64,000 nucleotides of DNA, taken from the sequence record PZ496580.1. The stretch is one strand, 5' to 3'. The notes beneath the pieces are model-generated. The model saw only the letters and a program-made list of their open reading frames with translations. It was not told the origin of the DNA and searched no databases. Of this stretch, positions 1-64,000 are shown piece by piece (position 1 is the stretch's first letter; the number at the start of each line of letters is the position of its first letter). Made by a program: the position numbers and the translations under genes. This DNA is from a phage.

Positions 1-392
1 GATATCTCGTCGGTCATGTCTTCTTCCCCTAAGAGAGCACCATTTACCCATTCGTATTGTTCAGACACATAATCACAGATTGCATTATATTCTGCTGGGG
101 TTATGTTGTTATGTTTGTAATGTTTGAATACATTATCTCCAAAGTCTTCGGAGTGTACTTCATACATCACATTAATGATTTTCTTGACAAATCCATAATC
201 TTGCGTCTCACGCTCAAGGAAGCGAATAACCTTCACGTAATCATCAAAGTTAATCTGATCGCTGATCATCTCAGTGATCATGTAACCATTAATCCCCTCA
301 ATGCCATATGTTTCGATGTAATTATCCATACGTTCCATCATTGATTCGCGTGATTCTTCTGAAAGACGAAAATCCTGTAATTGTTTGAACAT
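1..392 (-). CDS. hypothetical protein, 5' part only (gene continues past window start)
   Basis: ATG at 392 preceded by GGGAGGT SD; frame open to position 1 (MFKQLQDFRLSEE...); absent from ORF track because no stop in window. Confidence 0.4.
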   Translation of the reverse strand, partial: MFKQLQDFRLSEESRESMMERMDNYIETYGIEGINGYMITEMISDQINFDDYVKVIRFLERETQDYGFVKKIINVMYEVHSEDFGDNVFKHYKHNNITPAEYNAICDYVSEQYEWVNGALLGEEDMTDEI

Positions 393-414
393 TTTAAACC
401 TCCCATATAACAGA

Positions 415-446
415 AAACGGGGCTAGTATAAAACTAGTCCCCGTTT
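415..446 (-). terminator. intrinsic terminator downstream of alt
   Basis: approx coords; GC-rich inverted repeat AAACGGGG..CCCCGTTT with 5-nt loop, followed on minus strand by U-rich run. Confidence 0.5.
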
Positions 447-470
447 GAGTCAACCATTATTTCTTAAAAA

Positions 471-2522
471 TTACATTTTAAATTTATCTGGCATTGCGTC
501 TACAGATACCAGATCAGCGATAAGCTGACGTAGAGTTGCCTTATCTGCTTTCTTACGTTCGGTTTTAGCTTCGGTAATGAAGCTGGAGAAAGAAAGGTCA
601 GAAGCAGGTTTAACAACACCTTCACGGATGAATGCATCACCGTCCGCGATCATCTCGCCAGATTCTTGTAATGCTGCCAGTTCATTTTTGTTCATAATAT
701 GTGCCTCAATGTAATAAGTTTCTTGTGAATCCGTTGATGCCGTAGCACGAGTTACCGTATCAAAGGATAACACAACACCGCGAGGAAGTAAAATCTCGCA
801 TTCTTTGTAAGCAAATGCCTTGTTACCTACTGGCAATACAGGGATGTTTTCCGCGCCAGCGATAGAGAAAGCAACATTAGCGCCACCTTCACCGCGAGAT
901 CCCGCCATAGAATCAACACCAGCAACGGCACTAGCCACGTTTGCATTCCACCCACCAAAAATATTAGGTGCAAGGGAAGTGCTCACATAGTTTTTAAAGT
1001 AAAACGCTTTTTGCTTACGTGCAGTTTCCCACATTTGAGACCGGAAGTCCATACCACGATACAGAATAGTACCAGGATCAAGTTTAACGCCATAGTTAGA
1101 GAAGGCATTATCCAGTGCATCACACATCTTGACCAATTCTTCTGGGTCTGCGATGCCATCAAACTCTTCCAGCTTACGATCGGTTAGGAAGTTGTTCATA
1201 TTGATGTATGCTGCATCGGCATATTCGCTCAACACAAAACCTTCCGCGCCAGGCAGGTCAAGATCAATATCTGCCATCATTTCACCCATGTTGCTAGCAA
1301 TTGCTTCAAACATACCGGAAGCAACATTACGCAGGGCATCGGTTTTAATCTGCGTGATGTGACTACGAAGCATTTCAGCTTTTACATCTGCTGGCATAGA
1401 CTGGTCTACTCGATCCATTGCTAAGGCAGTGATCTTGTTTTCGAATACTTCCTCGTTCATGATTTCTTTTAAGCGTTTGATTGATGCTGCGATAACTTCC
1501 GCAGACAACGGATCATATTGATCCTGAACTTTTACCAGTTCGCTTACTGCGTATTTTGCATCGGCCTCGCTTTCAAAAATAGTACGCATGAAACCATAGC
1601 GAGTGATAATATCACTTGTCCAATCATTCAGAGAACGCGCGGTTGAACGTTCTAAGGCTTGACGGTCAATCAGAGTATTAAACTGTTTCTTAGGTTCGGC
1701 TTCGGTGATATCTTCTTCCGGTTTAAGATTAATTTTTTCTGGATGATTCACATAGTCGCTGTTATAGGTCGCTTGAGTTTTCAGCATTTCTTCTTTAGTC
1801 AAACGAGATTTAGCCGCTACGCGTTGTTCTGCTTCCGCGTTTCGTTCTTCTTCTGACACAAGACTAGCCGCATACGCTTCATCTTTAGTCAGAGATTCGC
1901 CAGTAGCCTTAGATACCCAGCGATCACCTAAATCACTTTCTACTTTAGTGAACAAGGATTCATCAAGTTTAATCCCTTTAATCTTATCAATCGCCATCCC
2001 GCGACGTTTGACAACAACTAAAGCGATCTTTTTGCTGGTCATTACTTCCTGCTGGAATACTTCAAACTTCGGTGTACGACGCACCAAACGCTCTATAACG
2101 CGCTTAACCAGTTCGGTCTTACCTTTCATGCGGGATACGTTAAAACGGAACATAACAGCGTCTAATTGCGCTTTACGGGCTGTTTCCATAACCACATCAA
2201 AAGCACTTGCCATAACTGCAATCGGGTTATCGCCTAGACCATTTTTAAGCTGTACAATACGACCGCTTTTGTTCATTTCGCACAGTACAACATGTGCGGT
2301 CTTGTCACCCATACGAATGATTTTAGGTGTTTTGTTGGTGAAGTTACAAAGACGGACAATCACATCTTTATCGCGTGTCTGTACTGCAAAAAGCTGTTTA
2401 GGATTCTGCTTAGGCTTTAAGCACTGTACCGGGGCAATACTGCCAAAGTTTTCTTCCTCTTCTGTCAACAGCCATTTCTCGAAAGATTCAATCATTAGAT
2501 CGTCGATTTCTAAGTTAAACAT
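471..2522 (-). CDS. alt: Alt-like ADP-ribosyltransferase (virion-packaged RNAP-modifying enzyme)
   Basis: 683 aa (T4 Alt ~682 aa); C-terminal region has R (LYRGM), STS (YVSTSL) and ExE (KECEI) ART signature; sits after gene 30 as in T4. Confidence 0.7.
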   Translation of the reverse strand: MFNLEIDDLMIESFEKWLLTEEEENFGSIAPVQCLKPKQNPKQLFAVQTRDKDVIVRLCNFTNKTPKIIRMGDKTAHVVLCEMNKSGRIVQLKNGLGDNPIAVMASAFDVVMETARKAQLDAVMFRFNVSRMKGKTELVKRVIERLVRRTPKFEVFQQEVMTSKKIALVVVKRRGMAIDKIKGIKLDESLFTKVESDLGDRWVSKATGESLTKDEAYAASLVSEEERNAEAEQRVAAKSRLTKEEMLKTQATYNSDYVNHPEKINLKPEEDITEAEPKKQFNTLIDRQALERSTARSLNDWTSDIITRYGFMRTIFESEADAKYAVSELVKVQDQYDPLSAEVIAASIKRLKEIMNEEVFENKITALAMDRVDQSMPADVKAEMLRSHITQIKTDALRNVASGMFEAIASNMGEMMADIDLDLPGAEGFVLSEYADAAYINMNNFLTDRKLEEFDGIADPEELVKMCDALDNAFSNYGVKLDPGTILYRGMDFRSQMWETARKQKAFYFKNYVSTSLAPNIFGGWNANVASAVAGVDSMAGSRGEGGANVAFSIAGAENIPVLPVGNKAFAYKECEILLPRGVVLSFDTVTRATASTDSQETYYIEAHIMNKNELAALQESGEMIADGDAFIREGVVKPASDLSFSSFITEAKTERKKADKATLRQLIADLVSVDAMPDKFKM

Positions 2523-2563
2523 TTTATATCCTCTAGTTGATAACCTATAAACCTATATTTATG

Positions 2564-2588
2564 AAAAAGGGGCTTAACGCCCCTTTTA
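2564..2588. terminator. bidirectional hairpin terminator
   Basis: approx; AAAAGGGGC-loop-GCCCCTTTT with A-tract on one side and T-tract on the other. Confidence 0.45.
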
Positions 2589-2801
2589 TTATAATGCACC
2601 ATCAAGCAATTGCTCTAAGGTGTATCCTGAATAGTCTTTTTCAATCAGGATATATTTTCCTACTCGTTTAATCCAACCGCGCATTTCAACGTATTCTGCG
2701 TAGTTGATGGTACGAGTTGTTCCATCTTCCAGTAATGCAGTACCGATTTCGTTGATGCGGTCATAAGTTACGTCGGTAATGATGATTTCGATGTTAGCCA
2801 T
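2589..2801 (-). CDS. hypothetical small protein (70 aa)
   Basis: track ORF 2589..2852 trimmed to internal ATG (MANIEII...) because the upstream part overlaps the promoter -10; TAAGGAG SD. Confidence 0.5.
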   Translation of the reverse strand: MANIEIIITDVTYDRINEIGTALLEDGTTRTINYAEYVEMRGWIKRVGKYILIEKDYSGYTLEQLLDGAL

Positions 2802-2837
2802 TTGATACTCCTTAGTAGTTCGTTTCGGTATGTGTGC

Positions 2838-2866
2838 ATTATAGGGGATCACCGATCCCCTGTCAA
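2838..2866 (-). promoter_or_regulatory. sigma70-type early promoter cassette (PeSL-like)
   Basis: approx; TTGACA-17-TATAAT with palindromic spacer GGGGATCGGTGATCCCC, then conserved leader and SD. Confidence 0.6.
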
Positions 2867-2874
2867 CAACTTTT

Positions 2875-3393
2875 TTAGTTATTTTTTAATTGCTCATCTT
2901 GCAATAGGGCAATCACATGCTGGCGATGTTCTTCCGATTGAGGCACACCGAAAAAGTTTGTTTTGTAGAAATACTCTAATCGGTCTTCTCGTGTGCTCTC
3001 TTCCATCATGATCGCTGGTAGACCAAGATTGCGGAAACGTCGCTTTTCTGCTGGCGTAAAATCGCTGTAATACAGCATAGAATCATCATTACCAGCAATG
3101 CTAAACTCATCCTTCATGAAGGAGAATATTGCGTTTAAACGCTGTTTACCGTCCACGATTTCGATCTCATAGCGAGAGCCATCATCAATCTTAGCCATTG
3201 CGATAGCGCCTACCGGAAAATCATTAATCAGGTTTTCGATAAACATACGTTTGTTTTCTGTGTCCCATACCAAAGGACGCTGATAATCTGGGTTCATGTT
3301 GATATAGCCATCTTCTAACCATGCTTCGTAAACAGAGATGACAAAGTTTTTAGTATTGGTATAGTAACGGCGTTTAGGCGTTAAACGGTTCAT
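2875..3393 (-). CDS. DUF262 / ParB-Srx-like nuclease-NTPase domain protein
   Basis: 172 aa; DYQRPLVW ... DGKQRL motifs match the DUF262 N-terminal signature; ATGA overlap with upstream small ORF. Confidence 0.5.
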   Translation of the reverse strand: MNRLTPKRRYYTNTKNFVISVYEAWLEDGYINMNPDYQRPLVWDTENKRMFIENLINDFPVGAIAMAKIDDGSRYEIEIVDGKQRLNAIFSFMKDEFSIAGNDDSMLYYSDFTPAEKRRFRNLGLPAIMMEESTREDRLEYFYKTNFFGVPQSEEHRQHVIALLQDEQLKNN

Positions 3394-3569
3394 AATGTGC
3401 TTACCTTTTCAATATATGCGTCCGCATACTGGCGAATGCTCATTTCTTCTCGTACTGCTGCTACAAATTCTTTCATGGATTCAAACCATTTGTAGGTGTC
3501 GCGATACATGACCAACTCTTCCCAAGTAAGATCGCAAATCTCTTTACCGTGTAGTTGTGGTGTTATCAT
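3390..3569 (-). CDS. hypothetical small protein (59 aa, below ORF-track cutoff)
   Basis: ATG overlaps stop of zinc-ribbon gene (ATGA) and its stop overlaps the DUF262 ATG (ATGA); AGGAGAA SD. Confidence 0.4.
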   Translation of the reverse strand: MITPQLHGKEICDLTWEELVMYRDTYKWFESMKEFVAAVREEMSIRQYADAYIEKVSTL

Positions 3570-3901
3570 AATATAGTTCTCCTGAATGGATCATCACGTA
3601 AATCAATATCTTTTAAGAACTCATCCCATGAATGGCGGATATTGTTCTTAATTCTCCAGATAAGCGCAGGGATTGAACGCTCACCCATCTGGAAGTAAGG
3701 ATCATATGATCCGTATGCCCAATATGCTACTACAATTCCACAATCAGCGCAATAGTATTCTATCTCGCTTGCTGGCGACCAAAGTCCATCAATATGATCG
3801 GTGATCTTGCTTTCAATGTTATGACTATGGCAATTAGGGCAACGTATGCAATGACCTTGTTTATCGTAATTTGACGTTAGAGAATACTTAAACAATCTCA
3901 T
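3566..3901 (-). CDS. zinc-ribbon protein (CxxC..CxxC)
   Basis: 111 aa with CIRCPNCH and CADCG cysteine pairs; translationally coupled to the upstream methyltransferase-like gene. Confidence 0.45.
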   Translation of the reverse strand: MRLFKYSLTSNYDKQGHCIRCPNCHSHNIESKITDHIDGLWSPASEIEYYCADCGIVVAYWAYGSYDPYFQMGERSIPALIWRIKNNIRHSWDEFLKDIDLRDDPFRRTIL

Positions 3902-4617
3902 TATAGATCCTTATTGGCTTCAAATACTGCCTTTGCGAATCCTCGCGGGGTAAGTGACCTGATAGTCTTTGTTCTGGTTCCTTTCCCGCCTAGCTTAGAA
4001 TGCTGTTTGCTGTACCCTTTATTAATCGGCAACGGTTTCTTTTCTGGCATTATAAAGCCTTGTCCGGTCCACAAGCAAGTCTTTTTCGGGTACATATCAC
4101 GGGAGGCAATATACTCAGGAAACGTAGGATGTATATCATCTTCCGGCAAATAACCGCCATATTCCCACGGATGGAACATGTAATCAGGCTTACGCCACAT
4201 GCTAGAGATAACGCTTACAGGATTCTCTATCATGTAGGGAACTCCTAGCCATTCACCCAAATAAGCGGTTATTTTAGCTGCCCTTACATCATGAATTTGA
4301 ATTAATGGTCCTTGCTCTCGTTTCTTTCGTTCAAAGTGTGCAGCGCCACTAACAGCTAAATTGGTGCATGGTGGGAATGCAAATATAATATCCGGTTTCC
4401 CCCATTCAAGGTCCATTGCTCTTTCCAGCCAGTTCAAATCAATCCATGTGTTTACATAGGTAATGTTTGGATGTTCAAATCGGGTATTATATTTTTTGTA
4501 TGTACCGTGGTCGCCATCGTCAGCATTAAAGCAGATCACCTTATGACCTGCTTTAGCCCATTCTAGCCCCATTATCCCCGATCCGTCAAAGTTGCAGAAT
4601 ATTAATTTTTGTTTCAT
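3901..4617 (-). CDS. minimal C5-cytosine methyltransferase-like protein (no target-recognition domain)
   Basis: 238 aa; motif I-like FCNFDGSG, motif IV-like FPPCT (Pro-Cys nucleophile), motif VI-like ENP; much shorter than canonical DNA C5-MTases. Confidence 0.4.
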   Translation of the reverse strand: MKQKLIFCNFDGSGIMGLEWAKAGHKVICFNADDGDHGTYKKYNTRFEHPNITYVNTWIDLNWLERAMDLEWGKPDIIFAFPPCTNLAVSGAAHFERKKREQGPLIQIHDVRAAKITAYLGEWLGVPYMIENPVSVISSMWRKPDYMFHPWEYGGYLPEDDIHPTFPEYIASRDMYPKKTCLWTGQGFIMPEKKPLPINKGYSKQHSKLGGKGTRTKTIRSLTPRGFAKAVFEANKDL

Positions 4618-4859
4618 ATACGCCCCTTTAACCCAACACAGATTTTAGAAGGTTCTTTACCGTGCCACATTAAGTAAAGTCCGTTAGTGCGGCCTTGTTT
4701 TGTATATGATTCTTTTCTAATCTTCTTATAGTGTCGTGCTTCCTCAACCGATTGTTTAGAATACCAATCATAAAGGAAGATGAACAAAGGCCAACCATTA
4801 GCGGCCTTAATGCAGTTATTAAGAAATTCCTTATTGCGTTTAATTAATTTTCTTTTCAC
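4614..4859 (-). CDS. hypothetical protein (81 aa, basic)
   Basis: ORF track; overlaps neighbours by 4 nt at both ends (coupled). Confidence 0.4.
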   Translation of the reverse strand: MKRKLIKRNKEFLNNCIKAANGWPLFIFLYDWYSKQSVEEARHYKKIRKESYTKQGRTNGLYLMWHGKEPSKICVGLKGRI

Positions 4860-5107
4860 GCTGCCCCCGTTGGTTTGATAGTAACAGAATCTAAAAGACC
4901 TTTGTTAGCCAGTTCGCGGCAAGTTTTCAGATCCGCAACTTCCCAGCCAGCCGCAATCAGGTTATCAATCAGGCTGTTAGCAACTTCTTCGCTCATGAAA
5001 GAGCACTGTTTGCCGATGGTGTAGCGTACACGCTGTAATTTCAGTTTACGGAAGCCTTTAACGTTCAGGTCTTTAGCGATTTTCTTTGCGGTTTCGATGT
5101 TAGCCAT
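4856..5107 (-). CDS. hypothetical protein (83 aa)
   Basis: ORF track; ATG follows conserved leader and AGGAGAATC SD downstream of promoter cassette. Confidence 0.5.
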   Translation of the reverse strand: MANIETAKKIAKDLNVKGFRKLKLQRVRYTIGKQCSFMSEEVANSLIDNLIAAGWEVADLKTCRELANKGLLDSVTIKPTGAA

Positions 5108-5147
5108 TGTTTGATTCTCCTAAGTAGTATCTCGTCTTGATGTGTGT

Positions 5148-5176
5148 ATTATAGGGGATGGTGTCTCCCCTGTCAA
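5148..5176 (-). promoter_or_regulatory. sigma70-type early promoter cassette
   Basis: approx; TTGACA-17-TATAAT, GGGGA..TCCCC palindromic spacer. Confidence 0.55.
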
Positions 5177-5190
5177 CACTTTTTATAAAA

Positions 5191-5358
5191 TTATTTGTTA
5201 ATTTCCGGTGCGTTGCTCGGATAGTAACCTTCTTTAACTCCGAGGTATTTCGCAACCATCCCTACAATCTTCTGTGCTACTACAATGTCAAATTTCAGAT
5301 AATCTTCGCCGTGGGTTTCAATGATATATGCTTCACATGCTGCTTTAGTCTCGAACAT
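5191..5358 (-). CDS. hypothetical small protein (55 aa), copy 1 of duplicated gene
   Basis: MFETKAACEAYI...YYPSNAPEINK; about 90 percent nt identity to second copy at 8945..9112; follows conserved leader and SD. Confidence 0.45.
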   Translation of the reverse strand: MFETKAACEAYIIETHGEDYLKFDIVVAQKIVGMVAKYLGVKEGYYPSNAPEINK

Positions 5359-5391
5359 TTTGATTCTCCTATTTCGTTTCGGTATGTGTGT

Positions 5392-5420
5392 ATTATAGGG
5401 GATCTCCCGATCCCCGTCAA
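5392..5420 (-). promoter_or_regulatory. sigma70-type early promoter cassette
   Basis: approx; TTGACG-17-TATAAT. Confidence 0.5.
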
Positions 5421-5434
5421 CAACTTTTTTAAAA

Positions 5435-5716
5435 TTATTCGTGATTAGTTTCGATATTGTACATTTTGCACCAGTTCAGCCAATCGCCCAGATCTTGATA
5501 GTTGATGCTTTTATCTGCTGCCATAGTTTTTGTCTTGATACCCATATGTGCGTTATGAGTAAGCATTTTTACAGTGAACTCGATTTTATCGCCTTTAGCT
5601 TTAACATCAACCAGTTTGGTCCACTGGCTACCAGCGCCGCGAATGTTCATACCAACGATGTTTCCGATGTATGCTTCTTTGTTTTTCAGGATTTCGGTTG
5701 CTTTGATGAATTTCAT
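5435..5716 (-). CDS. hypothetical protein (93 aa)
   Basis: ORF track; conserved leader and SD upstream. Confidence 0.5.
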   Translation of the reverse strand: MKFIKATEILKNKEAYIGNIVGMNIRGAGSQWTKLVDVKAKGDKIEFTVKMLTHNAHMGIKTKTMAADKSINYQDLGDWLNWCKMYNIETNHE

Positions 5717-5749
5717 TTTTGATTCTCCAGTTCGTTTCGGTATGTGTGT

Positions 5750-5778
5750 ATTATGCTATGTTCTTACTTTGGTGTCAA
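5750..5778 (-). promoter_or_regulatory. sigma70-type early promoter cassette
   Basis: approx; TTGACA-17-CATAAT. Confidence 0.5.
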
Positions 5779-5786
5779 CAACTTTT

Positions 5787-6056
5787 TTAGATATTTTCAG
5801 AAATAAATTTTAAAACTTGACGTAAATGTTTCTCATCTTTGATAGTCGCCGGAAGTTCTTCTTTTACTTCCTGTGCAAGATAGATATTTCCGTTCCAAGT
5901 GAAAGATCCGTCTTCGTTTACGCGATAGCTGAACATCCACTCGCAATCATTTTCGATTTCATATACACACAGAAGGGTGTAATCATTAAAGCTGTTGATT
6001 TCAAGGTCGAGGCCGTGACGTTTTGCAAAGTTGGTAGTGGTTTTAGTCAATGCCAT
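5787..6056 (-). CDS. hypothetical protein (89 aa)
   Basis: ORF track; conserved leader and SD. Confidence 0.5.
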   Translation of the reverse strand: MALTKTTTNFAKRHGLDLEINSFNDYTLLCVYEIENDCEWMFSYRVNEDGSFTWNGNIYLAQEVKEELPATIKDEKHLRQVLKFISENI

Positions 6057-6096
6057 TGTTTGATTCTCCTAAGTGGTATCTCGTTTCGATAGGTGT

Positions 6097-6125
6097 ATTA
6101 TGATATAGGCGTGATCTGGTGTCAA
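6097..6125 (-). promoter_or_regulatory. sigma70-type early promoter cassette
   Basis: approx; TTGACA-17-CATAAT. Confidence 0.5.
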
Positions 6126-6146
6126 CAACTTTTTTAAAATTTAGGC

Positions 6147-6172
6147 AATAAAAAGCCGACACTAAGGTCGGC
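6147..6172 (-). terminator. intrinsic terminator (copy 1 of duplicated module)
   Basis: approx; GCCGAC-loop-GTCGGC followed on minus strand by TTTTTATTGCC; near-identical copy at ~6655..6680. Confidence 0.5.
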
Positions 6173-6177
6173 ACATT

Positions 6178-6495
6178 TTAAAAATTCTTGCTATATATGC
6201 AAGCCTCATAATCTAGAGGATGACCGCCAATCCTACCAGGCTTAATATTCCAACCGCATCGATATTTGCTGACCATGCTAACCGTTTCGGTTCTTAGAGC
6301 ATTTCTTTGCAAATCATACCCCCTAAATTCTTGTCTATAAGGACAGTCCGCTTTGCAAGTTGGCGGTTCTACGTCATTTAGCGGGTCAGAAGCAGTTGGC
6401 TTTATTATCAATTCTTTGTTTGCAATAATCATAAGCACATCCCATTGAAGGCAATTTAACATCTTCGCAATAAGTGTTGAATCCGTCAAATACAA
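6178..6495 (-). CDS. hypothetical Cys-containing protein (start uncertain)
   Basis: ORF track 105 aa; overlaps 6386..6565 in another frame; likely internal start (MIIANKEL...). Confidence 0.3.
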   Translation of the reverse strand: MYLTDSTLIAKMLNCLQWDVLMIIANKELIIKPTASDPLNDVEPPTCKADCPYRQEFRGYDLQRNALRTETVSMVSKYRCGWNIKPGRIGGHPLDYEACIYSKNF

Positions 6496-6565
6496 TCACT
6501 TCGTATTTGACTCCATCGGCGATAGCTTTTACTTTATACCATCCATGCTTGTATAAAATCTTCAT
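6386..6565 (-). CDS. hypothetical small protein (~59 aa)
   Basis: track ORF trimmed to ATG after GAGGGA SD in conserved leader. Confidence 0.35.
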   Translation of the reverse strand: MKILYKHGWYKVKAIADGVKYEVIVFDGFNTYCEDVKLPSMGCAYDYCKQRIDNKANCF

Positions 6566-6599
6566 CTTTATTTCCCTCAATCTCGTTTCGATGGGTGTA

Positions 6600-6628
6600 T
6601 TATGCTATAGGCGTGATCTGGTGTCAAT
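6600..6628 (-). promoter_or_regulatory. sigma70-type early promoter cassette
   Basis: approx; TTGACA-17-CATAAT. Confidence 0.5.
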
Positions 6629-6654
6629 GCCTTTTTTTTTAAAAATTTTATGCA

Positions 6655-6680
6655 ATAAAAAGCCGACACTAAGGTCGGCT
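6655..6680 (-). terminator. intrinsic terminator (copy 2 of duplicated module)
   Basis: approx; same GCCGACACTAAGGTCGGC hairpin plus T-tract as at ~6147..6172. Confidence 0.5.
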
Positions 6681-6687
6681 AATAAAA

Positions 6688-6996
6688 TCATTTAGACAAA
6701 TAATCATTCTGTGCAATCCGGTCGGCGTATGCTGGTGTTATGTCAATCGCCAGCACTTTAACGCGTGCTTTCTTGCGACCTGAGTTTTCTCGTAACCAGT
6801 GCTCATGACCGTGAACATTTTTATACTTTGATGCTGTTTCGAAAGTACGGATCGGACCTGGGTAATCAGCGTAAAGGATCTCTAGGTCTTCGGTGATGTA
6901 AAAATATACATCATAATTACTGTTCTCTAGTTTAAGCAGAGAGTTGCGTAATTGTGGTAAATTCTCGCGGGTAAATTCAACTACAAGATTTTTCAT
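6688..6996 (-). CDS. paralog family member A (HxHW / VLAxDV motif family)
   Basis: track ORF trimmed to ATG with GAGGAT SD; shares YFYI..D, H.HW and VLAIDI motifs with five neighbouring ORFs. Confidence 0.5.
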   Translation of the reverse strand: MKNLVVEFTRENLPQLRNSLLKLENSNYDVYFYITEDLEILYADYPGPIRTFETASKYKNVHGHEHWLRENSGRKKARVKVLAIDITPAYADRIAQNDYLSK

Positions 6997-7021
6997 AGTG
7001 ATATCCTCATTCAGATAGATT

Positions 7022-7040
7022 AAAAGGGGCTTAACGCCCC
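7022..7040 (-). terminator. hairpin terminator
   Basis: approx; GGGGC-TTAA-GCCCC with flanking A/T runs. Confidence 0.4.
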
Positions 7041-7045
7041 ATATA

Positions 7046-7333
7046 TTAAAACAGTCCTTCCTGTACACCGTAGTAGAGTTCATCGCTGATAATTTCATTA
7101 ATGCGACGGTGTGCATATTCCTGATTTGCGAAGTTGTCAGCAAGTTCTACTTTAGTTTCGCCGTCATGAGTCCATTTAGTGATAACTTTACCATCTGCAA
7201 ATTTGAAGTTGAACTCTTTAGCTACTGCATCGCGTACCAGACGTGCAAACTTGTTGTTACGGATTGCATTATCGGTCTCGTGTGCAGCGTGAGCAAATTT
7301 GTTAACTTTCAGCGTGATAGTGATGTATGCCAT
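7046..7333 (-). CDS. hypothetical protein (95 aa)
   Basis: ORF track; conserved leader and SD. Confidence 0.5.
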   Translation of the reverse strand: MAYITITLKVNKFAHAAHETDNAIRNNKFARLVRDAVAKEFNFKFADGKVITKWTHDGETKVELADNFANQEYAHRRINEIISDELYYGVQEGLF

Positions 7334-7373
7334 TGTTTGATTCTCCTAAGTGGTATCTCGTTTCGATGGGTGT

Positions 7374-7402
7374 ATTATGCTATACACCCGATCTTATGTC
7401 AA
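7374..7402 (-). promoter_or_regulatory. sigma70-type early promoter cassette
   Basis: approx; TTGACA-17-CATAAT. Confidence 0.5.
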
Positions 7403-7407
7403 CACTT

Positions 7408-7686
7408 TTATAAAATAATTTTTTGATATTTTTCTATGATGTTTGAGTAGGTCACATCAACCGCTAGCACCGTTGCTTCGAATCCACCGTCTAGCCAATG
7501 GCTATGGTCATGATCGTGAAAGAAACCAAGACCAGTACGAAGACCTTCTTTATATTCGGCGCGTACATTCAGTTTGTCGTCGATAAACAGATAAAACCAT
7601 GAATTTTTACTAGGATTGATGATACAACCTTTCAGATTAGGGAGAATATCACGACTAAGAATAAACTTATCACCTACTTTGAACAT
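7408..7686 (-). CDS. paralog family member B
   Basis: trimmed to MFKVGD start with GTGAGGA SD; motifs WFYLFIDD, HDHSHWL, VLAVDV. Confidence 0.5.
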   Translation of the reverse strand: MFKVGDKFILSRDILPNLKGCIINPSKNSWFYLFIDDKLNVRAEYKEGLRTGLGFFHDHDHSHWLDGGFEATVLAVDVTYSNIIEKYQKIIL

Positions 7687-7709
7687 AATATTGTCCTCAC
7701 TTATAAAGT

Positions 7710-8009
7710 TTAACTGTTGTTTTTCTCGTAATGCTGCATACGTGCTTGATCTGCTTCCGCTGGTGATAGATTCCATGCGATCACTACAACTTCTGACGCA
7801 TCATGATCATTATCACTTACCCAATGATTATGATTCATACAATTGTTTGCTATCGCGTGAGCAAATGATCTCATTACAGGAGACGTATAATCATAGTAAC
7901 GGATTTTCAGATTTTCATCAACGTACAAATAGATCGTATAAGGTTTATATTCAGTAACCAGTAACAGACAGTTACGCAATTCTGGGAAAATCTTTTTAGT
8001 TAATTTCAT
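7710..8009 (-). CDS. paralog family member C
   Basis: ORF track; motifs IYLYVDE, NHNHW, VVVIAWN. Confidence 0.45.
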   Translation of the reverse strand: MKLTKKIFPELRNCLLLVTEYKPYTIYLYVDENLKIRYYDYTSPVMRSFAHAIANNCMNHNHWVSDNDHDASEVVVIAWNLSPAEADQARMQHYEKNNS

Positions 8010-8211
8010 ATTCTAGTTCTCCGTAATACACGGTAATCCATTTTTCTTCATACTTTGTATCTTTCCAGCACACAATCCCGTTTACTGCGCAATCTTTGGA
8101 ATTGACGAATGATTCATATTGTTCTGCATCTTCCATCATTGCATGAGCGGTCTTTTCATCGAATATATCGCAGATCGCTTTATATGCTCGATAATCTTTA
8201 AATTTGCTCAT
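7996..8211 (-). CDS. hypothetical protein, MSKFKDY tandem duplicate 1
   Basis: trimmed to MSKFKDYRAY; paralogous to adjacent 8214..8423 (shared MSKFKDY..AY...MMEDA..W(K)(D/E)T.Y). Confidence 0.4.
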   Translation of the reverse strand: MSKFKDYRAYKAICDIFDEKTAHAMMEDAEQYESFVNSKDCAVNGIVCWKDTKYEEKWITVYYGELEYEIN

Positions 8212-8213
8212 AA

Positions 8214-8423
8214 TTAACACCATTCAAGAGTTTTTGAAAACACGTCTATCCATTGTTGAGTGTAGCATGTTTCTTTCCATGATACAATACGAGTAGAATA
8301 ATGGTTTTTGTTTCCAGAAAAGGACGGGCATTTTGATGCATCTTCCATCATCTTTTCGGCGAACTCTGGTTCGTATACCCGCAGGATCTGTTGATATGCT
8401 TTATAATCTTTAAATTTGCTCAT
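8214..8423 (-). CDS. hypothetical protein, MSKFKDY tandem duplicate 2
   Basis: ORF track; same N-terminal nucleotide motif as neighbour. Confidence 0.45.
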   Translation of the reverse strand: MSKFKDYKAYQQILRVYEPEFAEKMMEDASKCPSFSGNKNHYSTRIVSWKETCYTQQWIDVFSKTLEWC

Positions 8424-8688
8424 AATTGTTAACTACCTTATCAGCTTCTTTTATTGTTTTTACATCAACTGCGATAATCCGTAAAGGTTCGTCGAAGGTC
8501 CACCAATGATCGTGAATATCAGCTTGTGATTTATCACCAAAGGAATCACGAATATCATTTTTACATTTATAGCTAATATGGCCTTCATAGTCAACATAAA
8601 GGTAATTATCGAAAATCGGCGTTTTTAAGATCATACCGAAAAATCTTTCTTTGTGTGTCTTATCCAGCGTTGCAGTAATTCGCATCAT
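8410..8688 (-). CDS. paralog family member D
   Basis: ORF track; motifs NYLYVDYEG, HDHWW, IIAVDV; GAGGAA SD. Confidence 0.5.
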   Translation of the reverse strand: MMRITATLDKTHKERFFGMILKTPIFDNYLYVDYEGHISYKCKNDIRDSFGDKSQADIHDHWWTFDEPLRIIAVDVKTIKEADKVVNNYEQI

Positions 8689-8700
8689 AATATATTCCTC

Positions 8701-8880
8701 TTAGAAAGGGATGGTCATTTCTTGAGCTTGTACATTCTCATTAGGATTAAACTTCATCCAGCCGATATTGTCTACCAGCATATGCACATTTTTATCATAT
8801 CCTACGTGGGTAGTCAATACTGTATGTGCTTTACCTTCAATTATGAGTTCCATGTACTTCTGAACTTCGATAGCTTTCAT
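8701..8880 (-). CDS. hypothetical small protein (59 aa, below ORF-track cutoff)
   Basis: ATG directly after conserved leader and SD (cat tttgattctcc on plus strand); MKAIEVQKYMELIIEGKAH... Confidence 0.4.
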   Translation of the reverse strand: MKAIEVQKYMELIIEGKAHTVLTTHVGYDKNVHMLVDNIGWMKFNPNENVQAQEMTIPF

Positions 8881-8912
8881 TTTGATTCTCCGTTTGTTGT
8901 CTTGATGGGAGT

Positions 8913-8941
8913 ATCTTACTACTCCCTTTAATCATTGTCAA
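8913..8941 (-). promoter_or_regulatory. sigma70-type early promoter cassette
   Basis: approx; TTGACA-17-TAAGAT; -10 embedded in GGGAGTAGTAAGATACTCCC palindrome. Confidence 0.45.
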
Positions 8942-8944
8942 CTA

Positions 8945-9112
8945 TTATTTGTTAATTTCTGGTGCGTTGCTCGGATAGTAACCTTCTTTAACACCCAGAT
9001 ATTTTGCAACCATTCCGGTGATCTTCTGTGCTACTACGATATCGAATTTCAGGTAGTCTTCACCGTGGTTTGCTACAATGTATGCTTCGCATTCTGCTTT
9101 AGTCTGGAACAT
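8945..9112 (-). CDS. hypothetical small protein (55 aa), copy 2 of duplicated gene
   Basis: MFQTKAECEAYIVANHGEDYLKFDIVVAQK...; near-identical to 5191..5358. Confidence 0.45.
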   Translation of the reverse strand: MFQTKAECEAYIVANHGEDYLKFDIVVAQKITGMVAKYLGVKEGYYPSNAPEINK

Positions 9113-9147
9113 TTTTTGATTCTCCTATATCTCGTTGGTATGTGTGC

Positions 9148-9176
9148 ATTATAGGGGATCACCGATCCCCTGTCAA
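9148..9176 (-). promoter_or_regulatory. sigma70-type early promoter cassette
   Basis: approx; TTGACA-17-TATAAT, spacer GGGGATCGGTGATCCCC identical to cassette at 2838..2866. Confidence 0.6.
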
Positions 9177-9181
9177 CAACT

Positions 9182-9475
9182 TTATAATGCTTTATATGCG
9201 TATTTCATAAATTTGTCTGCCACTTCATTGGCATGTTCAGCTTCTACGCCTGATTCGAGAACAATAGCTAGGTCGGTTTCGTCATTCCCGCCGTACCAAT
9301 GATTTGATGTTCGATTTTTTTCAATTGGAAATTGGTCACTTTTATCTGTGCGACAAAATACATCTAAATGCTCGTCGATGTAAAAGATCCAATCTTCATA
9401 AAGAATAACGGTATTAGCCAGATTTTTATTGCCTTCAACGAAAGGTTCGGCTACAAACAAATTAGTATGTTCCAT
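9182..9475 (-). CDS. paralog family member E (divergent)
   Basis: trimmed to MEHTNLF start with GAGGAA SD; motifs IFYIDEHLDV, SNHW, AIVLESG. Confidence 0.4.
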   Translation of the reverse strand: MEHTNLFVAEPFVEGNKNLANTVILYEDWIFYIDEHLDVFCRTDKSDQFPIEKNRTSNHWYGGNDETDLAIVLESGVEAEHANEVADKFMKYAYKAL

Positions 9476-9491
9476 AACAATTTCCTCAAAA

Positions 9492-9683
9492 TTATACAAC
9501 TTCGTAAACTTCCCAATGTTCAGCGCCAGCACGCTTAACGAAAAGGTTTTCTTTGATGTTATTCATAAACGTATGAATGGATTTAATGCGGTTGGAAGGT
9601 TTCCAGTCTTCGTTAGCATTGCGGCGATACATTATAACATTACCAGATCGCTTATATTCAGCAACCATTTTAAGACCACACAT
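9492..9683 (-). CDS. hypothetical protein (63 aa)
   Basis: ORF track; GAGGAT SD. Confidence 0.4.
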   Translation of the reverse strand: MCGLKMVAEYKRSGNVIMYRRNANEDWKPSNRIKSIHTFMNNIKENLFVKRAGAEHWEVYEVV

Positions 9684-9732
9684 AATATTATCCTCAATTT
9701 GTGGGAGAGTATTACCCCTCCCGATGTTTGTT

Positions 9733-9761
9733 ATATTACATTACACAAAATGGCGTGTCAA
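9733..9761 (-). promoter_or_regulatory. sigma70-type early promoter
   Basis: approx; TTGACA-17-TAATAT, -35 lies inside 3' end of upstream ORF. Confidence 0.4.
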
Positions 9762-10061
9762 TGCTTCTTTTGCTGTTCCGCTAAGACTTTCGATCTCGCC
9801 TGGCATAACATCAACTGCCAGAACTTCTACAACATCCTCGGACCCTAACCAGTGAGTATGACCTTTGTAGAACTTGATGACCAGACTACCTTCCTCGTCC
9901 CATTTAACGCTATCGCTAGCCCACCACACATCACCGTCGATAAAGTTGATGTAAAGCACACTACGCCACATTGAATTAATTACTTTCAATACTGCGCCTT
10001 TCATCTCTTCCACGGTATGGTCTTCCATTTTGAAGACCTCACCTACCTGAACTTTTGCCAT
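9741..10061 (-). CDS. paralog family member F
   Basis: ORF track; motifs LYINFIDGD, GHTHWL, VLAVDVM; GAGAGG SD. Confidence 0.5.
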   Translation of the reverse strand: MAKVQVGEVFKMEDHTVEEMKGAVLKVINSMWRSVLYINFIDGDVWWASDSVKWDEEGSLVIKFYKGHTHWLGSEDVVEVLAVDVMPGEIESLSGTAKEALTRHFV

Positions 10062-10081
10062 TTAGTTTTACCTCTCGTTAA

Positions 10082-10261
10082 TTACATTACGATCACGCCA
10101 GCCGTTGAAAGTTGATGTTTCAACTGAGCATTTTCTGCTACCGTCAAATCAATGATTTCTTGTGACGCTGCAATCATATAGCCATTGGTGATATTGTTTT
10201 GCATCAGTTCAATGGTTTCTTCGTTGTAGCGGATTTTAGCGATGATTTCGTTGAAGTTCAT
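10082..10261 (-). CDS. hypothetical small protein (59 aa)
   Basis: track ORF 10082..10327 trimmed to MNFNEII start; upstream part is the promoter/leader itself. Confidence 0.45.
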   Translation of the reverse strand: MNFNEIIAKIRYNEETIELMQNNITNGYMIAASQEIIDLTVAENAQLKHQLSTAGVIVM

Positions 10262-10295
10262 AATTGATTCTCCTAGTTCGTTTCGGTATGTGTGT

Positions 10296-10324
10296 AGTAT
10301 AGGGGATCGGTGATCCCCTGTCAA
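10296..10324 (-). promoter_or_regulatory. sigma70-type early promoter cassette
   Basis: approx; TTGACA-17-TATACT; GGGGATCACCGATCCCC spacer. Confidence 0.5.
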
Positions 10325-10337
10325 CAACTTTTTTGAA

Positions 10338-10814
10338 TTATTTTTCTTGATGCTCGCGCTCGTACTTTTCGAAATAAAATTCTACTGGCTGGTCGTGGAT
10401 TGAAAGCAAGCCAAAGCGTTTAGCCGCTCGTAATCCCATATTGCGCTGAATGTACTTCTGGAAGTTCTCGCGTATACACTTACGCCAGTATTCTAAGCCC
10501 ATACAGCTTTTATAAAGATTGCATTGCACACATGCCGGATTCATGTTATCAAGTATATCATGCTCCGGTTTATGCATTCCTACAACCTTATACTTCCACG
10601 ATCCATCATCGTTACGGGAAATGCGCCCATTTTCATCATAGACTACTTTTGAGCGTCGTAATACTGGTTTGATATGATCCGCGTGCCAGCGTTCTCCTAG
10701 TACCTCTCCGCAATAGGCACAACGTCCACCGTATTTCATTTTCAGGATCTGGCGTTGCTCTTTCTTTGACAATTTTTTAGGTTTAGGGGCTTTCGCCCCT
10801 TCATTATCACACAT
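10338..10814 (-). CDS. HNH endonuclease (free-standing, candidate homing endonuclease)
   Basis: 158 aa; CAYCGEV...HADHIKP...C..CN motif typical of HNH; start overlaps 3' end of ligase gene by 8 nt. Confidence 0.6.
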   Translation of the reverse strand: MCDNEGAKAPKPKKLSKKEQRQILKMKYGGRCAYCGEVLGERWHADHIKPVLRRSKVVYDENGRISRNDDGSWKYKVVGMHKPEHDILDNMNPACVQCNLYKSCMGLEYWRKCIRENFQKYIQRNMGLRAAKRFGLLSIHDQPVEFYFEKYEREHQEK

Positions 10815-12303
10815 CGAATACCTCTTTTACTGTATTTGCAGTGGTCTTGTCGTAGCGAATACGTTTGATGATCGGGAGAAATAAAGAGAACTCCGGTTCA
10901 TCTTCTTTACGTGATTTGCTGCGGATATACCCGTTGCATGTCATCTCAATGACTTTTCCGATCAGGTTATGACGGTCAGCCCATAACATTTCTCGGTCAA
11001 GTTCATTTCGACGATCGAACGGAATTACACGTTCAATACCATCATCACCTTTTTCGGTTGTGGTGTCGGTCAATCCCGATCCGGTGTTAGTCATCATTCG
11101 TCCGCACGCACTACGGACAGTAAAACCGCCTACCTTATTAGGATCTTTACTATGCGGATATACATCAACAATTTCCGCGTCGAAGTCAATCACTTCTTTA
11201 AATTTAACCTGATCTTTACTGCGACGATCTTCAAATACACCATGTAAATTTTTAAGGATAATACCTTCTAAGCCCATGTTTACATAGCGATGATATACTT
11301 CGCGAGCTTCATCTATATTGTTAACTACAGTGTTTTCGATTATCTGAACACGAGGATCGTTAAGTTCTTCAACAATCTGTTTTAGTTCTTCGAATCGATC
11401 TTTATATTGCTTCGTTGCTTTCTCGTTTCCGTAATACACATCACGGTCGATAACATCCCAGACAGTGTAAACAATACATTGGGCTTCTTCTTTTGGAATA
11501 GTTCCTTTCAGTGATTTGTTGAGGATGCCATTTCCGGTCTGACGATCTGCAACAACGGATTCTTTCACTGCTTCCGCTACTGGCGTTAATGGCATTTCCT
11601 CTTCTTCAAATATCCATGACAGAGTACCGTCATAAACGCTCTCAACGAAGTTCTGCGCTGGTGTTTGCGAAAGGGTAGGCATATATACCAATTCGCCATC
11701 TAGAACAATTCCACGTCCTCGTAGACGCTCTAAAACCGCAAACAAATCATCAAGCCCCTGATAGGTATTACCTGAACGGGTATAGATTGCTAATGTTTCC
11801 CCGTCAATATCAGCCATACCACGAGCGCCATCGCTTTTAAGTTGTGCATATGCAGGATATTTGATATTAGCAATGGCCTTATCAGAATATGACGATGCAA
11901 GGTGGCACGGTTGCTGGGGGATCAGTTTCTTCCATACCTTGTTTGCAGTGGTAGCGGAACAACCGCATTCCAGGTCACGATTCAGGACCATCATTGCAAC
12001 TTTAGCATCATCTTCTGACAAGCAAGTCAGAGTATCGGTAACTAGCTGTAATGCTGCATTGCCAGTTACTTGACGTGTGGCAAGTTTATTTTTAAAGACT
12101 TGTAATGCACCGGATAAAGACAATACAGACGAATATCGCGATGGTTTATCGTATTTCTTTACGCCAAACGTAACCTGTTTGCAATATGCCAGATAAAAGC
12201 ATTCTTTCAGAGTGTCATTGCTTGCTGATTCTTTCAGGATCTTTTCTTTCAGCGATGTTTTGTCTGTTGCTGCAAGCTGATTAATGATATTAAGAATTGA
12301 CAT
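10807..12303 (-). CDS. 30: ATP-dependent DNA ligase
   Basis: ~498 aa; collinear with T4 gp30 from memory (KADGARC-type adenylation Lys region LKSDGARG, GLEGIILKN, C-terminal IKRIRYDKT); track start is GTG, likely true ATG 6 nt downstream. Confidence 0.85.
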   Translation of the reverse strand: MSILNIINQLAATDKTSLKEKILKESASNDTLKECFYLAYCKQVTFGVKKYDKPSRYSSVLSLSGALQVFKNKLATRQVTGNAALQLVTDTLTCLSEDDAKVAMMVLNRDLECGCSATTANKVWKKLIPQQPCHLASSYSDKAIANIKYPAYAQLKSDGARGMADIDGETLAIYTRSGNTYQGLDDLFAVLERLRGRGIVLDGELVYMPTLSQTPAQNFVESVYDGTLSWIFEEEEMPLTPVAEAVKESVVADRQTGNGILNKSLKGTIPKEEAQCIVYTVWDVIDRDVYYGNEKATKQYKDRFEELKQIVEELNDPRVQIIENTVVNNIDEAREVYHRYVNMGLEGIILKNLHGVFEDRRSKDQVKFKEVIDFDAEIVDVYPHSKDPNKVGGFTVRSACGRMMTNTGSGLTDTTTEKGDDGIERVIPFDRRNELDREMLWADRHNLIGKVIEMTCNGYIRSKSRKEDEPEFSLFLPIIKRIRYDKTTANTVKEVFDV

Positions 12304-12769
12304 TTTCACCTCGTTTTGTTAAACGTTCACGAATATCATTGAGGATACTACAAAATTCTGATTCGGTCAATATGGTCTTTAACGGATCAGTTCCACCTAT
12401 GCTATGACGTAATTTCTTATTTCCGGTAGCGAGTAACGCTTTACAAAATTCCGGGTTATTCCTTGCCATCGTAACAAATGCCAGATGTACCAGTCTGTAA
12501 TAATGCTCACTCATTCGATGAATCGGGCGACCCTGAAAATATAACATGTGATTCTCTATCTTTTCAGTCCTTCCGGTTCTTTTTGCTTTGCCACCGTACA
12601 TCAAAAAGATTTCTCTTTGTCTCTGAGGGTTCTTAAATCTTAGCCCCTGTAAAAATCCTTCTGTGCTGTTAATATCGCAACCAAATAGACGGAATGGTCT
12701 TTTATTGAAATTACTCAATTCACCAGATGGATAAGGTCCACCCGCATAGATATCAATTTCAGAAGTCAT
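12290..12769 (-). CDS. NADAR (YbiA/DUF1768)-like protein, candidate ADP-ribose-processing glycohydrolase
   Basis: 159 aa; GELSNF, STEGFLQGLRF and KALLATGNKKL motifs resemble NADAR family signatures. Confidence 0.5.
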   Translation of the reverse strand: MTSEIDIYAGGPYPSGELSNFNKRPFRLFGCDINSTEGFLQGLRFKNPQRQREIFLMYGGKAKRTGRTEKIENHMLYFQGRPIHRMSEHYYRLVHLAFVTMARNNPEFCKALLATGNKKLRHSIGGTDPLKTILTESEFCSILNDIRERLTKRGENVNS

Positions 12770-12923
12770 TGAAACTAATCTCGCTAATCAGAGAGAACGG
12801 ATCATAATCGTCATGAGGAATATCGATAGTAATCGAATGAGGATTTACCCATACACCAAACTGGTCTTCTTCGGTGAATACTTCGGTATGGATTTCGTGG
12901 ATGTTTACATTCATAGTTTTCAT
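12759..12923 (-). CDS. hypothetical small protein (54 aa, below cutoff)
   Basis: stop overlaps ATG of NADAR gene; weak AAGGAA SD. Confidence 0.3.
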   Translation of the reverse strand: MKTMNVNIHEIHTEVFTEEDQFGVWVNPHSITIDIPHDDYDPFSLISEISFNDF

Positions 12924-12977
12924 AATAAAAATTCCTTAATAATCAATAACTTACAAAATCATATAGCCAAAATATAG

Positions 12978-12998
12978 GCGGGATTATTACCCGCCGTT
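12978..12998 (-). terminator. intrinsic terminator after gene 31
   Basis: approx; GGCGGG-loop-CCCGCC then U-rich tail on minus strand. Confidence 0.45.
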
Positions 12999-13006
12999 TA
13001 AAATCA

Positions 13007-13330
13007 TTAACCGTAAACTACCACAATATTCTGTTTGTGCGTTACAGTCCATTTCAGGTCGATCTCTTCTTCCTTCTTAACGCCGTTAATAACGTCTGGA
13101 TGAGGAACTTTATTCATCTTTCCATGTGGCAGTAGAACAGTTTTACCCAGCAATTCTTTATCTACCGTTTCACCAATATCAATAATCTTACCTACCAGCG
13201 GAATCTCGCCCATAGTGCGCTTTTGCTCAATAATGATCCCCATAGAGCTTTTTACTTCGGTCCCTGCGCTTTCTGCTTTAGCTTCGATAATTACATAATC
13301 ACCAAGTGCTTTAGGAGTTTTAACGGTCAT
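13007..13330 (-). CDS. 31: GroES-like co-chaperonin
   Basis: 107 aa; position between cd and 30 and weak similarity to T4 gp31 (GxYV...E...G.I). Confidence 0.5.
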   Translation of the reverse strand: MTVKTPKALGDYVIIEAKAESAGTEVKSSMGIIIEQKRTMGEIPLVGKIIDIGETVDKELLGKTVLLPHGKMNKVPHPDVINGVKKEEEIDLKWTVTHKQNIVVVYG

Positions 13331-13371
13331 AATTTTATTACCTCTTCAAATCAATACAGTTTAATGATGAA

Positions 13372-13692
13372 TTATTTATAAATTTCGACGATCTGCGCTG
13401 GCGTCAATCCGTCTACATGAATCAGGCTATCAAGACCAAAACTACGAAAACCTTCAACTGCAATTTCATATACTGGCAAAGATGTTTCTGATTCTTTACG
13501 CGGTTTTTCAACATTCGGAACTAACCATTTTTCGTATGTTTCGAAAGGCATCAGTGCCGGATCTCGCGTGGCGATCATCTCGCGGACAGTACCATCTTTC
13601 TTAGTAAACTGCAAAGAGTGAGTACCGACCGAAAACATTTTCTTTAGTGCTTCACGAAGTGCGATATTATCAATTTGTTCAGTCATTATCAA
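13372..13692 (-). CDS. hypothetical protein (106 aa)
   Basis: ORF track; overlaps cd by 14 nt. Confidence 0.4.
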   Translation of the reverse strand: MIMTEQIDNIALREALKKMFSVGTHSLQFTKKDGTVREMIATRDPALMPFETYEKWLVPNVEKPRKESETSLPVYEIAVEGFRSFGLDSLIHVDGLTPAQIVEIYK

Positions 13693-14185
13693 TACCCTTC
13701 AAATCAGTCAATAATGCTTTTGGAATACGCGTGATCGTAATATCTGCATTATTCAGAATATCAGCCCAATCACGCCCACCATTTCGATCATATGTGTCGC
13801 AATAGTATAGATGTTTAATTCCACTGTTTGCAATTGCTTTAGCGCAATCTGGACACGGTGAAGCAGTACACCACATACTAGCGCCTTCAATCGATACACC
13901 GCTACGGGCAGCAAACAAAATAGCATTTAATTCAGCATGGATCTCGTTTTTCTGTGACCATGCACTATGTTCTGGTCGTTTTTCTGGGATCATTTTGCCG
14001 TCATCATCCAGCCAACCGCTTTTATGTGCATGACAGCTACAATTTACTTGCCCTGCTGGAGTGCCGTTAAATCCAGTAGAAATGATTCGCCCGTCTTTTT
14101 CAATTAGTGCGCCTACCTTCCACGAAACGCATTTAGAGTTCTTTGCGATTAGATAGGCGATCTGCATGTAAGTTTGTGACAACAT
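13679..14185 (-). CDS. cd: dCMP deaminase
   Basis: 168 aa; zinc-binding HAELNAI and PCPDCA motifs of the cytidine/dCMP deaminase family. Confidence 0.8.
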   Translation of the reverse strand: MLSQTYMQIAYLIAKNSKCVSWKVGALIEKDGRIISTGFNGTPAGQVNCSCHAHKSGWLDDDGKMIPEKRPEHSAWSQKNEIHAELNAILFAARSGVSIEGASMWCTASPCPDCAKAIANSGIKHLYYCDTYDRNGGRDWADILNNADITITRIPKALLTDLKGIDND

Positions 14186-14206
14186 AATATAATCCTCACA
14201 TATTAA

Positions 14207-14410
14207 TTAACCGTATACGCGAAAGTATTCTACCGATCCGTCGCTATACTGTTTTACATTGAATGTATTCACACCATGATCATTGCTCATAATGACATAT
14301 ACACTGCGACGCTCATCACCAAACGGGTTAACTGGTGCGGGTTCAATTTCAACATTAAAACCACGTTTAGCAAGTGCTTCGCCTAATTGCTTGAGTTTAT
14401 CGGTAAACAT
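14207..14410 (-). CDS. hypothetical protein (67 aa)
   Basis: ORF track; immediately downstream of pseT. Confidence 0.4.
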   Translation of the reverse strand: MFTDKLKQLGEALAKRGFNVEIEPAPVNPFGDERRSVYVIMSNDHGVNTFNVKQYSDGSVEYFRVYG

Positions 14411-15288
14411 TAAAAGTCTCCGTAGTTAACCTGAAAACATTCTACACCAATTGAGCGGTACATGTCAACCACTTGATCACGGTCATCTACTGCCAAAACA
14501 ACATGATAACGCGGTGCAATTTCAGAGAAGAAAATCTCTTTCTTTACTTCATGATCAGGACGACGATCATTAGTTTCACGCTGGAAGTGATCGCTAGGTT
14601 CAATACCCTGTTCACGCAGCCATTGCAGAGTATCTTCTTCGCAAACATCCTCACGCCCTGAGCATGTAATGATACGATAACCATTATCACGATACAGTTT
14701 AAGCATTTCGATCACTTGCGGACGCGGTTTATCTTCTTTGACCTTTGTCCAGTCAAACGGATGACGACCGCCCTTATCCGCTAATGTACCATCAATATCA
14801 AAGATCACTGCCTTTGGCAGCATGGTATTAGGTTTGTATACTTCTTGACCCATATATTCCTGCATCAGATAAAATTGGTTACGCAAATGAGATAGCGGAA
14901 TTGCTTTCTCTCCGCGATAGAAATTACGTTTCTTTAGTGTCTCAAACGGTTCATTGAACACTTGTTCAGTATACACCGCGTTAAATTCTTTTGCAAGTTC
15001 TTTGTAGAATACACGATGTTTTTCTTTCAGGTTGGTATCAGAGATAATGATACTCAATCCGCGTGATAGAGTCTCACGAGCAATCATTCTCTGAATAGAC
15101 TCTACCAGCTTTTCTTTTTCCTTAGTATACTTGTATTTCAAAAGTGAGTCAACACCAAACAACATAAGACGAAGATCATCACGATTCACATTACGATAAT
15201 TACTAAACCGTTTACATGTTTCCATAGCCCATGTAGTTTTACCGGACCCAGAACAACCAACGGTTAAAATCACTTCACATTTCGGCAT
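14410..15288 (-). CDS. pseT: polynucleotide 5'-kinase / 3'-phosphatase
   Basis: trimmed to MPKCEV start (GAAGGAGA SD); Walker A GCSGSGKTT, HAD motif DIDGT, C-terminal WQV..GDF as in T4 Pnk. Confidence 0.85.
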   Translation of the reverse strand: MPKCEVILTVGCSGSGKTTWAMETCKRFSNYRNVNRDDLRLMLFGVDSLLKYKYTKEKEKLVESIQRMIARETLSRGLSIIISDTNLKEKHRVFYKELAKEFNAVYTEQVFNEPFETLKKRNFYRGEKAIPLSHLRNQFYLMQEYMGQEVYKPNTMLPKAVIFDIDGTLADKGGRHPFDWTKVKEDKPRPQVIEMLKLYRDNGYRIITCSGREDVCEEDTLQWLREQGIEPSDHFQRETNDRRPDHEVKKEIFFSEIAPRYHVVLAVDDRDQVVDMYRSIGVECFQVNYGDF

Positions 15289-15740
15289 TATTTCTCCTTC
15301 GGTTTGCACCTTTCCTCATTAAGTTCTTTGCGATAATAACACATGATCATCTTACTTTCAAGTGTATATCTCTTAATATCCGCAAGCCAGACTCTGAATT
15401 TTTGGGAGTCCTCCCACGACATAGAAACTCTAGGTTTACCGTCTATTGTATCCACTTTCAGGTCAATGTCAACTTTTTCTATTGGTGCTGGTAGTGGTGG
15501 ATGTAATTTCGGTTCCTGTGAATAATGGTCCATTGTACACGAAGAAAGAGCAAATACAATAGGTACAGCGAAGACATGGATTATGGCGGTCTGAAAATTC
15601 TTATGTGCTTTCTTAAACATCCAGTGTATCACGAAAATTGAAAACACCATCAGGATAATAATGCTTGCACCTATCCCCAGATAATCAACCAGATTAAAAT
15701 TGCTTATCTGCTCTTGCGTAGGCAATATTTCTATGCTCAT
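15288..15740 (-). CDS. membrane protein, possible o-spanin (internal lipobox LSSC)
   Basis: 150 aa; ATG overlaps i-spanin stop (ATGA) with AAAGGAGG SD; N-terminal TM, second hydrophobic segment ending in LSSC, Pro-rich Cys-containing tail. Confidence 0.35.
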   Translation of the reverse strand: MSIEILPTQEQISNFNLVDYLGIGASIIILMVFSIFVIHWMFKKAHKNFQTAIIHVFAVPIVFALSSCTMDHYSQEPKLHPPLPAPIEKVDIDLKVDTIDGKPRVSMSWEDSQKFRVWLADIKRYTLESKMIMCYYRKELNEERCKPKEK

Positions 15741-16060
15741 TTAGTCGCCTCCTTTAATTCTTCGGTAAACTCCTTAAATGAATCATTAAGCTGTTTCTCT
15801 ACCAACTTGGGTTTTTGTGCTACTACATAGCCTCGTGTAGCGTCTTTCATTGCTTTGTTTTGTTCTTCTGCAAACTTAGTTCTTATTCCGTACATCTCCT
15901 TTTGCAGCGAGTCTACAATCTTCATCTTCTCATCTGTCTTTTTCTTATATTCTGTAAATTCCTGATTCAGTCGATCTACCTCCTTTTTATTTTCCCACCA
16001 CATATTGCCACCTACCCCCAGCAACACAGATATGATAACAATGTATATCAGCTTTGACAT
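15737..16060 (-). CDS. i-spanin-like protein (N-terminal TM plus coiled coil)
   Basis: track ORF (TTG start) trimmed to MSKLIYIVII; single N-terminal TM then charged helical region; next to pseT where T4 spanins lie. Confidence 0.45.
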   Translation of the reverse strand: MSKLIYIVIISVLLGVGGNMWWENKKEVDRLNQEFTEYKKKTDEKMKIVDSLQKEMYGIRTKFAEEQNKAMKDATRGYVVAQKPKLVEKQLNDSFKEFTEELKEATK

Positions 16061-16075
16061 ATTACCCCCAACGAC

Positions 16076-16098
16076 AAAAGGCGGGGAACTAGCCCCGC
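16076..16098 (-). terminator. intrinsic terminator after rnlA
   Basis: approx; GCGGGG-loop-CCCCGC followed by TTTTGT on minus strand. Confidence 0.4.
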
Positions 16099-16104
16099 TT
16101 ATTA

Positions 16105-17274
16105 TTACCAATCAATCTTATCAGCCGGAATCAGTTTCTTATAATTCCGTAGATAGTAAGTTTTCATTGAAGCCAGAATACGGTCATAATCAAGACCATC
16201 AAATGCAATCATCAGACACATGAAAATATATGCTTGTGCATCACCATGTTTACGTGATTCGATAGTCGCATTGGATGCATATGTCTTTCTGTCTTCTCCC
16301 GCGTGCGCGTTATAAAATTCTGTTGCTGTCGTAAAGGCATTGCGAAGAATGGACCTGAATGCTTCCTCGAATAGCTCGATTCGTTCCAGTGCTTCCGGTT
16401 CGCCTTCATATGCAGCACGCAAATCATCGGTTTCACTTTCTACGACATAGTAGATCAGGTTATTAGGAAACATCGATGTGTTTTTAATGTTATGCACACC
16501 AATATACCATTCACTCTTCACCTTGAACATTTGACCGTCTTTAGTGCGTGCAACAATTCCTTCGATACCTTCTGCGGTCCGAACTTCATCAAGAATATTG
16601 CTAAACCGCGCTGAATCAACCTGTAACGCGTTTACCAGATGAGGACGTAGGATTGCATCGGCGAATAGCATTTGATGCGGTACATACTCTCCTGTGACGT
16701 TATGGCGTACATTCAGAAGTGTTAGCGACGGTTCAGAATATTCTACAACAATTCGGTTGCTGGGTGCTGTATATTCAAAGTTGAAAGTATAATCAGATCC
16801 AATATCGGCGATCTTAGCGCGTAGATCCGCATACTTCTCGGAATACAGAAGACCGTTTGCTCTCTCTGCCTGGCTTGAGTACAAGGCCGCTTTAGACTTC
16901 AACTGAACATAGCCGTTATCAATGTATGTGCTTACTAGACTACCGTCCATTTTGTCCATGACCATTTCCACATCTTCCGGCTTAAAGCGAGCGCGATCAT
17001 TCTCACCTAAATTAAAAAACTTCTCCATAGGACGAGATGCAATGCGGACAGGTCGGTCTTTATCATCGATTTCAAACATGATCCCTCGACACTCTAACGC
17101 GTCTGGTTTATTCCACATTTCCGGTTTGCTCAAGTACAGATAACTAAAAATGCGCATACGGGTTTGCATCGCCGTAATTTCATCTTTGTAATAGAACGTA
17201 TCAGATCCGTTACATAGTGCCATCAGATTTTTGAACAATGCTAAAACTTTTTTGTTGTTTTCTTTTGTTGACAT
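16105..17274 (-). CDS. rnlA: RNA ligase 1
   Basis: 389 aa; ALECRGIMFE...PVRIASRPMEKFFNL...KMDGSLVSTY matches T4 Rnl1 including the catalytic Lys motif. Confidence 0.85.
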   Translation of the reverse strand: MSTKENNKKVLALFKNLMALCNGSDTFYYKDEITAMQTRMRIFSYLYLSKPEMWNKPDALECRGIMFEIDDKDRPVRIASRPMEKFFNLGENDRARFKPEDVEMVMDKMDGSLVSTYIDNGYVQLKSKAALYSSQAERANGLLYSEKYADLRAKIADIGSDYTFNFEYTAPSNRIVVEYSEPSLTLLNVRHNVTGEYVPHQMLFADAILRPHLVNALQVDSARFSNILDEVRTAEGIEGIVARTKDGQMFKVKSEWYIGVHNIKNTSMFPNNLIYYVVESETDDLRAAYEGEPEALERIELFEEAFRSILRNAFTTATEFYNAHAGEDRKTYASNATIESRKHGDAQAYIFMCLMIAFDGLDYDRILASMKTYYLRNYKKLIPADKIDW

Positions 17275-17671
17275 AATTTGTGTTCCATTCTGGTTTAAAT
17301 TTGGTGATCAAAACAGGTTCTTCGATATCGGCAGTGCTTATAATATCCTTACCCGTTGGATTCTCGATGTACAACTCAAAGCACTGGCGGTAATAGAATG
17401 TTACTGTCTTACCTTCCTCTAGCGCCTTATGAATATTCTTACTCTTGCGAGTATCCGCCGTTGGTGTTTGTCTGTTAATGCTAGTCCGGTAATAATTGAT
17501 CCGCTTTCTGAGATTAACAGTCTGACCAATGTATACCAGTTCATCATCAACCGCAATAGCGTAAAGAACATTTAAACGGTTCTTCTGAGGCGGTAGAATC
17601 ACATCACCATCTTTACACTCTAAACATGAATATTTAACGAATCCATAGTTTTCTATTAGCTCATTAATCAT
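17210..17671 (-). CDS. denA: GIY-YIG endonuclease II
   Basis: 153 aa; NVLYAIAVDDELVYIGQT..NLRKRINYYRT matches T4 DenA GIY-YIG core; C-terminus overlaps rnlA start. Confidence 0.7.
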   Translation of the reverse strand: MINELIENYGFVKYSCLECKDGDVILPPQKNRLNVLYAIAVDDELVYIGQTVNLRKRINYYRTSINRQTPTADTRKSKNIHKALEEGKTVTFYYRQCFELYIENPTGKDIISTADIEEPVLITKFKPEWNTNYVNKRKQQKSFSIVQKSDGTM

Positions 17672-17696
17672 TATCCTTTCCTCACGTCACAACAAA

Positions 17697-17716
17697 GGCG
17701 GGATTTCTCCCGCCCG
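17697..17716 (-). terminator. intrinsic terminator
   Basis: approx; GGCGGGA-loop-TCCCGCC then TTTGTTGT on minus strand. Confidence 0.4.
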
Positions 17717-17721
17717 CCTTA

Positions 17722-18120
17722 TTAACTTTCCAGAATATCTCGAGCTTCGTTACGCTCCTTGATGATTTTCAGGACAAATTCCAGTTTTTCTTTGTTCAGT
17801 GTTCCGTTTTCCATTGCTTCTTTGACGGTAAACACTCCGCCACCTTGCCCGTATACAGTGACAGTGATTTCACCTAACATCGTGGTATGAAAACCGCCAA
17901 TTTTCGGTGATTCGAAAGAAACAATTACCTCGCGGACAGTATTACCGTCGTTGATTTCTGAGAGGGTAATGTCGTTTTTGTAGGCGGTTGCTTTAACCAT
18001 ACGGATCAGCATAGTCTGATCTGGGGAGATGGTCATTTTGTCCATTGCATGTTGCAATGCAGCGTAACCGAAAACTTTAACGAAGTCCAGAACGTCTTTG
18101 CGAGTTTGAAATTTAATCAT
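17722..18120 (-). CDS. hypothetical protein (132 aa)
   Basis: ORF track; TAAGGAG SD. Confidence 0.45.
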   Translation of the reverse strand: MIKFQTRKDVLDFVKVFGYAALQHAMDKMTISPDQTMLIRMVKATAYKNDITLSEINDGNTVREVIVSFESPKIGGFHTTMLGEITVTVYGQGGGVFTVKEAMENGTLNKEKLEFVLKIIKERNEARDILES

Positions 18121-18161
18121 CTTGATACTCCTTAGTAAGTGTGTTTCGTTTCGATGGGGGT

Positions 18162-18190
18162 ATATTACTACCCCCGTTTCATGCTGTCAA
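18162..18190 (-). promoter_or_regulatory. sigma70-type early promoter cassette
   Basis: approx; TTGACA-17-TAATAT with GGGGGTAGTAATATACCCCC palindrome over -10. Confidence 0.45.
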
Positions 18191-18409
18191 CTACTTTTTA
18201 ATGACAAGTTCGAATTTTGCTACCTTACGTCCTCGTTTATTGAAAGCAACCCACGGACGGTTTTCAATGTAGAACAATTCTTCACCAATAATGAATACTG
18301 GCTGATTGTAAAGGCGACCCATCAGGTCACGCTGGCGAATGGTAGTAGATTCGTATACTTCGCCTACTACAAAGTGTTTGCTGATAGAGTCGGTGCAGAT
18401 AAATTTCAT
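18191..18409 (-). CDS. hypothetical protein, MK..C small-protein family
   Basis: 72 aa MKFICTDSI...; related ORFs at 20787..20954 and 45516..45722. Confidence 0.45.
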   Translation of the reverse strand: MKFICTDSISKHFVVGEVYESTTIRQRDLMGRLYNQPVFIIGEELFYIENRPWVAFNKRGRKVAKFELVIKK

Positions 18410-18442
18410 TTTGATTCTCCTTTGTTTCGTTTCGATGGGAGT

Positions 18443-18471
18443 ATCTTACTACCCCCGTTATTCAGTGTCAA
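18443..18471 (-). promoter_or_regulatory. sigma70-type early promoter cassette
   Basis: approx; TTGACA-17-TAAGAT. Confidence 0.45.
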
Positions 18472-18478
18472 CTACTTT

Positions 18479-18697
18479 TTACTTGTTGTATTCATTCCAC
18501 CATTGGGTTAACTTATCAATTATTTTTGTGTTTCTATCCAACTTATCCCACCGTTTTCGAGGGTTTATCAACCGGAATAGGTAAGGTGTACTTGTTAAGT
18601 GAACTCGGTCAATATAGTGATTGATGTACTGCTTTTCGATTCTAAGTTTCATCTTTTTACGATGAAAATATGCAATGACTTGTTCTTCTGTTTCCAT
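18479..18697 (-). CDS. hypothetical protein (72 aa)
   Basis: ORF track; GGAGG SD. Confidence 0.4.
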   Translation of the reverse strand: METEEQVIAYFHRKKMKLRIEKQYINHYIDRVHLTSTPYLFRLINPRKRWDKLDRNTKIIDKLTQWWNEYNK

Positions 18698-18721
18698 ATG
18701 TTCCTCCGTTTCGATGTGCGT

Positions 18722-18750
18722 ATTATGCTATGGCAAGATCCGATTGTCAA
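18722..18750 (-). promoter_or_regulatory. sigma70-type early promoter cassette
   Basis: approx; TTGACA-17-CATAAT. Confidence 0.45.
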
Positions 18751-18797
18751 CACCCAATAACAAAAAAGTCGCCACTATGGGCGACTTTGAACAAACA

Positions 18798-19274
18798 TTA
18801 ATCATGACCGTGATTTGCAATATCCGCTCGCGTCTTATCTTTGTGATTTCCTACGTCAAAGACACGATAACCATTTTCACGCAAAACTTTAATCACTTCT
18901 GGGTTATCCTCAAAGACTCCCACCACTTCATCTTTATCAAAGGATTTAATTACCTCTAATTTGATGTGATAGTCTTTACGAGAATCGGTACGGCCTCTCA
19001 TAAAGATTTTATCAAAACACACCCCGTTAGAAATTAACCAATCAATTGTTTCCATGTAAGCATGTGAACTTCGTCCGGTGAGGATGTAAATCAAATGCCC
19101 GTTGTCGGAAAGAGCATTAATAACACGAATTACATCGTAAATGGGGGAATCTCCCCCACATGCCTTGTTATATTCGATCCATGACTCGACTTTATCAAGA
19201 TTTTCGGTTGGCATCTTTGCTAGTCGATGTGTTGGATCTGTGATCGTAAAATCTAAATCGACAAAATATATCAT
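18798..19274 (-). CDS. HAD-superfamily phosphatase
   Basis: 158 aa; N-terminal DLDFT (DxDxT) motif and GNHKD-type downstream motifs. Confidence 0.5.
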   Translation of the reverse strand: MIYFVDLDFTITDPTHRLAKMPTENLDKVESWIEYNKACGGDSPIYDVIRVINALSDNGHLIYILTGRSSHAYMETIDWLISNGVCFDKIFMRGRTDSRKDYHIKLEVIKSFDKDEVVGVFEDNPEVIKVLRENGYRVFDVGNHKDKTRADIANHGHD

Positions 19275-20431
19275 AGATATTTCCCGAATCGGTTGTAGTC
19301 ATCGTCTGTTAAATCGGTATTAACCTGAGATACCAGATACATGATCTCTACTTCTTGCGCCGCGTTTTGAACTTCGTCAGAGTTTAACCACTTACGCATC
19401 CACGGTAAAGGATGACGACGAACACTAAACGGGCTTTTCAGTCCGGCAGCACGCATACGGGAATCTGCCAAATATTCTACATAGGTTTTCAGAATTTCCG
19501 GTGATAGGTTAGGAATTGCCCCCATTGCGAATAGGTGGTCTACCCATTCTTTTTCTTGCTCGACAACATCCAGAAAGATTTTCGTTGCTTCGTCTTCAAG
19601 TTCTTCCGCAATCTGTTTCCACTCATCACCATCAGCCCCCGTTTGCCATTGACGAATAATGTATTGTGTGCCTTTTAAGTGAAGTTGTTCATCACGCGCA
19701 ATAAATTTCATGATCTTCGCGTTACCTTCCAGTAAACCACGTTCGGCAAAGCTGAAAGTACATGCAAAGGACACATAAAAACGGATTGCTTCCAGTGCAT
19801 TAACGCAGTGTGCACACAGATAAATCGAAGCCATCAGATCTCGTTTTGTATCTTCAAAAAATCTTCTTGCATCATCTAATGCTGTCTGGTCGTCTCGTTC
19901 TTCCCAATAGCGGAGATCTTCTTTTGCATTCTCATACTTACGAATCCAATAGAGAACATCATCATAATATTGCCCGATAGATTCCGCTCGCTTCATGATA
20001 GCAGGGTTATCGATGATCTGGTCAAACTCACTAGCCGGATCAATGAAACAGTTACGCATGATGTGTGTATAGCTTCGGCTATGAATCGTTTCGCTGAATG
20101 TCCATGTTTGCAACCATGTATCAAGAGTTGGATCAGATACAATTGGACCAAATGCTGCGGACGGTGCGCGACCTTGAATAGAATCAAGTAATGTCTGATA
20201 CTTCAAGTTTTCTGTAAAGAAACGTTTTTCAACATCGCCCATATTCAGATATTGAATGCGGTCGGTTGCAAGTGAAATCTCTTCTGGACGCCAGAAAAAT
20301 GACAATTGCTTTTCGATCAGTTCTTCAAATACTTGATGACGCTGAATATCATAGCGAGCGATACCCAACCCACTACCCAGAAACATCGGTTCGTTCATAA
20401 TATCAACATGTTCGCGGTTAAATACGCTCAT
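19271..20431 (-). CDS. nrdB: ribonucleotide reductase beta subunit
   Basis: 386 aa (T4 NrdB ~388); ferritin-like fold motifs; ORF uninterrupted (no intron). Confidence 0.85.
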   Translation of the reverse strand: MSVFNREHVDIMNEPMFLGSGLGIARYDIQRHQVFEELIEKQLSFFWRPEEISLATDRIQYLNMGDVEKRFFTENLKYQTLLDSIQGRAPSAAFGPIVSDPTLDTWLQTWTFSETIHSRSYTHIMRNCFIDPASEFDQIIDNPAIMKRAESIGQYYDDVLYWIRKYENAKEDLRYWEERDDQTALDDARRFFEDTKRDLMASIYLCAHCVNALEAIRFYVSFACTFSFAERGLLEGNAKIMKFIARDEQLHLKGTQYIIRQWQTGADGDEWKQIAEELEDEATKIFLDVVEQEKEWVDHLFAMGAIPNLSPEILKTYVEYLADSRMRAAGLKSPFSVRRHPLPWMRKWLNSDEVQNAAQEVEIMYLVSQVNTDLTDDDYNRFGKYL

Positions 20432-20446
20432 TAATTCACCTCACTA

Positions 20447-20614
20447 TCACTTTTTAACACAAAAGAACTTAGTATTTCTGTTTATTTCGTTATCCTGTTG
20501 CAATTCCTGCACGGCTTCAAAACAACTTTGATGTGATGAAAACTCCACGCTGGTAACAGTTCCTTTATTATATGATCCTACGCTAACGGAAAGCAATAAC
20601 CATATTGTAGCCAT
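20447..20614 (-). CDS. hypothetical small hydrophobic-N-terminus protein (55 aa)
   Basis: MATIWLLLSVSVGSYNKG...; TAATG coupling to upstream paralog; below ORF-track cutoff. Confidence 0.35.
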   Translation of the reverse strand: MATIWLLLSVSVGSYNKGTVTSVEFSSHQSCFEAVQELQQDNEINRNTKFFCVKK

Positions 20615-20787
20615 TAGTTCACCTTCTGCTTTTCAATGCAATACAGATTCATAAAGCGTTTATTGTCTTCGCGGATAATCTCGCGAGCTTTAACGCAATC
20701 CTGCTTTGTTGCAAATTCAATGCTTGACATATTTCCGTAATTATACATTGAATTGCTTATTGCAATCAATAACCATACAGTAGCCAT
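20614..20787 (-). CDS. hypothetical small hydrophobic-N-terminus protein (57 aa)
   Basis: MATVWLLIAISNSMYNYG...; TAATG coupling with gene above; paralog of 20447..20614. Confidence 0.35.
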   Translation of the reverse strand: MATVWLLIAISNSMYNYGNMSSIEFATKQDCVKAREIIREDNKRFMNLYCIEKQKVN

Positions 20788-20954
20788 TATCCGACAACCT
20801 CAAAACATTTATCATCAGGAAGAATAGCCCATTCTACGCCGTATTCATCCTCAACGTAGTAGCAAGTCCCATCATGTCGAGCATCATATACATCACCGAC
20901 AACAAAGCTATCAGCTAGTTCAAAATCTACAGCAACACATTTTAATTTGGTCAT
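20787..20954 (-). CDS. hypothetical protein, MK..C small-protein family
   Basis: track ORF trimmed to MTKLKCVAVDF (promoter sits in the discarded part). Confidence 0.4.
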   Translation of the reverse strand: MTKLKCVAVDFELADSFVVGDVYDARHDGTCYYVEDEYGVEWAILPDDKCFEVVG

Positions 20955-20985
20955 AATAAAATCCTCACTTGTTTTTGATGGTTGA

Positions 20986-21014
20986 ATTATAGCGGGGATT
21001 TCTCCCCGCGTCAA
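20986..21014 (-). promoter_or_regulatory. sigma70-type early promoter with hairpin in spacer
   Basis: approx; TTGACG-17-TATAAT, spacer GCGGGGAGAAATCCCCGC doubles as terminator-like hairpin after nrdA. Confidence 0.5.
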
Positions 21015-21022
21015 CACTTATT

Positions 21023-23266
21023 TTACAGTTTACAAGATGAACATTCACTAGAGTCTTCCGTACCATCAGCACCATCACGCACGTTAGCGTAATACAGTGT
21101 CTTGAGGCCGTAATATTGAGCAAACAACATATCATCTAATACATCAGCAATATCGACTTTACCAGTCTTATAAGTGCTTGGATCATAGGATGTGTTGGAA
21201 CTAATCGCCTGATCTACAAACTTCTGCATGATCGCTGCCAGTGTCAGATAAGGCTTGTTACCTTTCTTGATCAGTGTCCAAAGCAGGTCAATAACATCAG
21301 CATTATTCTCTACGTTCGGAATAACCTGATTAAATTGCCCTTCTTTCGATCCTTTAACCGATACAATCCCGCGAGGCGGTTCAATACCGTTTGTGCTGTT
21401 AGATACCTGAGAAGACGACTCACAAGGCATCAGAGCCGAAAGCGTACTGTTACGAATGCCATATTTTTTCAGGTCTTCGCGCAGTTCCTCCCAATCCATC
21501 TCATACACCGGATCAACCAGTTCATCTACTGTCTTTTTGTACCAGTCGATAGGAAGTTCACCGCGACCATAACGTGTTTCGTGCATCAGTTCGCAAGCAC
21601 CCTTCTCTTTAGCCAGTTGCACACTAGCCTTAATCAGAGCATATTGCAAGCGTTCAAACGTTTTATGCGTAAACTCGTTAGCGTCTTCATATGTGAAGAA
21701 ATTATCCGCGAGATACGATGCAAAGTTAGTCACACCAACACCCAGAGATCGACGTTTTTTGGCTGTCAGAGCTTGTTCTACAGGATAATCCTGGTAATCT
21801 AACAAGTTGTCAAGTGCACGCACCATAACCATAGCAATGCGTTCTACTTCTTCCATATTTTCGATATCGAAATTACCTAAAACATATGCTGCCAAAGTAC
21901 ATAGGCTGATCTCTGAATCATCACGACCCATCGGTTTAGTAGGCAGTGCAATTTCACAACACAGGTTAGATTGTTTAATCGGTGCTACATTACGAATAAA
22001 CGCCCCGTGATTGTTCATGTTGTCTGTGAACGCTGGATAGATTCGACCAGTGTTAAAACGTTCAATTGCCACCGCTAAAAACAGGTCTTCGGCTTTAACA
22101 CGAGTTTTACGAACACTCGGATCTTTTTCCAGTTTTTCGTAAAGCTGGCGGAAACCTTCCTCATCTCGGAAGTACAGATCCCACAACAAGCCACCTGCAA
22201 CATCTGGACTAAACAGAGTAATGTAATCCCGTTTAAGGAATCGCTCTACCATCAGGTTATTAATCTGTACGCCGTAATCAAGATGGCGAATGCGGTTATC
22301 TTCTACCCCTTTGTTGTTCTTCAACACAATAAGACTTTCAAACTCTAAATGCCACATTGGGTAATAGAGAGTCGCCGCCCCGCCACGAATACCGCCTTGT
22401 GAGCATGACTTAACGGCAGTCTGAAAATGTTTCCAGAATGGGATAACGCCAGTATGACGAACTTCACCATGCCCGATCTTAGATCCTTCCGCGCGAATCA
22501 TGCCAGCGTTGATACCGATGCCAGCACGCTTACTAATATACTTGATGATTGCATTTGCTGTTTCGTTGATGCCCTGCAATGAGTCATCAGATTCGATCAC
22601 CACACACGAACTAAATTGGCGTGTTGGAGTACGCACACCAGCCATAATCGGAGTAGGAAGAGAAATTTGCTTATTAGCAACAGCATTATAAAAATCAATC
22701 ACATGTTCAAGTCGATTTTCTGTCTCTTCTTGATGTAAACACATACCGATCAGCATATACGCAAATTGCGGTGTTTCGATGATTTTCTTAGTGCTGCGAT
22801 CCTGAACAAGATATTTCTCTTTTAATTGCATCGCACCAGCATAGGTCATTTTAAAATCAAGTTTATGATCGATGAATTTCTCCAGATATTCCACTTCTTC
22901 ACGGGAATACTTTTGCAGAATTTCACGATCATATTTTCCGGTTGCAATATTACGCTCAATGTGGCTATAAAAATCAATAGGTTGGAATTGACCGTATACT
23001 GATTTACGAAGCGCGAACATTGCAAGGTTACTTGCTACATATTGATAATCTGGTGTTTCTACAGTAATGTTATCTGCTGCGACCTTAATCAATACTTTCT
23101 GGATATCATTGGTAGACATACCTTCTGTCAGAAGTGGTTCAACCATATCAAACAATTCATATGGATCAACGTTATGACCTTCGGCTGCCGCTTCCAGAAT
23201 TTTCATTACTTTTTCTTTTTCAAACGGAACAGTCAGACCGGAAGACTTAACAACATTTTTAATCAT
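21023..23266 (-). CDS. nrdA: ribonucleotide reductase alpha subunit
   Basis: 747 aa (T4 NrdA ~754); ATP-cone N-terminus, catalytic NLCCEI and C-terminal CSSCKL-type tail. Confidence 0.9.
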   Translation of the reverse strand: MIKNVVKSSGLTVPFEKEKVMKILEAAAEGHNVDPYELFDMVEPLLTEGMSTNDIQKVLIKVAADNITVETPDYQYVASNLAMFALRKSVYGQFQPIDFYSHIERNIATGKYDREILQKYSREEVEYLEKFIDHKLDFKMTYAGAMQLKEKYLVQDRSTKKIIETPQFAYMLIGMCLHQEETENRLEHVIDFYNAVANKQISLPTPIMAGVRTPTRQFSSCVVIESDDSLQGINETANAIIKYISKRAGIGINAGMIRAEGSKIGHGEVRHTGVIPFWKHFQTAVKSCSQGGIRGGAATLYYPMWHLEFESLIVLKNNKGVEDNRIRHLDYGVQINNLMVERFLKRDYITLFSPDVAGGLLWDLYFRDEEGFRQLYEKLEKDPSVRKTRVKAEDLFLAVAIERFNTGRIYPAFTDNMNNHGAFIRNVAPIKQSNLCCEIALPTKPMGRDDSEISLCTLAAYVLGNFDIENMEEVERIAMVMVRALDNLLDYQDYPVEQALTAKKRRSLGVGVTNFASYLADNFFTYEDANEFTHKTFERLQYALIKASVQLAKEKGACELMHETRYGRGELPIDWYKKTVDELVDPVYEMDWEELREDLKKYGIRNSTLSALMPCESSSQVSNSTNGIEPPRGIVSVKGSKEGQFNQVIPNVENNADVIDLLWTLIKKGNKPYLTLAAIMQKFVDQAISSNTSYDPSTYKTGKVDIADVLDDMLFAQYYGLKTLYYANVRDGADGTEDSSECSSCKL

Positions 23267-23313
23267 ATTACCTCACTTCATATTTTAGCAGGAACAAGTT
23301 TATCCTCCATAAC

Positions 23314-23330
23314 GGGGGCTTTCGCCCCCT
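23314..23330 (-). other. GC-rich hairpin in td-nrdA spacer
   Basis: approx; GGGGGC-TTTC-GCCCCC, no clear U-tract on minus strand. Confidence 0.3.
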
Positions 23331-23334
23331 TTGT

Positions 23335-24567
23335 TTATACTGCCATTTGAGCGGTGATTGCTGGATGGCTTTGATAGTTGTGAATTTTAAAGTCTTTCGG
23401 AGTCTTTGTCAATACCTCATCTAAAGATTTAAATTCCGGCAACTCGATTGTTGGTTTATCAAACGGAACACGGCTTAACTGTTCCATAACTTGATCAAAA
23501 TGGTTTTTGTAAATGTGAGTATCTCCACCAGAGAAAATCAGTTCTCCTACCTCAAGATCACACATTTTCGCTATGATGTGAGTTAACAGCGCATAGCTGG
23601 CAACATTAAAGGGCAAGCCCAAAAAGCTGTCTACGCTTCGCTGAAACCACATACAAGACAGTTTACCTTCATTGACATAGAATTGTACGAACGGATGACA
23701 TACACCCAATACAGCATTATGTGTTCCTTGTACGTTCCATGAGTCAATGATGATACGTCGATCCGTTGGATTGTTTTTAATTTGTTCAATCACGTTTTGT
23801 AACTGGTCTTCCCAAATCTTCGGGCGATAGACATATTCTTCATCGTCTTTAGTGCTCGATGTGTCTACGTCCATACTAGCAAAGATCGTGGTATCTGGCG
23901 CTAAAATATCCCCGCCCAGATAATCACTATCAAGCAGATAACCGAAATAACCATCATCTACCCATTCCTGGAATCCCCACAAGCAATATGCATCATTAAC
24001 AAAATTAGATTGAGTCTTCCAGTGGTCTGCTACTAAGAATAGATTATATTCAGAATCAAACTCTTCATAACGCATACCACGCCAGATAGCACATAAACGG
24101 TCTTCTGTTTCATTGGTTGGCGTAAAGTCTTCTACCCACGGGTGCTTAAATGTATGTGTATATTTGCTCTTAACGCGCTTAATTTTGATTTCACCGTGTG
24201 GATGAATCGGTTTGCGTCGCCACGCCATACCATACATATTGCCGACATTATAACCATTGAATCGCAAAGGATTCTTTTCTTTCATATCAAGACAGTTGCC
24301 GCGCCAAATGTCGAAGGCTTCTTCGTCAAACTGACCGCGTGTAATTTCCTGTAAGCGACGGCGGTCAAGTGATCCCTCCATAAACCATAGCAACTCGCCA
24401 ATTACAGAGGCTGTAGCCATCTTTTTAGTGGTCAGTAATGGGAAACCCTTGTTTAAATCGATTCGCATCTCTGCGCCGAATTTAGAGAGCGTACCTACCC
24501 CCGTGCGGTCTTCACGAGGCCAGCCATTATCAAGAACATCACGCAACAGTTTCAAATATTCTTTCAT
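23335..24567 (-). CDS. td: thymidylate synthase with large internal insertion
   Basis: 410 aa; ThyA motifs (DRTGVGT, CHPFVQFYV, GLPFNVASYALL, GGDTHIYKNH) flank a ~130-aa in-frame insert after the YGMAWR segment. Confidence 0.8.
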   Translation of the reverse strand: MKEYLKLLRDVLDNGWPREDRTGVGTLSKFGAEMRIDLNKGFPLLTTKKMATASVIGELLWFMEGSLDRRRLQEITRGQFDEEAFDIWRGNCLDMKEKNPLRFNGYNVGNMYGMAWRRKPIHPHGEIKIKRVKSKYTHTFKHPWVEDFTPTNETEDRLCAIWRGMRYEEFDSEYNLFLVADHWKTQSNFVNDAYCLWGFQEWVDDGYFGYLLDSDYLGGDILAPDTTIFASMDVDTSSTKDDEEYVYRPKIWEDQLQNVIEQIKNNPTDRRIIIDSWNVQGTHNAVLGVCHPFVQFYVNEGKLSCMWFQRSVDSFLGLPFNVASYALLTHIIAKMCDLEVGELIFSGGDTHIYKNHFDQVMEQLSRVPFDKPTIELPEFKSLDEVLTKTPKDFKIHNYQSHPAITAQMAV

Positions 24568-24835
24568 CCCACATCACCTTTTTCTTGTTGATTGCTTTCT
24601 TACGCAGTTTTGCTACTGTCTCGTCAATATTGATAAAGACAACGCCCGGATCGAATACAGTAACAGGTCTTGAAATATCGCTATTTTCCTGTACTGGAAG
24701 CCATGATGCTTTAGCTTCATCATAGAGATATTGTAAACCGTAATAATCTACGGCTACTGCGTAGTTTTCACTGGTAGCTGACCATAATTGAATAATGGTT
24801 ATTTTCATTATTGTTCCCGTCCACAATGTAAACAC
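24539..24835 (-). CDS. hypothetical protein (start uncertain)
   Basis: ORF track; overlaps td start; likely internal start MKITIIQ. Confidence 0.35.
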   Translation of the reverse strand: MFTLWTGTIMKITIIQLWSATSENYAVAVDYYGLQYLYDEAKASWLPVQENSDISRPVTVFDPGVVFINIDETVAKLRKKAINKKKVMWDERIFETVA

Positions 24836-24901
24836 CGACTACCAGCAAACATCAAAGATTCACCACAATGTTTGCACTCATAATCTGTCAGAATTTTCAT
24901 G

Positions 24902-25471
24902 TTACGCCTTCTTACGTTCCAAAATTTGCTCACTGATCAGGTAATCATCAAGGAAGTAATTATGTTCTTCTTTTGTTGCAAAGTCAAAATATAATTCCTG
25001 AATCATTTCCTTAGAGATACCAACATCATATTCGAACGGATCGTTGATTCCTGAACGTTGAACATACGTTAACACAATACGGTCCGCAAAGTCAACCGCT
25101 TTTTCAATCAGGGAAGGTCCGCCGATAACACTTACCAAACCTTGCGTTTTCTCTAGGGCTTTTAACAGATCCTTCAATTCAATTCCAGTGTACACATCTG
25201 GTTGGTCGCCGTTTTTTGTTTTCGGTTCTGGCTTGCTGGTATCGGTACTAACAACCACATTCAAACGTCCCCAAAGTGCTTTAGGCAGACTTTCAAAGGT
25301 ATTACGTCCCATTACTACCGCAGCAAAATCAACCTCGCCAATAGTGCGAATTTTAAAGTTTTCCATATCCTTTTTGATTGGACGACCCCACGGTAAACCG
25401 CCTTTAAAACCAAACGCCCAATTTTCATCTGACATTTTAGTGTCACCAATCGCAAATACACATTGAATCAT
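24902..25471 (-). CDS. frd: dihydrofolate reductase
   Basis: 189 aa; MIQCVFAIG...GLPW...MGRNTFESLP matches DHFR fold motifs and T4 Frd start. Confidence 0.8.
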   Translation of the reverse strand: MIQCVFAIGDTKMSDENWAFGFKGGLPWGRPIKKDMENFKIRTIGEVDFAAVVMGRNTFESLPKALWGRLNVVVSTDTSKPEPKTKNGDQPDVYTGIELKDLLKALEKTQGLVSVIGGPSLIEKAVDFADRIVLTYVQRSGINDPFEYDVGISKEMIQELYFDFATKEEHNYFLDDYLISEQILERKKA

Positions 25472-25485
25472 AATATAATCTCCTA

Positions 25486-25815
25486 TTAAATCAGTTTAAA
25501 GAAGTTTTCGTTTACATTTTCTTCGGTGATTGCTGTCTTAAATTCTTGACCGTTATCCGGTGTGATGAAATAACGGTCAGAATAATCACGAAAACGTTTT
25601 AAGTGAGATACTCCAACATTAACACCATTTTCCCAGAAACGAAAGGTAATCATTTTTGGTTCATATCGATAGTCGCTGGTTAACACAGTACCATCACCGC
25701 GACGGGCTTCATAAACCGTAATACACTCACGATTAGCGGCTTTAAGGCATTCTTCAATAGTGCCGCACGAGATAATACTTACTGTTTCATCTACGATTTG
25801 TTCTACTGTCCACAT
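25486..25815 (-). CDS. hypothetical protein (109 aa)
   Basis: ORF track; frd-32 spacer as T4 frd.x genes. Confidence 0.45.
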   Translation of the reverse strand: MWTVEQIVDETVSIISCGTIEECLKAANRECITVYEARRGDGTVLTSDYRYEPKMITFRFWENGVNVGVSHLKRFRDYSDRYFITPDNGQEFKTAITEENVNENFFKLI

Positions 25816-25846
25816 AATATAATCCTCTCTTTGTTTCGATGTTTGT

Positions 25847-25874
25847 ATTATACATCATCTGTATTCGGTGTCAA
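25847..25874 (-). promoter_or_regulatory. sigma70-type early promoter cassette
   Basis: approx; TTGACA-16-TATAAT. Confidence 0.45.
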
Positions 25875-26200
25875 CCTTTTTGTTCCATGAAAAGCGGTGC
25901 TGTTTCTTCTTTCAGTTTGATAACTAGCGCGGAAACTTCATCAAGAAAATCTTTTTCCATATGAGCAAGCATTGATTTAGAATCTTTGATGACTTTCAAA
26001 GAATATTCACTTAGATTTCCTTTTCCTAACAATAATGCGGGATACACACTATGTGGGATCTCGATTTCGTGATATTCGCTCATAGTATAATATTTGTGAA
26101 TTTTTAAATCTATATTTCTTCGTTGTACGTCTACATCAGCAATGACATACAGAAGTTCGATTTTATCACTTTTCTGGGAAAGGGTAGCATTCAAAAACAT
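25871..26200 (-). CDS. hypothetical protein (109 aa)
   Basis: ORF track. Confidence 0.45.
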   Translation of the reverse strand: MFLNATLSQKSDKIELLYVIADVDVQRRNIDLKIHKYYTMSEYHEIEIPHSVYPALLLGKGNLSEYSLKVIKDSKSMLAHMEKDFLDEVSALVIKLKEETAPLFMEQKG

Positions 26201-26229
26201 TGTTAATCCTCCGTTGTTTCGATGCTTGT

Positions 26230-26258
26230 ATTATACAACCTCATCTCAGCATGTCAAT
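26230..26258 (-). promoter_or_regulatory. sigma70-type early promoter cassette
   Basis: approx; TTGACA-17-TATAAT. Confidence 0.45.
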
Positions 26259-26283
26259 ATCTTTTTCATAAAATTTTAGGCAA

Positions 26284-26308
26284 TAAAAAAGCCTCCCCGA
26301 AGGGAGGC
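26284..26308 (-). terminator. intrinsic terminator after gene 32
   Basis: approx; GCCTCCC-CGAA-GGGAGGC followed on minus strand by TTTTTTATTGCC. Confidence 0.6.
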
Positions 26309-26319
26309 TGTAAAATTCA

Positions 26320-27288
26320 TTACATCGCTAACAGAGAGTCCAGGTCATCCAGATCAGAAGCGGAGGAAGTACCGCCACCCAGATCCAGTGATGCCATCAG
26401 GTCATCAGCGGAAGAATCTGACGCCGTGCTAGCTGCGTTAATACCAACTACAGTGCTAGCTGCGGTAATACCAGAATCGAATGCATTTAAAGCAGCGTCA
26501 AAATCGTCAAGCTGGCTGTTAATCGCTGCCGCAGCACTGGAAGCCGCAGCACCAGCTACCATAGAAACACCCATAGTTTTCTTAAATTTGGTTTCCAGTT
26601 CGTCAAACGGTTTAAACTGGCTAGGCGCTACAATCTCGCCCAGATCAACCATGTTTTCCATCAGATATTTCTGATATGCTTCGTCTTCAATTTTCGGAAG
26701 CTGTGATTGCTGCATGAAACGAGAATCATCATAGTTCTGGTGTTTATCAACTTTCTTAGCTTTCAGGAGGAAGTTAGAACCGGAGAACACACAAGTTACA
26801 TCTACCGGAACTTCGCCCATGTCGGTATTCACGTTCACCATTGCAACGATCTTATCATAAATTTTCTGACCGAAGCGGAATTTGAATACCTTACCTTCAT
26901 TTTCTGGTGCTTGAGGATCTTTCAGTACCAGAATATTTGCGTAGTAAGACGCTTTACGCTTAATCAGTTGCCATTCGGTTTTATCGGTATTGTACAGGTC
27001 TTTTTCGTTAATATATTTGCACACAGGGCAAGAATCAAAATCACCGTGGGTGCTGGAGCAGTTTTCCCAATACCATTTACCATTAACTTTGAAGGAATGG
27101 TTTACCAGTTTCACAATCGGCAGACCGTCTTCTGTCTTAGACGGCAGGAAGCGAATCAGGGCTTCACCGTTACCCGCTGCATCAGTCTTAATCTTCCACT
27201 CTTTCGGATCTTCTTTGGAGAAACCGTTGCCACCTTTCAGTGCGGCCAGTTGAGCTTGCAGTTTGGAAGAATCTTGGCGTTTAAACAT
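26320..27288 (-). CDS. 32: single-stranded DNA-binding protein
   Basis: track ORF trimmed to MFKRQ; collinear with T4 gp32 incl. zinc site [14 protein letters not shown] and acidic Ser/Asp-rich C-terminus. Confidence 0.9.
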
Positions 27289-27348
27289 ATTCACTATTCC
27301 TTCTTTTGATTAATTTACTAGACTATTATACAGATTTAAATTTACTTG

Positions 27349-28029
27349 TCAACTATTTGTTTCGGCTTTTAATTGAGATATTTCTTTACACTCTTTAACT
27401 ACTTTAACAAATAATGCTCTTGCTTTTGCGGCGTCAATAACAAGTAGTTTCTTGTACGCCTTCATTTTAACACTATAAGTTTGCCAAATCAAGTCTTTGG
27501 CTACCTTGTCGTGTTCGTCGATTATATTTAGAAAGCTATCTAACAACATAAACGACTCAAACGATATAATCCGATTTTGCAGTAGTTTAAAGATACCGCT
27601 AGTTTCGGTTGCGGGATTGTATGTAATTAGCTCTTTAAGAGTAACCCCGCGTTTCTCGGAGAAGTATACCAGACTTTTAATGTCATCGTCAAATCTTGTT
27701 GCTGCATCGGTTATCTTTCCTATGTATTCCATATAAAAGCCGTATGCGTCAACATCAGTGATTTCACCTACCCATGCATCGGTATTAGCTACCAGATTGC
27801 TTAGGAATAGGAAGTATAATTCTCTTAGATTGTACTTTTCCGCTAATTTCGCGAAATAATACTTATCTCTGCGTTTATTGAATGCGGCATCAGACAACCG
27901 CATCCTCCAATTGTATTTTACGCAATCATAACGCCCGTTCATATGAGCTTTCATCATGCAATATAACATATACACAGATTTAGCATTAATTCGCATATCT
28001 GGATCTGGAGGAAGACGGTTTCTGATCAT
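27349..28029 (-). CDS. 59: helicase loader
   Basis: 226 aa; KSVY.LY.M.K.HMNG.YD..KYNW.MR.SDAA..KRRDKY.F.KL matches T4 gp59. Confidence 0.85.
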   Translation of the reverse strand: MIRNRLPPDPDMRINAKSVYMLYCMMKAHMNGRYDCVKYNWRMRLSDAAFNKRRDKYYFAKLAEKYNLRELYFLFLSNLVANTDAWVGEITDVDAYGFYMEYIGKITDAATRFDDDIKSLVYFSEKRGVTLKELITYNPATETSGIFKLLQNRIISFESFMLLDSFLNIIDEHDKVAKDLIWQTYSVKMKAYKKLLVIDAAKARALFVKVVKECKEISQLKAETNS

Positions 28030-28038
28030 ACATACCCC

Positions 28039-28308
28039 TTAAATATCGAGAGTGTTGGTCGGTTCGTCGATCACTCCCTTCCTGAGCGTTCTATTTACTA
28101 TACATTCTTGTGTGATCTTGTCAATAATGGACACCGGAATATACTTCTGATAGTGACCATATTCGATAGAGTTTTCCTCTACAAACTGCGTTGTCGCTTC
28201 AAGATAAGTCAATCCCTCTTCAACAACCAGTTTTTCGATTGCAAGACCGTTTGCTGTTTTGTTCGCGGCTTTTACCGCATGTTCATTAAGCATTGAACAC
28301 CCGATCAT
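28039..28308 (-). CDS. 33: late-transcription accessory protein
   Basis: 89 aa; YLEATTQFVEENSI matches T4 gp33 core; true start may be the internal MLNEH. Confidence 0.65.
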   Translation of the reverse strand: MIGCSMLNEHAVKAANKTANGLAIEKLVVEEGLTYLEATTQFVEENSIEYGHYQKYIPVSIIDKITQECIVNRTLRKGVIDEPTNTLDI

Positions 28309-28561
28309 AGAGTTCTACTGCCTCGTCGCGTTCTGCTTCGAAAGTTTCGCGCTGTTGTTGGTGATACAGTTTAAACAGAATGCCCCACATTTTACCGTCT
28401 ACGCCTAATTCTTCTTTAGCACGCTGCTTGATCTCTTTGATCTTATCGCCATATGCTTCTTGAATGGTTTTCTGATCGCTGGCTTCTTTAATCAGTTGTG
28501 CCAGGGTATTTCCGTGCACTGCTTCGTCAAATACTACTTTTTCTTTTTTCTGTTCAGTCAT
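28286..28561 (-). CDS. hypothetical protein at dsbA position
   Basis: 91 aa charged protein between 33 and rnh side; assignment by position only. Confidence 0.35.
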   Translation of the reverse strand: MTEQKKEKVVFDEAVHGNTLAQLIKEASDQKTIQEAYGDKIKEIKQRAKEELGVDGKMWGILFKLYHQQQRETFEAERDEAVELYDRVFNA

Positions 28562-28565
28562 AATA

Positions 28566-29165
28566 TTAACCCTCTTTAGTCATTAATTGAAAACCACGTT
28601 CAGCTTTTGAGATTTCGCTAGGACTTAAATCGTCACCCACATATTCTAGCATCATTTCTCGGATAATGTCAAGTGCTTTTTCATCACCTGATTTTAACTC
28701 GAACTCAAGTTCATAGTGAGCAACATCACCAATTGATTCACCAAATTTGCCATAGTAGAACGTGTCTTTGCACATTTCAACTATACCACATCCCATATCT
28801 AGAGTCAATGCCTTGCGATATGTCAATACTTGCAATCGAGGAATGACATGGTCTGAGTTTACGCCTAGACTATCAACATAATGATCAAAATCATCCCATT
28901 TTGAAAATGTCATCTCCTCTCGGTTGAATAGCCCAGATTCAGCACTTCCTACTTTGACCATGACCAATGATCTGTTAAAGTCAAGTCGTGCATAAATTCC
29001 TTTTTGACGTAACGCATGATCTTCGGTATCATAATAAAATTCGTGTTTTAATATGTTATCTCGGTCTACGAGATTGTACCCGTCATACATTGCTACCCAC
29101 AAATCACAGATGGTTTCGACGCCAATTTGTGAGTGTGCATAGTATTTTAATTCAAGTTCTTTCAT
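28566..29165 (-). CDS. CYTH-domain (triphosphate tunnel metalloenzyme) protein
   Basis: 199 aa; N-terminal ELELKY (ExExK), FYYDTEDHALRQKG.YARL and C-terminal YELEFELK acidic strand motifs typical of CYTH. Confidence 0.5.
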   Translation of the reverse strand: MKELELKYYAHSQIGVETICDLWVAMYDGYNLVDRDNILKHEFYYDTEDHALRQKGIYARLDFNRSLVMVKVGSAESGLFNREEMTFSKWDDFDHYVDSLGVNSDHVIPRLQVLTYRKALTLDMGCGIVEMCKDTFYYGKFGESIGDVAHYELEFELKSGDEKALDIIREMMLEYVGDDLSPSEISKAERGFQLMTKEG

Positions 29166-29175
29166 ATGTCAACCC

Positions 29176-30123
29176 TTAGAACTCACCAATTTTCTGCAAC
29201 ATTTTAACTAACGCATTTGTTACAAAATAGTTATAAATTTTACCGCGTGGTGCTGGTTTAGATTTTTCCCATGCTAACAAAATTTCATATTCGATGTTAT
29301 CGGGAATAAATTCAAAATCAATAAGTTCGCGGTTTTCGTCAAAACGTCGTGCTTCTTCCTCTGTCATCAAAGACTTTGGATCTTCGGCATCGAAAATTTG
29401 CTCTAACCATTTGGTTGCAATTGGTTTAGCTCGTTCCCCTTCCAGTCGTGAGATAATGAAATCACTACGGCACTTGATAGAAGCTACACCGTCTTTTGCG
29501 TCACCCTTAACACATTTTACCATAAGGTCTTTGTAAGGGCTACCATATTTGCATTTCTTCCATGCTTTCTGTACTGGCGCCCACTGTTTCACGTTTTTGT
29601 ATTTGTGCAACTGTGTGTAGTCACCATCGCCGGAGTTGATCAGCACCTGACGACCTTCTACAGAAAACTTTTTAGTTAGCACAGCGATTATATCATCCGC
29701 TTCAACTTTGTCAACCTTAATAACGTGATAAGGCATGTTCTCTTTAAACTCTTCGGTGATCTTATTGATCGCAGCAAAGATCATCTCCCAATCACGCGGA
29801 TCTGCGTCTCGTTTTTCCTTACGGTTGCGTTTATAGTAAGGTGCGATATCACGTCGCCAGTAACCTTTGCTTGAATCAAAAGCAAGTACAGTAATCGGGT
29901 ATTGCTCTTTGAATTTTGTCATATTATAACGCATGGTGTCAAGAATAAGATGACGGATCATGCCTTCACTAATAGGATCTTCCGGTTTAAAGGTATGAGA
30001 GATAGTAGCAATCATAAGTTGAGACATATCAATCAAATGCACACCTTCCGGTAGTTTATCTTCTGGATCATCAAAAAAATCATTAAGTGTAGCGGTAGTT
30101 TTTGTAAACGGGTTATACGTCAT
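29176..30123 (-). CDS. rnh: RNase H / 5'-3' flap exonuclease
   Basis: 315 aa; FEN-family acidic clusters (VLAFDS, EADDIIAVL, SGDGDYTQL); position before tail-fibre genes as in T4. Confidence 0.8.
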   Translation of the reverse strand: MTYNPFTKTTATLNDFFDDPEDKLPEGVHLIDMSQLMIATISHTFKPEDPISEGMIRHLILDTMRYNMTKFKEQYPITVLAFDSSKGYWRRDIAPYYKRNRKEKRDADPRDWEMIFAAINKITEEFKENMPYHVIKVDKVEADDIIAVLTKKFSVEGRQVLINSGDGDYTQLHKYKNVKQWAPVQKAWKKCKYGSPYKDLMVKCVKGDAKDGVASIKCRSDFIISRLEGERAKPIATKWLEQIFDAEDPKSLMTEEEARRFDENRELIDFEFIPDNIEYEILLAWEKSKPAPRGKIYNYFVTNALVKMLQKIGEF

Positions 30124-30125
30124 AA

Positions 30126-30311
30126 TTAAGTTCTCTCCACTCTCACAACAACATATTCGCCAAACGAGTTAGATACTTCACGATCATACCCGTATTTCTC
30201 CATAACTCGCAGAATTGCATTGTTTAATTCGGCACGGAAATAATTGTAATCCTTATCTGGGATTCTGTCAACTATCCATTTTGCACCGTCTGACAAATCA
30301 ACTTTAACCAT
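30126..30311 (-). CDS. hypothetical protein (61 aa)
   Basis: ORF track. Confidence 0.35.
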   Translation of the reverse strand: MVKVDLSDGAKWIVDRIPDKDYNYFRAELNNAILRVMEKYGYDREVSNSFGEYVVVRVERT

Positions 30312-30350
30312 AATATATCATCCTCTTTTGTTTCTATCAAGCCTTATTTT

Positions 30351-30358
30351 ATAAATAT
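30351..30358 (+). promoter_or_regulatory. T4-type late promoter
   Basis: exact TATAAATA about 28 nt upstream of gp34 ATG. Confidence 0.7.
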
Positions 30359-30385
30359 GAACATACTATAAAAGGAGACCCAATA

Positions 30386-33300
30386 ATGGCAGATTTTTCT
30401 CAACATTTCAAGGCCACATTTGGCTTTGACGCTGGTAATGAAAAGGTCGTCAATGTAGCATTGGCTGATAAGAATGTCAACACCGATGCGGTCAACGTTG
30501 AATTTTTCAATTACCATAATGGTATTACTCAGTATGACACAACTCGCGGTTATGATCAATACGGAACTACAATCTATCAAAACCGCCCGTATTATGCAAA
30601 AGAAGATATCACAAAGCCAGCAGGTGATTTTGACCCGACTAAATGGCAAGCACTGCGCACGGACCCACGTTGGGATTATATTGCAGCAACTTCCGGTGAT
30701 ACTCCTTTAAAGTCTGGTGATTATATCGCAGCAGATGGTCAATTTGCAAACTTGACTTTCTCTATGCCAAATAAACCAGCAGAGGGAGACACTATAACAG
30801 TAAAAGATATCGGTGGCAAGTGTGGTGTTAACGAATTATCGTTCTTGAGTTCAGGACATGAGTTTTACCATAACGGTAATGTGTATAACCGCAAATGGTA
30901 TTGCACTACCCCGTATGCAATGAACTATTTCATCTTTGTTCGTAATCGTTGGCATGTTTATCAGACGGGAACAGAGCCACGCGGTGTGTACGCACAACCA
31001 GCGATTGATGCTATTCAAATGCAGAATGGTGATCAGGTATTTCGTCGTAGTTCGTTGGGTAATATTACCTTAGTGCTTCCTAAGTTTGCCAACAATGGCG
31101 ACATGATCCAAACTACAGATCTTGACGGGTTAACCGCAACCAACCACGTTACGGTTAAAGTTCATGAGCACGCAGAAGAACAATCAATTGGCACGTTCGG
31201 TCTAAAAGAGATTATCGGTAAGCGTAGCGGTCATGGTGTATTCATCTTTGACAAGCCGGAAAACTTATGGCGTGTGTGGGATGGTGATCAGTCTGTTCGT
31301 CTTAAACCGATCATCGATGACACTCGCTTGCAACCTAATAGCTATGTTGCTGTATTTGGTGATCATGATGTTACTCTGACGCTGCCGACCAATGTCGAGC
31401 CGGGTGATCGTATTCAAGTTTCTATGCAGTATATGCACGGAAACCAGAATTGCCGTATTATCACCGCCGCAGAGGATACAAAAATCCTTATGCAGAAAAA
31501 TATGGTTCAGTTTCCTAAGCGTAGCGAGTACCCATTCAACGGGACCGAGACATGGAAGGAAGTGTCTGAATTGTCGTTCAATGCGGCTAGTGATTATGTA
31601 CCTTATCTGGAGTTCTCTTATTCAGAAGGTGATGATGGTAAGAAACATTGGCTGGTAGCACACTCTCATCCGATCGTCGAACGAGTAGACCCTACTCGTA
31701 AAGAGCGTGTTGGTGTAATTGCACTGGCTACCCAGACTGAAACGAATAAAAACCATGAAGAGAATCCTAGCGACGAAGTTGCAGTAACACCAAAAATGCT
31801 GGCTAATAAAACCGCCAACGAAACTCGACGCGGTATTGCTCGTATTGCTACTCAGGCGGAAACGCATCAAGATACTGGTTCCAGCTTCCTGGATGATGTT
31901 ATCGTTACACCTAAAAAGTTAAATGACTGTGTTGCTACCGAAGCCCGTCGTGGTGTGATGGAAATTGCAACCCAGCACGAAACCAATGAAGGTTTAGATG
32001 ATACCCGCGCTATTACTCCTAAGAAATTAGAAGAACGTCGAGCGTCCGAGGATCTTGCTGGTATTGCTGAAATTGTTCAGGTTGGCGGTCGTGCTGCCGC
32101 TCGACGTGGCGAAGCTGGTACAGGGATCTATAACATCAACGACCATGCTAAAATTGTTACGCCACAAAACATCAACGAAGTTAAGGCGACAGAAACTTCC
32201 CGTGGTGTTGGCTATCTGGCAACTGACGCGGAAGTGCAAGGGGCTACAGAATCAACCCCGCAAGATGCTTTACTAATCACGACTCGCACGCTAACGAAAC
32301 GTACTGCTACCGAATCGCGTACTGGTATCGCTGAAATTGCAACTCAGGAAGAAACAAACTTAGGTCAAAGTGATAACCATATCATCACGCCTAAAAAGCT
32401 GCATACTCGCCGCGCAACGGAAACTTTACACGGTTTAGCAGAAATTGCAACTCAGCCGGAATTTGACGCAGGTCGTGACGATGCTCGCATTTCTACCCCA
32501 TTGAAGATTAAAACCTTCTTTGAGAATGCACAGCGCTTGAAAGTAGATCCGACTCAGGGGCTTAACCTTACTGGTGATTTGTGGCAAGGTATCATGATCA
32601 GCGGTCTGGATGCAACCGAAGACACAAAAGGTGTCGCTAAAGTTGCTACTACTCAGCTTACGGATGCTGGTCAAGATGATACTACAATCATTACTCCTAA
32701 AAAGCTGCAAGGCAAAAAGGCAACCGAAGGTAAAGAAGGTATTATCCGAGTTGGTACTCAAGCCGAAACCGTGGCTGGTACACTGGCTAATGTAGCAATT
32801 TCTCCGAAGAACTTCAAATATGTTGTTCAGACAGAGGATACATGGAAAGCAACCGAAGCGCGTCGTGGTTTCTTGAAAGTTGCTACTCAGGAAAACTGTT
32901 TTGTTGGTGACAATCTGCAAGGTTCTACTCAAGAACTAGTAAACTACCCGCATGACGGAATTGCTGTTACCCCGAAAGGATTAAACTATGCACTTGCTAA
33001 TTTCTTACCTAAGATGGCAACCGCTCAGAATAGTTTGAAATTGGGTAACGTAGAGGCCGCTAAATGGGCGCGTAGAGACATTGACCAGACCATTGAGAGC
33101 AATTACACGTTTAATAAAAACGTTAACGTGAAGGGCGATTTAGAGTGCTTAAAATCAGGTTCCTTTGAAACTCTGTATGTGACTAAGAACTCTACTGATG
33201 ATCCGAGTAATGGTCATCTGGTGTTGGGTGAGCGTGGAGTTGACGGTCACACCGGAATTACTCTGCATGGCACAACAGAATCGGAAGGTATGGAAAACTC

Positions 33301-34126
33301 ATGGTCTATTATCGTTGGTGGTACTGGTACGGCGCAAGTAGTTGATGGTGATGCGATCGCTTTCGGTAAAATTAATGATGGTGGATTCGTCGAGCATTAC
33401 GCCTTTGCTATGGAACACAATGGCGACGCGGCAGCATATCGAGACTTTATTGCAGGTCGTAACCTGTATGCGAAACAAGGCGGTTTATACATTGTTGACC
33501 AGTCTAATCCGGCAATGACTCGTTCCCCGGATGGTATGCTGAATATCGGTCACGGTGGAAGTGTTAACATCAAGGCAGGTTATCAAACGTTAACTACAGA
33601 GATCGCCGGACAGAAATATCAGATCGTACACGCAGGAAACGCTGACGAAGTTCTTAACCGTCAGTTTGTTAAGAATGCTGGCGATACAATGGTCGGTAAG
33701 CTGATTATGGATAATGCGCCTATTGTTTCTGTTAAGCATGAAGCTAGCGCAGCAACCGCTCCGGCAATCGGTAACATCGGTTTCTGGAATATGCGCGTTA
33801 CTACCCAGAACATCAAAGAAACTTATCCAGAGAAGAAAAACGGTACTCTGATGCAATGGGGTACTGACGAGGACGGGCTTACCCAGCTTTGGTCCCCTGA
33901 TGGTACTCATAAACATTATATCCGTTCCGGTACTGGTGGTCAATGGACCGCATGGGGTGAAATTTACACCAAACAGAATAAGCCTACCGCTCAGGAAATC
34001 GGGGCAGTAGTTGCAGAAGGTGGTTTAATGAACTCTATGACGGTTCGTGATTGGATCAAAGTTGGTAATGTTAAAATCATCGCCAATAATCTGACTCGTA
34101 CCGTAGACTTTATCTGGGAAGACTAA
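30386..34126 (+). CDS. 34: long tail fibre proximal subunit
   Basis: 1246 aa; strong collinearity with T4 gp34 incl. repeated ATE.RRG.A.IATQ.E...ITPKKL units and C-terminal NVKIIAN...DFIWED. Confidence 0.9.
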   Translation: MADFSQHFKATFGFDAGNEKVVNVALADKNVNTDAVNVEFFNYHNGITQYDTTRGYDQYGTTIYQNRPYYAKEDITKPAGDFDPTKWQALRTDPRWDYIAATSGDTPLKSGDYIAADGQFANLTFSMPNKPAEGDTITVKDIGGKCGVNELSFLSSGHEFYHNGNVYNRKWYCTTPYAMNYFIFVRNRWHVYQTGTEPRGVYAQPAIDAIQMQNGDQVFRRSSLGNITLVLPKFANNGDMIQTTDLDGLTATNHVTVKVHEHAEEQSIGTFGLKEIIGKRSGHGVFIFDKPENLWRVWDGDQSVRLKPIIDDTRLQPNSYVAVFGDHDVTLTLPTNVEPGDRIQVSMQYMHGNQNCRIITAAEDTKILMQKNMVQFPKRSEYPFNGTETWKEVSELSFNAASDYVPYLEFSYSEGDDGKKHWLVAHSHPIVERVDPTRKERVGVIALATQTETNKNHEENPSDEVAVTPKMLANKTANETRRGIARIATQAETHQDTGSSFLDDVIVTPKKLNDCVATEARRGVMEIATQHETNEGLDDTRAITPKKLEERRASEDLAGIAEIVQVGGRAAARRGEAGTGIYNINDHAKIVTPQNINEVKATETSRGVGYLATDAEVQGATESTPQDALLITTRTLTKRTATESRTGIAEIATQEETNLGQSDNHIITPKKLHTRRATETLHGLAEIATQPEFDAGRDDARISTPLKIKTFFENAQRLKVDPTQGLNLTGDLWQGIMISGLDATEDTKGVAKVATTQLTDAGQDDTTIITPKKLQGKKATEGKEGIIRVGTQAETVAGTLANVAISPKNFKYVVQTEDTWKATEARRGFLKVATQENCFVGDNLQGSTQELVNYPHDGIAVTPKGLNYALANFLPKMATAQNSLKLGNVEAAKWARRDIDQTIESNYTFNKNVNVKGDLECLKSGSFETLYVTKNSTDDPSNGHLVLGERGVDGHTGITLHGTTESEGMENSWSIIVGGTGTAQVVDGDAIAFGKINDGGFVEHYAFAMEHNGDAAAYRDFIAGRNLYAKQGGLYIVDQSNPAMTRSPDGMLNIGHGGSVNIKAGYQTLTTEIAGQKYQIVHAGNADEVLNRQFVKNAGDTMVGKLIMDNAPIVSVKHEASAATAPAIGNIGFWNMRVTTQNIKETYPEKKNGTLMQWGTDEDGLTQLWSPDGTHKHYIRSGTGGQWTAWGEIYTKQNKPTAQEIGAVVAEGGLMNSMTVRDWIKVGNVKIIANNLTRTVDFIWED

Positions 34127-34129
34127 TTA

Positions 34130-34150
34130 AAGGGGGGCGAAAGCCCCCTA
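34130..34150 (+). other. GC-rich hairpin between genes 34 and 35
   Basis: approx; GGGGGGC-GAAA-GCCCCCC, no T-tract; possible attenuator or processing site. Confidence 0.3.
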
Positions 34151-34160
34151 TGGGGTTATT

Positions 34161-35300
34161 ATGACACAAGAGATAGAATTACGCAATACTGGAATTAAGT
34201 TTGCGCATTTCGATGAGGACTCCGCGACATTTACCAGCATTTCAGAAAATAACTCTGTAATGTATAAACTTGAGGTTAGAGGATCTAATGCGGATTCTAC
34301 CAAACCAGCAAGGATTAGATTTAATGGAGTGGAGATCGTTGGCACTGGTTATGAAAATGGCCTAAATTTTAAAGTTCTTACTCCAACTGGACAATTACAC
34401 GAAGAAAAGGTATTCTATGGTCGAGGTGCTGTTTTGGCAATGCGTGATTATCTTTCTTTGCTGAAAGGTGATTATATCATTGCGATGGCAACGCATGGAG
34501 AATTGTTTGCAGATCCGGTAAGTGATGATGTATTTTCTAAGCTGGGATCGGTATCATTCCCGAATCACATTTTGCTACAGCAAATGCCTCGTGTATCATA
34601 TGCAGCAATTTATTCTACGAAAATGGGTAAAATTGTTTGTGAAGGTATGCAAGCGACCCACGGGGAAGGACAAGATTCATCTATACAAATTGAGAAGGTT
34701 TATGATACTATAGATGATCTTGCTATAACAGGAACACCACAACGATTTTTAGATTATCCGGTTGAATATGTTAGCGAAGATGCCGAACATTTCGAGCTAG
34801 TACAATGGCCTCATGATGAGATCAGCGCACCACTTGAATATTTTAACATAAAGGCAGGTGACAAACTATCAATATCTTTTGAATTGTTCCGTGATAGTGC
34901 CGCAGCCGCAGCCAACGTAACAGCGCGTTTCTATCACAACTACTTCACCGATGGACAATATAAAACTGGTGTTCGATACAATGCCAGCAAAAAAGATCAA
35001 TGGGAAAAGTTTGAAGCCGTCTATACCGTACCGGAAGGAGTTGATAGTGTAGTAACTGGTTGCGTTAGATATCCAACCAACTCCAATGAAGGTATTGTTA
35101 AAGTTAGAAACATACTAATAACGCCGATCAGTGGAGTCGTCAAAACTACTGGTCCTACTTCATTTGGTGTTAATGGTGTTAGAACAACTCATATTCAGGA
35201 TAACGGTGATTTTACTAACCCTGTAATGAGTCTTCTTAAACTACCCAGAGACAATAAACATATCACATCCAACAACTTTAAAGAGTTCGATGTTGATTAA
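34161..35300 (+). CDS. 35: long tail fibre hinge connector
   Basis: 379 aa (T4 gp35 ~372) located between 34 and 36. Confidence 0.7.
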   Translation: MTQEIELRNTGIKFAHFDEDSATFTSISENNSVMYKLEVRGSNADSTKPARIRFNGVEIVGTGYENGLNFKVLTPTGQLHEEKVFYGRGAVLAMRDYLSLLKGDYIIAMATHGELFADPVSDDVFSKLGSVSFPNHILLQQMPRVSYAAIYSTKMGKIVCEGMQATHGEGQDSSIQIEKVYDTIDDLAITGTPQRFLDYPVEYVSEDAEHFELVQWPHDEISAPLEYFNIKAGDKLSISFELFRDSAAAAANVTARFYHNYFTDGQYKTGVRYNASKKDQWEKFEAVYTVPEGVDSVVTGCVRYPTNSNEGIVKVRNILITPISGVVKTTGPTSFGVNGVRTTHIQDNGDFTNPVMSLLKLPRDNKHITSNNFKEFDVD

Positions 35301-35310
35301 CATTTTTAAC

Positions 35311-35340
35311 AAGCCGATCCATGTGGTCGGCTTTATTTTT
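35311..35340 (+). terminator. intrinsic terminator after gene 35
   Basis: approx; AAGCCGA-loop-TCGGCTT followed by TTTATTTTT. Confidence 0.6.
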
Positions 35341-35461
35341 ATACAGTTGGTTAAATTATAACCAAAACGAAGAAAGATCTTTAGAATATAGAAAAGTTTG
35401 TTTCGGTTAAAAATTAGTCAGTGCCTACGGCACGTCGCGAAGCGATATTTTGTTAACATTC

Positions 35462-35469
35462 TATAAATA
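35462..35469 (+). promoter_or_regulatory. T4-type late promoter
   Basis: exact TATAAATA ~34 nt upstream of gp36 ATG. Confidence 0.7.
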
Positions 35470-35502
35470 CTCGGAACTATAACTAATTTTTGAGGTTACT
35501 TT

Positions 35503-36993
35503 ATGGCAGATTTGAAACATGGATCTACTGTAGGCGGATCTCCCATTTGGACGCAAGGAAACTTGACGATCCAGCCAGCGGGAGATCAGCTTTTCTACAA
35601 AGGTCATAAAATCTATACCGCTTTTGATAGACCTTCGGCTACCGATTTTGATGCTGTTAGTGCATCCGAAGGTGGCACATTTCAAAAGCAAGTTCATTTC
35701 GAGGAAGGTTTAAGCGTAGGTAGCGCATCGGCTGGAGAAACCAAAAAGAATGGTATCTTTAAAGGCCAGAGTGATGCTGCTAATTTTGACGGCGTAAGCT
35801 GGGGTTTGCATTCATGGAAGTCAATCGGCTTTGTTAATGCCCGTGATGGCGTTATCATGGCGTATATTGACACCACAACGGGCGAATTTAAGTCTAAAGG
35901 GACTATCGAAGGGACAACCATTAAAGACACAGGTCAACGCGTCTACAGCCCTGTTAATAAACCGACGAATAATGATTTGGATTTGGTTTCCCGTCGCGGT
36001 GATACTCTCACAGGAACATATAATTTAAACACTGTCACTGTTAAACTATCGGTTGATTCGAAATTAATTGCAAGGGAACGTGATTTAATTAATTTTGATG
36101 CGACTAAGATCTATTATGGTAACGTTCTTGATACGTTGGTCTTCCGAAGTAAAGATGAGCCTACCATTTTTGTTAATGGCAAAGAAGGTCGTTTTTATCA
36201 CACCAACAATAAACCAACTAAAGCCGATGTTGGACTAGGCAATGTCACCAATGATGCACAGGTTAAACGTGCTGGTGATATTATGGAAGGTAACTTGCAA
36301 GCGCCTAGAATGTTGGCGACAAACGATCCTGCTGGTCCTAATGAATTGGTTCGTTTGAGCTACTTTGAGAAAAAATCAATGGTAGCAAATCCAACCATCA
36401 TTGGAAACGTTGATTGGAACACTCTTATTAATCGCGGTATCTATCGTGTGGAAAATGCTGGGTCAGGTACTAACAAACCGTCTGATAGCTATTATAACGG
36501 CGTTTTGATGGTATATCGCCCAGAAGATGCGGTCGGTACTCGTCGAATTGTTCAGGTTTATTATCCTGAATCTATTGACCATCCGATGTGCTGGCGTTCT
36601 TGTTCTAATGAATCATGGACTGCATGGAACTATGTAGATCACCGTAAATTAGCCGATATTCGCTATGTTAACGTAACTGGCGATACCATGACAGGACAGT
36701 TAACTGTTCCGGCTGCAAATGGCGTTAAAACGGCTAGAGGTGCATATAATGGTGATAACTACTATGCTGGGTTAAATAGTGCTGATGGCACGGCTATGAT
36801 TCACCGTATCAGCGATATTAAAGCCACCGAAAAATTGGGTATTACGCACGATTCTAAAGCTGTTTTCATTAAAGCGCGTGGAAATACTCAAGACACAGAC
36901 CGCTATGAACTTTACCACGAAGGCCATAAACCGACACCCGCAGAGGTTGGCGCGGTTCCACTTAATGCGGTGATTGATTTTGGTACTTTCTAA
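35503..36993 (+). CDS. 36: long tail fibre distal connector (enlarged)
   Basis: 496 aa; N-terminus MADLKHGSTVGGSPIW matches T4 gp36 (MADLKVGSTTGGSVIW) but protein is >2x longer. Confidence 0.8.
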   Translation: MADLKHGSTVGGSPIWTQGNLTIQPAGDQLFYKGHKIYTAFDRPSATDFDAVSASEGGTFQKQVHFEEGLSVGSASAGETKKNGIFKGQSDAANFDGVSWGLHSWKSIGFVNARDGVIMAYIDTTTGEFKSKGTIEGTTIKDTGQRVYSPVNKPTNNDLDLVSRRGDTLTGTYNLNTVTVKLSVDSKLIARERDLINFDATKIYYGNVLDTLVFRSKDEPTIFVNGKEGRFYHTNNKPTKADVGLGNVTNDAQVKRAGDIMEGNLQAPRMLATNDPAGPNELVRLSYFEKKSMVANPTIIGNVDWNTLINRGIYRVENAGSGTNKPSDSYYNGVLMVYRPEDAVGTRRIVQVYYPESIDHPMCWRSCSNESWTAWNYVDHRKLADIRYVNVTGDTMTGQLTVPAANGVKTARGAYNGDNYYAGLNSADGTAMIHRISDIKATEKLGITHDSKAVFIKARGNTQDTDRYELYHEGHKPTPAEVGAVPLNAVIDFGTF

Positions 36994-36997
36994 TTTT

Positions 36998-37024
36998 AGC
37001 GGGGAGATAATCCCCGCTTTTCTA
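36998..37024 (+). terminator. intrinsic terminator after gene 36
   Basis: approx; AGCGGGGA-GATAA-TCCCCGCT followed by TTTTCT. Confidence 0.5.
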
Positions 37025-37028
37025 AATA
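37021..37028 (+). promoter_or_regulatory. possible late promoter variant
   Basis: approx; TCTAAATA (one mismatch to TATAAATA) ~36 nt upstream of gp37 ATG. Confidence 0.25.
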
Positions 37029-37063
37029 ATATTATTCTAATAACCGTTTAAGGATTTTATAAA

Positions 37064-39976
37064 ATGGCAGATTTAAGCAGAATCCAATTTAAACGCACTA
37101 GCACTAAAGGTCGTCGACCTGATGCTGGTACGATGAATCCGGGGGAATTGGCAATCAACCTTGCGGATCAATATCTTCTTACTAAAAATGATTCCGGTGC
37201 TATTATCAATTTAAGTTGTCCTCCGGTTTATGACCGCGATGTTACAATGGCTGGTAAAGTTAAAGGTAATAATTATATCTTAAGTAAAACCGCTAACTAT
37301 TTGGAAGACCAGACAGCGAGAGACCTTAACTACTTTGGTGCTTTCCGTACCAATGGTCTTGATGGCTTTCTCGAACTCACGCTAAACGTTCCTCATTCTT
37401 CTGGTGTTCAGCATGGTCGAGGATTTACTTTCCAGTATGGACACACTGGATCACGAGTAGAAACCTATGGCTATAATAGAGAAGGTCAAAAAGCATTTAG
37501 CTATAAAATGTATCACGAAGGTGATAAACCAACTCCTGGAGAATTGAACGTTTACAGCAAACAAGAAGTTGACCGTATGTTTGTTAAAAACGTTAAACTT
37601 GCTACAGTTCCTGTTGATACCGTTGAAGGCTATTTTAAATTAGCAACTGCAATGATTCCACAAAACGGTCGTAGCGTATTTTTCCGTATTCATGGCGGCA
37701 ACGGATATAATGTTACTGCATACGATCAAGTTGATATTGTAGAAATTGTTATTCGCAGTGGAAATAATCGCCCTAAAAGTGTTAACGTTATTGCATATCG
37801 CCGAAATACAAACAAATCATTTGATGTTTTGGCTGTTAATACTTCTGGTGATAACTATGATATCTATGTGAAATATCAGCGTTACACTGATAACGTTATT
37901 GTTGAATTTGGTAAAAGTGTTGATGTTAATCTGGTAGTTCATGACGTTCCAGACTTTGTTGCTGACCGTCCTGCTGGCGATAATGTTATTGGCGGTCGCG
38001 CGGTAACTCTTTTCAACACCGAAAACAAACGCGGTGTATTGAGTTTTGACGATAACACACAAAATAGTTATGATATTGTTCACTTGAGTAATGATAAAGG
38101 TACTGGACGAAAATATATTCGTAAATTCCGTAGCAACTATAACGAAATGATCTGGCATGAGACTGTTCAAGGTAATACATATCGATTGGCAACCGGAACG
38201 ACTGATGCATCGGAAGTTTTTAGAATTACTAGTCGCACCATGTTTACTGGTAAAGGTGTATTTGATGCCGGACAAAACGTTCTTAGATTAGAGCGTCCTA
38301 GTAACCAATCAAACTATATTGAATGGCAAGATCGCCGAAATGGTGCTGATGCTCGTCAAGGTTGGATCGGTTTTGGTAGTGCTGAAACAAATAACTTCCA
38401 ATGGTATAGCGATCACGGAAAAAACTCATTCCAGTTGGATGCTAATGGTCAATGCTCTATTACTACTGGTGCGACCAAAATTGTATATACCAACGGACAA
38501 TATTATTCCGCTAACTCTGATGCATATCGTATGATCTATGGCAATTACGGTGCATTCTGGCGCAATGACGGGACTAAAGTTTATCTTCTTTCCACCAAAG
38601 AAAATGACCGTTTTGGTGGATGGAACGGCAACCGACCATTCATTTACGATTTGACGACTGGTAAAGTTACTTTAGGTGGTGACGGTAACGAAGGTGCATT
38701 AGTTCTTGAAAGAGATAGCCGTGCGGCTAGATTTGCTGGCGACATTTACGTTGGCAAAGGGATGTTAACATTTGATGCCGGACGATTAAATTCTCGTGAT
38801 TACTTCCGGTTTAACCATTGGGGCGATAGCAATAACGCGCGTGATAACATCCTACAGCTTGACGATAGCAAAGGTGCACACTTCACCACTGAACGTACTT
38901 TAGCAACTGGTGCGATTAAAACTAAATTCTTCGGTGATTTGGAATCTGCTGGTCAGATTAAATGGGGTAAAGGGACCGCCACATCTACGTTTACTATACG
39001 TGTTTGGGGTGCTGATGCTCGTAAACAAATATTTGAATGCGGCGATGAAAGCGGGTGGCATTGGTATACACAGCGTGCTGGTGGACCGGGAACTCCCGCA
39101 ATTGATTTTAGTATTAACGGTACTGTAAGGCCGCAAACTATGGATTGTGGCGGTAATATCACCCTTCGTGGTGCTGATATTGAATTTAAACGAAGCGGTA
39201 ACAAGCATTTATGGTTTAGAGATCCAAACGGATTAGAATTGGGTTTGATTTATTGTGATGATGCTGGTGTTATTCGTGTCCGTGGTGAGAAGTCGACCGA
39301 AGTATGGAAATTCTCGGCAAAACAGATTCATTTAGAAACGGGTACTGCCGGAAATGGTGTAGGCTTGCTTCGTGGTGCTGTAGGTGGTGGCGCATGGACT
39401 CAATGGAGAGATCGTGGTACTGGTTTGCAGGTTGACTGTCAGCAATCAGAAAACTCAGCACACAACATATGGCGAGCGACTCATCAAGGCAAATACCATC
39501 TTGCAGCAATGGGTGTTCATGCATCCGGTGGTAGTGTTGCTAATACCGTTGTTAGATTACATGTCCATGACTCAAACTATGATTTCACTGCGGTTGGTGA
39601 CTTCACCGCAGGTCGTAACGGTTCGTTTAACGATGTGTACATTCGTTCTGATGCTCGCCTTAAAATCAACAAGGAAGAGTATAAGGAGAATGCCACCGAT
39701 AAAGTTAATCGCTTGACGGTATATACCTATGACAAGGTTAAATCTTTAACCGACCGTACTGTCATTGCTCATGAAGTTGGTATTATTGCTCAGGATCTTG
39801 AGAAAGAATTGCCAGAAGCAGTAACAACCTCGAAGATCGGCGACGGTGATACACCAGAAGAGATCTTAACAATTTCTAACTCTGCTGTCAACGCTCTTTT
39901 AATTAAGGCGTTTCAGGAAATGAGCGAAGAATTGAAAGCCGTTAAAGCTGAACTAGCGGAACTTAAAAAGAATTAA
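37064..39976 (+). CDS. 37: long tail fibre distal subunit with C-terminal intramolecular chaperone domain
   Basis: 970 aa; N-terminus MADLSRIQFKRTSTKGRRP..GELAINL matches T4 gp37; C-terminal ~110 aa has SDARLK...GIIAQDL...coiled coil typical of S74-type auto-cleaving chaperone. Confidence 0.85.
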   Translation: MADLSRIQFKRTSTKGRRPDAGTMNPGELAINLADQYLLTKNDSGAIINLSCPPVYDRDVTMAGKVKGNNYILSKTANYLEDQTARDLNYFGAFRTNGLDGFLELTLNVPHSSGVQHGRGFTFQYGHTGSRVETYGYNREGQKAFSYKMYHEGDKPTPGELNVYSKQEVDRMFVKNVKLATVPVDTVEGYFKLATAMIPQNGRSVFFRIHGGNGYNVTAYDQVDIVEIVIRSGNNRPKSVNVIAYRRNTNKSFDVLAVNTSGDNYDIYVKYQRYTDNVIVEFGKSVDVNLVVHDVPDFVADRPAGDNVIGGRAVTLFNTENKRGVLSFDDNTQNSYDIVHLSNDKGTGRKYIRKFRSNYNEMIWHETVQGNTYRLATGTTDASEVFRITSRTMFTGKGVFDAGQNVLRLERPSNQSNYIEWQDRRNGADARQGWIGFGSAETNNFQWYSDHGKNSFQLDANGQCSITTGATKIVYTNGQYYSANSDAYRMIYGNYGAFWRNDGTKVYLLSTKENDRFGGWNGNRPFIYDLTTGKVTLGGDGNEGALVLERDSRAARFAGDIYVGKGMLTFDAGRLNSRDYFRFNHWGDSNNARDNILQLDDSKGAHFTTERTLATGAIKTKFFGDLESAGQIKWGKGTATSTFTIRVWGADARKQIFECGDESGWHWYTQRAGGPGTPAIDFSINGTVRPQTMDCGGNITLRGADIEFKRSGNKHLWFRDPNGLELGLIYCDDAGVIRVRGEKSTEVWKFSAKQIHLETGTAGNGVGLLRGAVGGGAWTQWRDRGTGLQVDCQQSENSAHNIWRATHQGKYHLAAMGVHASGGSVANTVVRLHVHDSNYDFTAVGDFTAGRNGSFNDVYIRSDARLKINKEEYKENATDKVNRLTVYTYDKVKSLTDRTVIAHEVGIIAQDLEKELPEAVTTSKIGDGDTPEEILTISNSAVNALLIKAFQEMSEELKAVKAELAELKKN

Positions 39977-40018
39977 GGAAAACTCCCAGGGAAGGGAAAC
40001 TACTAAGGAGAAACGGCT

Positions 40019-40258
40019 ATGGTCTATAATATCGTCATTGGTGCTTTGTCTAGTTTCGGAATGAAACTATTGTCAAAGTTAATTAGTGAAAAGATGCTCA
40101 CTAAAATTTTCTTCTATTGCGCTCGTCGTCTTGCGGCTTATACCAATACGCCAATTGATGATCGTTTTGTGGAAGAACTTTATAAGGAGTTTAATAAAGA
40201 TCAGTCAGAAGATAGTAACGAGCAAGATAAACCTAGTGATAGTCAACTACCTAAATAA
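40019..40258 (+). CDS. hypothetical small membrane-associated protein
   Basis: 79 aa; hydrophobic N-terminus; AAGGAGA SD; occupies the slot where gp38 would be expected but is unrelated in size. Confidence 0.45.
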   Translation: MVYNIVIGALSSFGMKLLSKLISEKMLTKIFFYCARRLAAYTNTPIDDRFVEELYKEFNKDQSEDSNEQDKPSDSQLPK

Positions 40259-40291
40259 GAGTACACTGTCATAGTTATCTTAGGGCATTAT

Positions 40292-40948
40292 ATGCAAGTT
40301 TCTGAAAAAGAGAAAGACTTTGCTATCTCAAATGTCCTGCGCGCTATTTTCACAACTAAAAGCACGGAGTTGCTCGTACTTCGTGTTTTTGCTGCCGTCG
40401 TGTTGTCCATATTAGCATTTGTCGTTTATAGTAAAAACGAGTTATTTGCGCTTTATAAAGAGACTCGTTATGAGACTTATGCTCACGTTCTCCAGGTAGA
40501 GAAAGACCGCAATTTTGATAATGCAGCACAGGAGCAGTTACAGATAGTTCATGTGTCGGCTGATGCCGATTTTTCTGCTGTTTTTAGTTTTCGTCCGAAA
40601 AACCTAAACTATTTTGTTGATTTGGTGGCATATGAAGGAAAGCTACCGCATACGATCGATGAAAAGAATTTAGGCGGATTCCCTATCAATAAAACGAGTG
40701 AAGAATATCGTAGGCATCTTTTAGGTAAATCCTATTTTACTGATAAAGATTTCCAGTATATTCCATCGAGGGAGAAAAAATTAGAGAATATCGATATAGG
40801 ATTCATGTATTCTTGTCCTATATTCAATCTCGATAATGTCTATTCTGGTAGTATCGCCATTGCATGGAAGAATAAACCGGATATTGACATTGAGAATTTA
40901 GATACTCTTTGCAATCAATCTGCCAGAATCCTCGGAAGGATTAGATAA
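40292..40948 (+). CDS. t: holin
   Basis: 218 aa; collinear with T4 holin T (LEQLQIVH.S.EADFSAVYSFRPKNLNYFVD..AYEGKLP...ARILGR). Confidence 0.9.
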   Translation: MQVSEKEKDFAISNVLRAIFTTKSTELLVLRVFAAVVLSILAFVVYSKNELFALYKETRYETYAHVLQVEKDRNFDNAAQEQLQIVHVSADADFSAVFSFRPKNLNYFVDLVAYEGKLPHTIDEKNLGGFPINKTSEEYRRHLLGKSYFTDKDFQYIPSREKKLENIDIGFMYSCPIFNLDNVYSGSIAIAWKNKPDIDIENLDTLCNQSARILGRIR

Positions 40949-40951
40949 CTT

Positions 40952-40988
40952 AAAGGGGAAGCCTTTCGGCCTCCCCTTCTTTTTTATT
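40952..40988. terminator. bidirectional intrinsic terminator between t and convergent minus-strand genes
   Basis: approx; GGGGAAGCC-TTTC-GGCCTCCCC followed by TTCTTTTTTATT. Confidence 0.6.
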
Positions 40989-41232
40989 GGTGCATAGAAG
41001 CCCCTGAATCACATTTTGACGCTGTATGATGAAAACAGGTAGCGTACCAGTCATCGGCTTGTTTGTCTTCGTCAGAAAACGCGTAATTTCGTTGTATACC
41101 GTTTTCTACTTTGACCAGTGCAATAGCTGTTTCTGGAAGATCAATCAATCGAACAAAATCACCATCTTCCCACTCTACACGAGCAATATCATAGCCCATC
41201 TCAAAATAAACAATCGCTTGTTCTAATTTCAT
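40984..41232 (-). CDS. hypothetical protein (82 aa)
   Basis: ORF track. Confidence 0.4.
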   Translation of the reverse strand: MKLEQAIVYFEMGYDIARVEWEDGDFVRLIDLPETAIALVKVENGIQRNYAFSDEDKQADDWYATCFHHTASKCDSGASMHQ

Positions 41233-41576
41233 TCTGGAAACTTCCCGTAAATGTTCTCTGCCAGCTTACGTGCATCGCTAATAATATCTTTCATGTGATG
41301 GTCGTATTGCTTTGCCATAATAAGAATACAATCAATGAAGAATGAATAACGTCTAGAATTTACTAAAAAGTTTTTACCTAGTGAATCAAACGGATCTAGA
41401 TCATCAAGTTCGATAGATTCTCTAACTTTAGACAATTCTTTCATTACAAGGTTTACATCGTTTATAATATCTTTTGATTTATATGCGCCTTTCTTTAACA
41501 ATATGGCGGTCAATTCTGACGCAGTTTCTTGAAATTCTTTCTGATAAGCTGAGTTTACATCATCGATATTAAACAT
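41229..41576 (-). CDS. hypothetical protein, tandem paralog 1 (MFN..D ... ENIYG)
   Basis: 115 aa; shares N- and C-terminal motifs with 41586..41918. Confidence 0.45.
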   Translation of the reverse strand: MFNIDDVNSAYQKEFQETASELTAILLKKGAYKSKDIINDVNLVMKELSKVRESIELDDLDPFDSLGKNFLVNSRRYSFFIDCILIMAKQYDHHMKDIISDARKLAENIYGKFPE

Positions 41577-41585
41577 AATCGCCTC

Positions 41586-41918
41586 TCAAATATTGCCGTA
41601 AATGTTTTCAGTCATGGTTCTTGCTTCTTCCAGCATTTTGGTCATGCTCATGGTGTAGTTGTTATCTCGTACAGACTTAATAACGACAAGCAAGGAATCT
41701 AGGAAAACTTTATATACTCTCCATTTTACGCTATTGTTGAATAGTTTTATATCTTCTACTTTATCGATCAGATAACCTAAAACAGATAGCGCCTCGTTCA
41801 CTTCTTCCGTTACTTTACTGCCACTAAACCAGATGGGGTAAAGCTGGATTGACAGCGACCGTGCTGCCTCTTTCAGTTCGGTCGCCTTCCATGATTCATA
41901 TTGATCAAAGTTAAACAT
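41586..41918 (-). CDS. hypothetical protein, tandem paralog 2
   Basis: 110 aa; MFNFDQYESW...TENIYGNI. Confidence 0.45.
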   Translation of the reverse strand: MFNFDQYESWKATELKEAARSLSIQLYPIWFSGSKVTEEVNEALSVLGYLIDKVEDIKLFNNSVKWRVYKVFLDSLLVVIKSVRDNNYTMSMTKMLEEARTMTENIYGNI

Positions 41919-41930
41919 TATAGAATACCC

Positions 41931-42263
41931 TTACAGATGAAAACCTGTTACGATCACCGCGTCGATCATACCGCTAGGGATAAACGGTTCACCCTCTTTT
42001 ATCTCAACTTTGAATTGATGCCATTTCGCTAATACTTCTTCCGGTACACCCAGCGATTCGGCATCTGCTTTAGTTTCATCCATAATCCAACTAGGCTGCA
42101 TGAGAGCATAGTTTACATAGTCCATTTCTGGGGTCATGTCATCAATGTTAATATATTTGCAGTTGACGCGTTTCAGAATTTCAAATTCTTTATCATCAAC
42201 CTGTACCATGTACAATTCGGTAGTTTCTGGAATCAGTTCCCATACAATCAGTACATTTTTCAT
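41931..42263 (-). CDS. hypothetical protein (110 aa)
   Basis: ORF track. Confidence 0.4.
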   Translation of the reverse strand: MKNVLIVWELIPETTELYMVQVDDKEFEILKRVNCKYINIDDMTPEMDYVNYALMQPSWIMDETKADAESLGVPEEVLAKWHQFKVEIKEGEPFIPSGMIDAVIVTGFHL

Positions 42264-42271
42264 AGGTCACC

Positions 42272-42640
42272 TCACTTAACAAAGATTTTCTTTAATGCTT
42301 TCAGGATCGTTGCTTCCGGCGCTTCTTCCGGTGGAGGAAGCAATTCTACCACTTCCTCTTCCAACTCGATATAGTCTACCAGATATTCTACATAGAATGC
42401 AAGTGCTTCCATGAAATTAAATGCTACATCCGATTCACCACACGCTCCTACATGCATTGTATAAACATCACTGCGATCAAGTTTGTGGATACTGCCTAGA
42501 TAGTTCCGGTTATACCAGACTTCCCACACTTTCAGCTTTCCGGTTTTGGTTGCTGTTTTATAATCGGTTTCGTAGTGGTGCAATTGACGTTGCAGATCAT
42601 TGATAATAACACATTTTTCGTAATTGTTTTGAATTTCCAT
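42272..42640 (-). CDS. hypothetical protein (122 aa)
   Basis: ORF track. Confidence 0.4.
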   Translation of the reverse strand: MEIQNNYEKCVIINDLQRQLHHYETDYKTATKTGKLKVWEVWYNRNYLGSIHKLDRSDVYTMHVGACGESDVAFNFMEALAFYVEYLVDYIELEEEVVELLPPPEEAPEATILKALKKIFVK

Positions 42641-42650
42641 GATGTAATCC

Positions 42651-42842
42651 TCACTTATCGTTAAGAAGTTCTAAAACTTTCTGTCGTACTTTGTCAATAT
42701 TAGTTGATTCAAAAACTGTACGGTATCCCCAGCTTTGACCGTATGACCGCGAGCAATCCCCATATCCCCATTGTTCAACCTGATAGTATTCAAGGAATGG
42801 ATGTTGCCGAACTATTATACCATCGCGATTAAAAATTACCAT
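42651..42842 (-). CDS. hypothetical protein (63 aa)
   Basis: ORF track. Confidence 0.35.
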   Translation of the reverse strand: MVIFNRDGIIVRQHPFLEYYQVEQWGYGDCSRSYGQSWGYRTVFESTNIDKVRQKVLELLNDK

Positions 42843-42864
42843 AATATAATCCTCACGTCAAAAC

Positions 42865-43164
42865 TTATTTTCGGTTGTGGTCACGATATGTTTTAAAATA
42901 TCCCTCGTACCACGGTAAAACATCTGGATTTTTACCACTATACAGACTTTTAACCATCATGTCAATAAGACCGTCCGGTGTTTGATAATTACCAGCTTTT
43001 ATAAGCTCTCTGATTAAAATCTCTCTGTATATGTCTTTAGGATCTTCGTAATCAACTTGTATTGTGGTTGTTGTCTCGCTTAATTTGGTTTCTGGGGTAT
43101 CTTGCATCGCCTTCCACCAATCTTTTGTAATCTTCATGCTGTTGAATTTCATAATTATCTGCAC
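42865..43164 (-). CDS. hypothetical protein (99 aa)
   Basis: ORF track; overlaps upstream gene by 10 nt. Confidence 0.4.
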   Translation of the reverse strand: MQIIMKFNSMKITKDWWKAMQDTPETKLSETTTTIQVDYEDPKDIYREILIRELIKAGNYQTPDGLIDMMVKSLYSGKNPDVLPWYEGYFKTYRDHNRK

Positions 43165-43925
43165 CCGTACTGGTCAACATAGATTTTAGAGTATCCTTGT
43201 TCGCGGACTTCTAAGCGAATGATATCGCTATCCTGTTCACGCCACACATAATACTTTTTATTTTCTTTCCAGCCGCTAAAAACGATCATTCCGTTGTCAT
43301 CAACTACTCGTTTTGTGTTTGCCTTATGCACATCATTATTGTCGATGTATGTAAAATGGATAATCTGACCATCTTTTACTTTCAGAGTCAATTCACCTGG
43401 ATTGTACTCTTTATAAAATGGCTGTGCTTTCGGCTTAGTGTTTGCTCCGTCGATATTTTTCCATTTAAAGTGAGATTCACATTGCAAGGTAAACTCGCTG
43501 GTTTGTGGTTTCTTTTCTTTCTTCGGTTGCTCTACCACTTTTTCTTCCTGTTTCGGTTGTTGTTCTTCGTCAACCTTAACGGAAGTCTCTGAATCGCTTT
43601 CTGACGCGGTTTCTTCTTTAGGTAATACATTCATCAAGTTTTGAATTTGAGCGTTATATACAGCCTCCAGTGGCTGAATCTGCCCGATATTGATCATAGT
43701 ATCACGAACAGTTTTATTCCAGTTGCGTTGCTCTTGTTTCAGAGACGGATCAATCTTAACAGCCTTAACATACACCTCATGAAGTTTCGAATCCAGTGCG
43801 GAGATTGACTCATTAGCACAAATAAACTTCTCTGATTTGGTAGTAGCTTTAGCGCAATCAAAGGACGCAGCATTGGCACCGAAAGCAGTAGCGGAAAGAA
43901 CGATAGCAGCGATAATGTTTTTCAT
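43155..43925 (-). CDS. secreted protein with LprI/DUF1311-like N-terminal domain
   Basis: 256 aa; signal peptide MKNIIAAIVLSATAFGANA; FDCAKATT.EK.IC....ALD..L...Y......EQRNWNK.VRD resembles lysozyme-inhibitor LprI family; Lys/Glu-rich linker. Confidence 0.45.
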   Translation of the reverse strand: MKNIIAAIVLSATAFGANAASFDCAKATTKSEKFICANESISALDSKLHEVYVKAVKIDPSLKQEQRNWNKTVRDTMINIGQIQPLEAVYNAQIQNLMNVLPKEETASESDSETSVKVDEEQQPKQEEKVVEQPKKEKKPQTSEFTLQCESHFKWKNIDGANTKPKAQPFYKEYNPGELTLKVKDGQIIHFTYIDNNDVHKANTKRVVDDNGMIVFSGWKENKKYYVWREQDSDIIRLEVREQGYSKIYVDQYGCR

Positions 43926-43959
43926 AATATATTCCTCAATGTTTTGTCTTGATGGGAGT

Positions 43960-43988
43960 ATCTTACTACTCCCTTAATCCGGTGTCAA
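43960..43988 (-). promoter_or_regulatory. sigma70-type early promoter cassette
   Basis: approx; TTGACA-17-TAAGAT. Confidence 0.45.
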
Positions 43989-43995
43989 CTACTTT

Positions 43996-44151
43996 TTAAA
44001 TTTCTTCTACAGTAAAGTCTTCAATGTTGTTGTGCTCTGCGAACGTTGCCAGACCAGCATCCCACGCATCATCCTCAGAGAAGAATACACCGTAACGTTC
44101 ATATCCTTTAGCGCCTTCAAATTTAACCATTAATTTGTGAGTATGTTTCAT
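43996..44151 (-). CDS. hypothetical small protein (51 aa)
   Basis: track ORF trimmed to MKHTHKL (upstream part is promoter/leader). Confidence 0.4.
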   Translation of the reverse strand: MKHTHKLMVKFEGAKGYERYGVFFSEDDAWDAGLATFAEHNNIEDFTVEEI

Positions 44152-44182
44152 TTTGATTCTCCTTCGTTGTCTTGATGAGTTC

Positions 44183-44211
44183 ATTATAGGGGATCTGCGA
44201 TCCCCTGTCAA
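44183..44211 (-). promoter_or_regulatory. sigma70-type early promoter cassette
   Basis: approx; TTGACA-17-TATAAT, GGGGATCGCAGATCCCC spacer. Confidence 0.55.
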
Positions 44212-44220
44212 TAACTATTT

Positions 44221-44433
44221 TTAATTTTTACCCGCTCGTGCATTAATACGCATTTTCTGCATAGCCATGATCTGGCTTACTGCTTCTTCTTTACGTTCTT
44301 GCGTGATAACGTGACCAGATTCCGCAAACTCTCCCGCAACTTCTTCTACGATCTCGCGAACTTGAGAACGTCCAAAGATGCGGTTTCCTTCGTAGCTCAT
44401 AAACTCTGTTACTACTTGCTCGATAGATTTCAT
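44221..44433 (-). CDS. hypothetical protein (70 aa)
   Basis: ORF track; leader and SD. Confidence 0.45.
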   Translation of the reverse strand: MKSIEQVVTEFMSYEGNRIFGRSQVREIVEEVAGEFAESGHVITQERKEEAVSQIMAMQKMRINARAGKN

Positions 44434-44462
44434 GTGATTCTCCTTTTGTTTGGTATGGGAGT

Positions 44463-44491
44463 ATGTTACTACTCCCTTATCTTTACGTCAA
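44463..44491 (-). promoter_or_regulatory. sigma70-type early promoter cassette
   Basis: approx; TTGACG-17-TAACAT. Confidence 0.4.
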
Positions 44492-44498
44492 CTAGTTT

Positions 44499-44741
44499 TT
44501 AGAAATTTTTCGCTTCTTCTTCGGTCATCATAACCGCGCATTCGTGCATAACTTTGAAAACCGGATCAATCATGTCGAATGCTTCGCGAGACAATTTACG
44601 AGAAGCGATTTTGATTGCTTCATCGTCTTCGACTACAGGAACAAAAACAGTTTTCAGTTCATCGAGAATGGCAGCTTCTTTTTCATTCAGGAAGATACCA
44701 GCGTCATACAGTGCAACTTCGATAACATTAACTTTAACCAT
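44499..44741 (-). CDS. hypothetical acidic protein (80 aa)
   Basis: ORF track. Confidence 0.45.
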   Translation of the reverse strand: MVKVNVIEVALYDAGIFLNEKEAAILDELKTVFVPVVEDDEAIKIASRKLSREAFDMIDPVFKVMHECAVMMTEEEAKNF

Positions 44742-44774
44742 TTTAATTCCTCCAGTTCGTTTCGGTATGGGAGT

Positions 44775-44803
44775 ATAATACTACCGATGACCTTTGGCGT
44801 CAA
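44775..44803 (-). promoter_or_regulatory. sigma70-type early promoter cassette
   Basis: approx; TTGACG-17-TATTAT. Confidence 0.4.
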
Positions 44804-45005
44804 CTGCTTTTTTATTATTTTCGTGAAAATTTTTCGTCGCCTCATGTGCTTTTCGCTGGGCTTCTTGTTGTGCTTGCTGGCGTGCTGCCTCTTGCGATGC
44901 CATAACAGACGCATTTGCAGCAGTTACAGCCGCGACCATCGCTGCGGTATTGGCATTTACAGTACATGCGCTCGCCAACAAAGCAATCGCAATCATTTTC
45001 TTCAT
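44781..45005 (-). CDS. small secreted protein (signal peptide, Ala/Gln-rich)
   Basis: 74 aa; MKKMIAIALLASACTVNA signal-like N-terminus. Confidence 0.4.
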   Translation of the reverse strand: MKKMIAIALLASACTVNANTAAMVAAVTAANASVMASQEAARQQAQQEAQRKAHEATKNFHENNKKAVDAKGHR

Positions 45006-45172
45006 AGTTTCCCCTTTATGTTATCTTCGACCTTCATCCATTCCGCGTATTCTTGCGCGGCTACTTTCGGATTTAGTCCGTCTTCGTACATTGCTTCAAG
45101 TAATTCTTCGTCGGTGGGCTTATACCCTAGATAAGCCTCCACCTGATTTTTCCAAATTTTATACCAGTTCAT
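45002..45172 (-). CDS. hypothetical protein
   Basis: track ORF trimmed to MNWYKIW. Confidence 0.35.
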   Translation of the reverse strand: MNWYKIWKNQVEAYLGYKPTDEELLEAMYEDGLNPKVAAQEYAEWMKVEDNIKGKL

Positions 45173-45176
45173 ATTA

Positions 45177-45449
45177 TCACCAGTCAAGAGCGCGTGTCTC
45201 TGCGTCTTCCCATGCTTGATCCATAACAGCCTTAAAAACATATTCTAAGGTATCATCTTTCGAGAATCCGAAGACCTTAGACGGAATATCTTCAATTGCT
45301 ACTCCAGCAACTTCCGCATTACGAGCCTGACAATAATGCAACTCTAAGTTATCGAGATAGCGACCGCCTAATTTCTCCATATCATCCCAACATTTCCAGT
45401 AACCTACTTTATCGGCAATTGCTAACACTTTGCTGTTTTCGTTGCTCAT
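45177..45449 (-). CDS. hypothetical protein
   Basis: track ORF trimmed to MSNENSKVL below the promoter. Confidence 0.4.
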   Translation of the reverse strand: MSNENSKVLAIADKVGYWKCWDDMEKLGGRYLDNLELHYCQARNAEVAGVAIEDIPSKVFGFSKDDTLEYVFKAVMDQAWEDAETRALDW

Positions 45450-45480
45450 CTTTGATTCTCCTTTCGTTTGGTGTGGGAGT

Positions 45481-45510
45481 ATGTTACTACTCCCATTATT
45501 CAGTGTCAAT
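45481..45510 (-). promoter_or_regulatory. sigma70-type early promoter cassette
   Basis: approx; TTGACA-18-TAACAT. Confidence 0.35.
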
Positions 45511-45515
45511 AGATT

Positions 45516-45722
45516 TTATTCGATTATTTCAAATTTTGCTACCGGATCACCGTTTCGTTTGGTTGCGGTAAGTTGTTGTTTGTCAAAGTAAAACCAAATA
45601 TAGTCACCATGAACTACATCAAATGTGTTTCCGTTATTGTTCGTGAATACATCAACATCATAATCACACCCGACACTAAAGCTATAATTGATGTGATCGG
45701 TTTCAATGCAACGTACTTTCAT
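45516..45722 (-). CDS. hypothetical protein, MK..C small-protein family
   Basis: trimmed to MKVRCIETDHI. Confidence 0.4.
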   Translation of the reverse strand: MKVRCIETDHINYSFSVGCDYDVDVFTNNNGNTFDVVHGDYIWFYFDKQQLTATKRNGDPVAKFEIIE

Positions 45723-45753
45723 TTTTGAATCTCCTTTTTGTTTCACTGTGTGT

Positions 45754-45782
45754 ATTATGCGGTGCTGGATTATGGAAGTCAA
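45754..45782 (-). promoter_or_regulatory. sigma70-type early promoter cassette
   Basis: approx; TTGACT-17-CATAAT. Confidence 0.4.
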
Positions 45783-45792
45783 CAACTTTTTA

Positions 45793-45823
45793 AAATAAAA
45801 AAGCCGACCACAAGGATCGGCTT
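45793..45823 (-). terminator. intrinsic terminator
   Basis: approx; AAGCCGA-loop-TCGGCTT followed by TTTTTTATTTT on minus strand. Confidence 0.5.
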
Positions 45824-45832
45824 AATAATCAG

Positions 45833-46228
45833 TTACTTACTAAATTTCTTTTTGGCTTCGTCTACTGCATGAGATGCCAGTACCGCCGCCGCATGTGCAT
45901 TTTTATCTGTGTTGCAGAGAACACCCAGATAAACATCACGCCAAAGTTTAATCATCTCGTAGATCATATCAATATCATTTTCTTGTTTGTTGGCGATGCT
46001 ATTCGTCGTTATCTGGTAAGGTAACGGCTTGATCTGTACTGGTTCCGCCATCGGGCTAATAGGTTTCGGATCGGTCATAATAGGTGCTGTTGTCGGTGAT
46101 GTTTTCCATACGTCATTATTCCACGGTTTAACGGTTGTACCGTATATTTTATAAGGATTTTTGTCTGGATCAACCATCCATGTATGATGAATACCTAAAC
46201 CATTTGAAGTAATGCGTCGCTCAGTCAT
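45833..46228 (-). CDS. hypothetical protein (131 aa)
   Basis: ORF track. Confidence 0.45.
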   Translation of the reverse strand: MTERRITSNGLGIHHTWMVDPDKNPYKIYGTTVKPWNNDVWKTSPTTAPIMTDPKPISPMAEPVQIKPLPYQITTNSIANKQENDIDMIYEMIKLWRDVYLGVLCNTDKNAHAAAVLASHAVDEAKKKFSK

Positions 46229-46433
46229 GTTTTACCCCCTCTGATAATTCTTTCATCCAATAATCTATCGTTGCTCTGTGTTCTGGTGTGTTTGTTATCC
46301 CTGCGAACTTGTTCAGAGATTCAATATTGATCCGGTTGGCTTCTTCCATAGTCTCAACGACCATTGGTACAATCTTTTCATTGTTGTACACGAAAGCCAC
46401 ATAACCACCTACGGGATATTCTTTCATAATCAA
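46221..46433 (-). CDS. hypothetical protein (70 aa)
   Basis: ORF track; coupled overlaps with both neighbours. Confidence 0.4.
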   Translation of the reverse strand: MIMKEYPVGGYVAFVYNNEKIVPMVVETMEEANRINIESLNKFAGITNTPEHRATIDYWMKELSEGVKHD

Positions 46434-47791
46434 CCCTTCTTAAGTTCTTTAAGATCCTTCTTATATTCCTTCATTGCGGTCGTCTTTGTCCAATACTCAT
46501 ATTCACTATGATGTTTATCGGCATCTTTGACCAGTCGATCATACTCTTCTTGAGTAACGCTATACAATGGCATAGAAACGAGCTTATCGGCGTATGAACG
46601 CAGTTTTTCATGTCCATTGATGGATTGCATTACCTCGGCCTTTTTCTTTCCCTGTAGCTCGATTTCGCCCTTAATTACGCGATCGATAAATTCGGCTTTA
46701 GCCATTGCATAATTGTATGCTTCCAGCGTTTCCGCTTGCATCAATTCAATGCGTTTATCGACATACCATAAGCGGATTTCGACGAATCGACGAATCAGGT
46801 CGCTAGCTTTCTCGAATACTTCAACTAAACCACGTTCATTAACCACTACGATATTCTGGGCTACTAACTGCGTTAGTTTAAAATCCTTCATGATTTGCTC
46901 ATGTCGAGCGGATTCATCTTCGCTTTTGAAATAATCGCGTTTCAGTGTTACTTCAAATCTAAATCCATCCTTAGAGCAACGGTCATTATATGAGACAATC
47001 AGATCTTTTTCTTCCAGTGCATCCAGTACCGCTACATATTCTTCACGGTCGAACTTATAAGGAACTTCTGATATTGTCAGTTTAGTCTTGCCGTTTAGTT
47101 CATATGTACCCTCAAGAATGACACCATCGCGGTCATCACGCGGGATAACTTTACCGGTGAATTTTGGGAATTGAACACTAGGTTCTTTATCCAGTTTTCC
47201 GGCAAGTGCTAGCTCTGTGCATTCAATGAGGCTTTCCAGTGAATGCGGTAAAATGTCAGTTTTATACCCTGTAGCAATACCACTAATACCATTAGCCAAT
47301 ACCATTGGCACAACTGGCAAGTAGAACGCTGGCGGGATGTGTTCCAGATCTTCGTGCTTAGGTGCGCAATTCATATCTTTATAGATTTTAAAGAAGTTTT
47401 CATGCACACGAGCAAAGATATAACGTGCCGCGCCTGCTTTCTGGACTAAACGCGAACCGAAGTTACCTTGACCGTCAAGCAGTGGAGTATTATTGCTCCA
47501 TGTATTCGCCATGAGTGATCCGGCTTCTACGGCATTAGTTTCGCCGTGGTGATACCCCAATTCAGCAACACCAGATCCAATATCTGCCATCTTACGGAAT
47601 TTCTTACGGTCGCCTTTACTCTTTTGCAAAGCACATTCCATAACAAAGCGTTGCACTGGTTTAAGCCCATCCACTAATTGAGGAATCCCGCGTTCCTCGG
47701 CAGAATAGATCGCATATTCCTTAGCTTCATTATGTACAATGCTTTCAAGGCTGCGGTAAGTAACTGATTTATTCATCTTCACCTCATACAC
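46430..47791 (-). CDS. 52: DNA topoisomerase II medium subunit
   Basis: 453 aa; GyrA-like DGLKPVQR motif and catalytic Tyr region. Confidence 0.85.
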   Translation of the reverse strand: MYEVKMNKSVTYRSLESIVHNEAKEYAIYSAEERGIPQLVDGLKPVQRFVMECALQKSKGDRKKFRKMADIGSGVAELGYHHGETNAVEAGSLMANTWSNNTPLLDGQGNFGSRLVQKAGAARYIFARVHENFFKIYKDMNCAPKHEDLEHIPPAFYLPVVPMVLANGISGIATGYKTDILPHSLESLIECTELALAGKLDKEPSVQFPKFTGKVIPRDDRDGVILEGTYELNGKTKLTISEVPYKFDREEYVAVLDALEEKDLIVSYNDRCSKDGFRFEVTLKRDYFKSEDESARHEQIMKDFKLTQLVAQNIVVVNERGLVEVFEKASDLIRRFVEIRLWYVDKRIELMQAETLEAYNYAMAKAEFIDRVIKGEIELQGKKKAEVMQSINGHEKLRSYADKLVSMPLYSVTQEEYDRLVKDADKHHSEYEYWTKTTAMKEYKKDLKELKKG

Positions 47792-48146
47792 GCTTACAAA
47801 TCACATTCTTTACTTTATCAGATTTATCAGCCCAATCCAATAGCCATTTTAACGGAAGGATTGAAACAATAAACGGGGTAGCAATCAAAGCAAACATGAT
47901 ACACCGGATAATCAGGAAAGCGCAAGTAACAAAGCTAGCGATAGCGATCCCGACAAAACAAAATACCATAGAAAACAGAGTAATGATATAGAAAGGCCAA
48001 AATACCCACTCCCGCATCTTAACGCCTTTGTATTCTCTGAATTGCTTAAAATCTACAAACAACTCTCGGATAGACGCGTACAGGACCGAAAAATCATCTT
48101 TCATTGCTCTGAATGAGCAATCTTCTATTTTAGAATGACCTAGCAT
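47784..48146 (-). CDS. hypothetical integral membrane protein
   Basis: 120 aa with 2-3 predicted TM helices. Confidence 0.45.
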   Translation of the reverse strand: MLGHSKIEDCSFRAMKDDFSVLYASIRELFVDFKQFREYKGVKMREWVFWPFYIITLFSMVFCFVGIAIASFVTCAFLIIRCIMFALIATPFIVSILPLKWLLDWADKSDKVKNVICKRV

Positions 48147-48148
48147 TA

Positions 48149-48442
48149 TTAACCGCCTTTCATCATTGATACTGGAATTGTTTTCTGATTTGTGTATAAT
48201 TGGCCTACTTCAATTTTTTCTTGAATCACCACAACGTTACAATAACCACTGTCTTTAAGTTTTCTGATAATGACTCTCTTTTGTTCGTCGGTGATAGGAT
48301 TGACTGTTCTCACCAATTCACCGCAAATAATAGCACCATCTTTACAATTACCAGTAACTTTCATGCTACGACCGTGAACAACAACCACATCACCGTAAAT
48401 CACATTTTCGTCGTCGTATTTGGTAATAATCGTGACCGTCAT
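48149..48442 (-). CDS. hypothetical protein (97 aa)
   Basis: ORF track. Confidence 0.4.
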   Translation of the reverse strand: MTVTIITKYDDENVIYGDVVVVHGRSMKVTGNCKDGAIICGELVRTVNPITDEQKRVIIRKLKDSGYCNVVVIQEKIEVGQLYTNQKTIPVSMMKGG

Positions 48443-48487
48443 AATGTATTCCCTCTAAGAAAGGCCGCGCAAAGCGGCCTATGTTGA

Positions 48488-48814
48488 TTATTGTTCTACA
48501 GTATAACCGTTGTTTTCAAGCCATGCAATAACAATCTTTTCGCCAATTTCATCGAGCATTTCATCAGAGCCATATTCTTTGATGAAAATCGATGGGTCAT
48601 TATTGCTTACTACGTGCTGGATCACAACATGTTCAGGAATTGCGTCTAGCAGTTCGCTATGATCATACTCATTAACGATATCTTCAACACTAACATTATT
48701 AACCAAATCAACATCATCCATAGTCACAGTAACGCGACCGGACGGACGCAATGAATATTGGCTACTTTCAACTTCAACATGTGCACTTTCGCAAGTAACT
48801 TTCATATCAACCAT
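48488..48814 (-). CDS. hypothetical acidic protein (108 aa)
   Basis: ORF track. Confidence 0.4.
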   Translation of the reverse strand: MVDMKVTCESAHVEVESSQYSLRPSGRVTVTMDDVDLVNNVSVEDIVNEYDHSELLDAIPEHVVIQHVVSNNDPSIFIKEYGSDEMLDEIGEKIVIAWLENNGYTVEQ

Positions 48815-48828
48815 AATTAATTCCTCTG

Positions 48829-49830
48829 TTAGTAATGGCTAAAACCTTCGGTTACATCTTCAACCACATAGTAACGATGACAGCGCATTTTGGCATTCGC
48901 ATAATCTTTCGGGATACTTACAACGTGACGCGGATCAACTTTACATTTAATGATTCGGCCTCGTCCACCGCCATAGTGCGGAATATAGTGTTTCGCTGCA
49001 ACGTGGAGGCCATTAGAGCAAGTACGGTCATCATCGGGGTCCACGTCTTTACGCTTCATTTTAACCGTGCGCCCTGGGCTATTATCAAACGTATGCGTAA
49101 AGAAATCTTTATAATCAACATCAACACGTTTCCATGCATAGAAACAACCATCTTCCCCGATCTCAATGTCGTTGTGCTCTAAGAAGTCAAACAGACGATC
49201 TACCGCCTTACGGCTAGGGTTTTTCTTGCACTTCTCAAAGAAGTTCAGATAGTGCGTATATGGCTTATTCTCTTTAATCGACTCCACAACTCGACGAGTC
49301 AGATTATTATCAAGAACAATATTATGATAATACACAATACCATTTTCGATACGGAAAGCGCCGTGATAATATACTTCAACCGCTTTCTTAATGTCAATCA
49401 GCGTAATTGCTTTAATGAAATCATTCTGCTTAACTGCCTCCAGTGCTTCATTAAAGTTAACATGCGACGGATCAGCAGTATAAACAATGTCACCACATGT
49501 AATAGTAATAAATTTAGATGAGGCTATTGCTACGATTTTTGAGGAAGTAGTCACGGGCTTTTTTGCGCGTTCACCGCCTTTTCCTTTACTGGTTTTACGT
49601 CGTGCTTTACGTTTTTCTAGTGCCTTGCGACCTTCCGCTACTGCGTCTTTCTGAATCAGTAATACACGGGAGGCAGTACGACGAGATACACCAAATGCTG
49701 CCGCAAGTGCTTCGCGGGTAGTAAACTTACCCTCACCCCACTGTTTAGCCAGTTTGATTTGTTTTGCAGAGTCCAGACATTGAACGTTACGGTCAGAGAC
49801 GGTGATTTTTGCTTTAGTCATAGTATTCAT
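48829..49830 (-). CDS. rIIB: rIIB protein
   Basis: 333 aa; C-terminal two-thirds collinear with T4 rIIB as recalled (NPS.KAV.RLFDFL..NDIEI.EDG.FYAWK, TFDNSPG..VKM.R..V..DD...CS.GLHV, PRDVVSIP.DY.DAKMR). Confidence 0.85.
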   Translation of the reverse strand: MNTMTKAKITVSDRNVQCLDSAKQIKLAKQWGEGKFTTREALAAAFGVSRRTASRVLLIQKDAVAEGRKALEKRKARRKTSKGKGGERAKKPVTTSSKIVAIASSKFITITCGDIVYTADPSHVNFNEALEAVKQNDFIKAITLIDIKKAVEVYYHGAFRIENGIVYYHNIVLDNNLTRRVVESIKENKPYTHYLNFFEKCKKNPSRKAVDRLFDFLEHNDIEIGEDGCFYAWKRVDVDYKDFFTHTFDNSPGRTVKMKRKDVDPDDDRTCSNGLHVAAKHYIPHYGGGRGRIIKCKVDPRHVVSIPKDYANAKMRCHRYYVVEDVTEGFSHY

Positions 49831-49882
49831 TCCTCTATTAGTGGGCGACTCTCGCCGCCCGATTCACATCATTATACCAGAA

Positions 49883-50014
49883 TTATTTTGCTTCTACAAC
49901 CTTGCGGATTGTGCGGTCTGATACATTATAGATTCGTGCCAGTTCGCCTTTAGTCAAGCCGCGAGCGTATTGTTTACGGATGGTTTCTTTCTGGATAGCG
50001 GTCAGTTTAGTCAT
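49883..50014 (-). CDS. HTH mini-protein (43 aa) resembling rIIB N-terminus
   Basis: MTKLTAIQKETIRKQYARGLTKGELARIYNVSDRTIRKVVEAK; GAGGTGA SD; fills rIIA-rIIB spacer; below ORF-track cutoff. Confidence 0.45.
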   Translation of the reverse strand: MTKLTAIQKETIRKQYARGLTKGELARIYNVSDRTIRKVVEAK

Positions 50015-50025
50015 AATATCACCTC

Positions 50026-52134
50026 TTAAAATTTAACATTCTTAACCAGTTTCATAAAGTCTTGTGCGCGTTTGTCGTTATGCAGAATACGATACCAGTT
50101 ATCTACAATATCATACAGTAACGGGCTATTCTCTTTAAACTTCGCACAAACTGCTTTAATTCGTTCGTTTGCTGCCGTGAATTTTTCGTCACAGATCTTT
50201 TTAGTTTCTTCGTCCATAATCCAACGAGTACGAAGGAGTAACTTGGAAACCTCTTTATTATAATGACGACCGTACAGTCTGTCAACAAATTCTGGAATAC
50301 AGCGTTCTAATTCATCGTCATGATACAACATAGTGATCACACCCAGATATTCGCCATACCCCAGATGATTGGTCTTAACCTTCTTAGCCAGACCAGCCAG
50401 CTTACCGCGAACAAATTCTAGCGCACATTCCAATTGTTCGTCAACGAGATATTTTTGTGTCTCATTACGGGTAATAATATACTTTGTTACCCCGAAGTAG
50501 TCAAGCGCCGTGTGTAATGTATTTTCATTATAGATCGATTGACGGCTACGGCTTTCGAATGCATCACCCACGCGGAACATGTGCAAGCCTGATAACTCGC
50601 GAATCTCTGCCGCTTTCATGTGATGGCTGGTTTTATGCCAACTGTCACCAATCTTTTCCATAATATACACGTTAGGTAGCTTAGGAGTCGCTTCACGCTG
50701 TGTACGTTCGGTCTTCTCCGGTTTAACTGCTTTAGCACGCAGATCATCGGCCTCAGATACCTTAATCACGGTCATTTCAGATTCATCATAATACTGTTTG
50801 ATGTACTCGAAAGTCTCCATATGTTTTTCGTTGCGCTGACGGAACACCAGTACCTTTTTATTGATGCCGTATTCCTGGACCATGCCGTTAAGAGTCAGTG
50901 CACGCAGTTTCGGTTTATCGGTATCATCAATAAGACACGTAATATCTTCTTTATGCATCCATACAAAATGCGTAATGTTGTATTGACTGCTAACGAAAGC
51001 AGGGCGCAATTTACTGATTGTGTGTCGAGTACGATACAGAGTATACACTTGACCTTCTACGTCATTAGGCGAATCTTTACCAGCATTAACAAACTTATTA
51101 TAGATTTCTACCGGATCATCCCATTGTCCGATCTTACCCATCTTGCTAATAATATTGCGTTGAGTCGATGAATACTCGCTCATAAATTGCGCAAGTTTAC
51201 GCTCTGTTTTAATGTTGGCGATCTTCTCTTTGACCTTTTCCAACATCATTTCATTGATTTCTGCAATACGTTTTTCGATGTTCGCTTTAGTCTCAATTGA
51301 CAAGTGAACTTCTTCACGCGATGGCATCAGGTCCAGATCACCCAAATCAAAATTAATGTAAATGGTCTGGTGCTGACGGTTTACAGCTTCTAACCATGTT
51401 CCGCGAACGTATTCATACGGGATCGGATACTGGATCTTACCCATGATTGCATATACTACATAGGAATCGTTATCACGCCCATTACAAACATAATAATTAT
51501 CAAAGCTAGGGAAATAATTAATTTCGATTGCATTGATATTAGGTTTGTGTTCCCCAAAATGACGCAGTACAAATTGTGCTTCTCTATGCCATGTCTGAAT
51601 ATCTTTCTCTTTCACTGGAATAGTGATTTTCAGACCATTGTCTTCATAGGTCGGTTCGTCGAAAATCTGCACCATTTTCGGCATAGAGTTTTGCACAAAT
51701 GCCGTAAAGCCATAAGCGCGACCATTGTAATAGTTTACGATTGTAAAGGTGTCGGTATAGCTATAAGCAGACTTCGCACCCAAACCAAAAGATCCGATAT
51801 AATCATTAGTTTGGTCTTTTGTTGATTCAAAGTAAACCGTAAACAGTTGTTCTAATTCTTTCTTAGACGGAATACCAGTACCATAATCACGCACAGAAAA
51901 ATACGGTTCGATTGCAGTCGGTAAATGAATATCAAACGGACGATCTAAGGTTCCGGCTTCTTTGTGGGTGTCGGTAGCATTACATGAATACTCACGGACG
52001 CAAGCACGCTCACAATATTGATAAGTGTTCTTAGAAAGCACCATAAAAGCCTTGCTACTTGCTTTCAGAGAAAAATCAACCGCACCGCTCAAGTCACTGC
52101 CAAATACTTCTTCATTATCAATATGCATTTTCAT
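50026..52134 (-). CDS. rIIA: rIIA protein
   Basis: 702 aa (T4 rIIA ~725); GHKL-ATPase-like GSFGLGAKSAYSYTDTF region; directly upstream of rIIB. Confidence 0.8.
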   Translation of the reverse strand: MKMHIDNEEVFGSDLSGAVDFSLKASSKAFMVLSKNTYQYCERACVREYSCNATDTHKEAGTLDRPFDIHLPTAIEPYFSVRDYGTGIPSKKELEQLFTVYFESTKDQTNDYIGSFGLGAKSAYSYTDTFTIVNYYNGRAYGFTAFVQNSMPKMVQIFDEPTYEDNGLKITIPVKEKDIQTWHREAQFVLRHFGEHKPNINAIEINYFPSFDNYYVCNGRDNDSYVVYAIMGKIQYPIPYEYVRGTWLEAVNRQHQTIYINFDLGDLDLMPSREEVHLSIETKANIEKRIAEINEMMLEKVKEKIANIKTERKLAQFMSEYSSTQRNIISKMGKIGQWDDPVEIYNKFVNAGKDSPNDVEGQVYTLYRTRHTISKLRPAFVSSQYNITHFVWMHKEDITCLIDDTDKPKLRALTLNGMVQEYGINKKVLVFRQRNEKHMETFEYIKQYYDESEMTVIKVSEADDLRAKAVKPEKTERTQREATPKLPNVYIMEKIGDSWHKTSHHMKAAEIRELSGLHMFRVGDAFESRSRQSIYNENTLHTALDYFGVTKYIITRNETQKYLVDEQLECALEFVRGKLAGLAKKVKTNHLGYGEYLGVITMLYHDDELERCIPEFVDRLYGRHYNKEVSKLLLRTRWIMDEETKKICDEKFTAANERIKAVCAKFKENSPLLYDIVDNWYRILHNDKRAQDFMKLVKNVKF

Positions 52135-52148
52135 AATATAATCCTCAC

Positions 52149-52406
52149 TTAATTAAAATCTTCTTTTTCCATCTCTGCGTAGATTACATCCCACGCCCAT
52201 AAATCAATAAACGCATTATATGTTATGGTGCAATCGTTATCAATCACTTCTTTCGCATATTTCTTGATGTTTTCGTAGGAAACTTGCGGATTAATTTTGT
52301 TCTTCCGAAGGTGCGCATATTCATACCTCAAACATTTCATAAACAGGTCCATCGATTTCTTTTCTCGATGACACTTGGCGATCATAAAATCAAAACTTCG
52401 ACTCAT
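52149..52406 (-). CDS. hypothetical protein (85 aa)
   Basis: ORF track. Confidence 0.4.
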   Translation of the reverse strand: MSRSFDFMIAKCHREKKSMDLFMKCLRYEYAHLRKNKINPQVSYENIKKYAKEVIDNDCTITYNAFIDLWAWDVIYAEMEKEDFN

Positions 52407-52417
52407 TTTTCTACTCC

Positions 52418-52612
52418 TTATACATTTTCAATTACCCATTGCAGATGGGCTTCTGCGTCAACCAGTTCAGCGCGGCTTTTCTCTAAGCACTTGCTGTATT
52501 CTTTACGTTCCCAATCAGCAATTTCGTTTTTCAGGACTTCTTCATAGTAAGCAATTACGCCTTTCAGGTCTGAAACTTTACGGCTTGCCAATTCGATGTA
52601 ATGGTTACGCAT
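52418..52612 (-). CDS. hypothetical protein (64 aa)
   Basis: ORF track; leader and SD. Confidence 0.4.
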   Translation of the reverse strand: MRNHYIELASRKVSDLKGVIAYYEEVLKNEIADWERKEYSKCLEKSRAELVDAEAHLQWVIENV

Positions 52613-52650
52613 TTTGATTCTCCTAAGTGGTATCTCGTTTCGATGGGGAC

Positions 52651-52679
52651 ATTATGATATATCCCCGATCCAGTGTCAA
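52651..52679 (-). promoter_or_regulatory. sigma70-type early promoter cassette
   Basis: approx; TTGACA-17-CATAAT. Confidence 0.45.
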
Positions 52680-52687
52680 CAACTTTT

Positions 52688-52987
52688 TTAATCTTTTTTC
52701 AGTGCGTCCATTACTCGCTCTGCGATCAGTTCTCGTAAGCACTGATAACCATGATATTTGATGGCAATGTCACGCAGATCATTAACCAGTTCCCGTACTT
52801 CATGGTCTTTCAGATCGTCTCTGTATTTCGATTTAATCGTATCTTTAGGTTGATTGCGGATAACCTGAAAACCTTGTTCTGCAATCACTGCGGCTTCTCG
52901 CTGGCGTTCATGCTGTACTGTATTTTTGATCAGGTTTGCTTCCATGAACTTTGCCATACTCATCATCATGTTATTCTTTTTGCTCAT
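52688..52987 (-). CDS. hypothetical protein (99 aa)
   Basis: ORF track. Confidence 0.4.
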   Translation of the reverse strand: MSKKNNMMMSMAKFMEANLIKNTVQHERQREAAVIAEQGFQVIRNQPKDTIKSKYRDDLKDHEVRELVNDLRDIAIKYHGYQCLRELIAERVMDALKKD

Positions 52988-53053
52988 CGTTAAATCCTCA
53001 TAAAAAGAAAAGGGAGACTCCCATTATAGAGAATCTCCCTTGTATGTCAAGTG

Positions 53054-54877
53054 TTATGATTGCATCCAAATTTTGCGTTGATCTGCATCTTCACTATAGA
53101 GCAAATCGAATAGCTCTTTATAGTTTTCCGGCAACGTGATGATCTCCATTACAGGATCGTTGATCACGCGATGATAGTCTGATTCTGTGAGCGATGCTAA
53201 ACCTTTGATATATCGAATGTTGTAACCTTTGATATTATCGCGATCGTTCTCAAAATCTTCTAGGTCATAATACCATCGAACATCATCACCTTTCTTTGGT
53301 TCCGCAATGATAATAGGTGTTTTGATAAACCGGATTCGACCATCTTCGAACAATTCAGGCCAACGTGCAAAGAAAGAGATCAGACTAGGCTTAATAGACC
53401 CGATCCCGTCAGTATCAGCGTCTGTCATAATCGCAATATTTTTGTATTGCATAACTTCCAATGCATCAACACCAAATTGCAAGCCAGTGATCGCCATGAT
53501 GTTAAAAATTTCGGCGTTCTTAACGATCTTTGCCTCCGGTTGTTCCCACGTTGTAAGAGTTTTGCCTCGCAACGGGAAACCGCCATGTAAATCTTGATCA
53601 CGTACAGAGATCAGATAGTTGATCGCGGAATCACCTTCCGTCAAAAACAGGGTAGTTTCTGCGTCAGTTCCAATAAGGTTAGCTTTAACGTGCTTTGCTA
53701 CCTTAGCCCGTTTTGCTGCCTTTGCTGCCTTAGTCGCTGCCGCTTTATCTGCTGCCTCTTTGCGTGCCAGGACTACAGCAATAATAGGCATGATAATGTT
53801 TTCTTTCTTCGCAATGATTTTAGCCAGTTTTTTAAAATCCAGATCAATGTGTCGCTTGATATCACCAGTTGGATTAGTCAAGCGTTCTTTTGTCTGTGAA
53901 TCAAAACGAAGGTTAGGCAATTCACGAACAATAAGAATACAGGTCAATCCAGACTTAACCGCAGCTTTAGTAACATCAACCTTATATTCTTTCTTGATTC
54001 GTTTTACAATCTCTTCACAAAGATCATCTGTCACGTAGTCTACGTGTGTTCCCCCGTTTTTGGTAAACAGACCATTAGCAAAGGATACTGATTTAAAACC
54101 TTCTCCCTCGACCGCAGGAACTAGGGCAAGTGAAAAGTTTTTATCTTCAATGACAAACGGATCATCATTGTATAGTTTAGCATAATCCTTGAACTTACTA
54201 ACAATACGTTTACCATTAAACTTAAACGTGATCTTAGGAAAGATTACGCTCAATGATTGCAGACGATCATGAACAATATCTAAAACAGAGTTGTCCATCA
54301 TATAACCTTCGAAGTGGTCGAAGTCTGGGCAAAATGTAACCTTTGTTCCCTTCAATTTTGATGGTTTCGATGACCATGTGATATTTTCAGCACCATTTGT
54401 ACACTGTACGGTCATTTCTGTTTCACCGTCACATGTCACACCAGTAAACCAATCGCTAAAGAAATTTGACAACGACGACCCTACACCGTTCATCCCTTGC
54501 GTTAATCGATTGGTATCATCAAAGTTAGACCCTGCTTTTGTTCGTGTCCATGCGGCTACAGGTTGCGGAATCTGCGTACCCTCTGGGGTAGTGACCATAT
54601 GTTGAGGAATACCGCGACCATTGTCTGTTACCGTAACAATATTGTTTTGGATATCGACGCTAATCACATTGGCAAATTCAAAATTAGTGCGAATCGCCTC
54701 GTCTACAGAGTTGTCGATGATCTCATCAATGATTTTAACCAGTCCGGGAACGTATGAAATTTTTGTCCACTTACCGAACAGGAAACGTTGATGTTCTTCG
54801 TATGTAGTTGACCCTATGTACATCCCAGCACGCTTAAGGACATGTTCACGATCAGATAAAATGCGGAACTCACTCAT
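53054..54877 (-). CDS. 39: DNA topoisomerase II large (ATPase) subunit, unsplit
   Basis: 607 aa; GyrB-like ATPase N-terminus (VDEAI, DNGRGIP) continuous through the region that is split into genes 39 and 60 in T4. Confidence 0.85.
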   Translation of the reverse strand: MSEFRILSDREHVLKRAGMYIGSTTYEEHQRFLFGKWTKISYVPGLVKIIDEIIDNSVDEAIRTNFEFANVISVDIQNNIVTVTDNGRGIPQHMVTTPEGTQIPQPVAAWTRTKAGSNFDDTNRLTQGMNGVGSSLSNFFSDWFTGVTCDGETEMTVQCTNGAENITWSSKPSKLKGTKVTFCPDFDHFEGYMMDNSVLDIVHDRLQSLSVIFPKITFKFNGKRIVSKFKDYAKLYNDDPFVIEDKNFSLALVPAVEGEGFKSVSFANGLFTKNGGTHVDYVTDDLCEEIVKRIKKEYKVDVTKAAVKSGLTCILIVRELPNLRFDSQTKERLTNPTGDIKRHIDLDFKKLAKIIAKKENIIMPIIAVVLARKEAADKAAATKAAKAAKRAKVAKHVKANLIGTDAETTLFLTEGDSAINYLISVRDQDLHGGFPLRGKTLTTWEQPEAKIVKNAEIFNIMAITGLQFGVDALEVMQYKNIAIMTDADTDGIGSIKPSLISFFARWPELFEDGRIRFIKTPIIIAEPKKGDDVRWYYDLEDFENDRDNIKGYNIRYIKGLASLTESDYHRVINDPVMEIITLPENYKELFDLLYSEDADQRKIWMQS

Positions 54878-54980
54878 TATTAAACCTCTTCATAACATAA
54901 CCATAACTTACTGCAACCGCCACAAAGACGGCTGCAACAATCATATTAAAAATTGAGTGATTGTCAAGTATATGACTCAT
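54870..54980 (-). CDS. hypothetical single-TM peptide (36 aa)
   Basis: ATGA overlap with upstream zinc-ribbon gene and 8-nt overlap with gene 39 start; hydrophobic core MIVAAVFVAVAV. Confidence 0.3.
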   Translation of the reverse strand: MSHILDNHSIFNMIVAAVFVAVAVSYGYVMKRFNNE

Positions 54981-55150
54981 GACACGCGCACATTTTTATC
55001 GTAATACCCGCCATTAATCCCGCGCGGGGCAGTCAATCCCTGTTTGCATTCTTTACCACATTCAGGGCATTCTGCCTTTTCACGCTCGGAAATTTTGCGG
55101 ATTTTCTGAAATTGACCGTGTTCTTCACAAGAATAATCATATAATGGCAT
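54977..55150 (-). CDS. FmdB-family zinc-ribbon protein
   Basis: track ORF trimmed to MPLYDYSCEEHG...CPECG (characteristic FmdB N-terminus and CxxC pairs). Confidence 0.5.
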   Translation of the reverse strand: MPLYDYSCEEHGQFQKIRKISEREKAECPECGKECKQGLTAPRGINGGYYDKNVRVS

Positions 55151-55151
55151 A

Positions 55152-55820
55152 TTATCCCCTTTGTTTCTTAACTGAATTTGGATCTGGATTTTCTGGCAAG
55201 TCTTCCAGACCCATAGCATAACGTTGTGCATAGATTAGCATAAGAATATCGCGAGCGCAATCATGAATTGCATCATGCGCGATAAATCCGTCTAGCGTAC
55301 CCATTGGTAACGGGCATTCACACATACCACGATGCATCAATGTACGCTCAATGGCGGTGCGAACATCTCGGATGTTCCAGAATCGCACAGGTTCAAGGCT
55401 GAACGTCTCTCGTGTATTGTGTGCACGTCGAATCATATCAACTAGTAACGGAATATCAAACGCATTACCGCGTGACCACATTACGGATTTAACCGGATCT
55501 ACTCCTACGGATTCACAGAATGCGTTAAAACGCGCTAAACCTTCTTTAGTTGATACTTCCGTACCATTTGTGATTAATTGCTTTCTCATGCCTTCTGAGG
55601 CGGTATTCTTCCACCATTCAACCACACCATGATCAAACACTCTTACACCTTTCTGGGAAGGAATATCAAATTTTACCAGAAAGGAATTGTCAACCAGTTC
55701 TTTAAATGTAGGTGGATTGTGCGGATCTTCTTTAAATCCGATTGCCGCCATATTGATAACCGCCCCATCAGGCGGATAACCTAAACTTTCAAAGTCAATC
55801 ATTAAATCCACTGGAAGCAT
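55152..55820 (-). CDS. dexA: 3'-5' exonuclease A
   Basis: track ORF trimmed to MLPVDLMIDFESLG; DnaQ-like exo motifs and C-terminal GTLDGF.AHD.IHDCA.DILM..YA.RYAMGLED as in T4 DexA. Confidence 0.8.
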   Translation of the reverse strand: MLPVDLMIDFESLGYPPDGAVINMAAIGFKEDPHNPPTFKELVDNSFLVKFDIPSQKGVRVFDHGVVEWWKNTASEGMRKQLITNGTEVSTKEGLARFNAFCESVGVDPVKSVMWSRGNAFDIPLLVDMIRRAHNTRETFSLEPVRFWNIRDVRTAIERTLMHRGMCECPLPMGTLDGFIAHDAIHDCARDILMLIYAQRYAMGLEDLPENPDPNSVKKQRG

Positions 55821-55821
55821 T

Positions 55822-56064
55822 TTAAATATCCTCCGCGATATGCCGGAACAACTCCAGATCGTTTTTATCCAGAATGAAACCGCTACAATCAATAATCCCT
55901 TTACCGTAATTATCGGTTAACAGTCGGTCCGTTGCCATGTATGCGCGTACTTTGTTGTTAAAATTCATTACATGTTGTGCATAGTCACAATGAATCTTTT
56001 GACGGTTCCACGCGACAATTGATTGTAGATGTATTACATTAGCCATATCATTAATAACAACCAT
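55822..56064 (-). CDS. hypothetical protein (80 aa)
   Basis: ORF track. Confidence 0.4.
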   Translation of the reverse strand: MVVINDMANVIHLQSIVAWNRQKIHCDYAQHVMNFNNKVRAYMATDRLLTDNYGKGIIDCSGFILDKNDLELFRHIAEDI

Positions 56065-56243
56065 ATCAAAACCCTCGCTTAGTGAAATGCTCGATCATTT
56101 TATTGATACATGCAGCTTCACTATCGCCGGACACATTCCAGCCATATAGACCCCATCTAAAACACATGGTAACAGTTCCATTGTGACGGCTTACCGTCAC
56201 ATCATTAAATTCTGGGATACTTCGCATAATCATAATAATTTCC

Positions 56244-57635
56244 TCAAATATAGTCTACTCGATACCGCGCACGGGTAACACCCACATATAATAACTGCAT
56301 TGCCAATTCAAAGTCAACATTGTCTGTACACATGCAAGGAGTATACAGGAACACGCGGTCTACGCTGATCCCTTGTGACTTATGAATGGTGCAAGCTGGT
56401 AATGCTTTTACATTCAAGAACATACGTTTCATCGTCCAGAAGGAATCCCAATCTGGTTTAAATTTTGGATTCTCTTTCTTCATTTCGCGATATTGTCCGG
56501 CGACCGTATTCAGATAGATAGAGAAAATGTTCTTCTGACGTTGTTCTGTCAGAATGTTGATTTCTACTAAATCCGGTTTATCTGTAGTGATTCCGACTGC
56601 ATCTAAACCAACTTTCTGATTTAGGATTTCTTTGTCTTCGTCATCATCGACGCTTTCCACTTTCAGAGTATAGCCTAAAACTGGTTGCGGATCTACCCCC
56701 GTGCAACGTAATGTAAATTCACGCGGGATGACCTCTTTAACTCGGATCATCTCACCATTGTTAAAAATAACATTGGGAATCTTCTTCCCGCGTTCATCTC
56801 GCAGATATTCGATCAATGGTTCCTGAGTAACCAGAATTTCATCTATAATCACTGGTTCATCGGTGTTATAAACGCGCTTACGTACAATTTCATTGAGTTT
56901 TTCGACGCTCTTGTTAGTGTAGGCCAGAATACGGTTTTCTAGAAGGTCTTCCGGCGTTTTAACGGTTTCGAAATAATGCTTCATAAACTCCGGCAGAGTT
57001 GAGCTATGGAATACACCCTCGTTACCGCACTGCTTTTCGAATACCCATTTACCATTACGAACAGCGGTCGCCACATCAATGATCGGTGCATTAGATCGTT
57101 TAATTTCTGTCAACTCCACGTTTTGAAAATTTTCATCCGTGAAGAAAGGAGAAATTGACGTTGCACCACTCGGATCAACTGGTCGTAACTGGTGCGGATC
57201 GCCAACTGCAATAACAACAATTCGACCGTTGATACTCTTCATGAGAATATCAAATAGTTTCTTATCGACCATACTCGCTTCATCAACAATGATGATCTGA
57301 ACATCATCTAGTTTAGGAGTATCTTTTTGCTCAAATACTTGAGTATCTTCATAGTTGGTCGGGTTAAGACGCAATAAAGCATGTAAAGTAAATGCTTGAC
57401 GACCTACCGCTTTACTCAAAACTTTTTTAGCCTGGTGGGTAGGCGTTGCCAAAACCACACCAGTCACACCCCGGCGGACCATTTCCTGAACAATGAATTT
57501 CATCATTGCGGTTTTACCAGTACCAGCCGCACCACGGACAGTTGTATGCTTCTTTTGTTCAATGCGTTTCATTAGAACATCAAAAGCATGTTTTTGTCCG
57601 TCTGTCAACATATCGAAAGTTAATACTCTGCTCAT
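56244..57635 (-). CDS. dda: Dda 5'-3' DNA helicase (SF1B)
   Basis: 463 aa; LT.GQK.AF..VMK.I..KKH....G.AGTGKT and AAPTH.AKK.L, C-terminal LYVGVTR.RY.V collinear with T4 Dda. Confidence 0.9.
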   Translation of the reverse strand: MSRVLTFDMLTDGQKHAFDVLMKRIEQKKHTTVRGAAGTGKTAMMKFIVQEMVRRGVTGVVLATPTHQAKKVLSKAVGRQAFTLHALLRLNPTNYEDTQVFEQKDTPKLDDVQIIIVDEASMVDKKLFDILMKSINGRIVVIAVGDPHQLRPVDPSGATSISPFFTDENFQNVELTEIKRSNAPIIDVATAVRNGKWVFEKQCGNEGVFHSSTLPEFMKHYFETVKTPEDLLENRILAYTNKSVEKLNEIVRKRVYNTDEPVIIDEILVTQEPLIEYLRDERGKKIPNVIFNNGEMIRVKEVIPREFTLRCTGVDPQPVLGYTLKVESVDDDEDKEILNQKVGLDAVGITTDKPDLVEINILTEQRQKNIFSIYLNTVAGQYREMKKENPKFKPDWDSFWTMKRMFLNVKALPACTIHKSQGISVDRVFLYTPCMCTDNVDFELAMQLLYVGVTRARYRVDYI

Positions 57636-57949
57636 TATCCTAAAATCCTCACCTTGCGAACACAGATAGTATTGAGTTCTCGCCGTACCCGTTCTTTTTC
57701 ATATTCAGGAATTTTGTATTCTATACCATCCCGAACAATTTCAGAAGATCGGATTATACCAAATTTTCGTTTAGGCACAACCTTGTATTTCGGTTCACCT
57801 GCCAATAGACTCTCACAATAATCTATCTGATCACACATTGACGCTAACGCTGCATCATGTGTTTCGCAAGTTAGGACGCGACCCTTCGCGTCCACTGAGT
57901 ATTGAAAGAATCCGTCTTTATCACGATAACATACAGCAAATACATGCAT
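57635..57949 (-). CDS. hypothetical protein (104 aa)
   Basis: ORF track; coupled to dda start. Confidence 0.4.
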   Translation of the reverse strand: MHVFAVCYRDKDGFFQYSVDAKGRVLTCETHDAALASMCDQIDYCESLLAGEPKYKVVPKRKFGIIRSSEIVRDGIEYKIPEYEKERVRRELNTICVRKVRILG

Positions 57950-58704
57950 TATAAACCTACCTTCGCTTTCATCAATTCAATCCACGACGCATCAATCGGA
58001 AGCCCGTATTTCACGCGTTCTTTTTGTGCTGGCGTTAAGTTCTCATACTTAGAAAGAGATTCAATCAAAACGCTGGTATATTTTAGCACGATTTCGGTAT
58101 TGTTTGCAATAGCCTTAAGTTTTTCTTCTTTCTTGTTGATTTCGCTAAGGGCTTGCTTGAGATCTGCAATTTTCTGATAACGTTCTTCCATACGGAAGAG
58201 AGTATTTTTAATCGCTCGCTCGGCTGCCTCTGCTTTCTCCGGTTCGTTGTGCTTTTTGTGGCGCTCGATTGCTAATTTCTTTTCTTCGATTGCCATTTCC
58301 TGATTTTTGATGCGATTCTCGTTAAGTTCGATCCACTCGATGTACTTCGCACGTAGGGCAATTTCATCATCAGAAAGTTTACCGTTAGTTCCTAGTTCCT
58401 GGATCTCTTTAAGAGATTCGATAGTGTGATTGCCACGGAAAGAATTGTATTTCAGTTTAACCGGAATTACATTGCCATCAACATATCCCAGATTGCAATC
58501 AATGCGCTCTAAGGAGAGTCCGTCATCACCTTCACCGAAAGCCTCACCTGAATAGGCGCAATGAGTCTGACGGTAAATGTTACGCACAGTGACTAAGCTC
58601 ATAGAGAAGTCTTTGTTGCGACGTGAAGCGCCAGCCATGATAGAGTTCAGACGGAAAACAACCAGCGCCAATTCTTCGTTAGATTTAAAAGCAAACAGTT
58701 TCAT
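57949..58704 (-). CDS. hypothetical protein with degenerate HNH-like segment and C-terminal coiled coil (srd position)
   Basis: 251 aa; CAYSGE...LSLERID.N.GYVDGNV resembles an HNH-type motif; rest Lys/Glu-rich helical. Confidence 0.35.
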   Translation of the reverse strand: MKLFAFKSNEELALVVFRLNSIMAGASRRNKDFSMSLVTVRNIYRQTHCAYSGEAFGEGDDGLSLERIDCNLGYVDGNVIPVKLKYNSFRGNHTIESLKEIQELGTNGKLSDDEIALRAKYIEWIELNENRIKNQEMAIEEKKLAIERHKKHNEPEKAEAAERAIKNTLFRMEERYQKIADLKQALSEINKKEEKLKAIANNTEIVLKYTSVLIESLSKYENLTPAQKERVKYGLPIDASWIELMKAKVGL

Positions 58705-58733
58705 AATTGATTCTCCTTAGTTGGTATGTGTGT

Positions 58734-58762
58734 ATTATTGTCTATCTGGTTTGTGCTGTCAA
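58734..58762 (-). promoter_or_regulatory. sigma70-type early promoter cassette
   Basis: approx; TTGACA-17-AATAAT. Confidence 0.35.
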
Positions 58763-58765
58763 CAC

Positions 58766-59269
58766 TTAAATTAAAGAAAATTTGTAAATCTCTATCAGAT
58801 CGCCGTTACATGCGTAAACTTCCTCGATCTCATCAAGGATCATGGTCGTCCCTGTCTTGTATATGCACTCGCGCTCATCCGCCAACATAGCATACAAAGA
58901 CAGTCGAGTAGTCGGATTGTCATACTCTTTAGACACCACTCGATCAATAGCATGTTCGTAATAATTCATGCAAGGCTTGGTAGGTTTTATTGCAATAATC
59001 TTTCCTGTTGCATAAACATCGGTTGCAAAGTCCTCTGCTGTTGATTGCAGTGGCGTAAAGCTCATAGGACGCTCTACAACGAAAGAATCACCTACAATTA
59101 AGGTATCCAGCTTACGGCCTTCTCTTTTGCTCACACCGCGATACAAGGCTTCATGATGCACTAACCGTTCAGTCTTTTCAATCAATCCATTAAGGATCGA
59201 CATATCGATATTTTCTTTAGAGTTCATCACTTCATCAATGATGTTAAGTTCTTCTGGTGTAAATTGCAT
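58766..59269 (-). CDS. ModA/ModB-like ADP-ribosyltransferase
   Basis: 167 aa; ordered R (ALYRG), ST (QSTAED) and ExE (DERECI) motifs with spacing typical of R-S-E ARTs; lies between dda side and gene 56 as T4 mod genes do. Confidence 0.5.
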   Translation of the reverse strand: MQFTPEELNIIDEVMNSKENIDMSILNGLIEKTERLVHHEALYRGVSKREGRKLDTLIVGDSFVVERPMSFTPLQSTAEDFATDVYATGKIIAIKPTKPCMNYYEHAIDRVVSKEYDNPTTRLSLYAMLADERECIYKTGTTMILDEIEEVYACNGDLIEIYKFSLI

Positions 59270-59272
59270 AAT

Positions 59273-59302
59273 AAAAAAGCCTCCAATCTTTCGACGGGAG
59301 GC
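59273..59302 (-). terminator. hairpin plus U-tract that also sequesters the downstream SD
   Basis: approx; GCCTCC-12nt loop-GGAGGC followed by TTTTTTATT ATG; 3' arm contains the GGAGG SD of the ART-like gene. Confidence 0.45.
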
Positions 59303-59331
59303 ATAATAAAACCATTATAGAGTAGTGTCAA
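59303..59331 (-). promoter_or_regulatory. sigma70-type early promoter overlapping hairpin
   Basis: approx; TTGACA-17-TATTAT; predicted start site falls inside hairpin 5' arm. Confidence 0.4.
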
Positions 59332-59338
59332 CTAATTT

Positions 59339-59863
59339 TTAGTAGCCGCGTTCTTGACGGGCGAAGTTTTCAGCATTTTTCAGATAGTACAGCTTGAAGA
59401 TATCCTTAGCGGTTAAACCTAAGCCCAGCATTTTAATCAGCACAAAATGCCAGATATCGATCAATTCCATCGCAATTTCGGTTTTATCGTCATCTGACAG
59501 ATCAGCAAATTTACGCGCTCGTGCTTCGCCGTGGTTCTTCTTCCACACTTTAGTAATTGCGCTTGCATCTTTGCCATTTGACATGCCACCCAGGGCAACA
59601 TAAAGTTCTCGTGTCTCGTCGTCGATTGCGTCATCCCACAACTTCATCCAGTCAAGGATCTCCCCGCAAGTTTCCAGCTTATCAGGATGCGGCACCCACT
59701 CAAATTTATCAGCTAGTGCGACCTGTAAGCCTTTTTGCATATCTAACATTACTTGCAGCGGATCTTTGCCGCTAGTGATTGCCTCGGAATACGCAATACC
59801 AGCTTTAGACATAGTTTCGTCGCTAACCAGACCAGCACAAGAATTAAATTCTGACATATTCAC
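59339..59863 (-). CDS. 56: dCTP pyrophosphatase-like NTP pyrophosphohydrolase
   Basis: 174 aa (T4 gp56 ~171) all-alpha MazG-like features (ELIDIWHFVL), position between mod region and gene 61. Confidence 0.45.
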   Translation of the reverse strand: MNMSEFNSCAGLVSDETMSKAGIAYSEAITSGKDPLQVMLDMQKGLQVALADKFEWVPHPDKLETCGEILDWMKLWDDAIDDETRELYVALGGMSNGKDASAITKVWKKNHGEARARKFADLSDDDKTEIAMELIDIWHFVLIKMLGLGLTAKDIFKLYYLKNAENFARQERGY

Positions 59864-59871
59864 CTCATTAA

Positions 59872-60900
59872 TTAAAATTTACAATATTTCATAAACCGCA
59901 TTTTAGCCATCAGACCTTGTACGGTGTTCTCTTTGATGTATTCCATGATCTGGTCGCGTGTAGCGCCCTCGTCCTGAATCATGGCGTTAACGTCTTTAGA
60001 ATGCCACGGGCAACGATCCCACAAAACAATCTTTTCCCCTGCATTGATAAACTTTTCCAGTCGGTGCATTGTATCGGCTGACCGTGGTTCCGCATCAAGT
60101 ACAAACACTCGCTGGTCTGGGAAAGGGATTTCATCTAATCCCAAAGTACCGCCAGTAATTGCACACCCGTTATCAATAAACAATGAATCGATCGGACCTT
60201 CTAAGAAATACACTGGCTTACTCGGATCGGCGCGTTCAAGACCATAGACCTTACTCGCTAACTCATGAGTTTTAATCGTCATATATTTGGTCTTTCCGTA
60301 ATCCTTTCTCAATGCTCTCCCCTGAATGGATTCTATCTTGTTCTCGCGGTTAAAGATAGGAATCACTAAACGCGGTTCAGGTTGTGGATTCTTGAAAGTA
60401 TCAGCTTTAATATGATTTGCTACCTTTTGCCATTCTCTCGTGAAATACAGAAGATCCCATTTATCGTGGGGAATGCAACGATCACTGACATACTTTATTA
60501 TAGGATGATTAGCCGGAAGAGTATCTAATCTCTCGCAGAAAGGCAATGTTTGCACTTTCTTAATCTCCGGCTTTTCTACCTTTTTCAGTGGCTTGAACGT
60601 GGTGTTCTTGTGGTCGCCTTGTTCCTTCCGTCGTTCCATAAGCCATTCCCTGAATAGGTCCGGCTTATATTGTTTAAGAAATTCACCTAACGGCTGATTG
60701 TAGTTACAGTTGAAACACCCGGCTCGCAAACTATCCTTATAGGTATAGATACGGAATCGCGCTTGAGTATGATTTTTCTTTGAGTCACCGCAGATCGGAC
60801 AACTACAGACCAGCGTAAATGAGCTAGTATGCAACCGTTTAAAATTTCGTTCGCCGTATATGGCTTTTTCCGCTATTTCATAATCTGCGTAGTAAATCAT
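59872..60900 (-). CDS. 61: DNA primase
   Basis: 342 aa (same as T4 gp61); N-terminal zinc ribbon CSCPICGD...CFNC and TOPRIM-like acidic core. Confidence 0.85.
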   Translation of the reverse strand: MIYYADYEIAEKAIYGERNFKRLHTSSFTLVCSCPICGDSKKNHTQARFRIYTYKDSLRAGCFNCNYNQPLGEFLKQYKPDLFREWLMERRKEQGDHKNTTFKPLKKVEKPEIKKVQTLPFCERLDTLPANHPIIKYVSDRCIPHDKWDLLYFTREWQKVANHIKADTFKNPQPEPRLVIPIFNRENKIESIQGRALRKDYGKTKYMTIKTHELASKVYGLERADPSKPVYFLEGPIDSLFIDNGCAITGGTLGLDEIPFPDQRVFVLDAEPRSADTMHRLEKFINAGEKIVLWDRCPWHSKDVNAMIQDEGATRDQIMEYIKENTVQGLMAKMRFMKYCKF

Positions 60901-60909
60901 AATAACCTC

Positions 60910-61113
60910 TTATATCTCAAATTTCATGAAAGTTCCTACACTTTCATTTTCATTCTCTCCGTTCTCATCTAAGCCAAATTTGTAGACACTACCATCTGGC
61001 GATGTGTAAGAGAATACACGAAAACGGCCTACCGGGTCAAGTTCTGTAAATTCATATTCTTTTCCGGCTTCAAACAGTGCATATGTGCTTTTAAGACATT
61101 TCATCGTAATCAT
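60910..61113 (-). CDS. hypothetical protein (67 aa)
   Basis: ORF track. Confidence 0.4.
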   Translation of the reverse strand: MITMKCLKSTYALFEAGKEYEFTELDPVGRFRVFSYTSPDGSVYKFGLDENGENENESVGTFMKFEI

Positions 61114-61268
61114 TTAAGCGCCACCGACAACAGAATGAGAACTACACCAACATACATTGTGATCTCGGATAACTTTTCTGTTTTTGTTTTGTGTCCAGAT
61201 AATCCGAAAACAACAACACCGATAATAGCGGACAGCAAGCCAACGATAAACATGATGATACTAAGCAC
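61110..61268 (-). CDS. hypothetical two-TM peptide (52 aa, GTG start)
   Basis: AGGAGA SD 6 nt before GTG; stop overlaps next ATG (ATGA); below cutoff. Confidence 0.3.
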   Translation of the reverse strand: MLSIIMFIVGLLSAIIGVVVFGLSGHKTKTEKLSEITMYVGVVLILLSVALK

Positions 61269-61437
61269 CGTCTTTCTCCTTTTTGCGTTTTTCTTTACCC
61301 GCTACACTAGGTCCACGATTGGTAATAGATCCGCTCGTTTCACCTGCTGCGATCTTCTCAGGATTGCCGCCAGCATCGCCAGCGGTCATATCTTCTTTGA
61401 GTTTATTTTCTTCAACAAACTGTTTAAAGCCAATCAT
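61261..61437 (-). CDS. hypothetical small protein (58 aa)
   Basis: ATG overlaps stop of 61434..61808 (ATGA); Gly/Lys-rich tail. Confidence 0.35.
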   Translation of the reverse strand: MIGFKQFVEENKLKEDMTAGDAGGNPEKIAAGETSGSITNRGPSVAGKEKRKKEKDGA

Positions 61438-61808
61438 AGAATAATCTCTTTCAGTAAGTCAACAATCTGGTCTTTCGTCAGTTTATCCTGATTCTCTACA
61501 ATCTTGATAACACAAGCGTTAACATCTTTTCGAGTCACGCGGGAGATCGTTTTAATACGGTTAAACGGTTCGTAGAAATACACTGCTTCATTATAGAGAG
61601 CGGATACTTTACGACGCATTTGATCTTTATCTGACAAGAAAACAAGTGCTGTTTTATGATCTACACCCGCCACGTTATATAGTTCAGCAACACCCCAGCG
61701 ACCTTCCGGTTCAATCATTCCGGCGTGTTTACCGTCGATAAAAATAAGAATATCTCCGTTGAATGCGGTTTTGAATGCTACATCTTCCGGCGTAATCATA
61801 TTTTTCAT
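61434..61808 (-). CDS. hypothetical protein (124 aa)
   Basis: ORF track. Confidence 0.45.
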   Translation of the reverse strand: MKNMITPEDVAFKTAFNGDILIFIDGKHAGMIEPEGRWGVAELYNVAGVDHKTALVFLSDKDQMRRKVSALYNEAVYFYEPFNRIKTISRVTRKDVNACVIKIVENQDKLTKDQIVDLLKEIIL

Positions 61809-61838
61809 AATATAGTCTCCTTAGAGTTTCAATATAGG

Positions 61839-62474
61839 TCAGGCGAACGTAGAAAGCAAATGTTTCGTTTCTTTCAGTTGTCGTTCAAGATCTTTTCGTT
61901 TCTCTTTAAGTTGCATTTTAGCATTATTTCGCTGTTTTTCAACATCTTTATCAATATGCTTAGTCCAATTATCAATATCAGAATAAGTTGGCATACCCAA
62001 TTCTAGACCTAATGCGGTTGGATACAGGGTAACAGTCCATAGACCGCTAATCTTCTTAAACAGGTCTGGGTTTAGTGTACTACCTACATCTTCCGGTGTC
62101 AACTCTTTTTCTTCTTTCAGTGGTGGGATCTCGTCATATGGTTCCAGTGCATTTACTTTAATATCAGATACCTCATCAAAGAATCCGCGTACATCCGCAG
62201 GAAATACACAAGCAATTTCCCAACCGTGATCACGCAGAGAAGTAATATTTTTCACTCCCCCACCATGTGTGATGATTGATGTGACATTGCCATCAAGGTC
62301 CACCGAATTTACGAGAAATGGCTTATCGTCTGTCAGATCATTATAAAACTGTGCTTCGGCTGTAGTCATCTCCAGAAACAGATCTCGGATCGGACGACCA
62401 TCAGGTGCGTTACCTTCCTTGAGAGTATAAAAACGACTTACGATCCATTTTGGCGGTAAAGCATTAGCGATCAT
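61839..62474 (-). CDS. hypothetical protein (211 aa)
   Basis: ORF track; between genes 41 and 61. Confidence 0.45.
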   Translation of the reverse strand: MIANALPPKWIVSRFYTLKEGNAPDGRPIRDLFLEMTTAEAQFYNDLTDDKPFLVNSVDLDGNVTSIITHGGGVKNITSLRDHGWEIACVFPADVRGFFDEVSDIKVNALEPYDEIPPLKEEKELTPEDVGSTLNPDLFKKISGLWTVTLYPTALGLELGMPTYSDIDNWTKHIDKDVEKQRNNAKMQLKEKRKDLERQLKETKHLLSTFA

Positions 62475-62524
62475 GTTATATCTCCTATCAAATCATTCAC
62501 CAGCGCCCCGCAGGGCGCATTTTA

Positions 62525-63937
62525 TTAGAAAGTCATGTTATTTGCTAGCTCGTCGAGTTTTTCTCGTTTCTCGGCTTGCTGTGCGCTTTGTGGTTTAACT
62601 TGTGCATTCTCCTGATCTGCGATCTGGTTTGGTACTTCATACCAACGCTGATTGCCTTTCTTCACACCAACGTTAAACCGTGAATAATAGTTCTTATCAC
62701 CGTAACGAGACTTGATCTGCTTCATGAGTTGAACGCCCATTTTAGCAAGGTCTTCGGTCTCGATAACACCCAACATAAAATCGGCTGTAGCCGGAAGACC
62801 TGCTGATTCAGCGGTATCACTCATGTTAAGGTCTGACGCATCCCAACCCGCGCGGGTAGTCTGTGCCGCAGTCCAACCAACAACATCCCACTTAACAAAA
62901 AAACCTCGCAGTTCTTCCGCAATCGCCTTAACTAGTGTGTAACTATTTTCAGAGTATACACGCAAGCGAGACGATGCGCAAATCCCCAGATAGTCAACAA
63001 TCACAACATCAGGTTTAAACTGTTTCTTGAGTCGCAATTCATTCATTAACGCCTCAAAGTGATTGGAGTTCGCGCCACCAGTCGGATACTGCTTGATCAT
63101 CAATTTTCCAACCGGACGATCTCCGATCTTCTTATTCTTAACACGCTTCATACGTGCGGAATATTCCGCAAAAGAAACATTACCATTATCCAATTCATCT
63201 AATGTAATGTCAAGCAAGTTTGCGTCGATACGTTTGGCTACGACATGCTCTGCCATCTCCATTGAGATATACAATACATCATAACCACATTCCATATAAT
63301 CCGCAGCAAGAGAACACAATCCAAGCGATTTACCAACATTTACACCAGCAAGCAACACATTTAGCGTTTTTCTTTCCGCACCTCCTTTCGTGATTTTATT
63401 CAACATCGGCAGCTTAAACGGGATCTTATTCGCCTTAGTCTGATATAGCAAGAATCGTTTTTCAAAGTCATTAAACCAGTCATGACCTACATCAGAATCA
63501 AACGTAATGGATAGTGCTTCCTGCATGATCTCAGGAATAGCTCCCTCGCCAGGCAATTTCTTATTCTGTTTCTCTTTTGGTAGTTGTGCGTTCGCCTGAA
63601 TCTCTAGCGCCCGTGACATTGCGTTATACATGGCACGGTCACGAATAAATTTTTCGGTTTCCTTCATTAACCAATCAAGGTCTTCCGGTGTATTCTCCAG
63701 CGAATCGAGAAGAGTTTTAGCCCCTTCATATGTTGTCTGATTGCCTCTCTCCTTGTCTAAAGCAATCTGTAATGCAGTTGGCGTAGGAATGTTGGAATAT
63801 TCGTCTACGTGCTTTTTAATCAGCTTATAAATCAGTTTTTCTTCGTCTTCGGTGAAGTAGTCCGCTTTAAGGTGAGGCCATACATTCGTAAAGAATGCGC
63901 CATTGTAAATCAACTGTGAAAAGATAGTTTTAATCAT
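62525..63937 (-). CDS. 41: replicative DnaB-like helicase
   Basis: 470 aa (T4 gp41 ~475); Walker A GVNVGKS and RecA-like core. Confidence 0.9.
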   Translation of the reverse strand: MIKTIFSQLIYNGAFFTNVWPHLKADYFTEDEEKLIYKLIKKHVDEYSNIPTPTALQIALDKERGNQTTYEGAKTLLDSLENTPEDLDWLMKETEKFIRDRAMYNAMSRALEIQANAQLPKEKQNKKLPGEGAIPEIMQEALSITFDSDVGHDWFNDFEKRFLLYQTKANKIPFKLPMLNKITKGGAERKTLNVLLAGVNVGKSLGLCSLAADYMECGYDVLYISMEMAEHVVAKRIDANLLDITLDELDNGNVSFAEYSARMKRVKNKKIGDRPVGKLMIKQYPTGGANSNHFEALMNELRLKKQFKPDVVIVDYLGICASSRLRVYSENSYTLVKAIAEELRGFFVKWDVVGWTAAQTTRAGWDASDLNMSDTAESAGLPATADFMLGVIETEDLAKMGVQLMKQIKSRYGDKNYYSRFNVGVKKGNQRWYEVPNQIADQENAQVKPQSAQQAEKREKLDELANNMTF

Positions 63938-64000
63938 ACATAGCCCCCAACTACACGCATAACAAAGGTCTTGAGTTTATACCAGAAAGTTTCTTTTTTC
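63936..64000 (-). CDS. 3' end of upstream gene (partial)
   Basis: open frame entering from window end, stop TGA overlaps gene 41 ATG (ATGA). Confidence 0.3.

Follow-up and report, generated by a model that had tools for sequence, protein, structure and literature searches.

In T4, the chaperone gp38 and gp57A fold gp37, which bears its own receptor-binding needle. In the phage DNA analyzed here, a stretch of 64,000 nucleotides from sequence record PZ496580.1 (the window), g38 is not found directly 3' of g37, and a 79-aa ORF (ORF79) comes after 42 nt. This arrangement raises the question of how the distal fibre matures and which part of it recognizes the host. The analysis indicates that the locus very probably encodes the distal long tail fibre of an RB49-like Krischvirus on the T2/T6/S16 plan, with a gp37 precursor, autocleavage of an intramolecular chaperone (IMC), a gp38 cap, and a relocated g38. 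The IMC on T2- and RB49-type gp37, its cleavage, the capping by gp38, and the displacement of g38 in RB49 are already published.

The window was identified as Krischvirus DNA (RB49-like T4-type coliphage) and was colinear with RB49 from approximately 112 kb through the end of that record to 14.15 kb. No database genome was identical to the window, and the best reached approximately 97%. Gene 36, encoding the long tail fibre distal hinge connector (496 aa; 35503..36993, + strand), was assigned by phrog_16472, phrog_1425, a weak Pfam Phage_T4_gp36 match, and the RB49 annotation. Gene 37 (37064..39976, + strand) encodes the 970-aa precursor of the long tail fibre distal subunit (phrog_1699, E 4e-183). 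As the initial annotation had reported, ORF calls and a Phage_holin_T match placed ORF79 (40019..40258, + strand; phrog_402), a homologue of RB49ORF251w/dc5, after gene 37, followed by holin t (218 aa; 40292..40948, + strand; Pfam Phage_holin_T, E 4.9e-61). The order g34-g35-g36-g37-ORF79-t was common to the window, RB49, and Sf20.

The C-terminus of gp37 was characterized by profile, structure, and sequence searches. The last 109 of the 970 residues, at the extreme C-terminus of the subunit, constitute a Peptidase_S74 IMC (residues 862-970; 39647..39973, + strand, or 39647-39976 with the stop codon), supported by Pfam, invariant residues, fold, and phmmer. The Peptidase_S74 profile (PF13884) matched residues 862-921 over positions 1-58 of 58 (E 1.4e-11; 45 bits versus a cut-off of 22). 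The Ser-Lys spacing in SDARLK fits S-x4-K at the domain start, with Ser862 (39647-39649) as the predicted nucleophile and Lys867 (39662-39664) as the predicted general base, and S862, D863, L866, and K867 were invariant among 21 and among 29 aligned homologues with identity down to 37%. The AlphaFold2 monomer model of residues 781-970 had a pLDDT of 81 (88-94 in the IMC part) and contained a long terminal helix (residues 939-969), which fits the coiled-coil previously proposed for this end. The 11 best PDB matches to the model in Foldseek were all IMC structures (7dc3, 3gw6, and 3gud), with 7dc3 at the top (E 3.4e-5, probability 1.0). In phmmer searches against PDB, full-length gp37 matched only gp34 and Mu-fibre shaft domains, and the C-terminal fragment as query reached S16 gp37 and MyRF; the best match was S16 gp37 in the gp37-gp38 tip complex (6f45_A, E 8.5e-5). 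Among Krischviruses, IMC identity was 94-100% (RB49, 96%). The profile search, the invariant dyad, and the fold matches confirm the S74-type chaperone starting at SDARLK that had been read from the sequence. Fibre maturation also differs from that of T4, as had been suggested, because gp37 bears an S74-type IMC with a Ser/Lys dyad.

The region around the predicted cleavage site was then compared with characterized fibres. Autoproteolytic release has been reported for S16 gp37 (PMC7917993), and the window sequence DVYIR^SD.RLK is the fPS-phage motif that was aligned to the mapped S16 site DLNVS^SDRRIKK (PMC7917993). Motif identity and conservation mark the codons D857-V-Y-I-R861 (39632..39646, + strand) as a terminal beta-strand at the end of the predicted mature gp37, where it is proposed to make up the tip on which gp38 docks. 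DVYIR was kept in all seven Krischvirus gp37 sequences compared, and phmmer detected no similarity to the S16 tip in the part of the gp37 tip upstream of DVYIR. T2 and T6 gp37 are cut, after which gp38 caps the tip (PMC3157838), and Efimov et al. (2022) asserted the same order for RB49 gp37, a self-cleaving chaperone and then a gp38 cap (PMC9569957). For the present phage, we infer actual cleavage and gp38 capping or take them from this literature. In the proposed mechanism, the 109-residue S74 IMC of the 970-residue precursor would drive trimerization and folding of the beta-structured tip that precedes it, and would then free itself by cutting between Arg861 and Ser862, a step that depends on the Ser862/Lys867 dyad. 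On the exposed trimeric end, ...NDVYIR, one gp38 would dock through its tryptophan-bearing N-terminal domain and bind the receptor, which in RB49-like phages is OmpA or O-antigen, through its glycine-rich C-terminal domain.

A tblastn search of the whole 64-kb window with RB49 gp38 returned nothing at E<=10. The initial claim that there is no gp38 gene held only for this locus and for the window and was not confirmed as a statement about the phage. RB49 gene 38 (45367..46143) encodes a T2-type adhesin (Pfam GP38, E 7e-72; Gp38_N, E 6e-18), and gp57A is present in RB49 at 61.2 kb, both positions being outside the RB49 span covered by the window. The displacement of RB49 g38 has been described (PMC3157838). 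In Sf20, gp38 is gp220, approximately 56 kb from g37, and at least 22 of the 30 best Krischvirus matches had one gp38 approximately 55 kb from g37. Exactly one gp38 was present in all close relatives checked, either distal (RB49, Sf20, 011D4, and others) or adjoining (FL04); g38 adjoins g37 in Krischvirus FL04 and in the metagenomic locus L016. Every close relative checked thus shows what the initial annotation had named as refuting its reading, a homologue of gp38 at another place in the genome, and the suggestion that this fibre works without any gp38 is not supported. The absence of g38 from the window can be explained because the gene would have moved approximately 55 kb away in RB49-type Krischviruses, to a place among small genes near rI/tk. 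This phage's own gp38 gene is not visible because its expected position is approximately 31 kb past the right edge of the window, and by analogy with its relatives, we infer that the phage itself has g38 outside the window. The fibre locus or the 64-kb window alone is misleading, giving a "no adhesin" picture.

An IMC and a T2-type gp38 are not alternatives, and they co-occur in T2, T6, and S16. By tblastn, 1111 phage records had an IMC-type C-terminus and approximately 790 had gp38, so the design of gp37-IMC plus gp38 is common. The RB49 host-range mutations E230K and Y231S map to gp38 (PMC9569957), and receptor use in Krischvirus is set by gp38 (PMC12032242). Because a displaced g38, a self-cleaving gp37, and host-range mutations in gp38 have all been published for RB49, the residues before Ser862 are most likely a gp38 docking surface and not a receptor-binding tip. 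The receptor-binding tip that had been placed just upstream of residue 862 is not supported, given those mutations and DVYIR, a conserved gp38-docking motif. When RB49-type Krischviruses are annotated or their host range is predicted, the distal gp38 gene, and not the end of g37, is the place to look for the receptor-binding protein.

The remainder of gp37 was compared among Krischviruses, whose g37 sequences showed 86-92% nucleotide identity to that of the window. A Gp34_trimer domain was found at residues 427-528. No match to PF12604 or PF20744 (gp37_C, the needle receptor-binding domain) was found in window gp37, and the same Pfam library found both in the Felixounavirus Alf5 fibre; NCBIfam gave no matches for gp37, ORF79, or gp38. 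These alignments show window gp37 to be a new mosaic, in which residues 291-480 were much closer to 011D4 (96% identity) than to RB49 (51%) and residues 781-861 closer to Sf20 (100%) than to RB49 (67%); the whole of residues 781-970 was 100% identical in Sf20. Residues 691-840 were variable (mean pairwise identity 0.51-0.57) and formed the most variable long gp37 stretch besides 391-450. Such variability would also be compatible with distal gp37 taking some direct part in recognizing the host. That gp37 residues ~690-861 bind a host receptor themselves, through loss of gp38 or as a second site beside it, is nevertheless improbable; if true, it would help explain the use of O-antigen and OmpA by RB49-like phages.

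Of the two forms that such binding could take, the first keeps the gp38 cap as in T2 and adds another binding site in gp37 ~690-840, such as one for O-antigen, which, if true, could explain the broad, multiple receptor use of RB49-like phages. The variability of residues 691-840 agrees with this form, as does the comment of Efimov et al. that recognition of several O-antigens and OmpA via a gp38 domain of ~180 aa is "counter-intuitive" (PMC9569957). However, the mutations extending RB49 to strain F17 lie only in gp38 (PMC9569957), Pfam detected no binding domain in ~690-840, and the variability may merely reflect the mosaic recombination of fibre segments described by Trojet (2011), which together leave a second site decidedly improbable. 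The other form, in which the phage has no gp38 and, once the IMC is released, the uncapped gp37 tip immediately before residue 862 itself binds the receptor, like that of pb1, the L-shaped fibre of T5, would suit the lack of a gp38 homologue in the window, the position of ORF79 42 nt after g37, the variable 691-840 stretch, and the existence of IMC fibres without a separate adhesin (e.g., T5-type tblastn matches), but it is extremely improbable in view of the single gp38 in all close relatives checked, the gp38 of Sf20 despite a tip and IMC identical to those of the window, the conserved docking motif DVYIR preceding the cut, and the RB49 host-range mutations in gp38 (PMC9569957).

The T2/T6/S16 plan was further compared with known systems. 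Window gp37 resembles the S16 and T2/T6 fibres (gp37 IMC plus gp38 cap, PDB 6F45) in its C-terminal IMC of ~110 aa with the SD.R.K motif and in the predicted cleavage directly before Ser, and its IMC is 66% identical to that of T6 and 42% to that of T2. The gp38 of the window's relatives, like that of S16, T2, and T6, has Gp38_N and GP38 domains and polyglycine motifs. Unlike in S16 and T2/T6, g38 of RB49-type Krischviruses lies approximately 55 kb from g37 on the opposite strand, and the window gp37 tip beyond its last 5 residues is unlike that of S16. The endosialidase K1F CIMCD, the GA-1 neck appendage IMC, and the MyRF ICA (MEROPS S74; 3GW6, 3GUD, and 7DC3) share the Pfam family, the Ser-Lys dyad, the predicted fold, and the C-terminal helix with the window IMC. 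However, the passenger in the window is a T-even distal fibre, compared with a tailspike or transcription factor in that group, the window IMC is shorter than the endoNF construct, and its identity to these domains is 10-19%. With T4 gp37/gp38/gp57A, the window phage shares homologous Gp34_trimer-like shaft domains, and gp57A is kept in RB49, whereas window gp37 has neither the gp37_C needle domain nor an IMC-less C-terminus. The gp38 of T4 is a chaperone missing from the virion, whereas Krischvirus-type gp38 is a structural adhesin.

ORF79 was identical (100%) in Sf20. Precomputed matches to Pfam PF26925 (Phage_PM2_Gpl) exist for all 15 homologues, whose identity to ORF79 is 59-94%, and a literature search for this accession found nothing. 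In size and in its helix-TxTxxDD motif pattern, ORF79 is similar to PM2 gp l (P18), but the identity in a direct alignment is 20%, and T4-like phages also have the PseT.3/PseT.2 spanins. In Vibrio phages, the ORF79 homologue comes after a lysozyme-like gene, and in Felixounavirus and Kolesnikvirus, homologues come after tail-fibre genes. ORF79 was always directly 5' of t, even where it comes after g38, as in FL04 and L016. Because ORF79 adjoins t even in relatives with g38 beside g37, it is not a substitute for g38. A role as g38 replacement or fibre chaperone, suggested by the homologues that come after tail-fibre genes, was rejected as the main reading on the grounds that FL04 and L016 have both genes, that the Alf5 fibre is without an S74 domain, and that the family is named for the PM2 lysis factor. 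The initial description of ORF79 as membrane-like is weakly supported, with a maximum Kyte-Doolittle hydropathy (19-residue window) of 1.45 versus 2.86 for the transmembrane segment of the holin, and with hydropathy merely borderline, an ordinary transmembrane holin or antiholin was rejected as well. On homology and gene context, ORF79 is probably a member of the PM2 gp l (P18) family of lysis factors and probably acts as a lysis accessory factor with holin t, its putative partner, and not as a fibre component. A P18-like putative lysis factor beside holin t in Krischviruses is a lead on lysis in well-used therapeutic phage groups, and this side observation may be more useful than the fibre finding.

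A T4-type late promoter motif, TATAAATA, was found as an exact match 5' of gene 36 (35462..35469, + strand), and no second TATAAATA was found between this motif and t. From its position, the motif probably starts a late unit comprising g36, g37, ORF79, and t. A terminator-like hairpin was present 3' of g35 (35311-35333). In the scan for sigma-70 promoters and terminators, counts were at chance level. The hairpin 3' of t, which was missed by the terminator scan rules and was folded on its own, is followed by a U-run (40953..40986, + strand; RNA fold -16.8 kcal/mol, z -2.5) and resembles an intrinsic terminator at the end of the late unit.

The stretch from gene 37 (g37, the distal subunit of the long tail fibre) to the holin gene t matched 86 phage records, nearly all of them from Krischvirus (RB49, Phi1, Sf20, 011D4, and others), at 84-93% identity, and the 24 kb to its right again matched Krischvirus at about 96-97%. 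In local megablast, the window was colinear with RB49 from about 112 kb via the record end to 14.15 kb; no deposited genome identical to the window was found. Gene 37 itself (37064..39976, plus strand) encodes 970 aa and was assigned to phrog_1699 (E 4e-183).

The last 109 residues of gp37, encoded on the plus strand at 39647-39976 from the Ser862 codon through the stop codon, are a genuine S74 intramolecular chaperone (IMC), as the initial annotation had proposed, and four lines of evidence place this far above chance. Residues 862-921 matched Pfam Peptidase_S74 ("Chaperone of endosialidase") from profile position 1 (E 1.4e-11, 45 bits; cut-off, 22 bits). Two alignments, with 21 and 29 homologues and identity down to 37%, showed S862, D863, L866, and K867 to be invariant, and S862 and K867 fit the S-x4-K dyad typical of this family. 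When residues 781-970 were modelled with AlphaFold2 (mean pLDDT 81; 88-94 within the IMC domain), the structure had beta-hairpins and a long terminal helix (residues 939-969). The best 11 Foldseek matches in the PDB were all IMC structures: the MyRF ICA domain (7dc3; E 3.4e-5, probability 1.0), an endosialidase (3gw6), and GA-1 (3gud).

By sequence, the gp37 C-terminal fragment matched 6f45 chain A best in the PDB; this is the gp37 part of the S16 gp37-gp38 tip complex, which points to a T2-type fibre, where the IMC and the adhesin gp38 coexist. Trojet et al. describe cleavage of T2 and T6 gp37 followed by capping with gp38, and a displaced g38 in RB49 (PMC3157838), and Efimov et al. ascribe to RB49 gp37 a self-cleaving chaperone and subsequent capping by gp38 (PMC9569957). 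This design is common: 1111 phage records have an IMC-type C-terminus and about 790 have gp38. In S16, gp37 first trimerises and then removes its own last 113 residues by cleavage between the two serines of DLNVS^SDRRIKK, and the motif aligned to this site in fPS phages is DVYIR^SDGRLKI (PMC7917993). Because the corresponding sequence of the window, NDVYIR^SDARLKI, aligns with these sites, cleavage is predicted at Arg861/Ser862, which would leave 861 residues in mature gp37 and release an IMC of 109 residues.

When seven Krischvirus gp37 proteins were compared, identity was 94-100% in the IMC, and the approximately 20 residues preceding the predicted cut were also conserved, so that the residues directly before 862 are most likely a conserved docking element for gp38 and not a hypervariable tip that binds the receptor. 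This conservation and the host-range-extending mutations of RB49 (E230K and Y231S), which lie in gp38 (PMC9569957), speak against the proposal of a receptor-binding tip just upstream of residue 862; Krischvirus gp38 variants decide the use of OmpA and other receptors (PMC12032242). In the same seven proteins, residues 391-450 and 691-840 were variable and mosaic, and the variability of 691-840 leaves room for a small possibility that this segment plays an auxiliary part in host recognition. The gp37 of the window (37064-39976) is a mosaic, residues 291-480 and 691-840 included, and its nearest relatives by segment were 011D4 (1-480, about 96%), Delraymugoa (481-780, 92%), and Sf20 (781-970, 100%); the IMC is nearly invariant.

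A tblastn search of the whole 64-kb window with RB49 gp38 gave no match at E<=10. In RB49, gene 38 (45367..46143, minus strand; Pfam GP38, E 7e-72; Gp38_N, E 6e-18), whose product contains polyglycine motifs, and gp57A (61192..61452 of the RB49 record) both lie beyond the genome part that the window covers. Shigella phage Sf20, in which gp37 residues 781-970 and the ORF following g37 (ORF79, 79 aa) are 100% identical to those of the window, encodes gp38 as Sf20_gp220, about 56 kb from g37. Of the 30 Krischvirus records that best matched the g37-t stretch, at least 22 were listed with one full-length gp38 when Sf20 gp38 was the tblastn query; the gene lay about 55 kb from g37 wherever g37 coordinates were available. 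Since RB49, Sf20, and these relatives carry gp38 elsewhere in their genomes, the idea that no gp38 acts on this fibre is not supported for the group as a whole. The gene is indeed missing from the g37 locus and the 64-kb window, but RB49-type relatives encode it about 55 kb away; likewise, fibre maturation differs from that of T4, but it most likely follows the known T2/S16 scheme, with gp38 relocated in RB49-type Krischviruses. The IMC on gp37, the maturation scheme, and the relocated gp38 were already known.

Each genome checked had one g38, at either of two positions, with ORF79 keeping with t. In FL04 (PP358550.1 54000-62500), the order was g37 (with IMC)-g38-ORF79-t, and no g38 was found at its distal locus; a metagenomic relative (L016) had the same order. 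Krischvirus fibre loci come in two arrangements. In the RB49 type, g38 lies about 55 kb off; in the FL04 type, g37 has a T6-like end, g38 adjoins ORF79 and t, and the distal site holds no g38. The window and FL04 become homologous again at the last g37 codons of the window, aligned just past the FL04 g38 stop (97.7% identity), which marks a sharp cassette boundary. Another metagenomic T4-like relative, L014 (ENA ERZ27235516 k99_9381), has a third distal-fibre design at this locus: a short fibre protein of 524 aa (1722-3296) with a Gp10_C domain occupies the g37 position without an S74 domain or adjacent gp38, followed by an ORF79 homologue and t.

As initially described, g37 is followed by ORF79 (40019..40258, plus strand; 42-nt spacer, AAGGAG ribosome-binding site) and t (40292..40948, plus strand; Pfam E 5e-61); ORF79 had been described as membrane-like, but the hydrophobicity at its N-terminus is borderline. 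ORF79 as a stand-in for g38 was rejected, as FL04 and L016 have both genes side by side. ORF79 was 95-100% conserved in Krischviruses, and in all T4-like relatives examined (FL04, L014, and L016) it stood directly upstream of t; homologues lay immediately 3' of a tail-fibre gene in Felixounavirus and Kolesnikvirus and of a lysozyme-like gene in Vibrio phages. All 15 database homologues carried Pfam PF26925 (Phage_PM2_Gpl), and through them ORF79 probably falls in the PM2 gp l (P18) family. Gp l (P18) of corticovirus PM2, described as needed for outer-membrane disruption at lysis (PMC9502842, citing Krupovic 2007), has 51 aa and shares a motif pattern with ORF79, but only 20% identity. From these sequence features, ORF79 is probably a lysis accessory gene, and it could represent an unstudied lysis component in T4-like phages that have spanins too.

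The T4-type late promoter motif TATAAATA occurs before g34 (30350) and before g36 (35462), and a hairpin with a U-run follows t (40953-40986). The motif before g36 and this hairpin suggest that g36-g37-ORF79-t form a single late unit. Directly before the g36 promoter, the 110-nt g35-g36 intergenic segment 35347-35456 was 92% identical, inverted, to the region upstream of RB49 gene 3 (L003 12775-12882). The two copies make up a repeated element, either a leader or one associated with a promoter, which may be of the PeSL type known from T4-like phages. Two segments of about 240 nt among small early ORFs (5190-5427 and 8944-9183) were about 86% identical to non-syntenic RB49 positions (L001 7406-7644 and 3080-3317), which indicates a putative duplicated small-gene or intergenic module in the hyperplastic region. 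At 496 aa, gp36 (35503-36993, plus strand) is more than twice the size of T4-type gp36 (about 220 aa; PMC3157838). Its first 50-77 or so residues matched the N-termini of the "distal subunit" fibre families phrog_5667, phrog_8378, and phrog_11011, which suggests, at the sequence level, that gp36 and gp37-type proteins have a common N-terminal joining module.

What the first reader, a model, noticed from the sequence alone, without database searches (positions are those of the whole stretch)
43155..43925. Secreted LprI/DUF1311-like protein, candidate periplasmic lysozyme inhibitor
The 256-aa ORF has a typical signal peptide, an N-terminal Cys-containing domain resembling the LprI/DUF1311 lysozyme-inhibitor family, a Lys/Glu-rich linker and a C-terminal globular part. 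T4 uses a periplasmic protein (spackle) to inhibit the tail lysozyme of superinfecting phage; this unrelated-looking protein could have an analogous superinfection-exclusion or lysis-timing role.
Basis: partly seen in the sequence, partly recalled or inferred. Interest (0 to 1): 0.6.

Follow-up and report, generated by a model that had tools for sequence, protein, structure and literature searches.

The report
Secreted phage protein with swappable barrel
An RB49-type E. coli phage encodes a real secreted protein with an almost invariant LprI/DUF1311-like front half and an interchangeable beta-barrel back half that is also traded with an E. coli prophage; it probably binds something in the cell envelope, but "lysozyme inhibitor" is only a family name so far.

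Summary
The ORF is real: minus strand, 43155..43925, 256 aa, the ortholog of RB49p262 in a Krischvirus early-gene block. The described anatomy holds. It has a Sec signal peptide (1-19), a DUF1311/LprI module (Pfam PF07007, 25.3 bits against a cut-off of 22, but only profile positions 1-71 of 106 and without the family's third and fourth cysteines), a disordered E/K/Q/P linker, and a confidently modelled C-terminal domain.

New findings:
- The C-domain is a small 8-stranded beta-barrel framed by two invariant cysteines.
- It is a swappable cassette. The N-module is about 96% identical across the family (dN/dS mostly 0-0.07). C-domain alleles fall into at least 8 classes, down to about 10% identity, with saturated synonymous sites. 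The replaced segment against RB49 is exactly 43157-43520.
- The same alleles sit in a prophage inserted in hicB in 26 of 5426 complete E. coli genomes.
- The allele does not track the phage's own tail-fibre tip.

The "lysozyme inhibitor" reading is name-based. The literature read here credits the MliC domain, not DUF1311, and the barrel fails every MliC sequence test. The most likely role is a periplasmic binding or neutralising protein (exclusion or immunity) with allele-specific targets. That function is untested.

The parts
43155..43925 (-). Complete ORF (256 codons plus TAA stop); ortholog of RB49p262 / UniProt Q7Y3G7
   Evidence: ORF list. RB49 and UPWr_E1 annotation. PHROG 14799, E = 1.5e-119. 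BFVD top hit is RB49 Q7Y3G7.
43869..43925 (-). Sec-type signal peptide, residues 1-19 (MKNIIAAIVLSATAFGANA, predicted cleavage ANA|AS)
   Evidence: Sequence. Hydropathy 2.5 over residues 4-15. pLDDT below 50 over residues 1-20. The same signal peptide and AASFDC junction occur in homologs from Klebsiella, Aeromonas and SSU5 phages.
43620..43868 (-). Conserved N-module, residues 20-102: truncated DUF1311/LprI-like helical domain with Cys24 and Cys36
   Evidence: Pfam PF07007, 25.3 bits against GA 22, profile positions 1-71 of 106. Four helices, pLDDT 64-81. Mean 96% pairwise identity among 18 cluster representatives. dN/dS 0-0.07 at dS about 0.2.
43503..43619 (-). Disordered E/K/Q/P-rich linker, residues 103-141; holds the 5' recombination breakpoint of the cassette
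   Evidence: Composition. pLDDT below 50 over residues 104-137. Homology to RB49 ends at 43521.
43158..43502 (-). Hypervariable C-terminal domain, residues 142-256: 8-stranded up-and-down beta-barrel with invariant Cys149 (first strand) and Cys255 (last strand)
43157..43520 (-). Cassette segment with no DNA homology to RB49 (allele replacement); 100% identical to phage UPWr_E1
   Evidence: blastn boundaries and sliding identity. Zero differences from UPWr_E1 in the C-domain while the N-domain has dS 0.22.
43954..43988 (-). PeSL-type cassette directly upstream: sigma70 promoter TTGACA-17-TAAGAT (43988->43960) overlapping the hairpin GGGAGTA-n6-TACTCCC (43954-43973)
   Evidence: Promoter scan, 10 of 12 matches. 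The hairpin occurs 6 times in the window against 0.01 expected. PeSLs are described for RB49 and phi1 as strong early promoters plus terminators (PMC2839356).
43932..43937 (-). Shine-Dalgarno GAGGAA, 6 nt before the ATG
   Evidence: Read from the sequence.
42865..43152 (-). Downstream gene (95 aa, RB49p261 homolog, PHROG 15915, unknown function), starting 3 nt after the stop codon. Its 5' end is the 3' homology arm of the cassette, and about 75 nt of it persist next to the prophage copies
   Evidence: ORF list and sequence. PHROG hit. Window 43080-43156 matches L005 and L006 downstream of the prophage gene.

Best explanation
SHOWN. This is an expressed-looking phage gene, placed behind a PeSL sigma70 early promoter, that encodes a Sec-exported periplasmic protein of three parts:
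1. An almost invariant, truncated DUF1311/LprI-like helical N-module.
2. A disordered, charged linker.
3. An 8-stranded beta-barrel framed by two invariant cysteines.

The barrel is a polymorphic cassette. There are at least 8 ancient allele classes, all on the same N-module. Alleles are exchanged by homologous recombination, using the N-module and linker as one arm and the start of the downstream gene as the other. Exchange occurs among virulent Krischviruses and between them and a temperate prophage inserted in E. coli hicB, where the gene is the last gene before the attachment junction (a 'moron' position).

INFERRED. The protein acts in the periplasm as a binding or neutralising factor that protects the infected cell or lysogen from envelope-attacking proteins arriving from outside. 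Candidates are cell-wall hydrolases of superinfecting phages, or lysozyme-like bacteriocin or T6SS effectors. In this model the conserved N-module supplies a common activity: binding a conserved partner such as a muramidase or lytic transglycosylase, or peptidoglycan itself, as reported for other DUF1311 proteins. The barrel supplies allele-specific recognition of a variable target. In effect it would be an exclusion or immunity protein with interchangeable specificity.
For: - Gene reality, export signal and domains.
- Early promoter and PeSL: and PMC2839356.
- Invariant N-module against hypervariable C-domain.
- Selection: N-domain dN/dS 0-0.07, while synonymous sites between C-domain alleles are saturated (pS 0.65-0.87).
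- Recent swap: the window and UPWr_E1 have identical C-domain DNA, yet their N-domains differ at dS 0.22.
- Cassette boundaries: 43157-43520.
- Same fold in the most divergent allele.
- Prophage copies: 26 of 5426 E. coli genomes, at the hicB junction, with three different alleles and a downstream terminator-like hairpin.
- The same N-module, fused to unrelated C-termini, occurs in Klebsiella and Aeromonas T4-like phages, SSU5 and a lambdoid early-left operon.
- DUF1311 proteins act as immunity to periplasmic cell-wall effectors: Etsi4 rescues Etse4 toxicity (PMC12981562), with predicted pairs in PMC9796082, PMC8867033 and PMC12135965.
- ScwA, a periplasmic DUF1311 protein, controls levels of the lytic transglycosylase MltD (PMC7933661).
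- The small soluble barrel resembles PhiA, PliC and ACP in size and build.
Against: - There is no functional datum for this protein or any ortholog, and no partner has been identified.
- No effector or hydrolase gene lies next to it, unlike T6SS immunity genes.
- The N-module has no direct similarity to Etsi4 (hhalign probability 2.5%), and Etsi4 itself scores below the Pfam cut-off.
- Saturated synonymous sites mean positive selection cannot be demonstrated. Variation is not concentrated in loops (entropy 1.29 in strands against 1.43 elsewhere).
- There is no PADLOC hit.
- Promoter scans are consensus matches only. In the prophage the promoter candidate is weak (9 of 12) and no better than chance.
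Confidence: 0.4

Rival explanations
1. A classical proteinaceous lysozyme inhibitor. The barrel (and/or the DUF1311 module) plugs the active site of a lysozyme. The specific target would be the gp5 tail lysozyme of superinfecting T-even phages, so the protein would be a functional analogue of T4 Spackle, or would tune the phage's own endolysin.
For: - The layout mirrors M. tuberculosis LprI, which is DUF1311 + MliC (PMC7933661).
- The cysteines sit in the first and last strands, as in E. coli MliC (YQC...NNC). ACP is described as a barrel stabilised by a disulphide bond (abstract of PMC5507604).
- There is no Spackle homolog in the syntenic 41-61 interval of RB49 or in this window.
Against: - No MliC Pfam hit for any of 12 alleles.
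- hhalign of the C-domain profile against E. coli MliC gives 1.8% probability.
- The MliC loops seen in E. coli MliC (SASGARY and WSKGDEA) have no counterpart here.
- A profile search of the PDB finds no inhibitor.
- Extreme allelic diversity is not what one would expect for a fairly conserved target such as a T-even tail lysozyme (my inference; gp5 diversity was not examined here).
- Phage Marfa has both Spackle and a DUF1311 N-module protein.
- Purified PhiA failed to inhibit SagA in vitro (PMC8334348), so even that structural neighbour is not a secure inhibitor.
- DUF1311-only ScwA gave no lysozyme resistance.
Confidence: 0.17
2. A ligand-binding calycin. The barrel would bind a lipid or a lipid-linked envelope intermediate, for example undecaprenyl-linked O-antigen or ECA units, or lysophospholipids. 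That would alter the cell surface, in the way seroconversion genes placed next to prophage attachment sites do. Allelic diversity would then track host glycan diversity.
For: - The prophage copy sits at the attachment junction, where conversion genes typically lie.
- The allele is uncoupled from the phage's own tail fibre.
Against: - All these matches are weak and generic (Foldseek E >= 8e-3).
- The domain is smaller than lipocalins. Its lowest-rmsd neighbours are compact barrels of about 90-146 residues (PhiA, PagL, ACP, the HpuA C-terminal barrel and a designed barrel; rmsd 2.5-3.0 A).
- A surface-conversion function has no obvious benefit for a virulent phage early in infection (inference).
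Confidence: 0.12
3. A regulator of host cell-wall enzymes or of lysis timing. The DUF1311 module would modulate a host lytic transglycosylase or autolysin (as ScwA does for MltD), or would interact with the periplasmic domain of the T holin encoded 2.2 kb away. Either would stabilise the infected cell's wall or tune lysis.
For: - ScwA is a periplasmic DUF1311 protein that raises MltD levels, and its overproduction causes lysis (PMC7933661).
- The N-module is extremely conserved, as expected for a conserved host target.
- The holin gene t is nearby, at 40292..40948.
Against: - This does not explain the hypervariable, swappable barrel.
- No T-type holin gene is annotated in the prophage stretches examined.
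- Nearness to t simply reflects conserved T-even gene order.
Confidence: 0.1
4. A receptor-masking exclusion protein of the T5 Llp or Cor type. The barrel would bind the periplasmic side of the outer-membrane receptor used by the phage itself and so block related phages.
For: It is a periplasmic, early-expressed and lysogen-carried protein with a variable binding domain. The gene lies only about 3 kb from the distal tail-fibre gene.
Against: - Tested by co-variation. The phages whose gp37 tip is closest to the window's (Sf20 95%, FL37 93%, Delraymugoa and Aragogtheria 89%, W115 88%) all carry the RB49-type barrel, which is only 36.5% identical to the window's.
- UPWr_E1, the only phage with the window's barrel (100% identical), is not among the 60 best tip matches listed (lowest listed 53%).
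- Phages carrying the Phi1-type allele have tips in the same identity range as RB49-type phages.
- The protein is not a lipoprotein: it has no canonical lipobox.
Confidence: 0.05

Closest known systems
M. tuberculosis lipoprotein LprI (Rv1541c): DUF1311 + MliC
   Same: Exported. N-terminal DUF1311 module followed by a small beta-barrel domain, so the order of fold types is the same (architecture of LprI from PMC7933661).
   Different: LprI is a lipoprotein with a bona fide MliC domain. Here there is a plain Sec signal, a truncated 2-Cys DUF1311 (profile positions 1-71 of 106), a long disordered linker, and a barrel with no detectable MliC homology. The barrel here is hypervariable.
MliC/PliC family, Brucella PhiA and Neisseria ACP (small periplasmic 8-stranded-barrel lysozyme inhibitors)
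   Different: No sequence or profile similarity, and the MliC active-site-plugging loops are absent. Generic barrels score equally well. Purified PhiA did not inhibit its proposed target in vitro (PMC8334348).
[not shown]
   Same: Signal-peptide-bearing DUF1311 proteins that act in the periplasm against cell-wall-targeting proteins (PMC12981562, PMC9796082, PMC8867033, PMC12135965).
   Different: Those are single-domain proteins encoded next to their effector. This one has no adjacent effector, carries an extra barrel domain, and shows no direct similarity to Etsi4.
Salmonella ScwA (periplasmic DUF1311 protein controlling MltD)
   Same: A soluble periplasmic protein with a DUF1311 domain and functionally important disulfides (PMC7933661).
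   Different: In ScwA the DUF1311 domain is C-terminal within an all-helical 275-aa protein, with four cysteines. It has no barrel, is not phage-borne and is not polymorphic.
T4 Spackle (gp61.3), periplasmic inhibitor of the gp5 tail lysozyme
   Same: An early, signal-peptide-bearing periplasmic protein of a T-even-type phage. RB49 lacks a Spackle homolog at the syntenic site.
   Different: No sequence similarity: tblastn with the Marfa Spackle gives only a 13-aa, E = 7 match inside the ORF. The size and domain structure differ. Marfa encodes both proteins.
PeSL + ORFan cassettes of RB49/phi1 hyperplastic regions
   Same: The gene sits directly behind a PeSL (promoter plus GGGAGTA...TACTCCC hairpin) in a hyperplastic early block (PMC2839356, PMC4122927).
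   Different: PeSL shuffling moves whole ORFans. Here the exchanged unit is half a gene, with one breakpoint inside the coding sequence in the linker.

Membership tests
Pfam PF07007 LprI / DUF1311 | Profile match at or above the curated gathering score | tested here: met
   25.3 bits for the full protein and 26.2 bits for the isolated N-domain, against GA 22; E = 1-2e-5. The same holds for the prophage allele P0019 and for the Marfa, CC2 and SSU5 homologs.
Pfam PF07007 LprI / DUF1311 | Full-length domain with the family's four conserved cysteines | tested here: not met
   The match covers profile positions 1-71/72 of 106 only. Cys24 and Cys36 are present. The Cys pair that the distant homolog P0021 keeps (RNKCPDAEC) is replaced by RDTMINIGQIQ.
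Pfam PF07007 LprI / DUF1311 | Exported (signal peptide) helical domain | tested here: met
   [not shown]
Pfam PF07007 LprI / DUF1311 | Lysozyme-inhibiting activity implied by the family name | not testable with these tools
   This needs biochemistry. The literature read here says the label lacks experimental support for the DUF1311 domain itself (PMC7933661).
MliC/PliC lysozyme inhibitors (PF09864) | Sequence or profile homology to the family | tested here: not met
   No PF09864 hit for the window C-domain or for any of 12 alleles at E <= 10. hhalign of profile A2 against E. coli MliC gives probability 1.8%. A profile search of the PDB finds no inhibitor.
MliC/PliC lysozyme inhibitors (PF09864) | Conserved lysozyme-binding loops (SxSGAxY and YxxxS/TKG; the motif definitions are from memory, and the loops are seen in E. 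coli MliC as SASGARY and WSKGDEA) | tested here: not met
   The E. coli MliC sequence was retrieved. No equivalent motifs are conserved across the allele alignment, where only C, G and C are invariant.
MliC/PliC lysozyme inhibitors (PF09864) | Small 8-stranded antiparallel barrel with cysteines in the terminal strands | tested here: met
   [not shown]
T4 Spackle (Sp, gp61.3) | Sequence homology to Sp | tested here: not met
   tblastn of the Marfa Spackle against the window finds only chance matches (E >= 2.1); the one inside the ORF is 13 aa at E = 7.2.
T4 Spackle (Sp, gp61.3) | Inhibition of the gp5 tail lysozyme and exclusion of superinfecting T-even phages | not testable with these tools
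   This needs plating and enzyme assays.
T6SS effector-immunity pair (DUF1311 immunity) | Encoded adjacent to a cognate periplasm-acting effector | tested here: not met
   In the phage the neighbours are small hypothetical proteins. In the prophage they are the hicB remnant and hypothetical proteins.
T6SS effector-immunity pair (DUF1311 immunity) | Close relationship to a validated immunity protein (Etsi4) | tested here: not met
   hhalign of the N-module profile against ECs_0213 (taken as Etsi4 from its position downstream of hcp1) gives probability 2.5%.
PeSL-associated early gene of RB49-type phages | Sigma70-like promoter plus conserved stem-loop immediately upstream | tested here: met
   TTGACA-17-TAAGAT at 43988->43960 and hairpin at 43954-43973. 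Definition from PMC2839356.

The most novel reading that the evidence does not exclude
This would be a new kind of polymorphic periplasmic specificity locus in phages. A constant, exported DUF1311 'handle' carries interchangeable disulfide-locked barrel cassettes, each of which neutralises a different incoming envelope-attacking protein: a rival phage's cell-wall hydrolase or entry protein, or a bacterial T6SS or bacteriocin toxin. Alleles would be kept as a balanced polymorphism and traded between virulent T-even-type phages and resident prophages by recombination. A lytic phage would thereby pick up new exclusion or immunity specificities from the lysogens it infects.
Probability: 0.25. Interest if true: 0.75.

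Novelty: new variant of a known kind. Interest (0 to 1): 0.5.

Why it matters
Krischviruses (RB49-type phages) are common therapy and model phages, yet their periplasmic proteins are uncharacterised. RB49 also has no recognisable Spackle at the usual position.

A secreted protein with a frozen N-module and ancient, freely swapped C-terminal alleles looks like a gene caught in a long-running conflict. If the barrel alleles confer allele-specific exclusion or toxin immunity, this would be:
- a new class of phage-encoded envelope defence;
- a clear case of virulent and temperate phages sharing a functional cassette;
- a first functional handle on the DUF1311 'LprI' domain, whose database name currently overstates what is known.

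Practically, it warns against propagating the 'lysozyme inhibitor' label for these phage proteins.

Tried and rejected
1. Receptor-masking (Llp/Cor-like) model: rejected, because the barrel allele does not co-vary with the gp37 tail-fibre tip.
2. MliC membership of the barrel: rejected on Pfam, hhalign and PDB-profile tests.
3. Remote homologs of the barrel: HMMER against 1.84 billion representatives found only the family itself, plus two internally repetitive proteins (P0022, P0023) whose scores are summed over repeats and are spurious.
4. Foldseek against the PDB gave no hit at E <= 1e-3. BFVD gave only uncharacterised phage barrels and lipoproteins. The afdb50 library was not available.
5. 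PADLOC: no hit for the window protein, and a marginal E = 0.004 hit for P0019 that I disregard. NCBIfam: nothing.
6. Direct kinship with the validated DUF1311 immunity protein Etsi4: none.
7. Positive selection on the barrel could not be assessed, because synonymous sites are saturated. Variation is not concentrated in loops and shows no alternating-face pattern.
8. A foreign origin of the cassette by base composition: GC 0.39 against 0.41 for the window, so no signal.
9. Literature searches for functional work on RB49p262 or on prophage LprI genes found none. The only mention is the 2006 table listing RB49ORF260c with a weak DUF1311 match, E = 0.2; I assume this is the same gene under another numbering.
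10. Spackle was searched only in the window and in RB49 9-36 kb. The rest of the RB49 genome was not searched.
Full report
**Observation.** The window is a Krischvirus (RB49-like, Straboviridae) genome segment: megablast of 42800-44300 matches 59 phage records at 90-99% identity. A 256-aa ORF lies at 43155..43925 on the minus strand. It is the ortholog of RB49p262 and sits in the leftward early-gene block between the holin gene t (40292..40948) and topoisomerase gene 52 (46430..47791). A GAGGAA Shine-Dalgarno lies 6 nt before the ATG. A sigma70-type promoter (TTGACA-17-TAAGAT, 43988->43960) overlaps a GGGAGTA-n6-TACTCCC hairpin. That hairpin occurs six times in the window against 0.01 expected. 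It corresponds to the published PeSL (promoter-early stem-loop) cassettes of RB49/phi1 hyperplastic regions (PMC2839356). The next gene (95 aa, PHROG 15915) starts 3 nt after the stop codon.

**Anatomy.**
- Residues 1-19 form a typical Sec signal peptide (MKNIIAAIVLSATAFGANA|AS) without a canonical lipobox.
- Residues 24-76 match Pfam PF07007 (LprI/DUF1311) at 25.3 bits (GA 22, E = 2e-5), but only over profile positions 1-71 of 106. Only the first two of the family's four cysteines are present. The distant homolog P0021 keeps all four.
- AlphaFold2 with an 18-sequence alignment gives four helices (residues 30-100, pLDDT 64-81), a disordered linker (residues 104-137, pLDDT below 50; 10 E, 8 K and 5 Q among the 39 residues 103-141), and an all-beta domain (residues 142-255) at pLDDT about 90.

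At the sequence level the domain is an orphan:
- no Pfam family for any of 12 alleles;
- no PDB relative by profile search;
- only its own family among 1.84 billion representative proteins, the two other hits being repeat artefacts.

I retrieved E. coli mliC to test the MliC idea directly. hhalign probability is 1.8%, and the MliC loops (SASGARY and WSKGDEA in E. coli) have no counterpart. What is shared is the general build, plus cysteines in the first and last strands (YQC...NNC in MliC; LQC...YGC here). Those two cysteines are invariant in every allele.

**The main new finding: a constant N-module with a swappable barrel.** Among 18 cluster representatives the N-module (residues 1-102) is on average 96% identical. 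The C-domains fall into at least 8 classes in two deep clades, with 10-23% identity between clades.
- The most divergent allele (P0019) still models confidently with the same strand order, so the alleles are versions of one fold.
- Nei-Gojobori estimates give dN/dS of 0-0.07 at dS about 0.2 for the N-module in most pairs. Synonymous sites between C-domain alleles are saturated (pS 0.65-0.87). The alleles are therefore old lineages rather than a recent burst.
- The window and phage UPWr_E1 have C-domains identical at every nucleotide, while their N-modules differ at dS 0.22. That is a recent exchange with a breakpoint inside the gene.
- Against RB49 the non-homologous segment is exactly 43157-43520, from the end of the linker to the stop codon.
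- Among isolated Krischviruses only three alleles occur: the window type (window and UPWr_E1), the RB49 type (about 45 records) and the Phi1/GEC-3S type (about 11 records). Further alleles come from metagenomes and E. coli genomes.
- Cassette GC content equals that of its surroundings.

**Sharing with a temperate prophage.** 26 of 5426 complete E. coli genomes carry a copy whose N-module is 90-94% identical at the DNA level. In the three loci examined it is the last gene of a prophage inserted into hicB. It is transcribed towards the junction and followed by a strong terminator-like hairpin, which is a typical moron arrangement. These prophages carry at least three different barrel alleles at the same site. 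About 75 nt downstream of the gene are homologous to the 5' end of the Krischvirus downstream gene. That suggests the prophage copy derives from a Krischvirus-like phage. It also provides a second homology arm, so cassettes could be exchanged when such a phage infects a lysogen (inference). The PeSL paper notes that T4-type recombination needs patches of less than 50 bp.

**Wider family.** The same signal-peptide + AASFDC + truncated DUF1311 module, fused through a charged linker to unrelated C-termini, occurs in Klebsiella Marfavirus-type phages, Aeromonas T4-like phages and SSU5. A 116-aa secreted DUF1311 protein sits in the early-left operon of a lambdoid prophage. More distant relatives are ordinary single-domain secreted DUF1311 proteins of Proteobacteria.

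**What DUF1311 is known to do.**
- M. tuberculosis LprI is DUF1311 + MliC. The ScwA study attributes lysozyme inhibition to MliC, found no lysozyme phenotype for periplasmic DUF1311-only ScwA, showed that ScwA controls the lytic transglycosylase MltD, and notes that the Pfam label lacks experimental support (PMC7933661).
- Independently, DUF1311 proteins appear as immunity partners of periplasm-acting cell-wall effectors. Etsi4 rescues Etse4 toxicity in E. coli O157 (PMC12981562). Predicted pairs exist in Pantoea, Salmonella Dublin and WHIX loci.
- The phage N-module is not close to Etsi4 (hhalign 2.5%; Etsi4 itself scores 18.7 bits, below GA).
- PhiA, the best low-rmsd neighbour of the barrel, failed to inhibit its proposed target in vitro (PMC8334348).

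**Tests of specific models.**
- Receptor masking predicts that the barrel allele follows the phage's own receptor-binding protein. It does not. The gp37 tips closest to the window's (Sf20 95%, FL37 93%, Delraymugoa and Aragogtheria 89%, W115 88%) belong to phages with the RB49-type barrel. UPWr_E1, with the window-type barrel, is not among the 60 best tip matches listed. Phi1-type phages overlap RB49-type phages in tip identity.
- A Spackle-replacement role gets mild support, because RB49 has no Spackle homolog in its 41-61 interval. It is weakened because Marfa has both proteins.
- No defence-system model matches.

**Interpretation.** The shown facts are: an exported two-domain protein; an early-type promoter; strong constraint on the N-module; ancient, recombining barrel alleles; and presence at a prophage moron site. 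They fit best a periplasmic binding or neutralising protein involved in conflict with agents arriving from outside the cell. The barrel would provide allele-specific recognition, and the DUF1311 module a common function, such as engaging a muramidase or transglycosylase-type partner or peptidoglycan. I give this 0.4.

The rivals are:
- the narrower classical lysozyme-inhibitor / Spackle-analogue reading, 0.17;
- a ligand-binding calycin affecting surface glycans or lipids, 0.12;
- a regulator of host wall enzymes or lysis timing, 0.10;
- receptor masking, 0.05.

The remainder is unassigned.

**Novelty.** The gene is already in databases as a hypothetical or 'LprI-like N-terminal domain-containing' protein, and its weak DUF1311 similarity was tabulated in 2006. 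What appears new is the barrel fold, the intragenic cassette polymorphism, the exchange between virulent and temperate phages, and the demonstration that the 'lysozyme inhibitor' label is not backed by the diagnostic MliC features. I rate it a new variant of a known kind, with interest 0.5.

Noticed in passing
window 8907-8926, 18156-18175, 18437-18456, 43954-43973, 44457-44476, 45475-45494: Six copies of the hairpin GGGAGTA-n6-TACTCCC (0.01 expected by chance). The copies at 43954 and 44457 overlap the -10 element of sigma70-like promoters. These match the PeSL promoter/terminator cassettes described for RB49 and phi1.
   Followed up: partly
window 44513-45014: This segment has no counterpart in RB49 or UPWr_E1 and is flanked by PeSL-like repeats. 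It holds two ORFans on the minus strand: 44499..44741 (80 aa) and 44781..45005 (74 aa). The second starts MKKMIAIALLASAC..., which looks like a signal or lipoprotein peptide. Neither has a PHROG hit. This may be another secreted accessory protein in the same early block.
   Followed up: partly
L005 14760-15000 and L006 14517-14594 (E. coli prophage at hicB): Downstream of the prophage copy lies a remnant of about 75 nt that is homologous to the 5' end of the Krischvirus gene following the ORF (window 43080-43156). This suggests gene flow from a virulent T-even-type phage into a temperate prophage. The prophage insertion truncates hicB.
   Followed up: partly
L013 (RB49 9000-36000): RB49 has no annotated or detectable Spackle (61.3) between genes 61 and 41, and no imm or gene 42 between uvsX and 43. 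The slot holds dc1, dc2, gp61.1 and two tiny ORFs, one of which (RB49p018) looks like a small membrane protein.
   Followed up: partly
L007 3501-4259 (Klebsiella phage Marfa), L008 3495-4214 (Aeromonas phage CC2), L009 3501-4199 (Salmonella phage SSU5), L011 6001-6351 (lambdoid E. coli prophage): Other phages encode proteins with the same signal peptide + AASFDC + truncated DUF1311 N-module. In Marfa, CC2 and SSU5 a charged linker joins it to an unrelated C-terminal region. In the lambdoid prophage it is a 116-aa single-domain protein in the early-left operon. The C-terminal regions were not characterised.
   Followed up: no
L012 4066-6327 (Xenorhabdus hominickii chromosome): A 108-aa DUF1311 protein is encoded immediately after two unannotated ORFs (454 and 159 aa), the second abutting it. 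This may be an effector-immunity-like arrangement.
   Followed up: no
L014 1873-4014 (E. coli O157:H7 Sakai T6SS cluster): ECs_0213, which I take to be the published immunity protein Etsi4 from its position after hcp1, scores only 18.7 bits on Pfam LprI, below the gathering score of 22. Its DUF1311 assignment is itself marginal at the sequence level.
   Followed up: partly

Follow-up and report, generated by a model that had tools for sequence, protein, structure and literature searches.

The slot between holin gene t and topoisomerase gene 52 is where phage T4 carries asiA, arn and motA. In the phage record PZ496580.1 this slot holds a tight series of promoter cassettes and very small ORFs, and the question is whether they form a host-takeover set that has replaced the T4 genes or belong to a system already described in relatives. 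The window analysed here is the whole stretch of 64,000 nucleotides from this record. Fifty-nine phage records match it at 93–95% nucleotide identity, all of them E. coli or Shigella phages, and the eight relatives that were examined or carry a genus name (FL04, UPWr_E1, kaaroe, GEC-3S, RB49, phi1 and two 'Krischvirus' assemblies) are all Krischvirus. We are confident that the window is DNA of a T4-type coliphage like RB49, in the genus Krischvirus, and that the six units described below are promoter-early stem-loops (PeSLs). Holin t is found at 40292-40948 on the plus strand (Pfam Phage_holin_T, 5e-61) and gene 52, the right border of the interval, at 46430-47791 on the minus strand. The interval is syntenic with T4 t-asiA-arn-motA-52, in agreement with the earlier note on this DNA, which had placed the cassettes downstream of holin t in the region where T4 carries asiA, arn and motA. 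All 17 ORFs of the t-52 interval were run against Pfam and PHROGs, and the only named Pfam matches were LprI in the ORF called A below and a Tad2-like anti-defence domain in the ORF adjoining t (40984-41232).

The six cassettes (c1–c6) are real, all lie on the minus strand, and the positions given for them in the earlier note, which are the final base of each −10 hexamer, were matched exactly. Specifically, c1 (43926..44005) has the promoter TTGACA-17-TAAGAT at 43988-43960 (−35 at 43983-43988, −10 at 43960-43965), and ORF A begins downstream of it with a Shine-Dalgarno site and an ATG. The promoter of c2 (44152..44220), TTGACA-17-TATAAT at 44211-44183 (−35 at 44206-44211, −10 at 44183-44188), agrees with the consensus at 12 of 12 positions. 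Cassette c3 (44434..44498) carries TTGACG-17-TAACAT at 44491-44463 (−35 at 44486-44491, −10 at 44463-44468), and the degenerate c4 (44742..44810) carries TTGACG-17-TATTAT at 44803-44775 (−35 at 44798-44803, −10 at 44775-44780). The remaining two are c5 (45450..45515), with TTGACA-17-TAACAT at 45509-45481 (−35 at 45504-45509, −10 at 45481-45486), and c6 (45723..45832), with TTGACT-17-CATAAT at 45782-45754 (−35 at 45777-45782, −10 at 45754-45759). Taken together, the promoters agree with the consensus at 9–12 of 12 positions with a spacer of 17, and the 20 nt upstream of each −35 are 75–90% A+T. Alignment of the six units, about 65–110 bp long, shows that they have in common an AT-rich tract resembling an UP element, the two promoter hexamers, a conserved short leader with a GGAG-type Shine-Dalgarno site, and the ATG. 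The cassettes are intergenic and each leads to the Shine-Dalgarno site and start codon of an ORF without known function, while the stops of ORFs B, C, D, E and H fall in or beside the AT-rich tract upstream of a −35.

Chance does not account for this pattern. The strict pattern TTGAC-N18-[TC]A...T occurs 45 times in the window (40 on the minus strand) as compared to 5.9 ± 2.3 in shuffles, and the 1.8 kb of the cluster holds six where about 0.2 are expected. It is important to note that a relaxed promoter scan of the 5.6-kb region shows no overall enrichment (15 against 16.5 expected); only the high-scoring, same-strand, intergenic promoter set stands out.

In four of the six cassettes (c1, c2, c3 and c5) there is a G-run/C-run hairpin inside the promoter, with folding energies of about −12 to −14.6 kcal/mol and z-scores from −3.0 to −3.8. 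The stems of c1 (43954-43973, GGGAGTA-GTAAGA-TACTCCC; −13 kcal/mol, z −3.0), c3 (44457-44476, GGGAGTA-GTAACA-TACTCCC; −11.9, z −3.3) and c5 (45475-45494; −12.6, z −3.6) are 7–8 bp long and lie across the −10, and that of c2 (44189-44205, GGGGATC-GCA-GATCCCC; 8 bp, −14.6, z −3.8) fills the spacer. The c3 hairpin also scores as a terminator on the opposite strand. Cassette c4, which overlaps the final codons and the stop of ORF E, keeps only the right hairpin arm TACTCCC; the left arm is lost and the fold is no better than that of shuffles (z −1.4). In c6 a canonical 9-bp terminator hairpin (45801-45823, AAGCCGATCCTTGTGGTCGGCTT followed by a T-run) precedes the AT-rich tract and the −35. The hairpin motif GGGAGTA-N3-TACTACTCCC gave 10 matches where 0.03 are expected. 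Other cassettes of the window have a hairpin at about the same place that is built from different stems, GGGGGTA/TACCCCC at 18190 and GGGTGTAT/ATACACCC at 7402, and the cassette at 18471 has a G.T intermediate stem. Between subclasses of cassette the hairpins differ in register, so that their alignment columns do not correspond. An Rfam search of 40900-46500 found no credible family.

These inverted repeats might act as DNA, i.e. as operators or cruciforms at which a bound phage or host factor shuts off the early promoters in a phage without AsiA, rather than as RNA attenuators. The palindromes lie precisely within the spacer or over the −10, where a repressor would be ideally placed, and on the sense strand the promoter-embedded hairpins are without the U-run of intrinsic terminators, the canonical form being seen only in the hairpin upstream of the c6 promoter. 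Moreover, a search of RB49 yielded neither a motA ortholog nor middle promoters, and orthologs of AsiA were named only for other T4-like phages: RB69, 44RR, Aeh1 and KVP40 (Nolan 2006). However, the stem sequences vary while the pairing is kept, including the G.T intermediate, and therefore a folded strand is favoured over one sequence-specific operator. In addition, two of the six cassettes lack a palindrome within the promoter, as do several others of the window, though in other respects all are alike, and a PeSL stem-loop alone ended transcription in a reporter about as well as rrnB T1 (Arbiol 2010, PMC2839356). We regard purely DNA-level operators as highly improbable and treat the hairpins below as putative RNA attenuators.

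Six promoters serve eight ORFs (A–H, all on the minus strand). ORF A (43155..43925, 256 aa, phrog_14799) is driven by c1 and combines a signal-peptide-like N-terminus with an LprI-like N-domain (Pfam LprI PF07007, E=2e-5, 25.3 bits at a cutoff of 22); its C-terminal half, 43156-43520, is diverged from most relatives. ORF B (43996..44151, phrog_19699, pN/pS 0.03) encodes an acidic protein of 51 aa (pI 4.7) and begins with the ATG at 44151 after GGAG. ORF C (44221..44433, 70 aa, phrog_14966, pN/pS 0.13) is present in all seven relatives compared. The accessory ORF D (44499..44741, pN/pS 0.04) encodes an acidic, predicted all-helical protein of 80 aa, and tblastn found it in 32 phage records only, at 95–99% identity; all are E. 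coli or Shigella phages, and those examined are Krischvirus. Cassette c5 drives a three-gene operon, G-F-E. Its first gene, ORF G (45177..45449, 90 aa, acidic and helical, phrog_7287), is under the strongest constraint among the small ORFs (pN/pS 0.02). ORF F (45002..45172, 56 aa, acidic, phrog_8655, pN/pS 0.34) has a stop that overlaps the start of E (ATGA). ORF E (44781..45005, 74 aa, basic, pN/pS 0.04), the last gene, was found full length in 12 phage records, and three more have only an 18-aa tail overlapping the cassette. The accessory ORF H (45516..45722, 68 aa, acidic, phrog_9122) occurs only in FL04 and UPWr_E1 among the seven relatives. PHROGs either labels these ORFs 'unknown function' or has no family for them, and D and E have neither a PHROG nor a Pfam match. 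Judged by pN/pS values of 0.02–0.34 against the seven relatives, all eight ORFs are genuine genes that evolve under purifying selection.

The description of the ORFs in the earlier note has to be adjusted in part. It had stated that each cassette precedes an ORF of 50–110 aa. Because transcription runs leftward, the gene driven from 43960 is ORF A, which at 256 aa is not small, and the figure of 110 aa is a TTG-extended reading of ORF G; the remaining ORFs are indeed small, 51–90 aa from ATG starts preceded by a Shine-Dalgarno site. The 'small secreted Ala/Gln-rich protein' is ORF E, and its composition (28% Ala, 8% Gln) and signal-peptide-like N-terminus (MKK, a hydrophobic stretch and VNA|N) were found as described, so that the protein is predicted to be exported.

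Are any of the small ORFs counterparts of the T4 genes? For AsiA (PF09010) there was no Pfam match at E ≤ 1 in the 10 ORFs of 43155-46427, nor at E ≤ 0.1 in the 7 other ORFs of the interval; T4 AsiA gave a best E of 0.37 by tblastn against the whole window and at most 2.9 bits by phmmer. By tblastn AsiA is found in 1169 phage records, with none of 60 from Krischvirus among the rows sampled. The MotA N-terminal activation and C-terminal double-wing domains had no Pfam match in the interval ORFs. The best tblastn match to MotA (E 0.23) lies elsewhere in the window, and its sole phmmer match (10 bits, in a 17-sequence database) is to the Ala/Gln-rich low-complexity part of ORF E. With nine T4 proteins (AsiA, MotA, the anti-McrBC DNA mimic Arn, asiA.1, arn.1-4 and motA.1), blastp against the 17 interval ORFs reached a best E of 0.16, and tblastn against the window gave nothing at E < 0.05. 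Thus the statement that no ORF is recognisably asiA, arn or motA is borne out by Pfam, tblastn, phmmer and blastp, all at E > 0.1 against the relevant search space; profile searches and comparison with the three T4 genes gave no significant similarity, and homology to them did not appear. The RB49 record describes p259 as resembling the T4 '12.8 kD protein in the AsiA-MotA region', a resemblance that BLAST with the window ortholog at 42272-42640 did not reproduce.

Structure-based and more distant searches led no further. PDB sequence searches with A, D, G, I and a G-family profile gave nothing below E 0.15. The AlphaFold2 models of D and G reach a pLDDT of only about 66, and Foldseek against PDB with the low-confidence G model gave nothing below E 2.9, with AsiA absent from the matches. 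In large databases ORF G has only close relatives and about a dozen small unannotated phage proteins; the neighbours of one distant relative, VRR_NUC and Dam, give no functional hint. G also has two long matches, to a MucBP repeat protein and to a coiled-coil protein, which appear to be spurious.

The small ORFs could be thought of as a functional replacement of AsiA, Arn and MotA, namely host-takeover effectors (anti-sigma, activator, anti-restriction) that have either diverged beyond recognition or are unrelated to the T4 proteins. They occupy the same syntenic slot from t to gene 52, early-type promoters drive them, five of the seven encode small acidic proteins (pI 4.4–4.7), a type common among the early effectors of T4, G resembles AsiA in having 90 aa and a predicted helical fold, and the Tad2-like ORF at 40984-41232 is a neighbour in the interval. 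We nevertheless consider such a replacement very unlikely: neither sequence nor profile comparison relates the ORFs to a T4 gene of this interval, the Foldseek result with the G model (a low-confidence model) does not bring up AsiA, B, D, E and H are dispensable in that close relatives are without them, and PHROGs offers only 'unknown function'. The 'replaced cargo set' of the earlier note is right as a description, and 'host takeover' is only an analogy for the small ORFs. Any one of them could encode a host-directed or anti-defence effector, none being singled out here. It is very unlikely that one constrained acidic ORFan such as G is an unrelated analog targeting sigma-70 or RNA polymerase, or that the palindromes, as cruciforms or hairpins recognised by a phage or host factor, are DNA-level early-promoter switches that also nucleate recombination. 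If true, the palindrome switches would supply the early shut-off that T4 gets from AsiA, and would do so in a lineage for which neither a motA ortholog nor middle promoters have turned up.

The gene content of the interval varies among the seven Krischvirus relatives compared, and the variation is bounded by the cassettes. ORF B together with c2 (44003-44213) is missing in GEC-3S and replaced in kaaroe, the module E-c4-D (44512-45015) is missing in RB49, phi1 and UPWr_E1, and ORF H (45482-45719) is missing in RB49, phi1, GEC-3S and kaaroe. In each case the breakpoints (44003/44213, 44512/45015 and 45482/45719) lie inside cassettes. Junction alignment shows that the cassette preceding G in RB49 and GEC-3S has the sequence of c6 at its 5' side and that of c5 at its 3' side. 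The one preceding A in GEC-3S consists of a c2 flank and a c1 core, and the crossover between these two falls in the AT-rich tract; the E-c4-D insert is placed within the AT-rich tract of c3, and UPWr_E1 carries a c4/c3 hybrid in which a c4-type −35 and spacer are fused to a c3-type leader. Chimeric junction cassettes of this kind account for whether a genome has ORF B, ORFs D and E, or ORF H. As several breakpoints are common to several relatives, they may reflect few ancestral events rather than frequent exchange.

A plainer explanation is that the cassettes are strong early promoters which resemble each other because selection preserves their recognition by sigma-70, that they have no special role in recombination, and that the indels just fall between genes. 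Dense gene packing means that any intergenic indel falls near a promoter, only seven relatives were compared in detail, and the breakpoints in common are possibly single old events. On the other hand, each junction cassette cleanly combines two neighbouring cassettes, and the crossover falls within sequence common to both, either the AT-rich tract or the leader that follows the −10. The three sub-loci occur in at least four different arrangements among the seven relatives, and conservation is not confined to the −35 and −10 but takes in the leader and the tract upstream. In addition, mini-circles from PeSL-PeSL exchange have been reported experimentally in RB49 and phi1 (Arbiol 2010, PMC2839356). 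Promoter selection by itself is very unlikely to be the right account, and we favour cassettes that also serve as sites of exchange.

By analogy, we infer that the six cassettes behave like characterised PeSLs, including in promoter activity and timing. Unmodified host RNA polymerase would fire them right after infection, a timing taken from other PeSLs, and one to three small ORFs would be expressed per unit apart from c1, which would drive A: B from c2, C from c3, D from c4, G-F-E from c5 and H from c6. The hairpin would lie upstream of the inferred start site of its own unit and would therefore form only in read-through RNA from the preceding unit, where it might attenuate or end the upstream transcript. 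Since the units have 30–100 bp in common, homologous recombination between them could insert, delete or swap the flanked ORFs. Such recombination would make the t-52 interval hyperplastic, with gene content varying among close relatives.

The six repeated promoter units are real but ordinary, because they are the described PeSLs of Krischvirus in a known variable region of small genes. The arrangement of cassettes and small genes between t and 52 is the standard architecture of hyperplastic regions (HPRs) in RB49-like phages and no local peculiarity; ORFan263.1 of phi1, named in the PeSL paper as a unique HPR-located ORF, maps to this same interval. Published accounts of PeSLs, of their clustering in the hyperplastic regions of RB49-like phages and of the failed search for motA and middle promoters in RB49 date back to 2002–2010. 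What the locus provides is a worked example with at least three independent cassette-bounded modules (B, E-c4-D and H) and clean hybrid junctions across Krischvirus isolates, which extends the support for the modular-shuffling model to more genomes than the two phages first compared.

Integron attC sites and the module boundaries of mosaic phages are similar in that short structured intergenic repeats flank single ORFs, promoter-less or self-promoted, and occur at the edges of the cassettes that are gained or lost. They differ in that the cassettes here are promoters themselves and that no dedicated recombinase is known or was found for them, exchange being credited to general homologous recombination. 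The T4 t-52 interval has the same flanks, leftward early transcription of many small genes and sigma-70 promoters with AT-rich upstream elements. In contrast, none of the genes of the T4 interval has a detectable homolog in this phage, and T4 adds a MotA/AsiA middle mode, whereas the search in RB49 cited above found neither the activator gene nor its promoters. The consensus of T4/PST-type PeSLs is TTTACW-N17-TAYWAT, with different stems (Comeau 2014, PMC4122927).

The closest likeness is to the PeSLs of RB49 and phi1, which have a near-perfect TTGACA-N17-TATAAT promoter with an AT-rich upstream region, in which the preceding gene often ends, and a stem of the form Gn-loop-Cn located between the boxes, across the −10 or upstream, and which sit in HPRs before ORFans at about 50 per genome (Arbiol 2010, Genome Biol Evol 2:140, PMC2839356; Comeau 2014, PMC4122927). 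In RB49 and phi1, PeSL206/205, 193/192 and 211/210 were reported to act in vivo as strong promoters and as terminators or attenuators, and to form mini-circles (Arbiol 2010, PMC2839356). The cassettes described here share with them the genus, the anatomy, the hyperplastic location and the gain and loss of ORFs through hybrid cassettes, and the density is also alike, with 22–23 full cassettes per 64 kb as compared to about 50 per 164-kb genome. The public GEC-3S record annotates promoters at the equivalent sites. Apart from c4, which has no left hairpin arm here, the six cassettes match the published PeSLs in every feature that can be checked from sequence. Nothing essential is different, and this isolate, like FL04, has B, D, E and H all present and is therefore fuller than RB49 or phi1.

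A consensus scan for sigma-70-type promoters finds six high-scoring promoters on the minus strand at 43960-45782, and their −10 hexamers end exactly at the six coordinates where the earlier note had placed promoter cassettes. Numbered by rising coordinate, these are c1 (43988-43960, TTGACA-17-TAAGAT), c2 (44211-44183, TTGACA-17-TATAAT), c3 (44491-44463, TTGACG-17-TAACAT), c4 (44803-44775, TTGACG-17-TATTAT), c5 (45509-45481, TTGACA-17-TAACAT) and c6 (45782-45754, TTGACT-17-CATAAT). Gene-strand alignment reveals a common order: an A/T-rich tract, both hexamers, a leader of ~25-35 nt, a GGAG-type ribosome-binding site and ATG. The 64-kb window holds 45 matches to the strict pattern TTGAC-18 nt-[TC]A...T (40 on the minus strand) as compared to 5.9 +/- 2.3 in block shuffles, and by inspection 22-23 of these matches are complete cassettes. 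Complete cassettes cluster at 453-10324, 18190-21014 and 43988-45782, with singles at 52679 and 59331, a window-wide grouping that explains why the present set had been called a second cluster. The ~17 cassettes outside it lie on the same (minus) strand and include types with a spacer hairpin (GGGGATC...GATCCCC), with a hairpin across −10 and with no stem. When the promoter scan is relaxed, the surrounding 5.6 kb shows no overall enrichment (15 found, 16.5 expected). The non-random part is the high-scoring, same-strand, intergenic promoter set.

Taking the ATG preceded by a Shine-Dalgarno (SD) sequence as start, the six cassettes serve eight minus-strand genes, ORFs A-H. c1 drives A (43155-43925, 256 aa), c2 drives B (43996-44151, 51 aa), c3 drives C (44221-44433, 70 aa), c4 drives D (44499-44741, 80 aa) and c6 drives H (45516-45722, 68 aa). 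c5 drives G (45177-45449, 90 aa), F (45002-45172, 56 aa) and E (44781-45005, 74 aa), which form one operon with F and E overlapping at ATGA. The proposal that every cassette precedes an ORF of 50-110 aa is corrected on two points: it fails for c1 with its 256-aa gene, and the figure of 110 aa corresponds to a TTG-extended G. Against seven relatives, pN/pS of the ORFs is 0.02-0.34, and purifying selection on all of them indicates that they are real genes. B, D, F, G and H are small and acidic (pI 4.4-4.7). ORF E is indeed Ala/Gln-rich (28% Ala, 8% Gln), and with its N-terminus of the form MKK-hydrophobic-VNA|N, secretion is plausible. Its last 18 codons (44781-44834, minus strand) cross the AT-rich tract, −35 and spacer of c4. 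In phages 011D4, phiS and PHB13 the tblastn match to E is limited to this 18-aa tail, so different upstream ORFs may share a cassette-encoded C-terminal tail.

In c1, c3 and c5 the inverted repeat GGGAGTA-6 nt-TACTCCC spans the −10 hexamer, and in c2 the spacer is filled by GGGGATC-GCA-GATCCCC. The folding energy of these four cassettes is between −12 and −14.6 kcal/mol (z from −3.0 to −3.8 versus dinucleotide shuffles), and the hairpin motif has 10 matches where 0.03 are expected. c4 keeps the right arm alone (fold z −1.4). c6 is without a promoter-embedded stem and has a canonical terminator upstream at 45801-45823, a 9-bp stem with a T-run after it. Hairpins of other stem sequence occupy much the same position in further cassettes of the window, namely GGGGGTA/TACCCCC in the one at 18190, GGGTGTAT/ATACACCC at 7402 and, at 18471, GGGGGTA/TACTCCC as a G.T intermediate. 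Variable stem sequence at a similar position points to the folded strand rather than to one conserved binding sequence. A DNA-level role of the hairpins, as operator or cruciform, is disfavoured by this variation and by the cassettes that have no stem at all. As for the folded strand, no stem extends past the inferred transcription start of the promoter it belongs to, so that it would form only in read-through RNA arriving from upstream. No U-run follows the embedded hairpins on the sense strand, which sets them apart from canonical terminators. The c3 hairpin (44457-44476) has a T-rich run after it when read on the plus strand, where it scores as an intrinsic terminator; the AT-rich tract together with this hairpin could stop antisense transcription from the opposite direction.

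The cassettes sit between holin t (40292-40948, plus strand; Pfam Phage_holin_T, 5e-61) and gene 52, the topoisomerase II medium subunit (46430-47791, minus strand), in a part of the window where genes run on the minus strand. This is the slot proposed for them, since the T4 counterpart holds asiA, asiA.1, arn, arn.1-4, motA and motA.1. Among the 17 ORFs of the t-52 interval none matches Pfam AsiA or MotA, and none of the nine T4 interval proteins finds a counterpart at E < 0.1 among the interval ORFs or in the six-frame window. The statement that these ORFs are not recognisably AsiA, Arn or MotA is therefore upheld, and the cargo is "replaced" in that it differs from that of T4. Absence of AsiA, Arn and MotA is not a local trait. 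A motA ortholog and middle promoters were found in RB49 by neither Nolan et al. 2006 nor Desplats et al. 2002 (per Nolan et al. 2006), and AsiA orthologs are listed for other phages only (Nolan et al. 2006). A tblastn search with AsiA gives 1169 phage records, with no Krischvirus in a spread sample of 60 rows.

Elsewhere in the interval, a short convergent gap (40949-40983) separates holin t from the first leftward ORF; a bidirectional terminator is annotated at the equivalent place in the GEC-3S record, and Rfam gives chance-level matches only. Directly beyond it, in convergent orientation to holin t, lies an 82-aa ORF (40984-41232, minus strand; phrog_1048, unknown function) that matches Pfam PF11195, a Tad2-like (Thoeris anti-defense 2-like) domain, over profile positions 1-71 of 73 (E 3.4e-6; 27.9 bits, cutoff 25). 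It is a candidate counter-defence gene. Two adjoining minus-strand ORFs, 41229-41576 and 41586-41918, both match phrog_9457 and hence are tandem paralogs. The stretch 41353-41586 has a counterpart in none of the seven relatives, which carry two other small ORFs there.

Searches for function among A-H gave little. The sole Pfam match is an LprI-like N-domain in A (2e-5), a lysozyme-inhibitor-like domain accompanied by a signal-peptide-like N-terminus. The C-terminal half of A (43156-43520) can be aligned across by blastn in UPWr_E1 only and not in the other six relatives, so this gene itself is mosaic. A, B, C, F, G, H and the neighbouring ORFs I and J fall in PHROGs families of unknown function; D and E have no PHROGs or Pfam family match. 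D occurs in 32 and E in 12 phage records; identity is 95-100%, and the phages are all of E. coli or Shigella. PDB sequence searches and a profile search gave no functional assignment, nor did two AlphaFold2 models (pLDDT about 66) and a Foldseek search with the G model. An exhaustive HMMER search with G recovers around a dozen short phage proteins that lack annotation, and its family is small and scattered among phages, with no annotated member. One relative (46% identical) is encoded at 811-1077 (locus L009) of the phage-like metagenomic contig SRR33913774_45302, with genes for a VRR_NUC nuclease and a Dam methylase on either side.

Over 43000-46500, identity to 59 phage records is 93-95%. 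All come from phages that infect E. coli or Shigella, FL04, UPWr_E1, GEC-3S, kaaroe and RB49 among them; the records examined belong to genus Krischvirus, RB49-like T4-type coliphages. Comparison of the window with the seven relatives shows three modules that are present or absent. GEC-3S lacks B with c2 (44003-44213), and kaaroe has other sequence in its place. E-c4-D (44512-45015) does not occur in RB49, phi1 or UPWr_E1, and four relatives (RB49, phi1, GEC-3S and kaaroe) are without H (45482-45719). Like the window, FL04 carries the full set. RB49 and GEC-3S have a single cassette upstream of G, c6-like through −10 with a c5-like leader. The GEC-3S cassette upstream of A consists of the c1 core and the upstream flank of c2, which meet at a crossover inside the AT-rich tract. 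The E-c4-D insert lies inside the c3 AT-rich tract, and UPWr_E1 combines a c4-type −35 and spacer with a c3-type leader.

Hybrid junction cassettes of this kind are what the published model for promoter-early stem-loops (PeSLs) of RB49 and phi1 predicts; in that model, PeSL-PeSL recombination was proposed to shuffle the flanked ORFs with mini-circles as intermediates (PMC2839356). Most likely, sigma-70 host RNA polymerase would fire c1-c6 immediately after infection, the stems would limit read-through between units and cassette similarity would drive modular exchange. The interpretation in the earlier note is partly supported: the cargo is unlike that of T4, its role in "host takeover" is putative, and the architecture is already known for Krischvirus. 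PeSLs number about 50 per genome, mostly in hyperplastic regions (HPRs; PMC2839356; PMC4122927), and those tested were strong promoters with terminator activity comparable to rrnB T1 (PMC2839356). phi1 ORFan263.1, named as an HPR-located unique ORF (PMC2839356), lies in the same t-52 interval, and the GEC-3S record already has promoters annotated at the equivalent sites. PeSLs and c1-c6 share a near-perfect TTGACA-N17-TATAAT with an AT-rich region upstream; PeSLs and the window cassettes also share a Gn-loop-Cn stem between the boxes, across a box or upstream, and the SD and start of an ORFan downstream. At the sequence level, the cassettes match the already known PeSLs of RB49 and phi1 in every testable feature.
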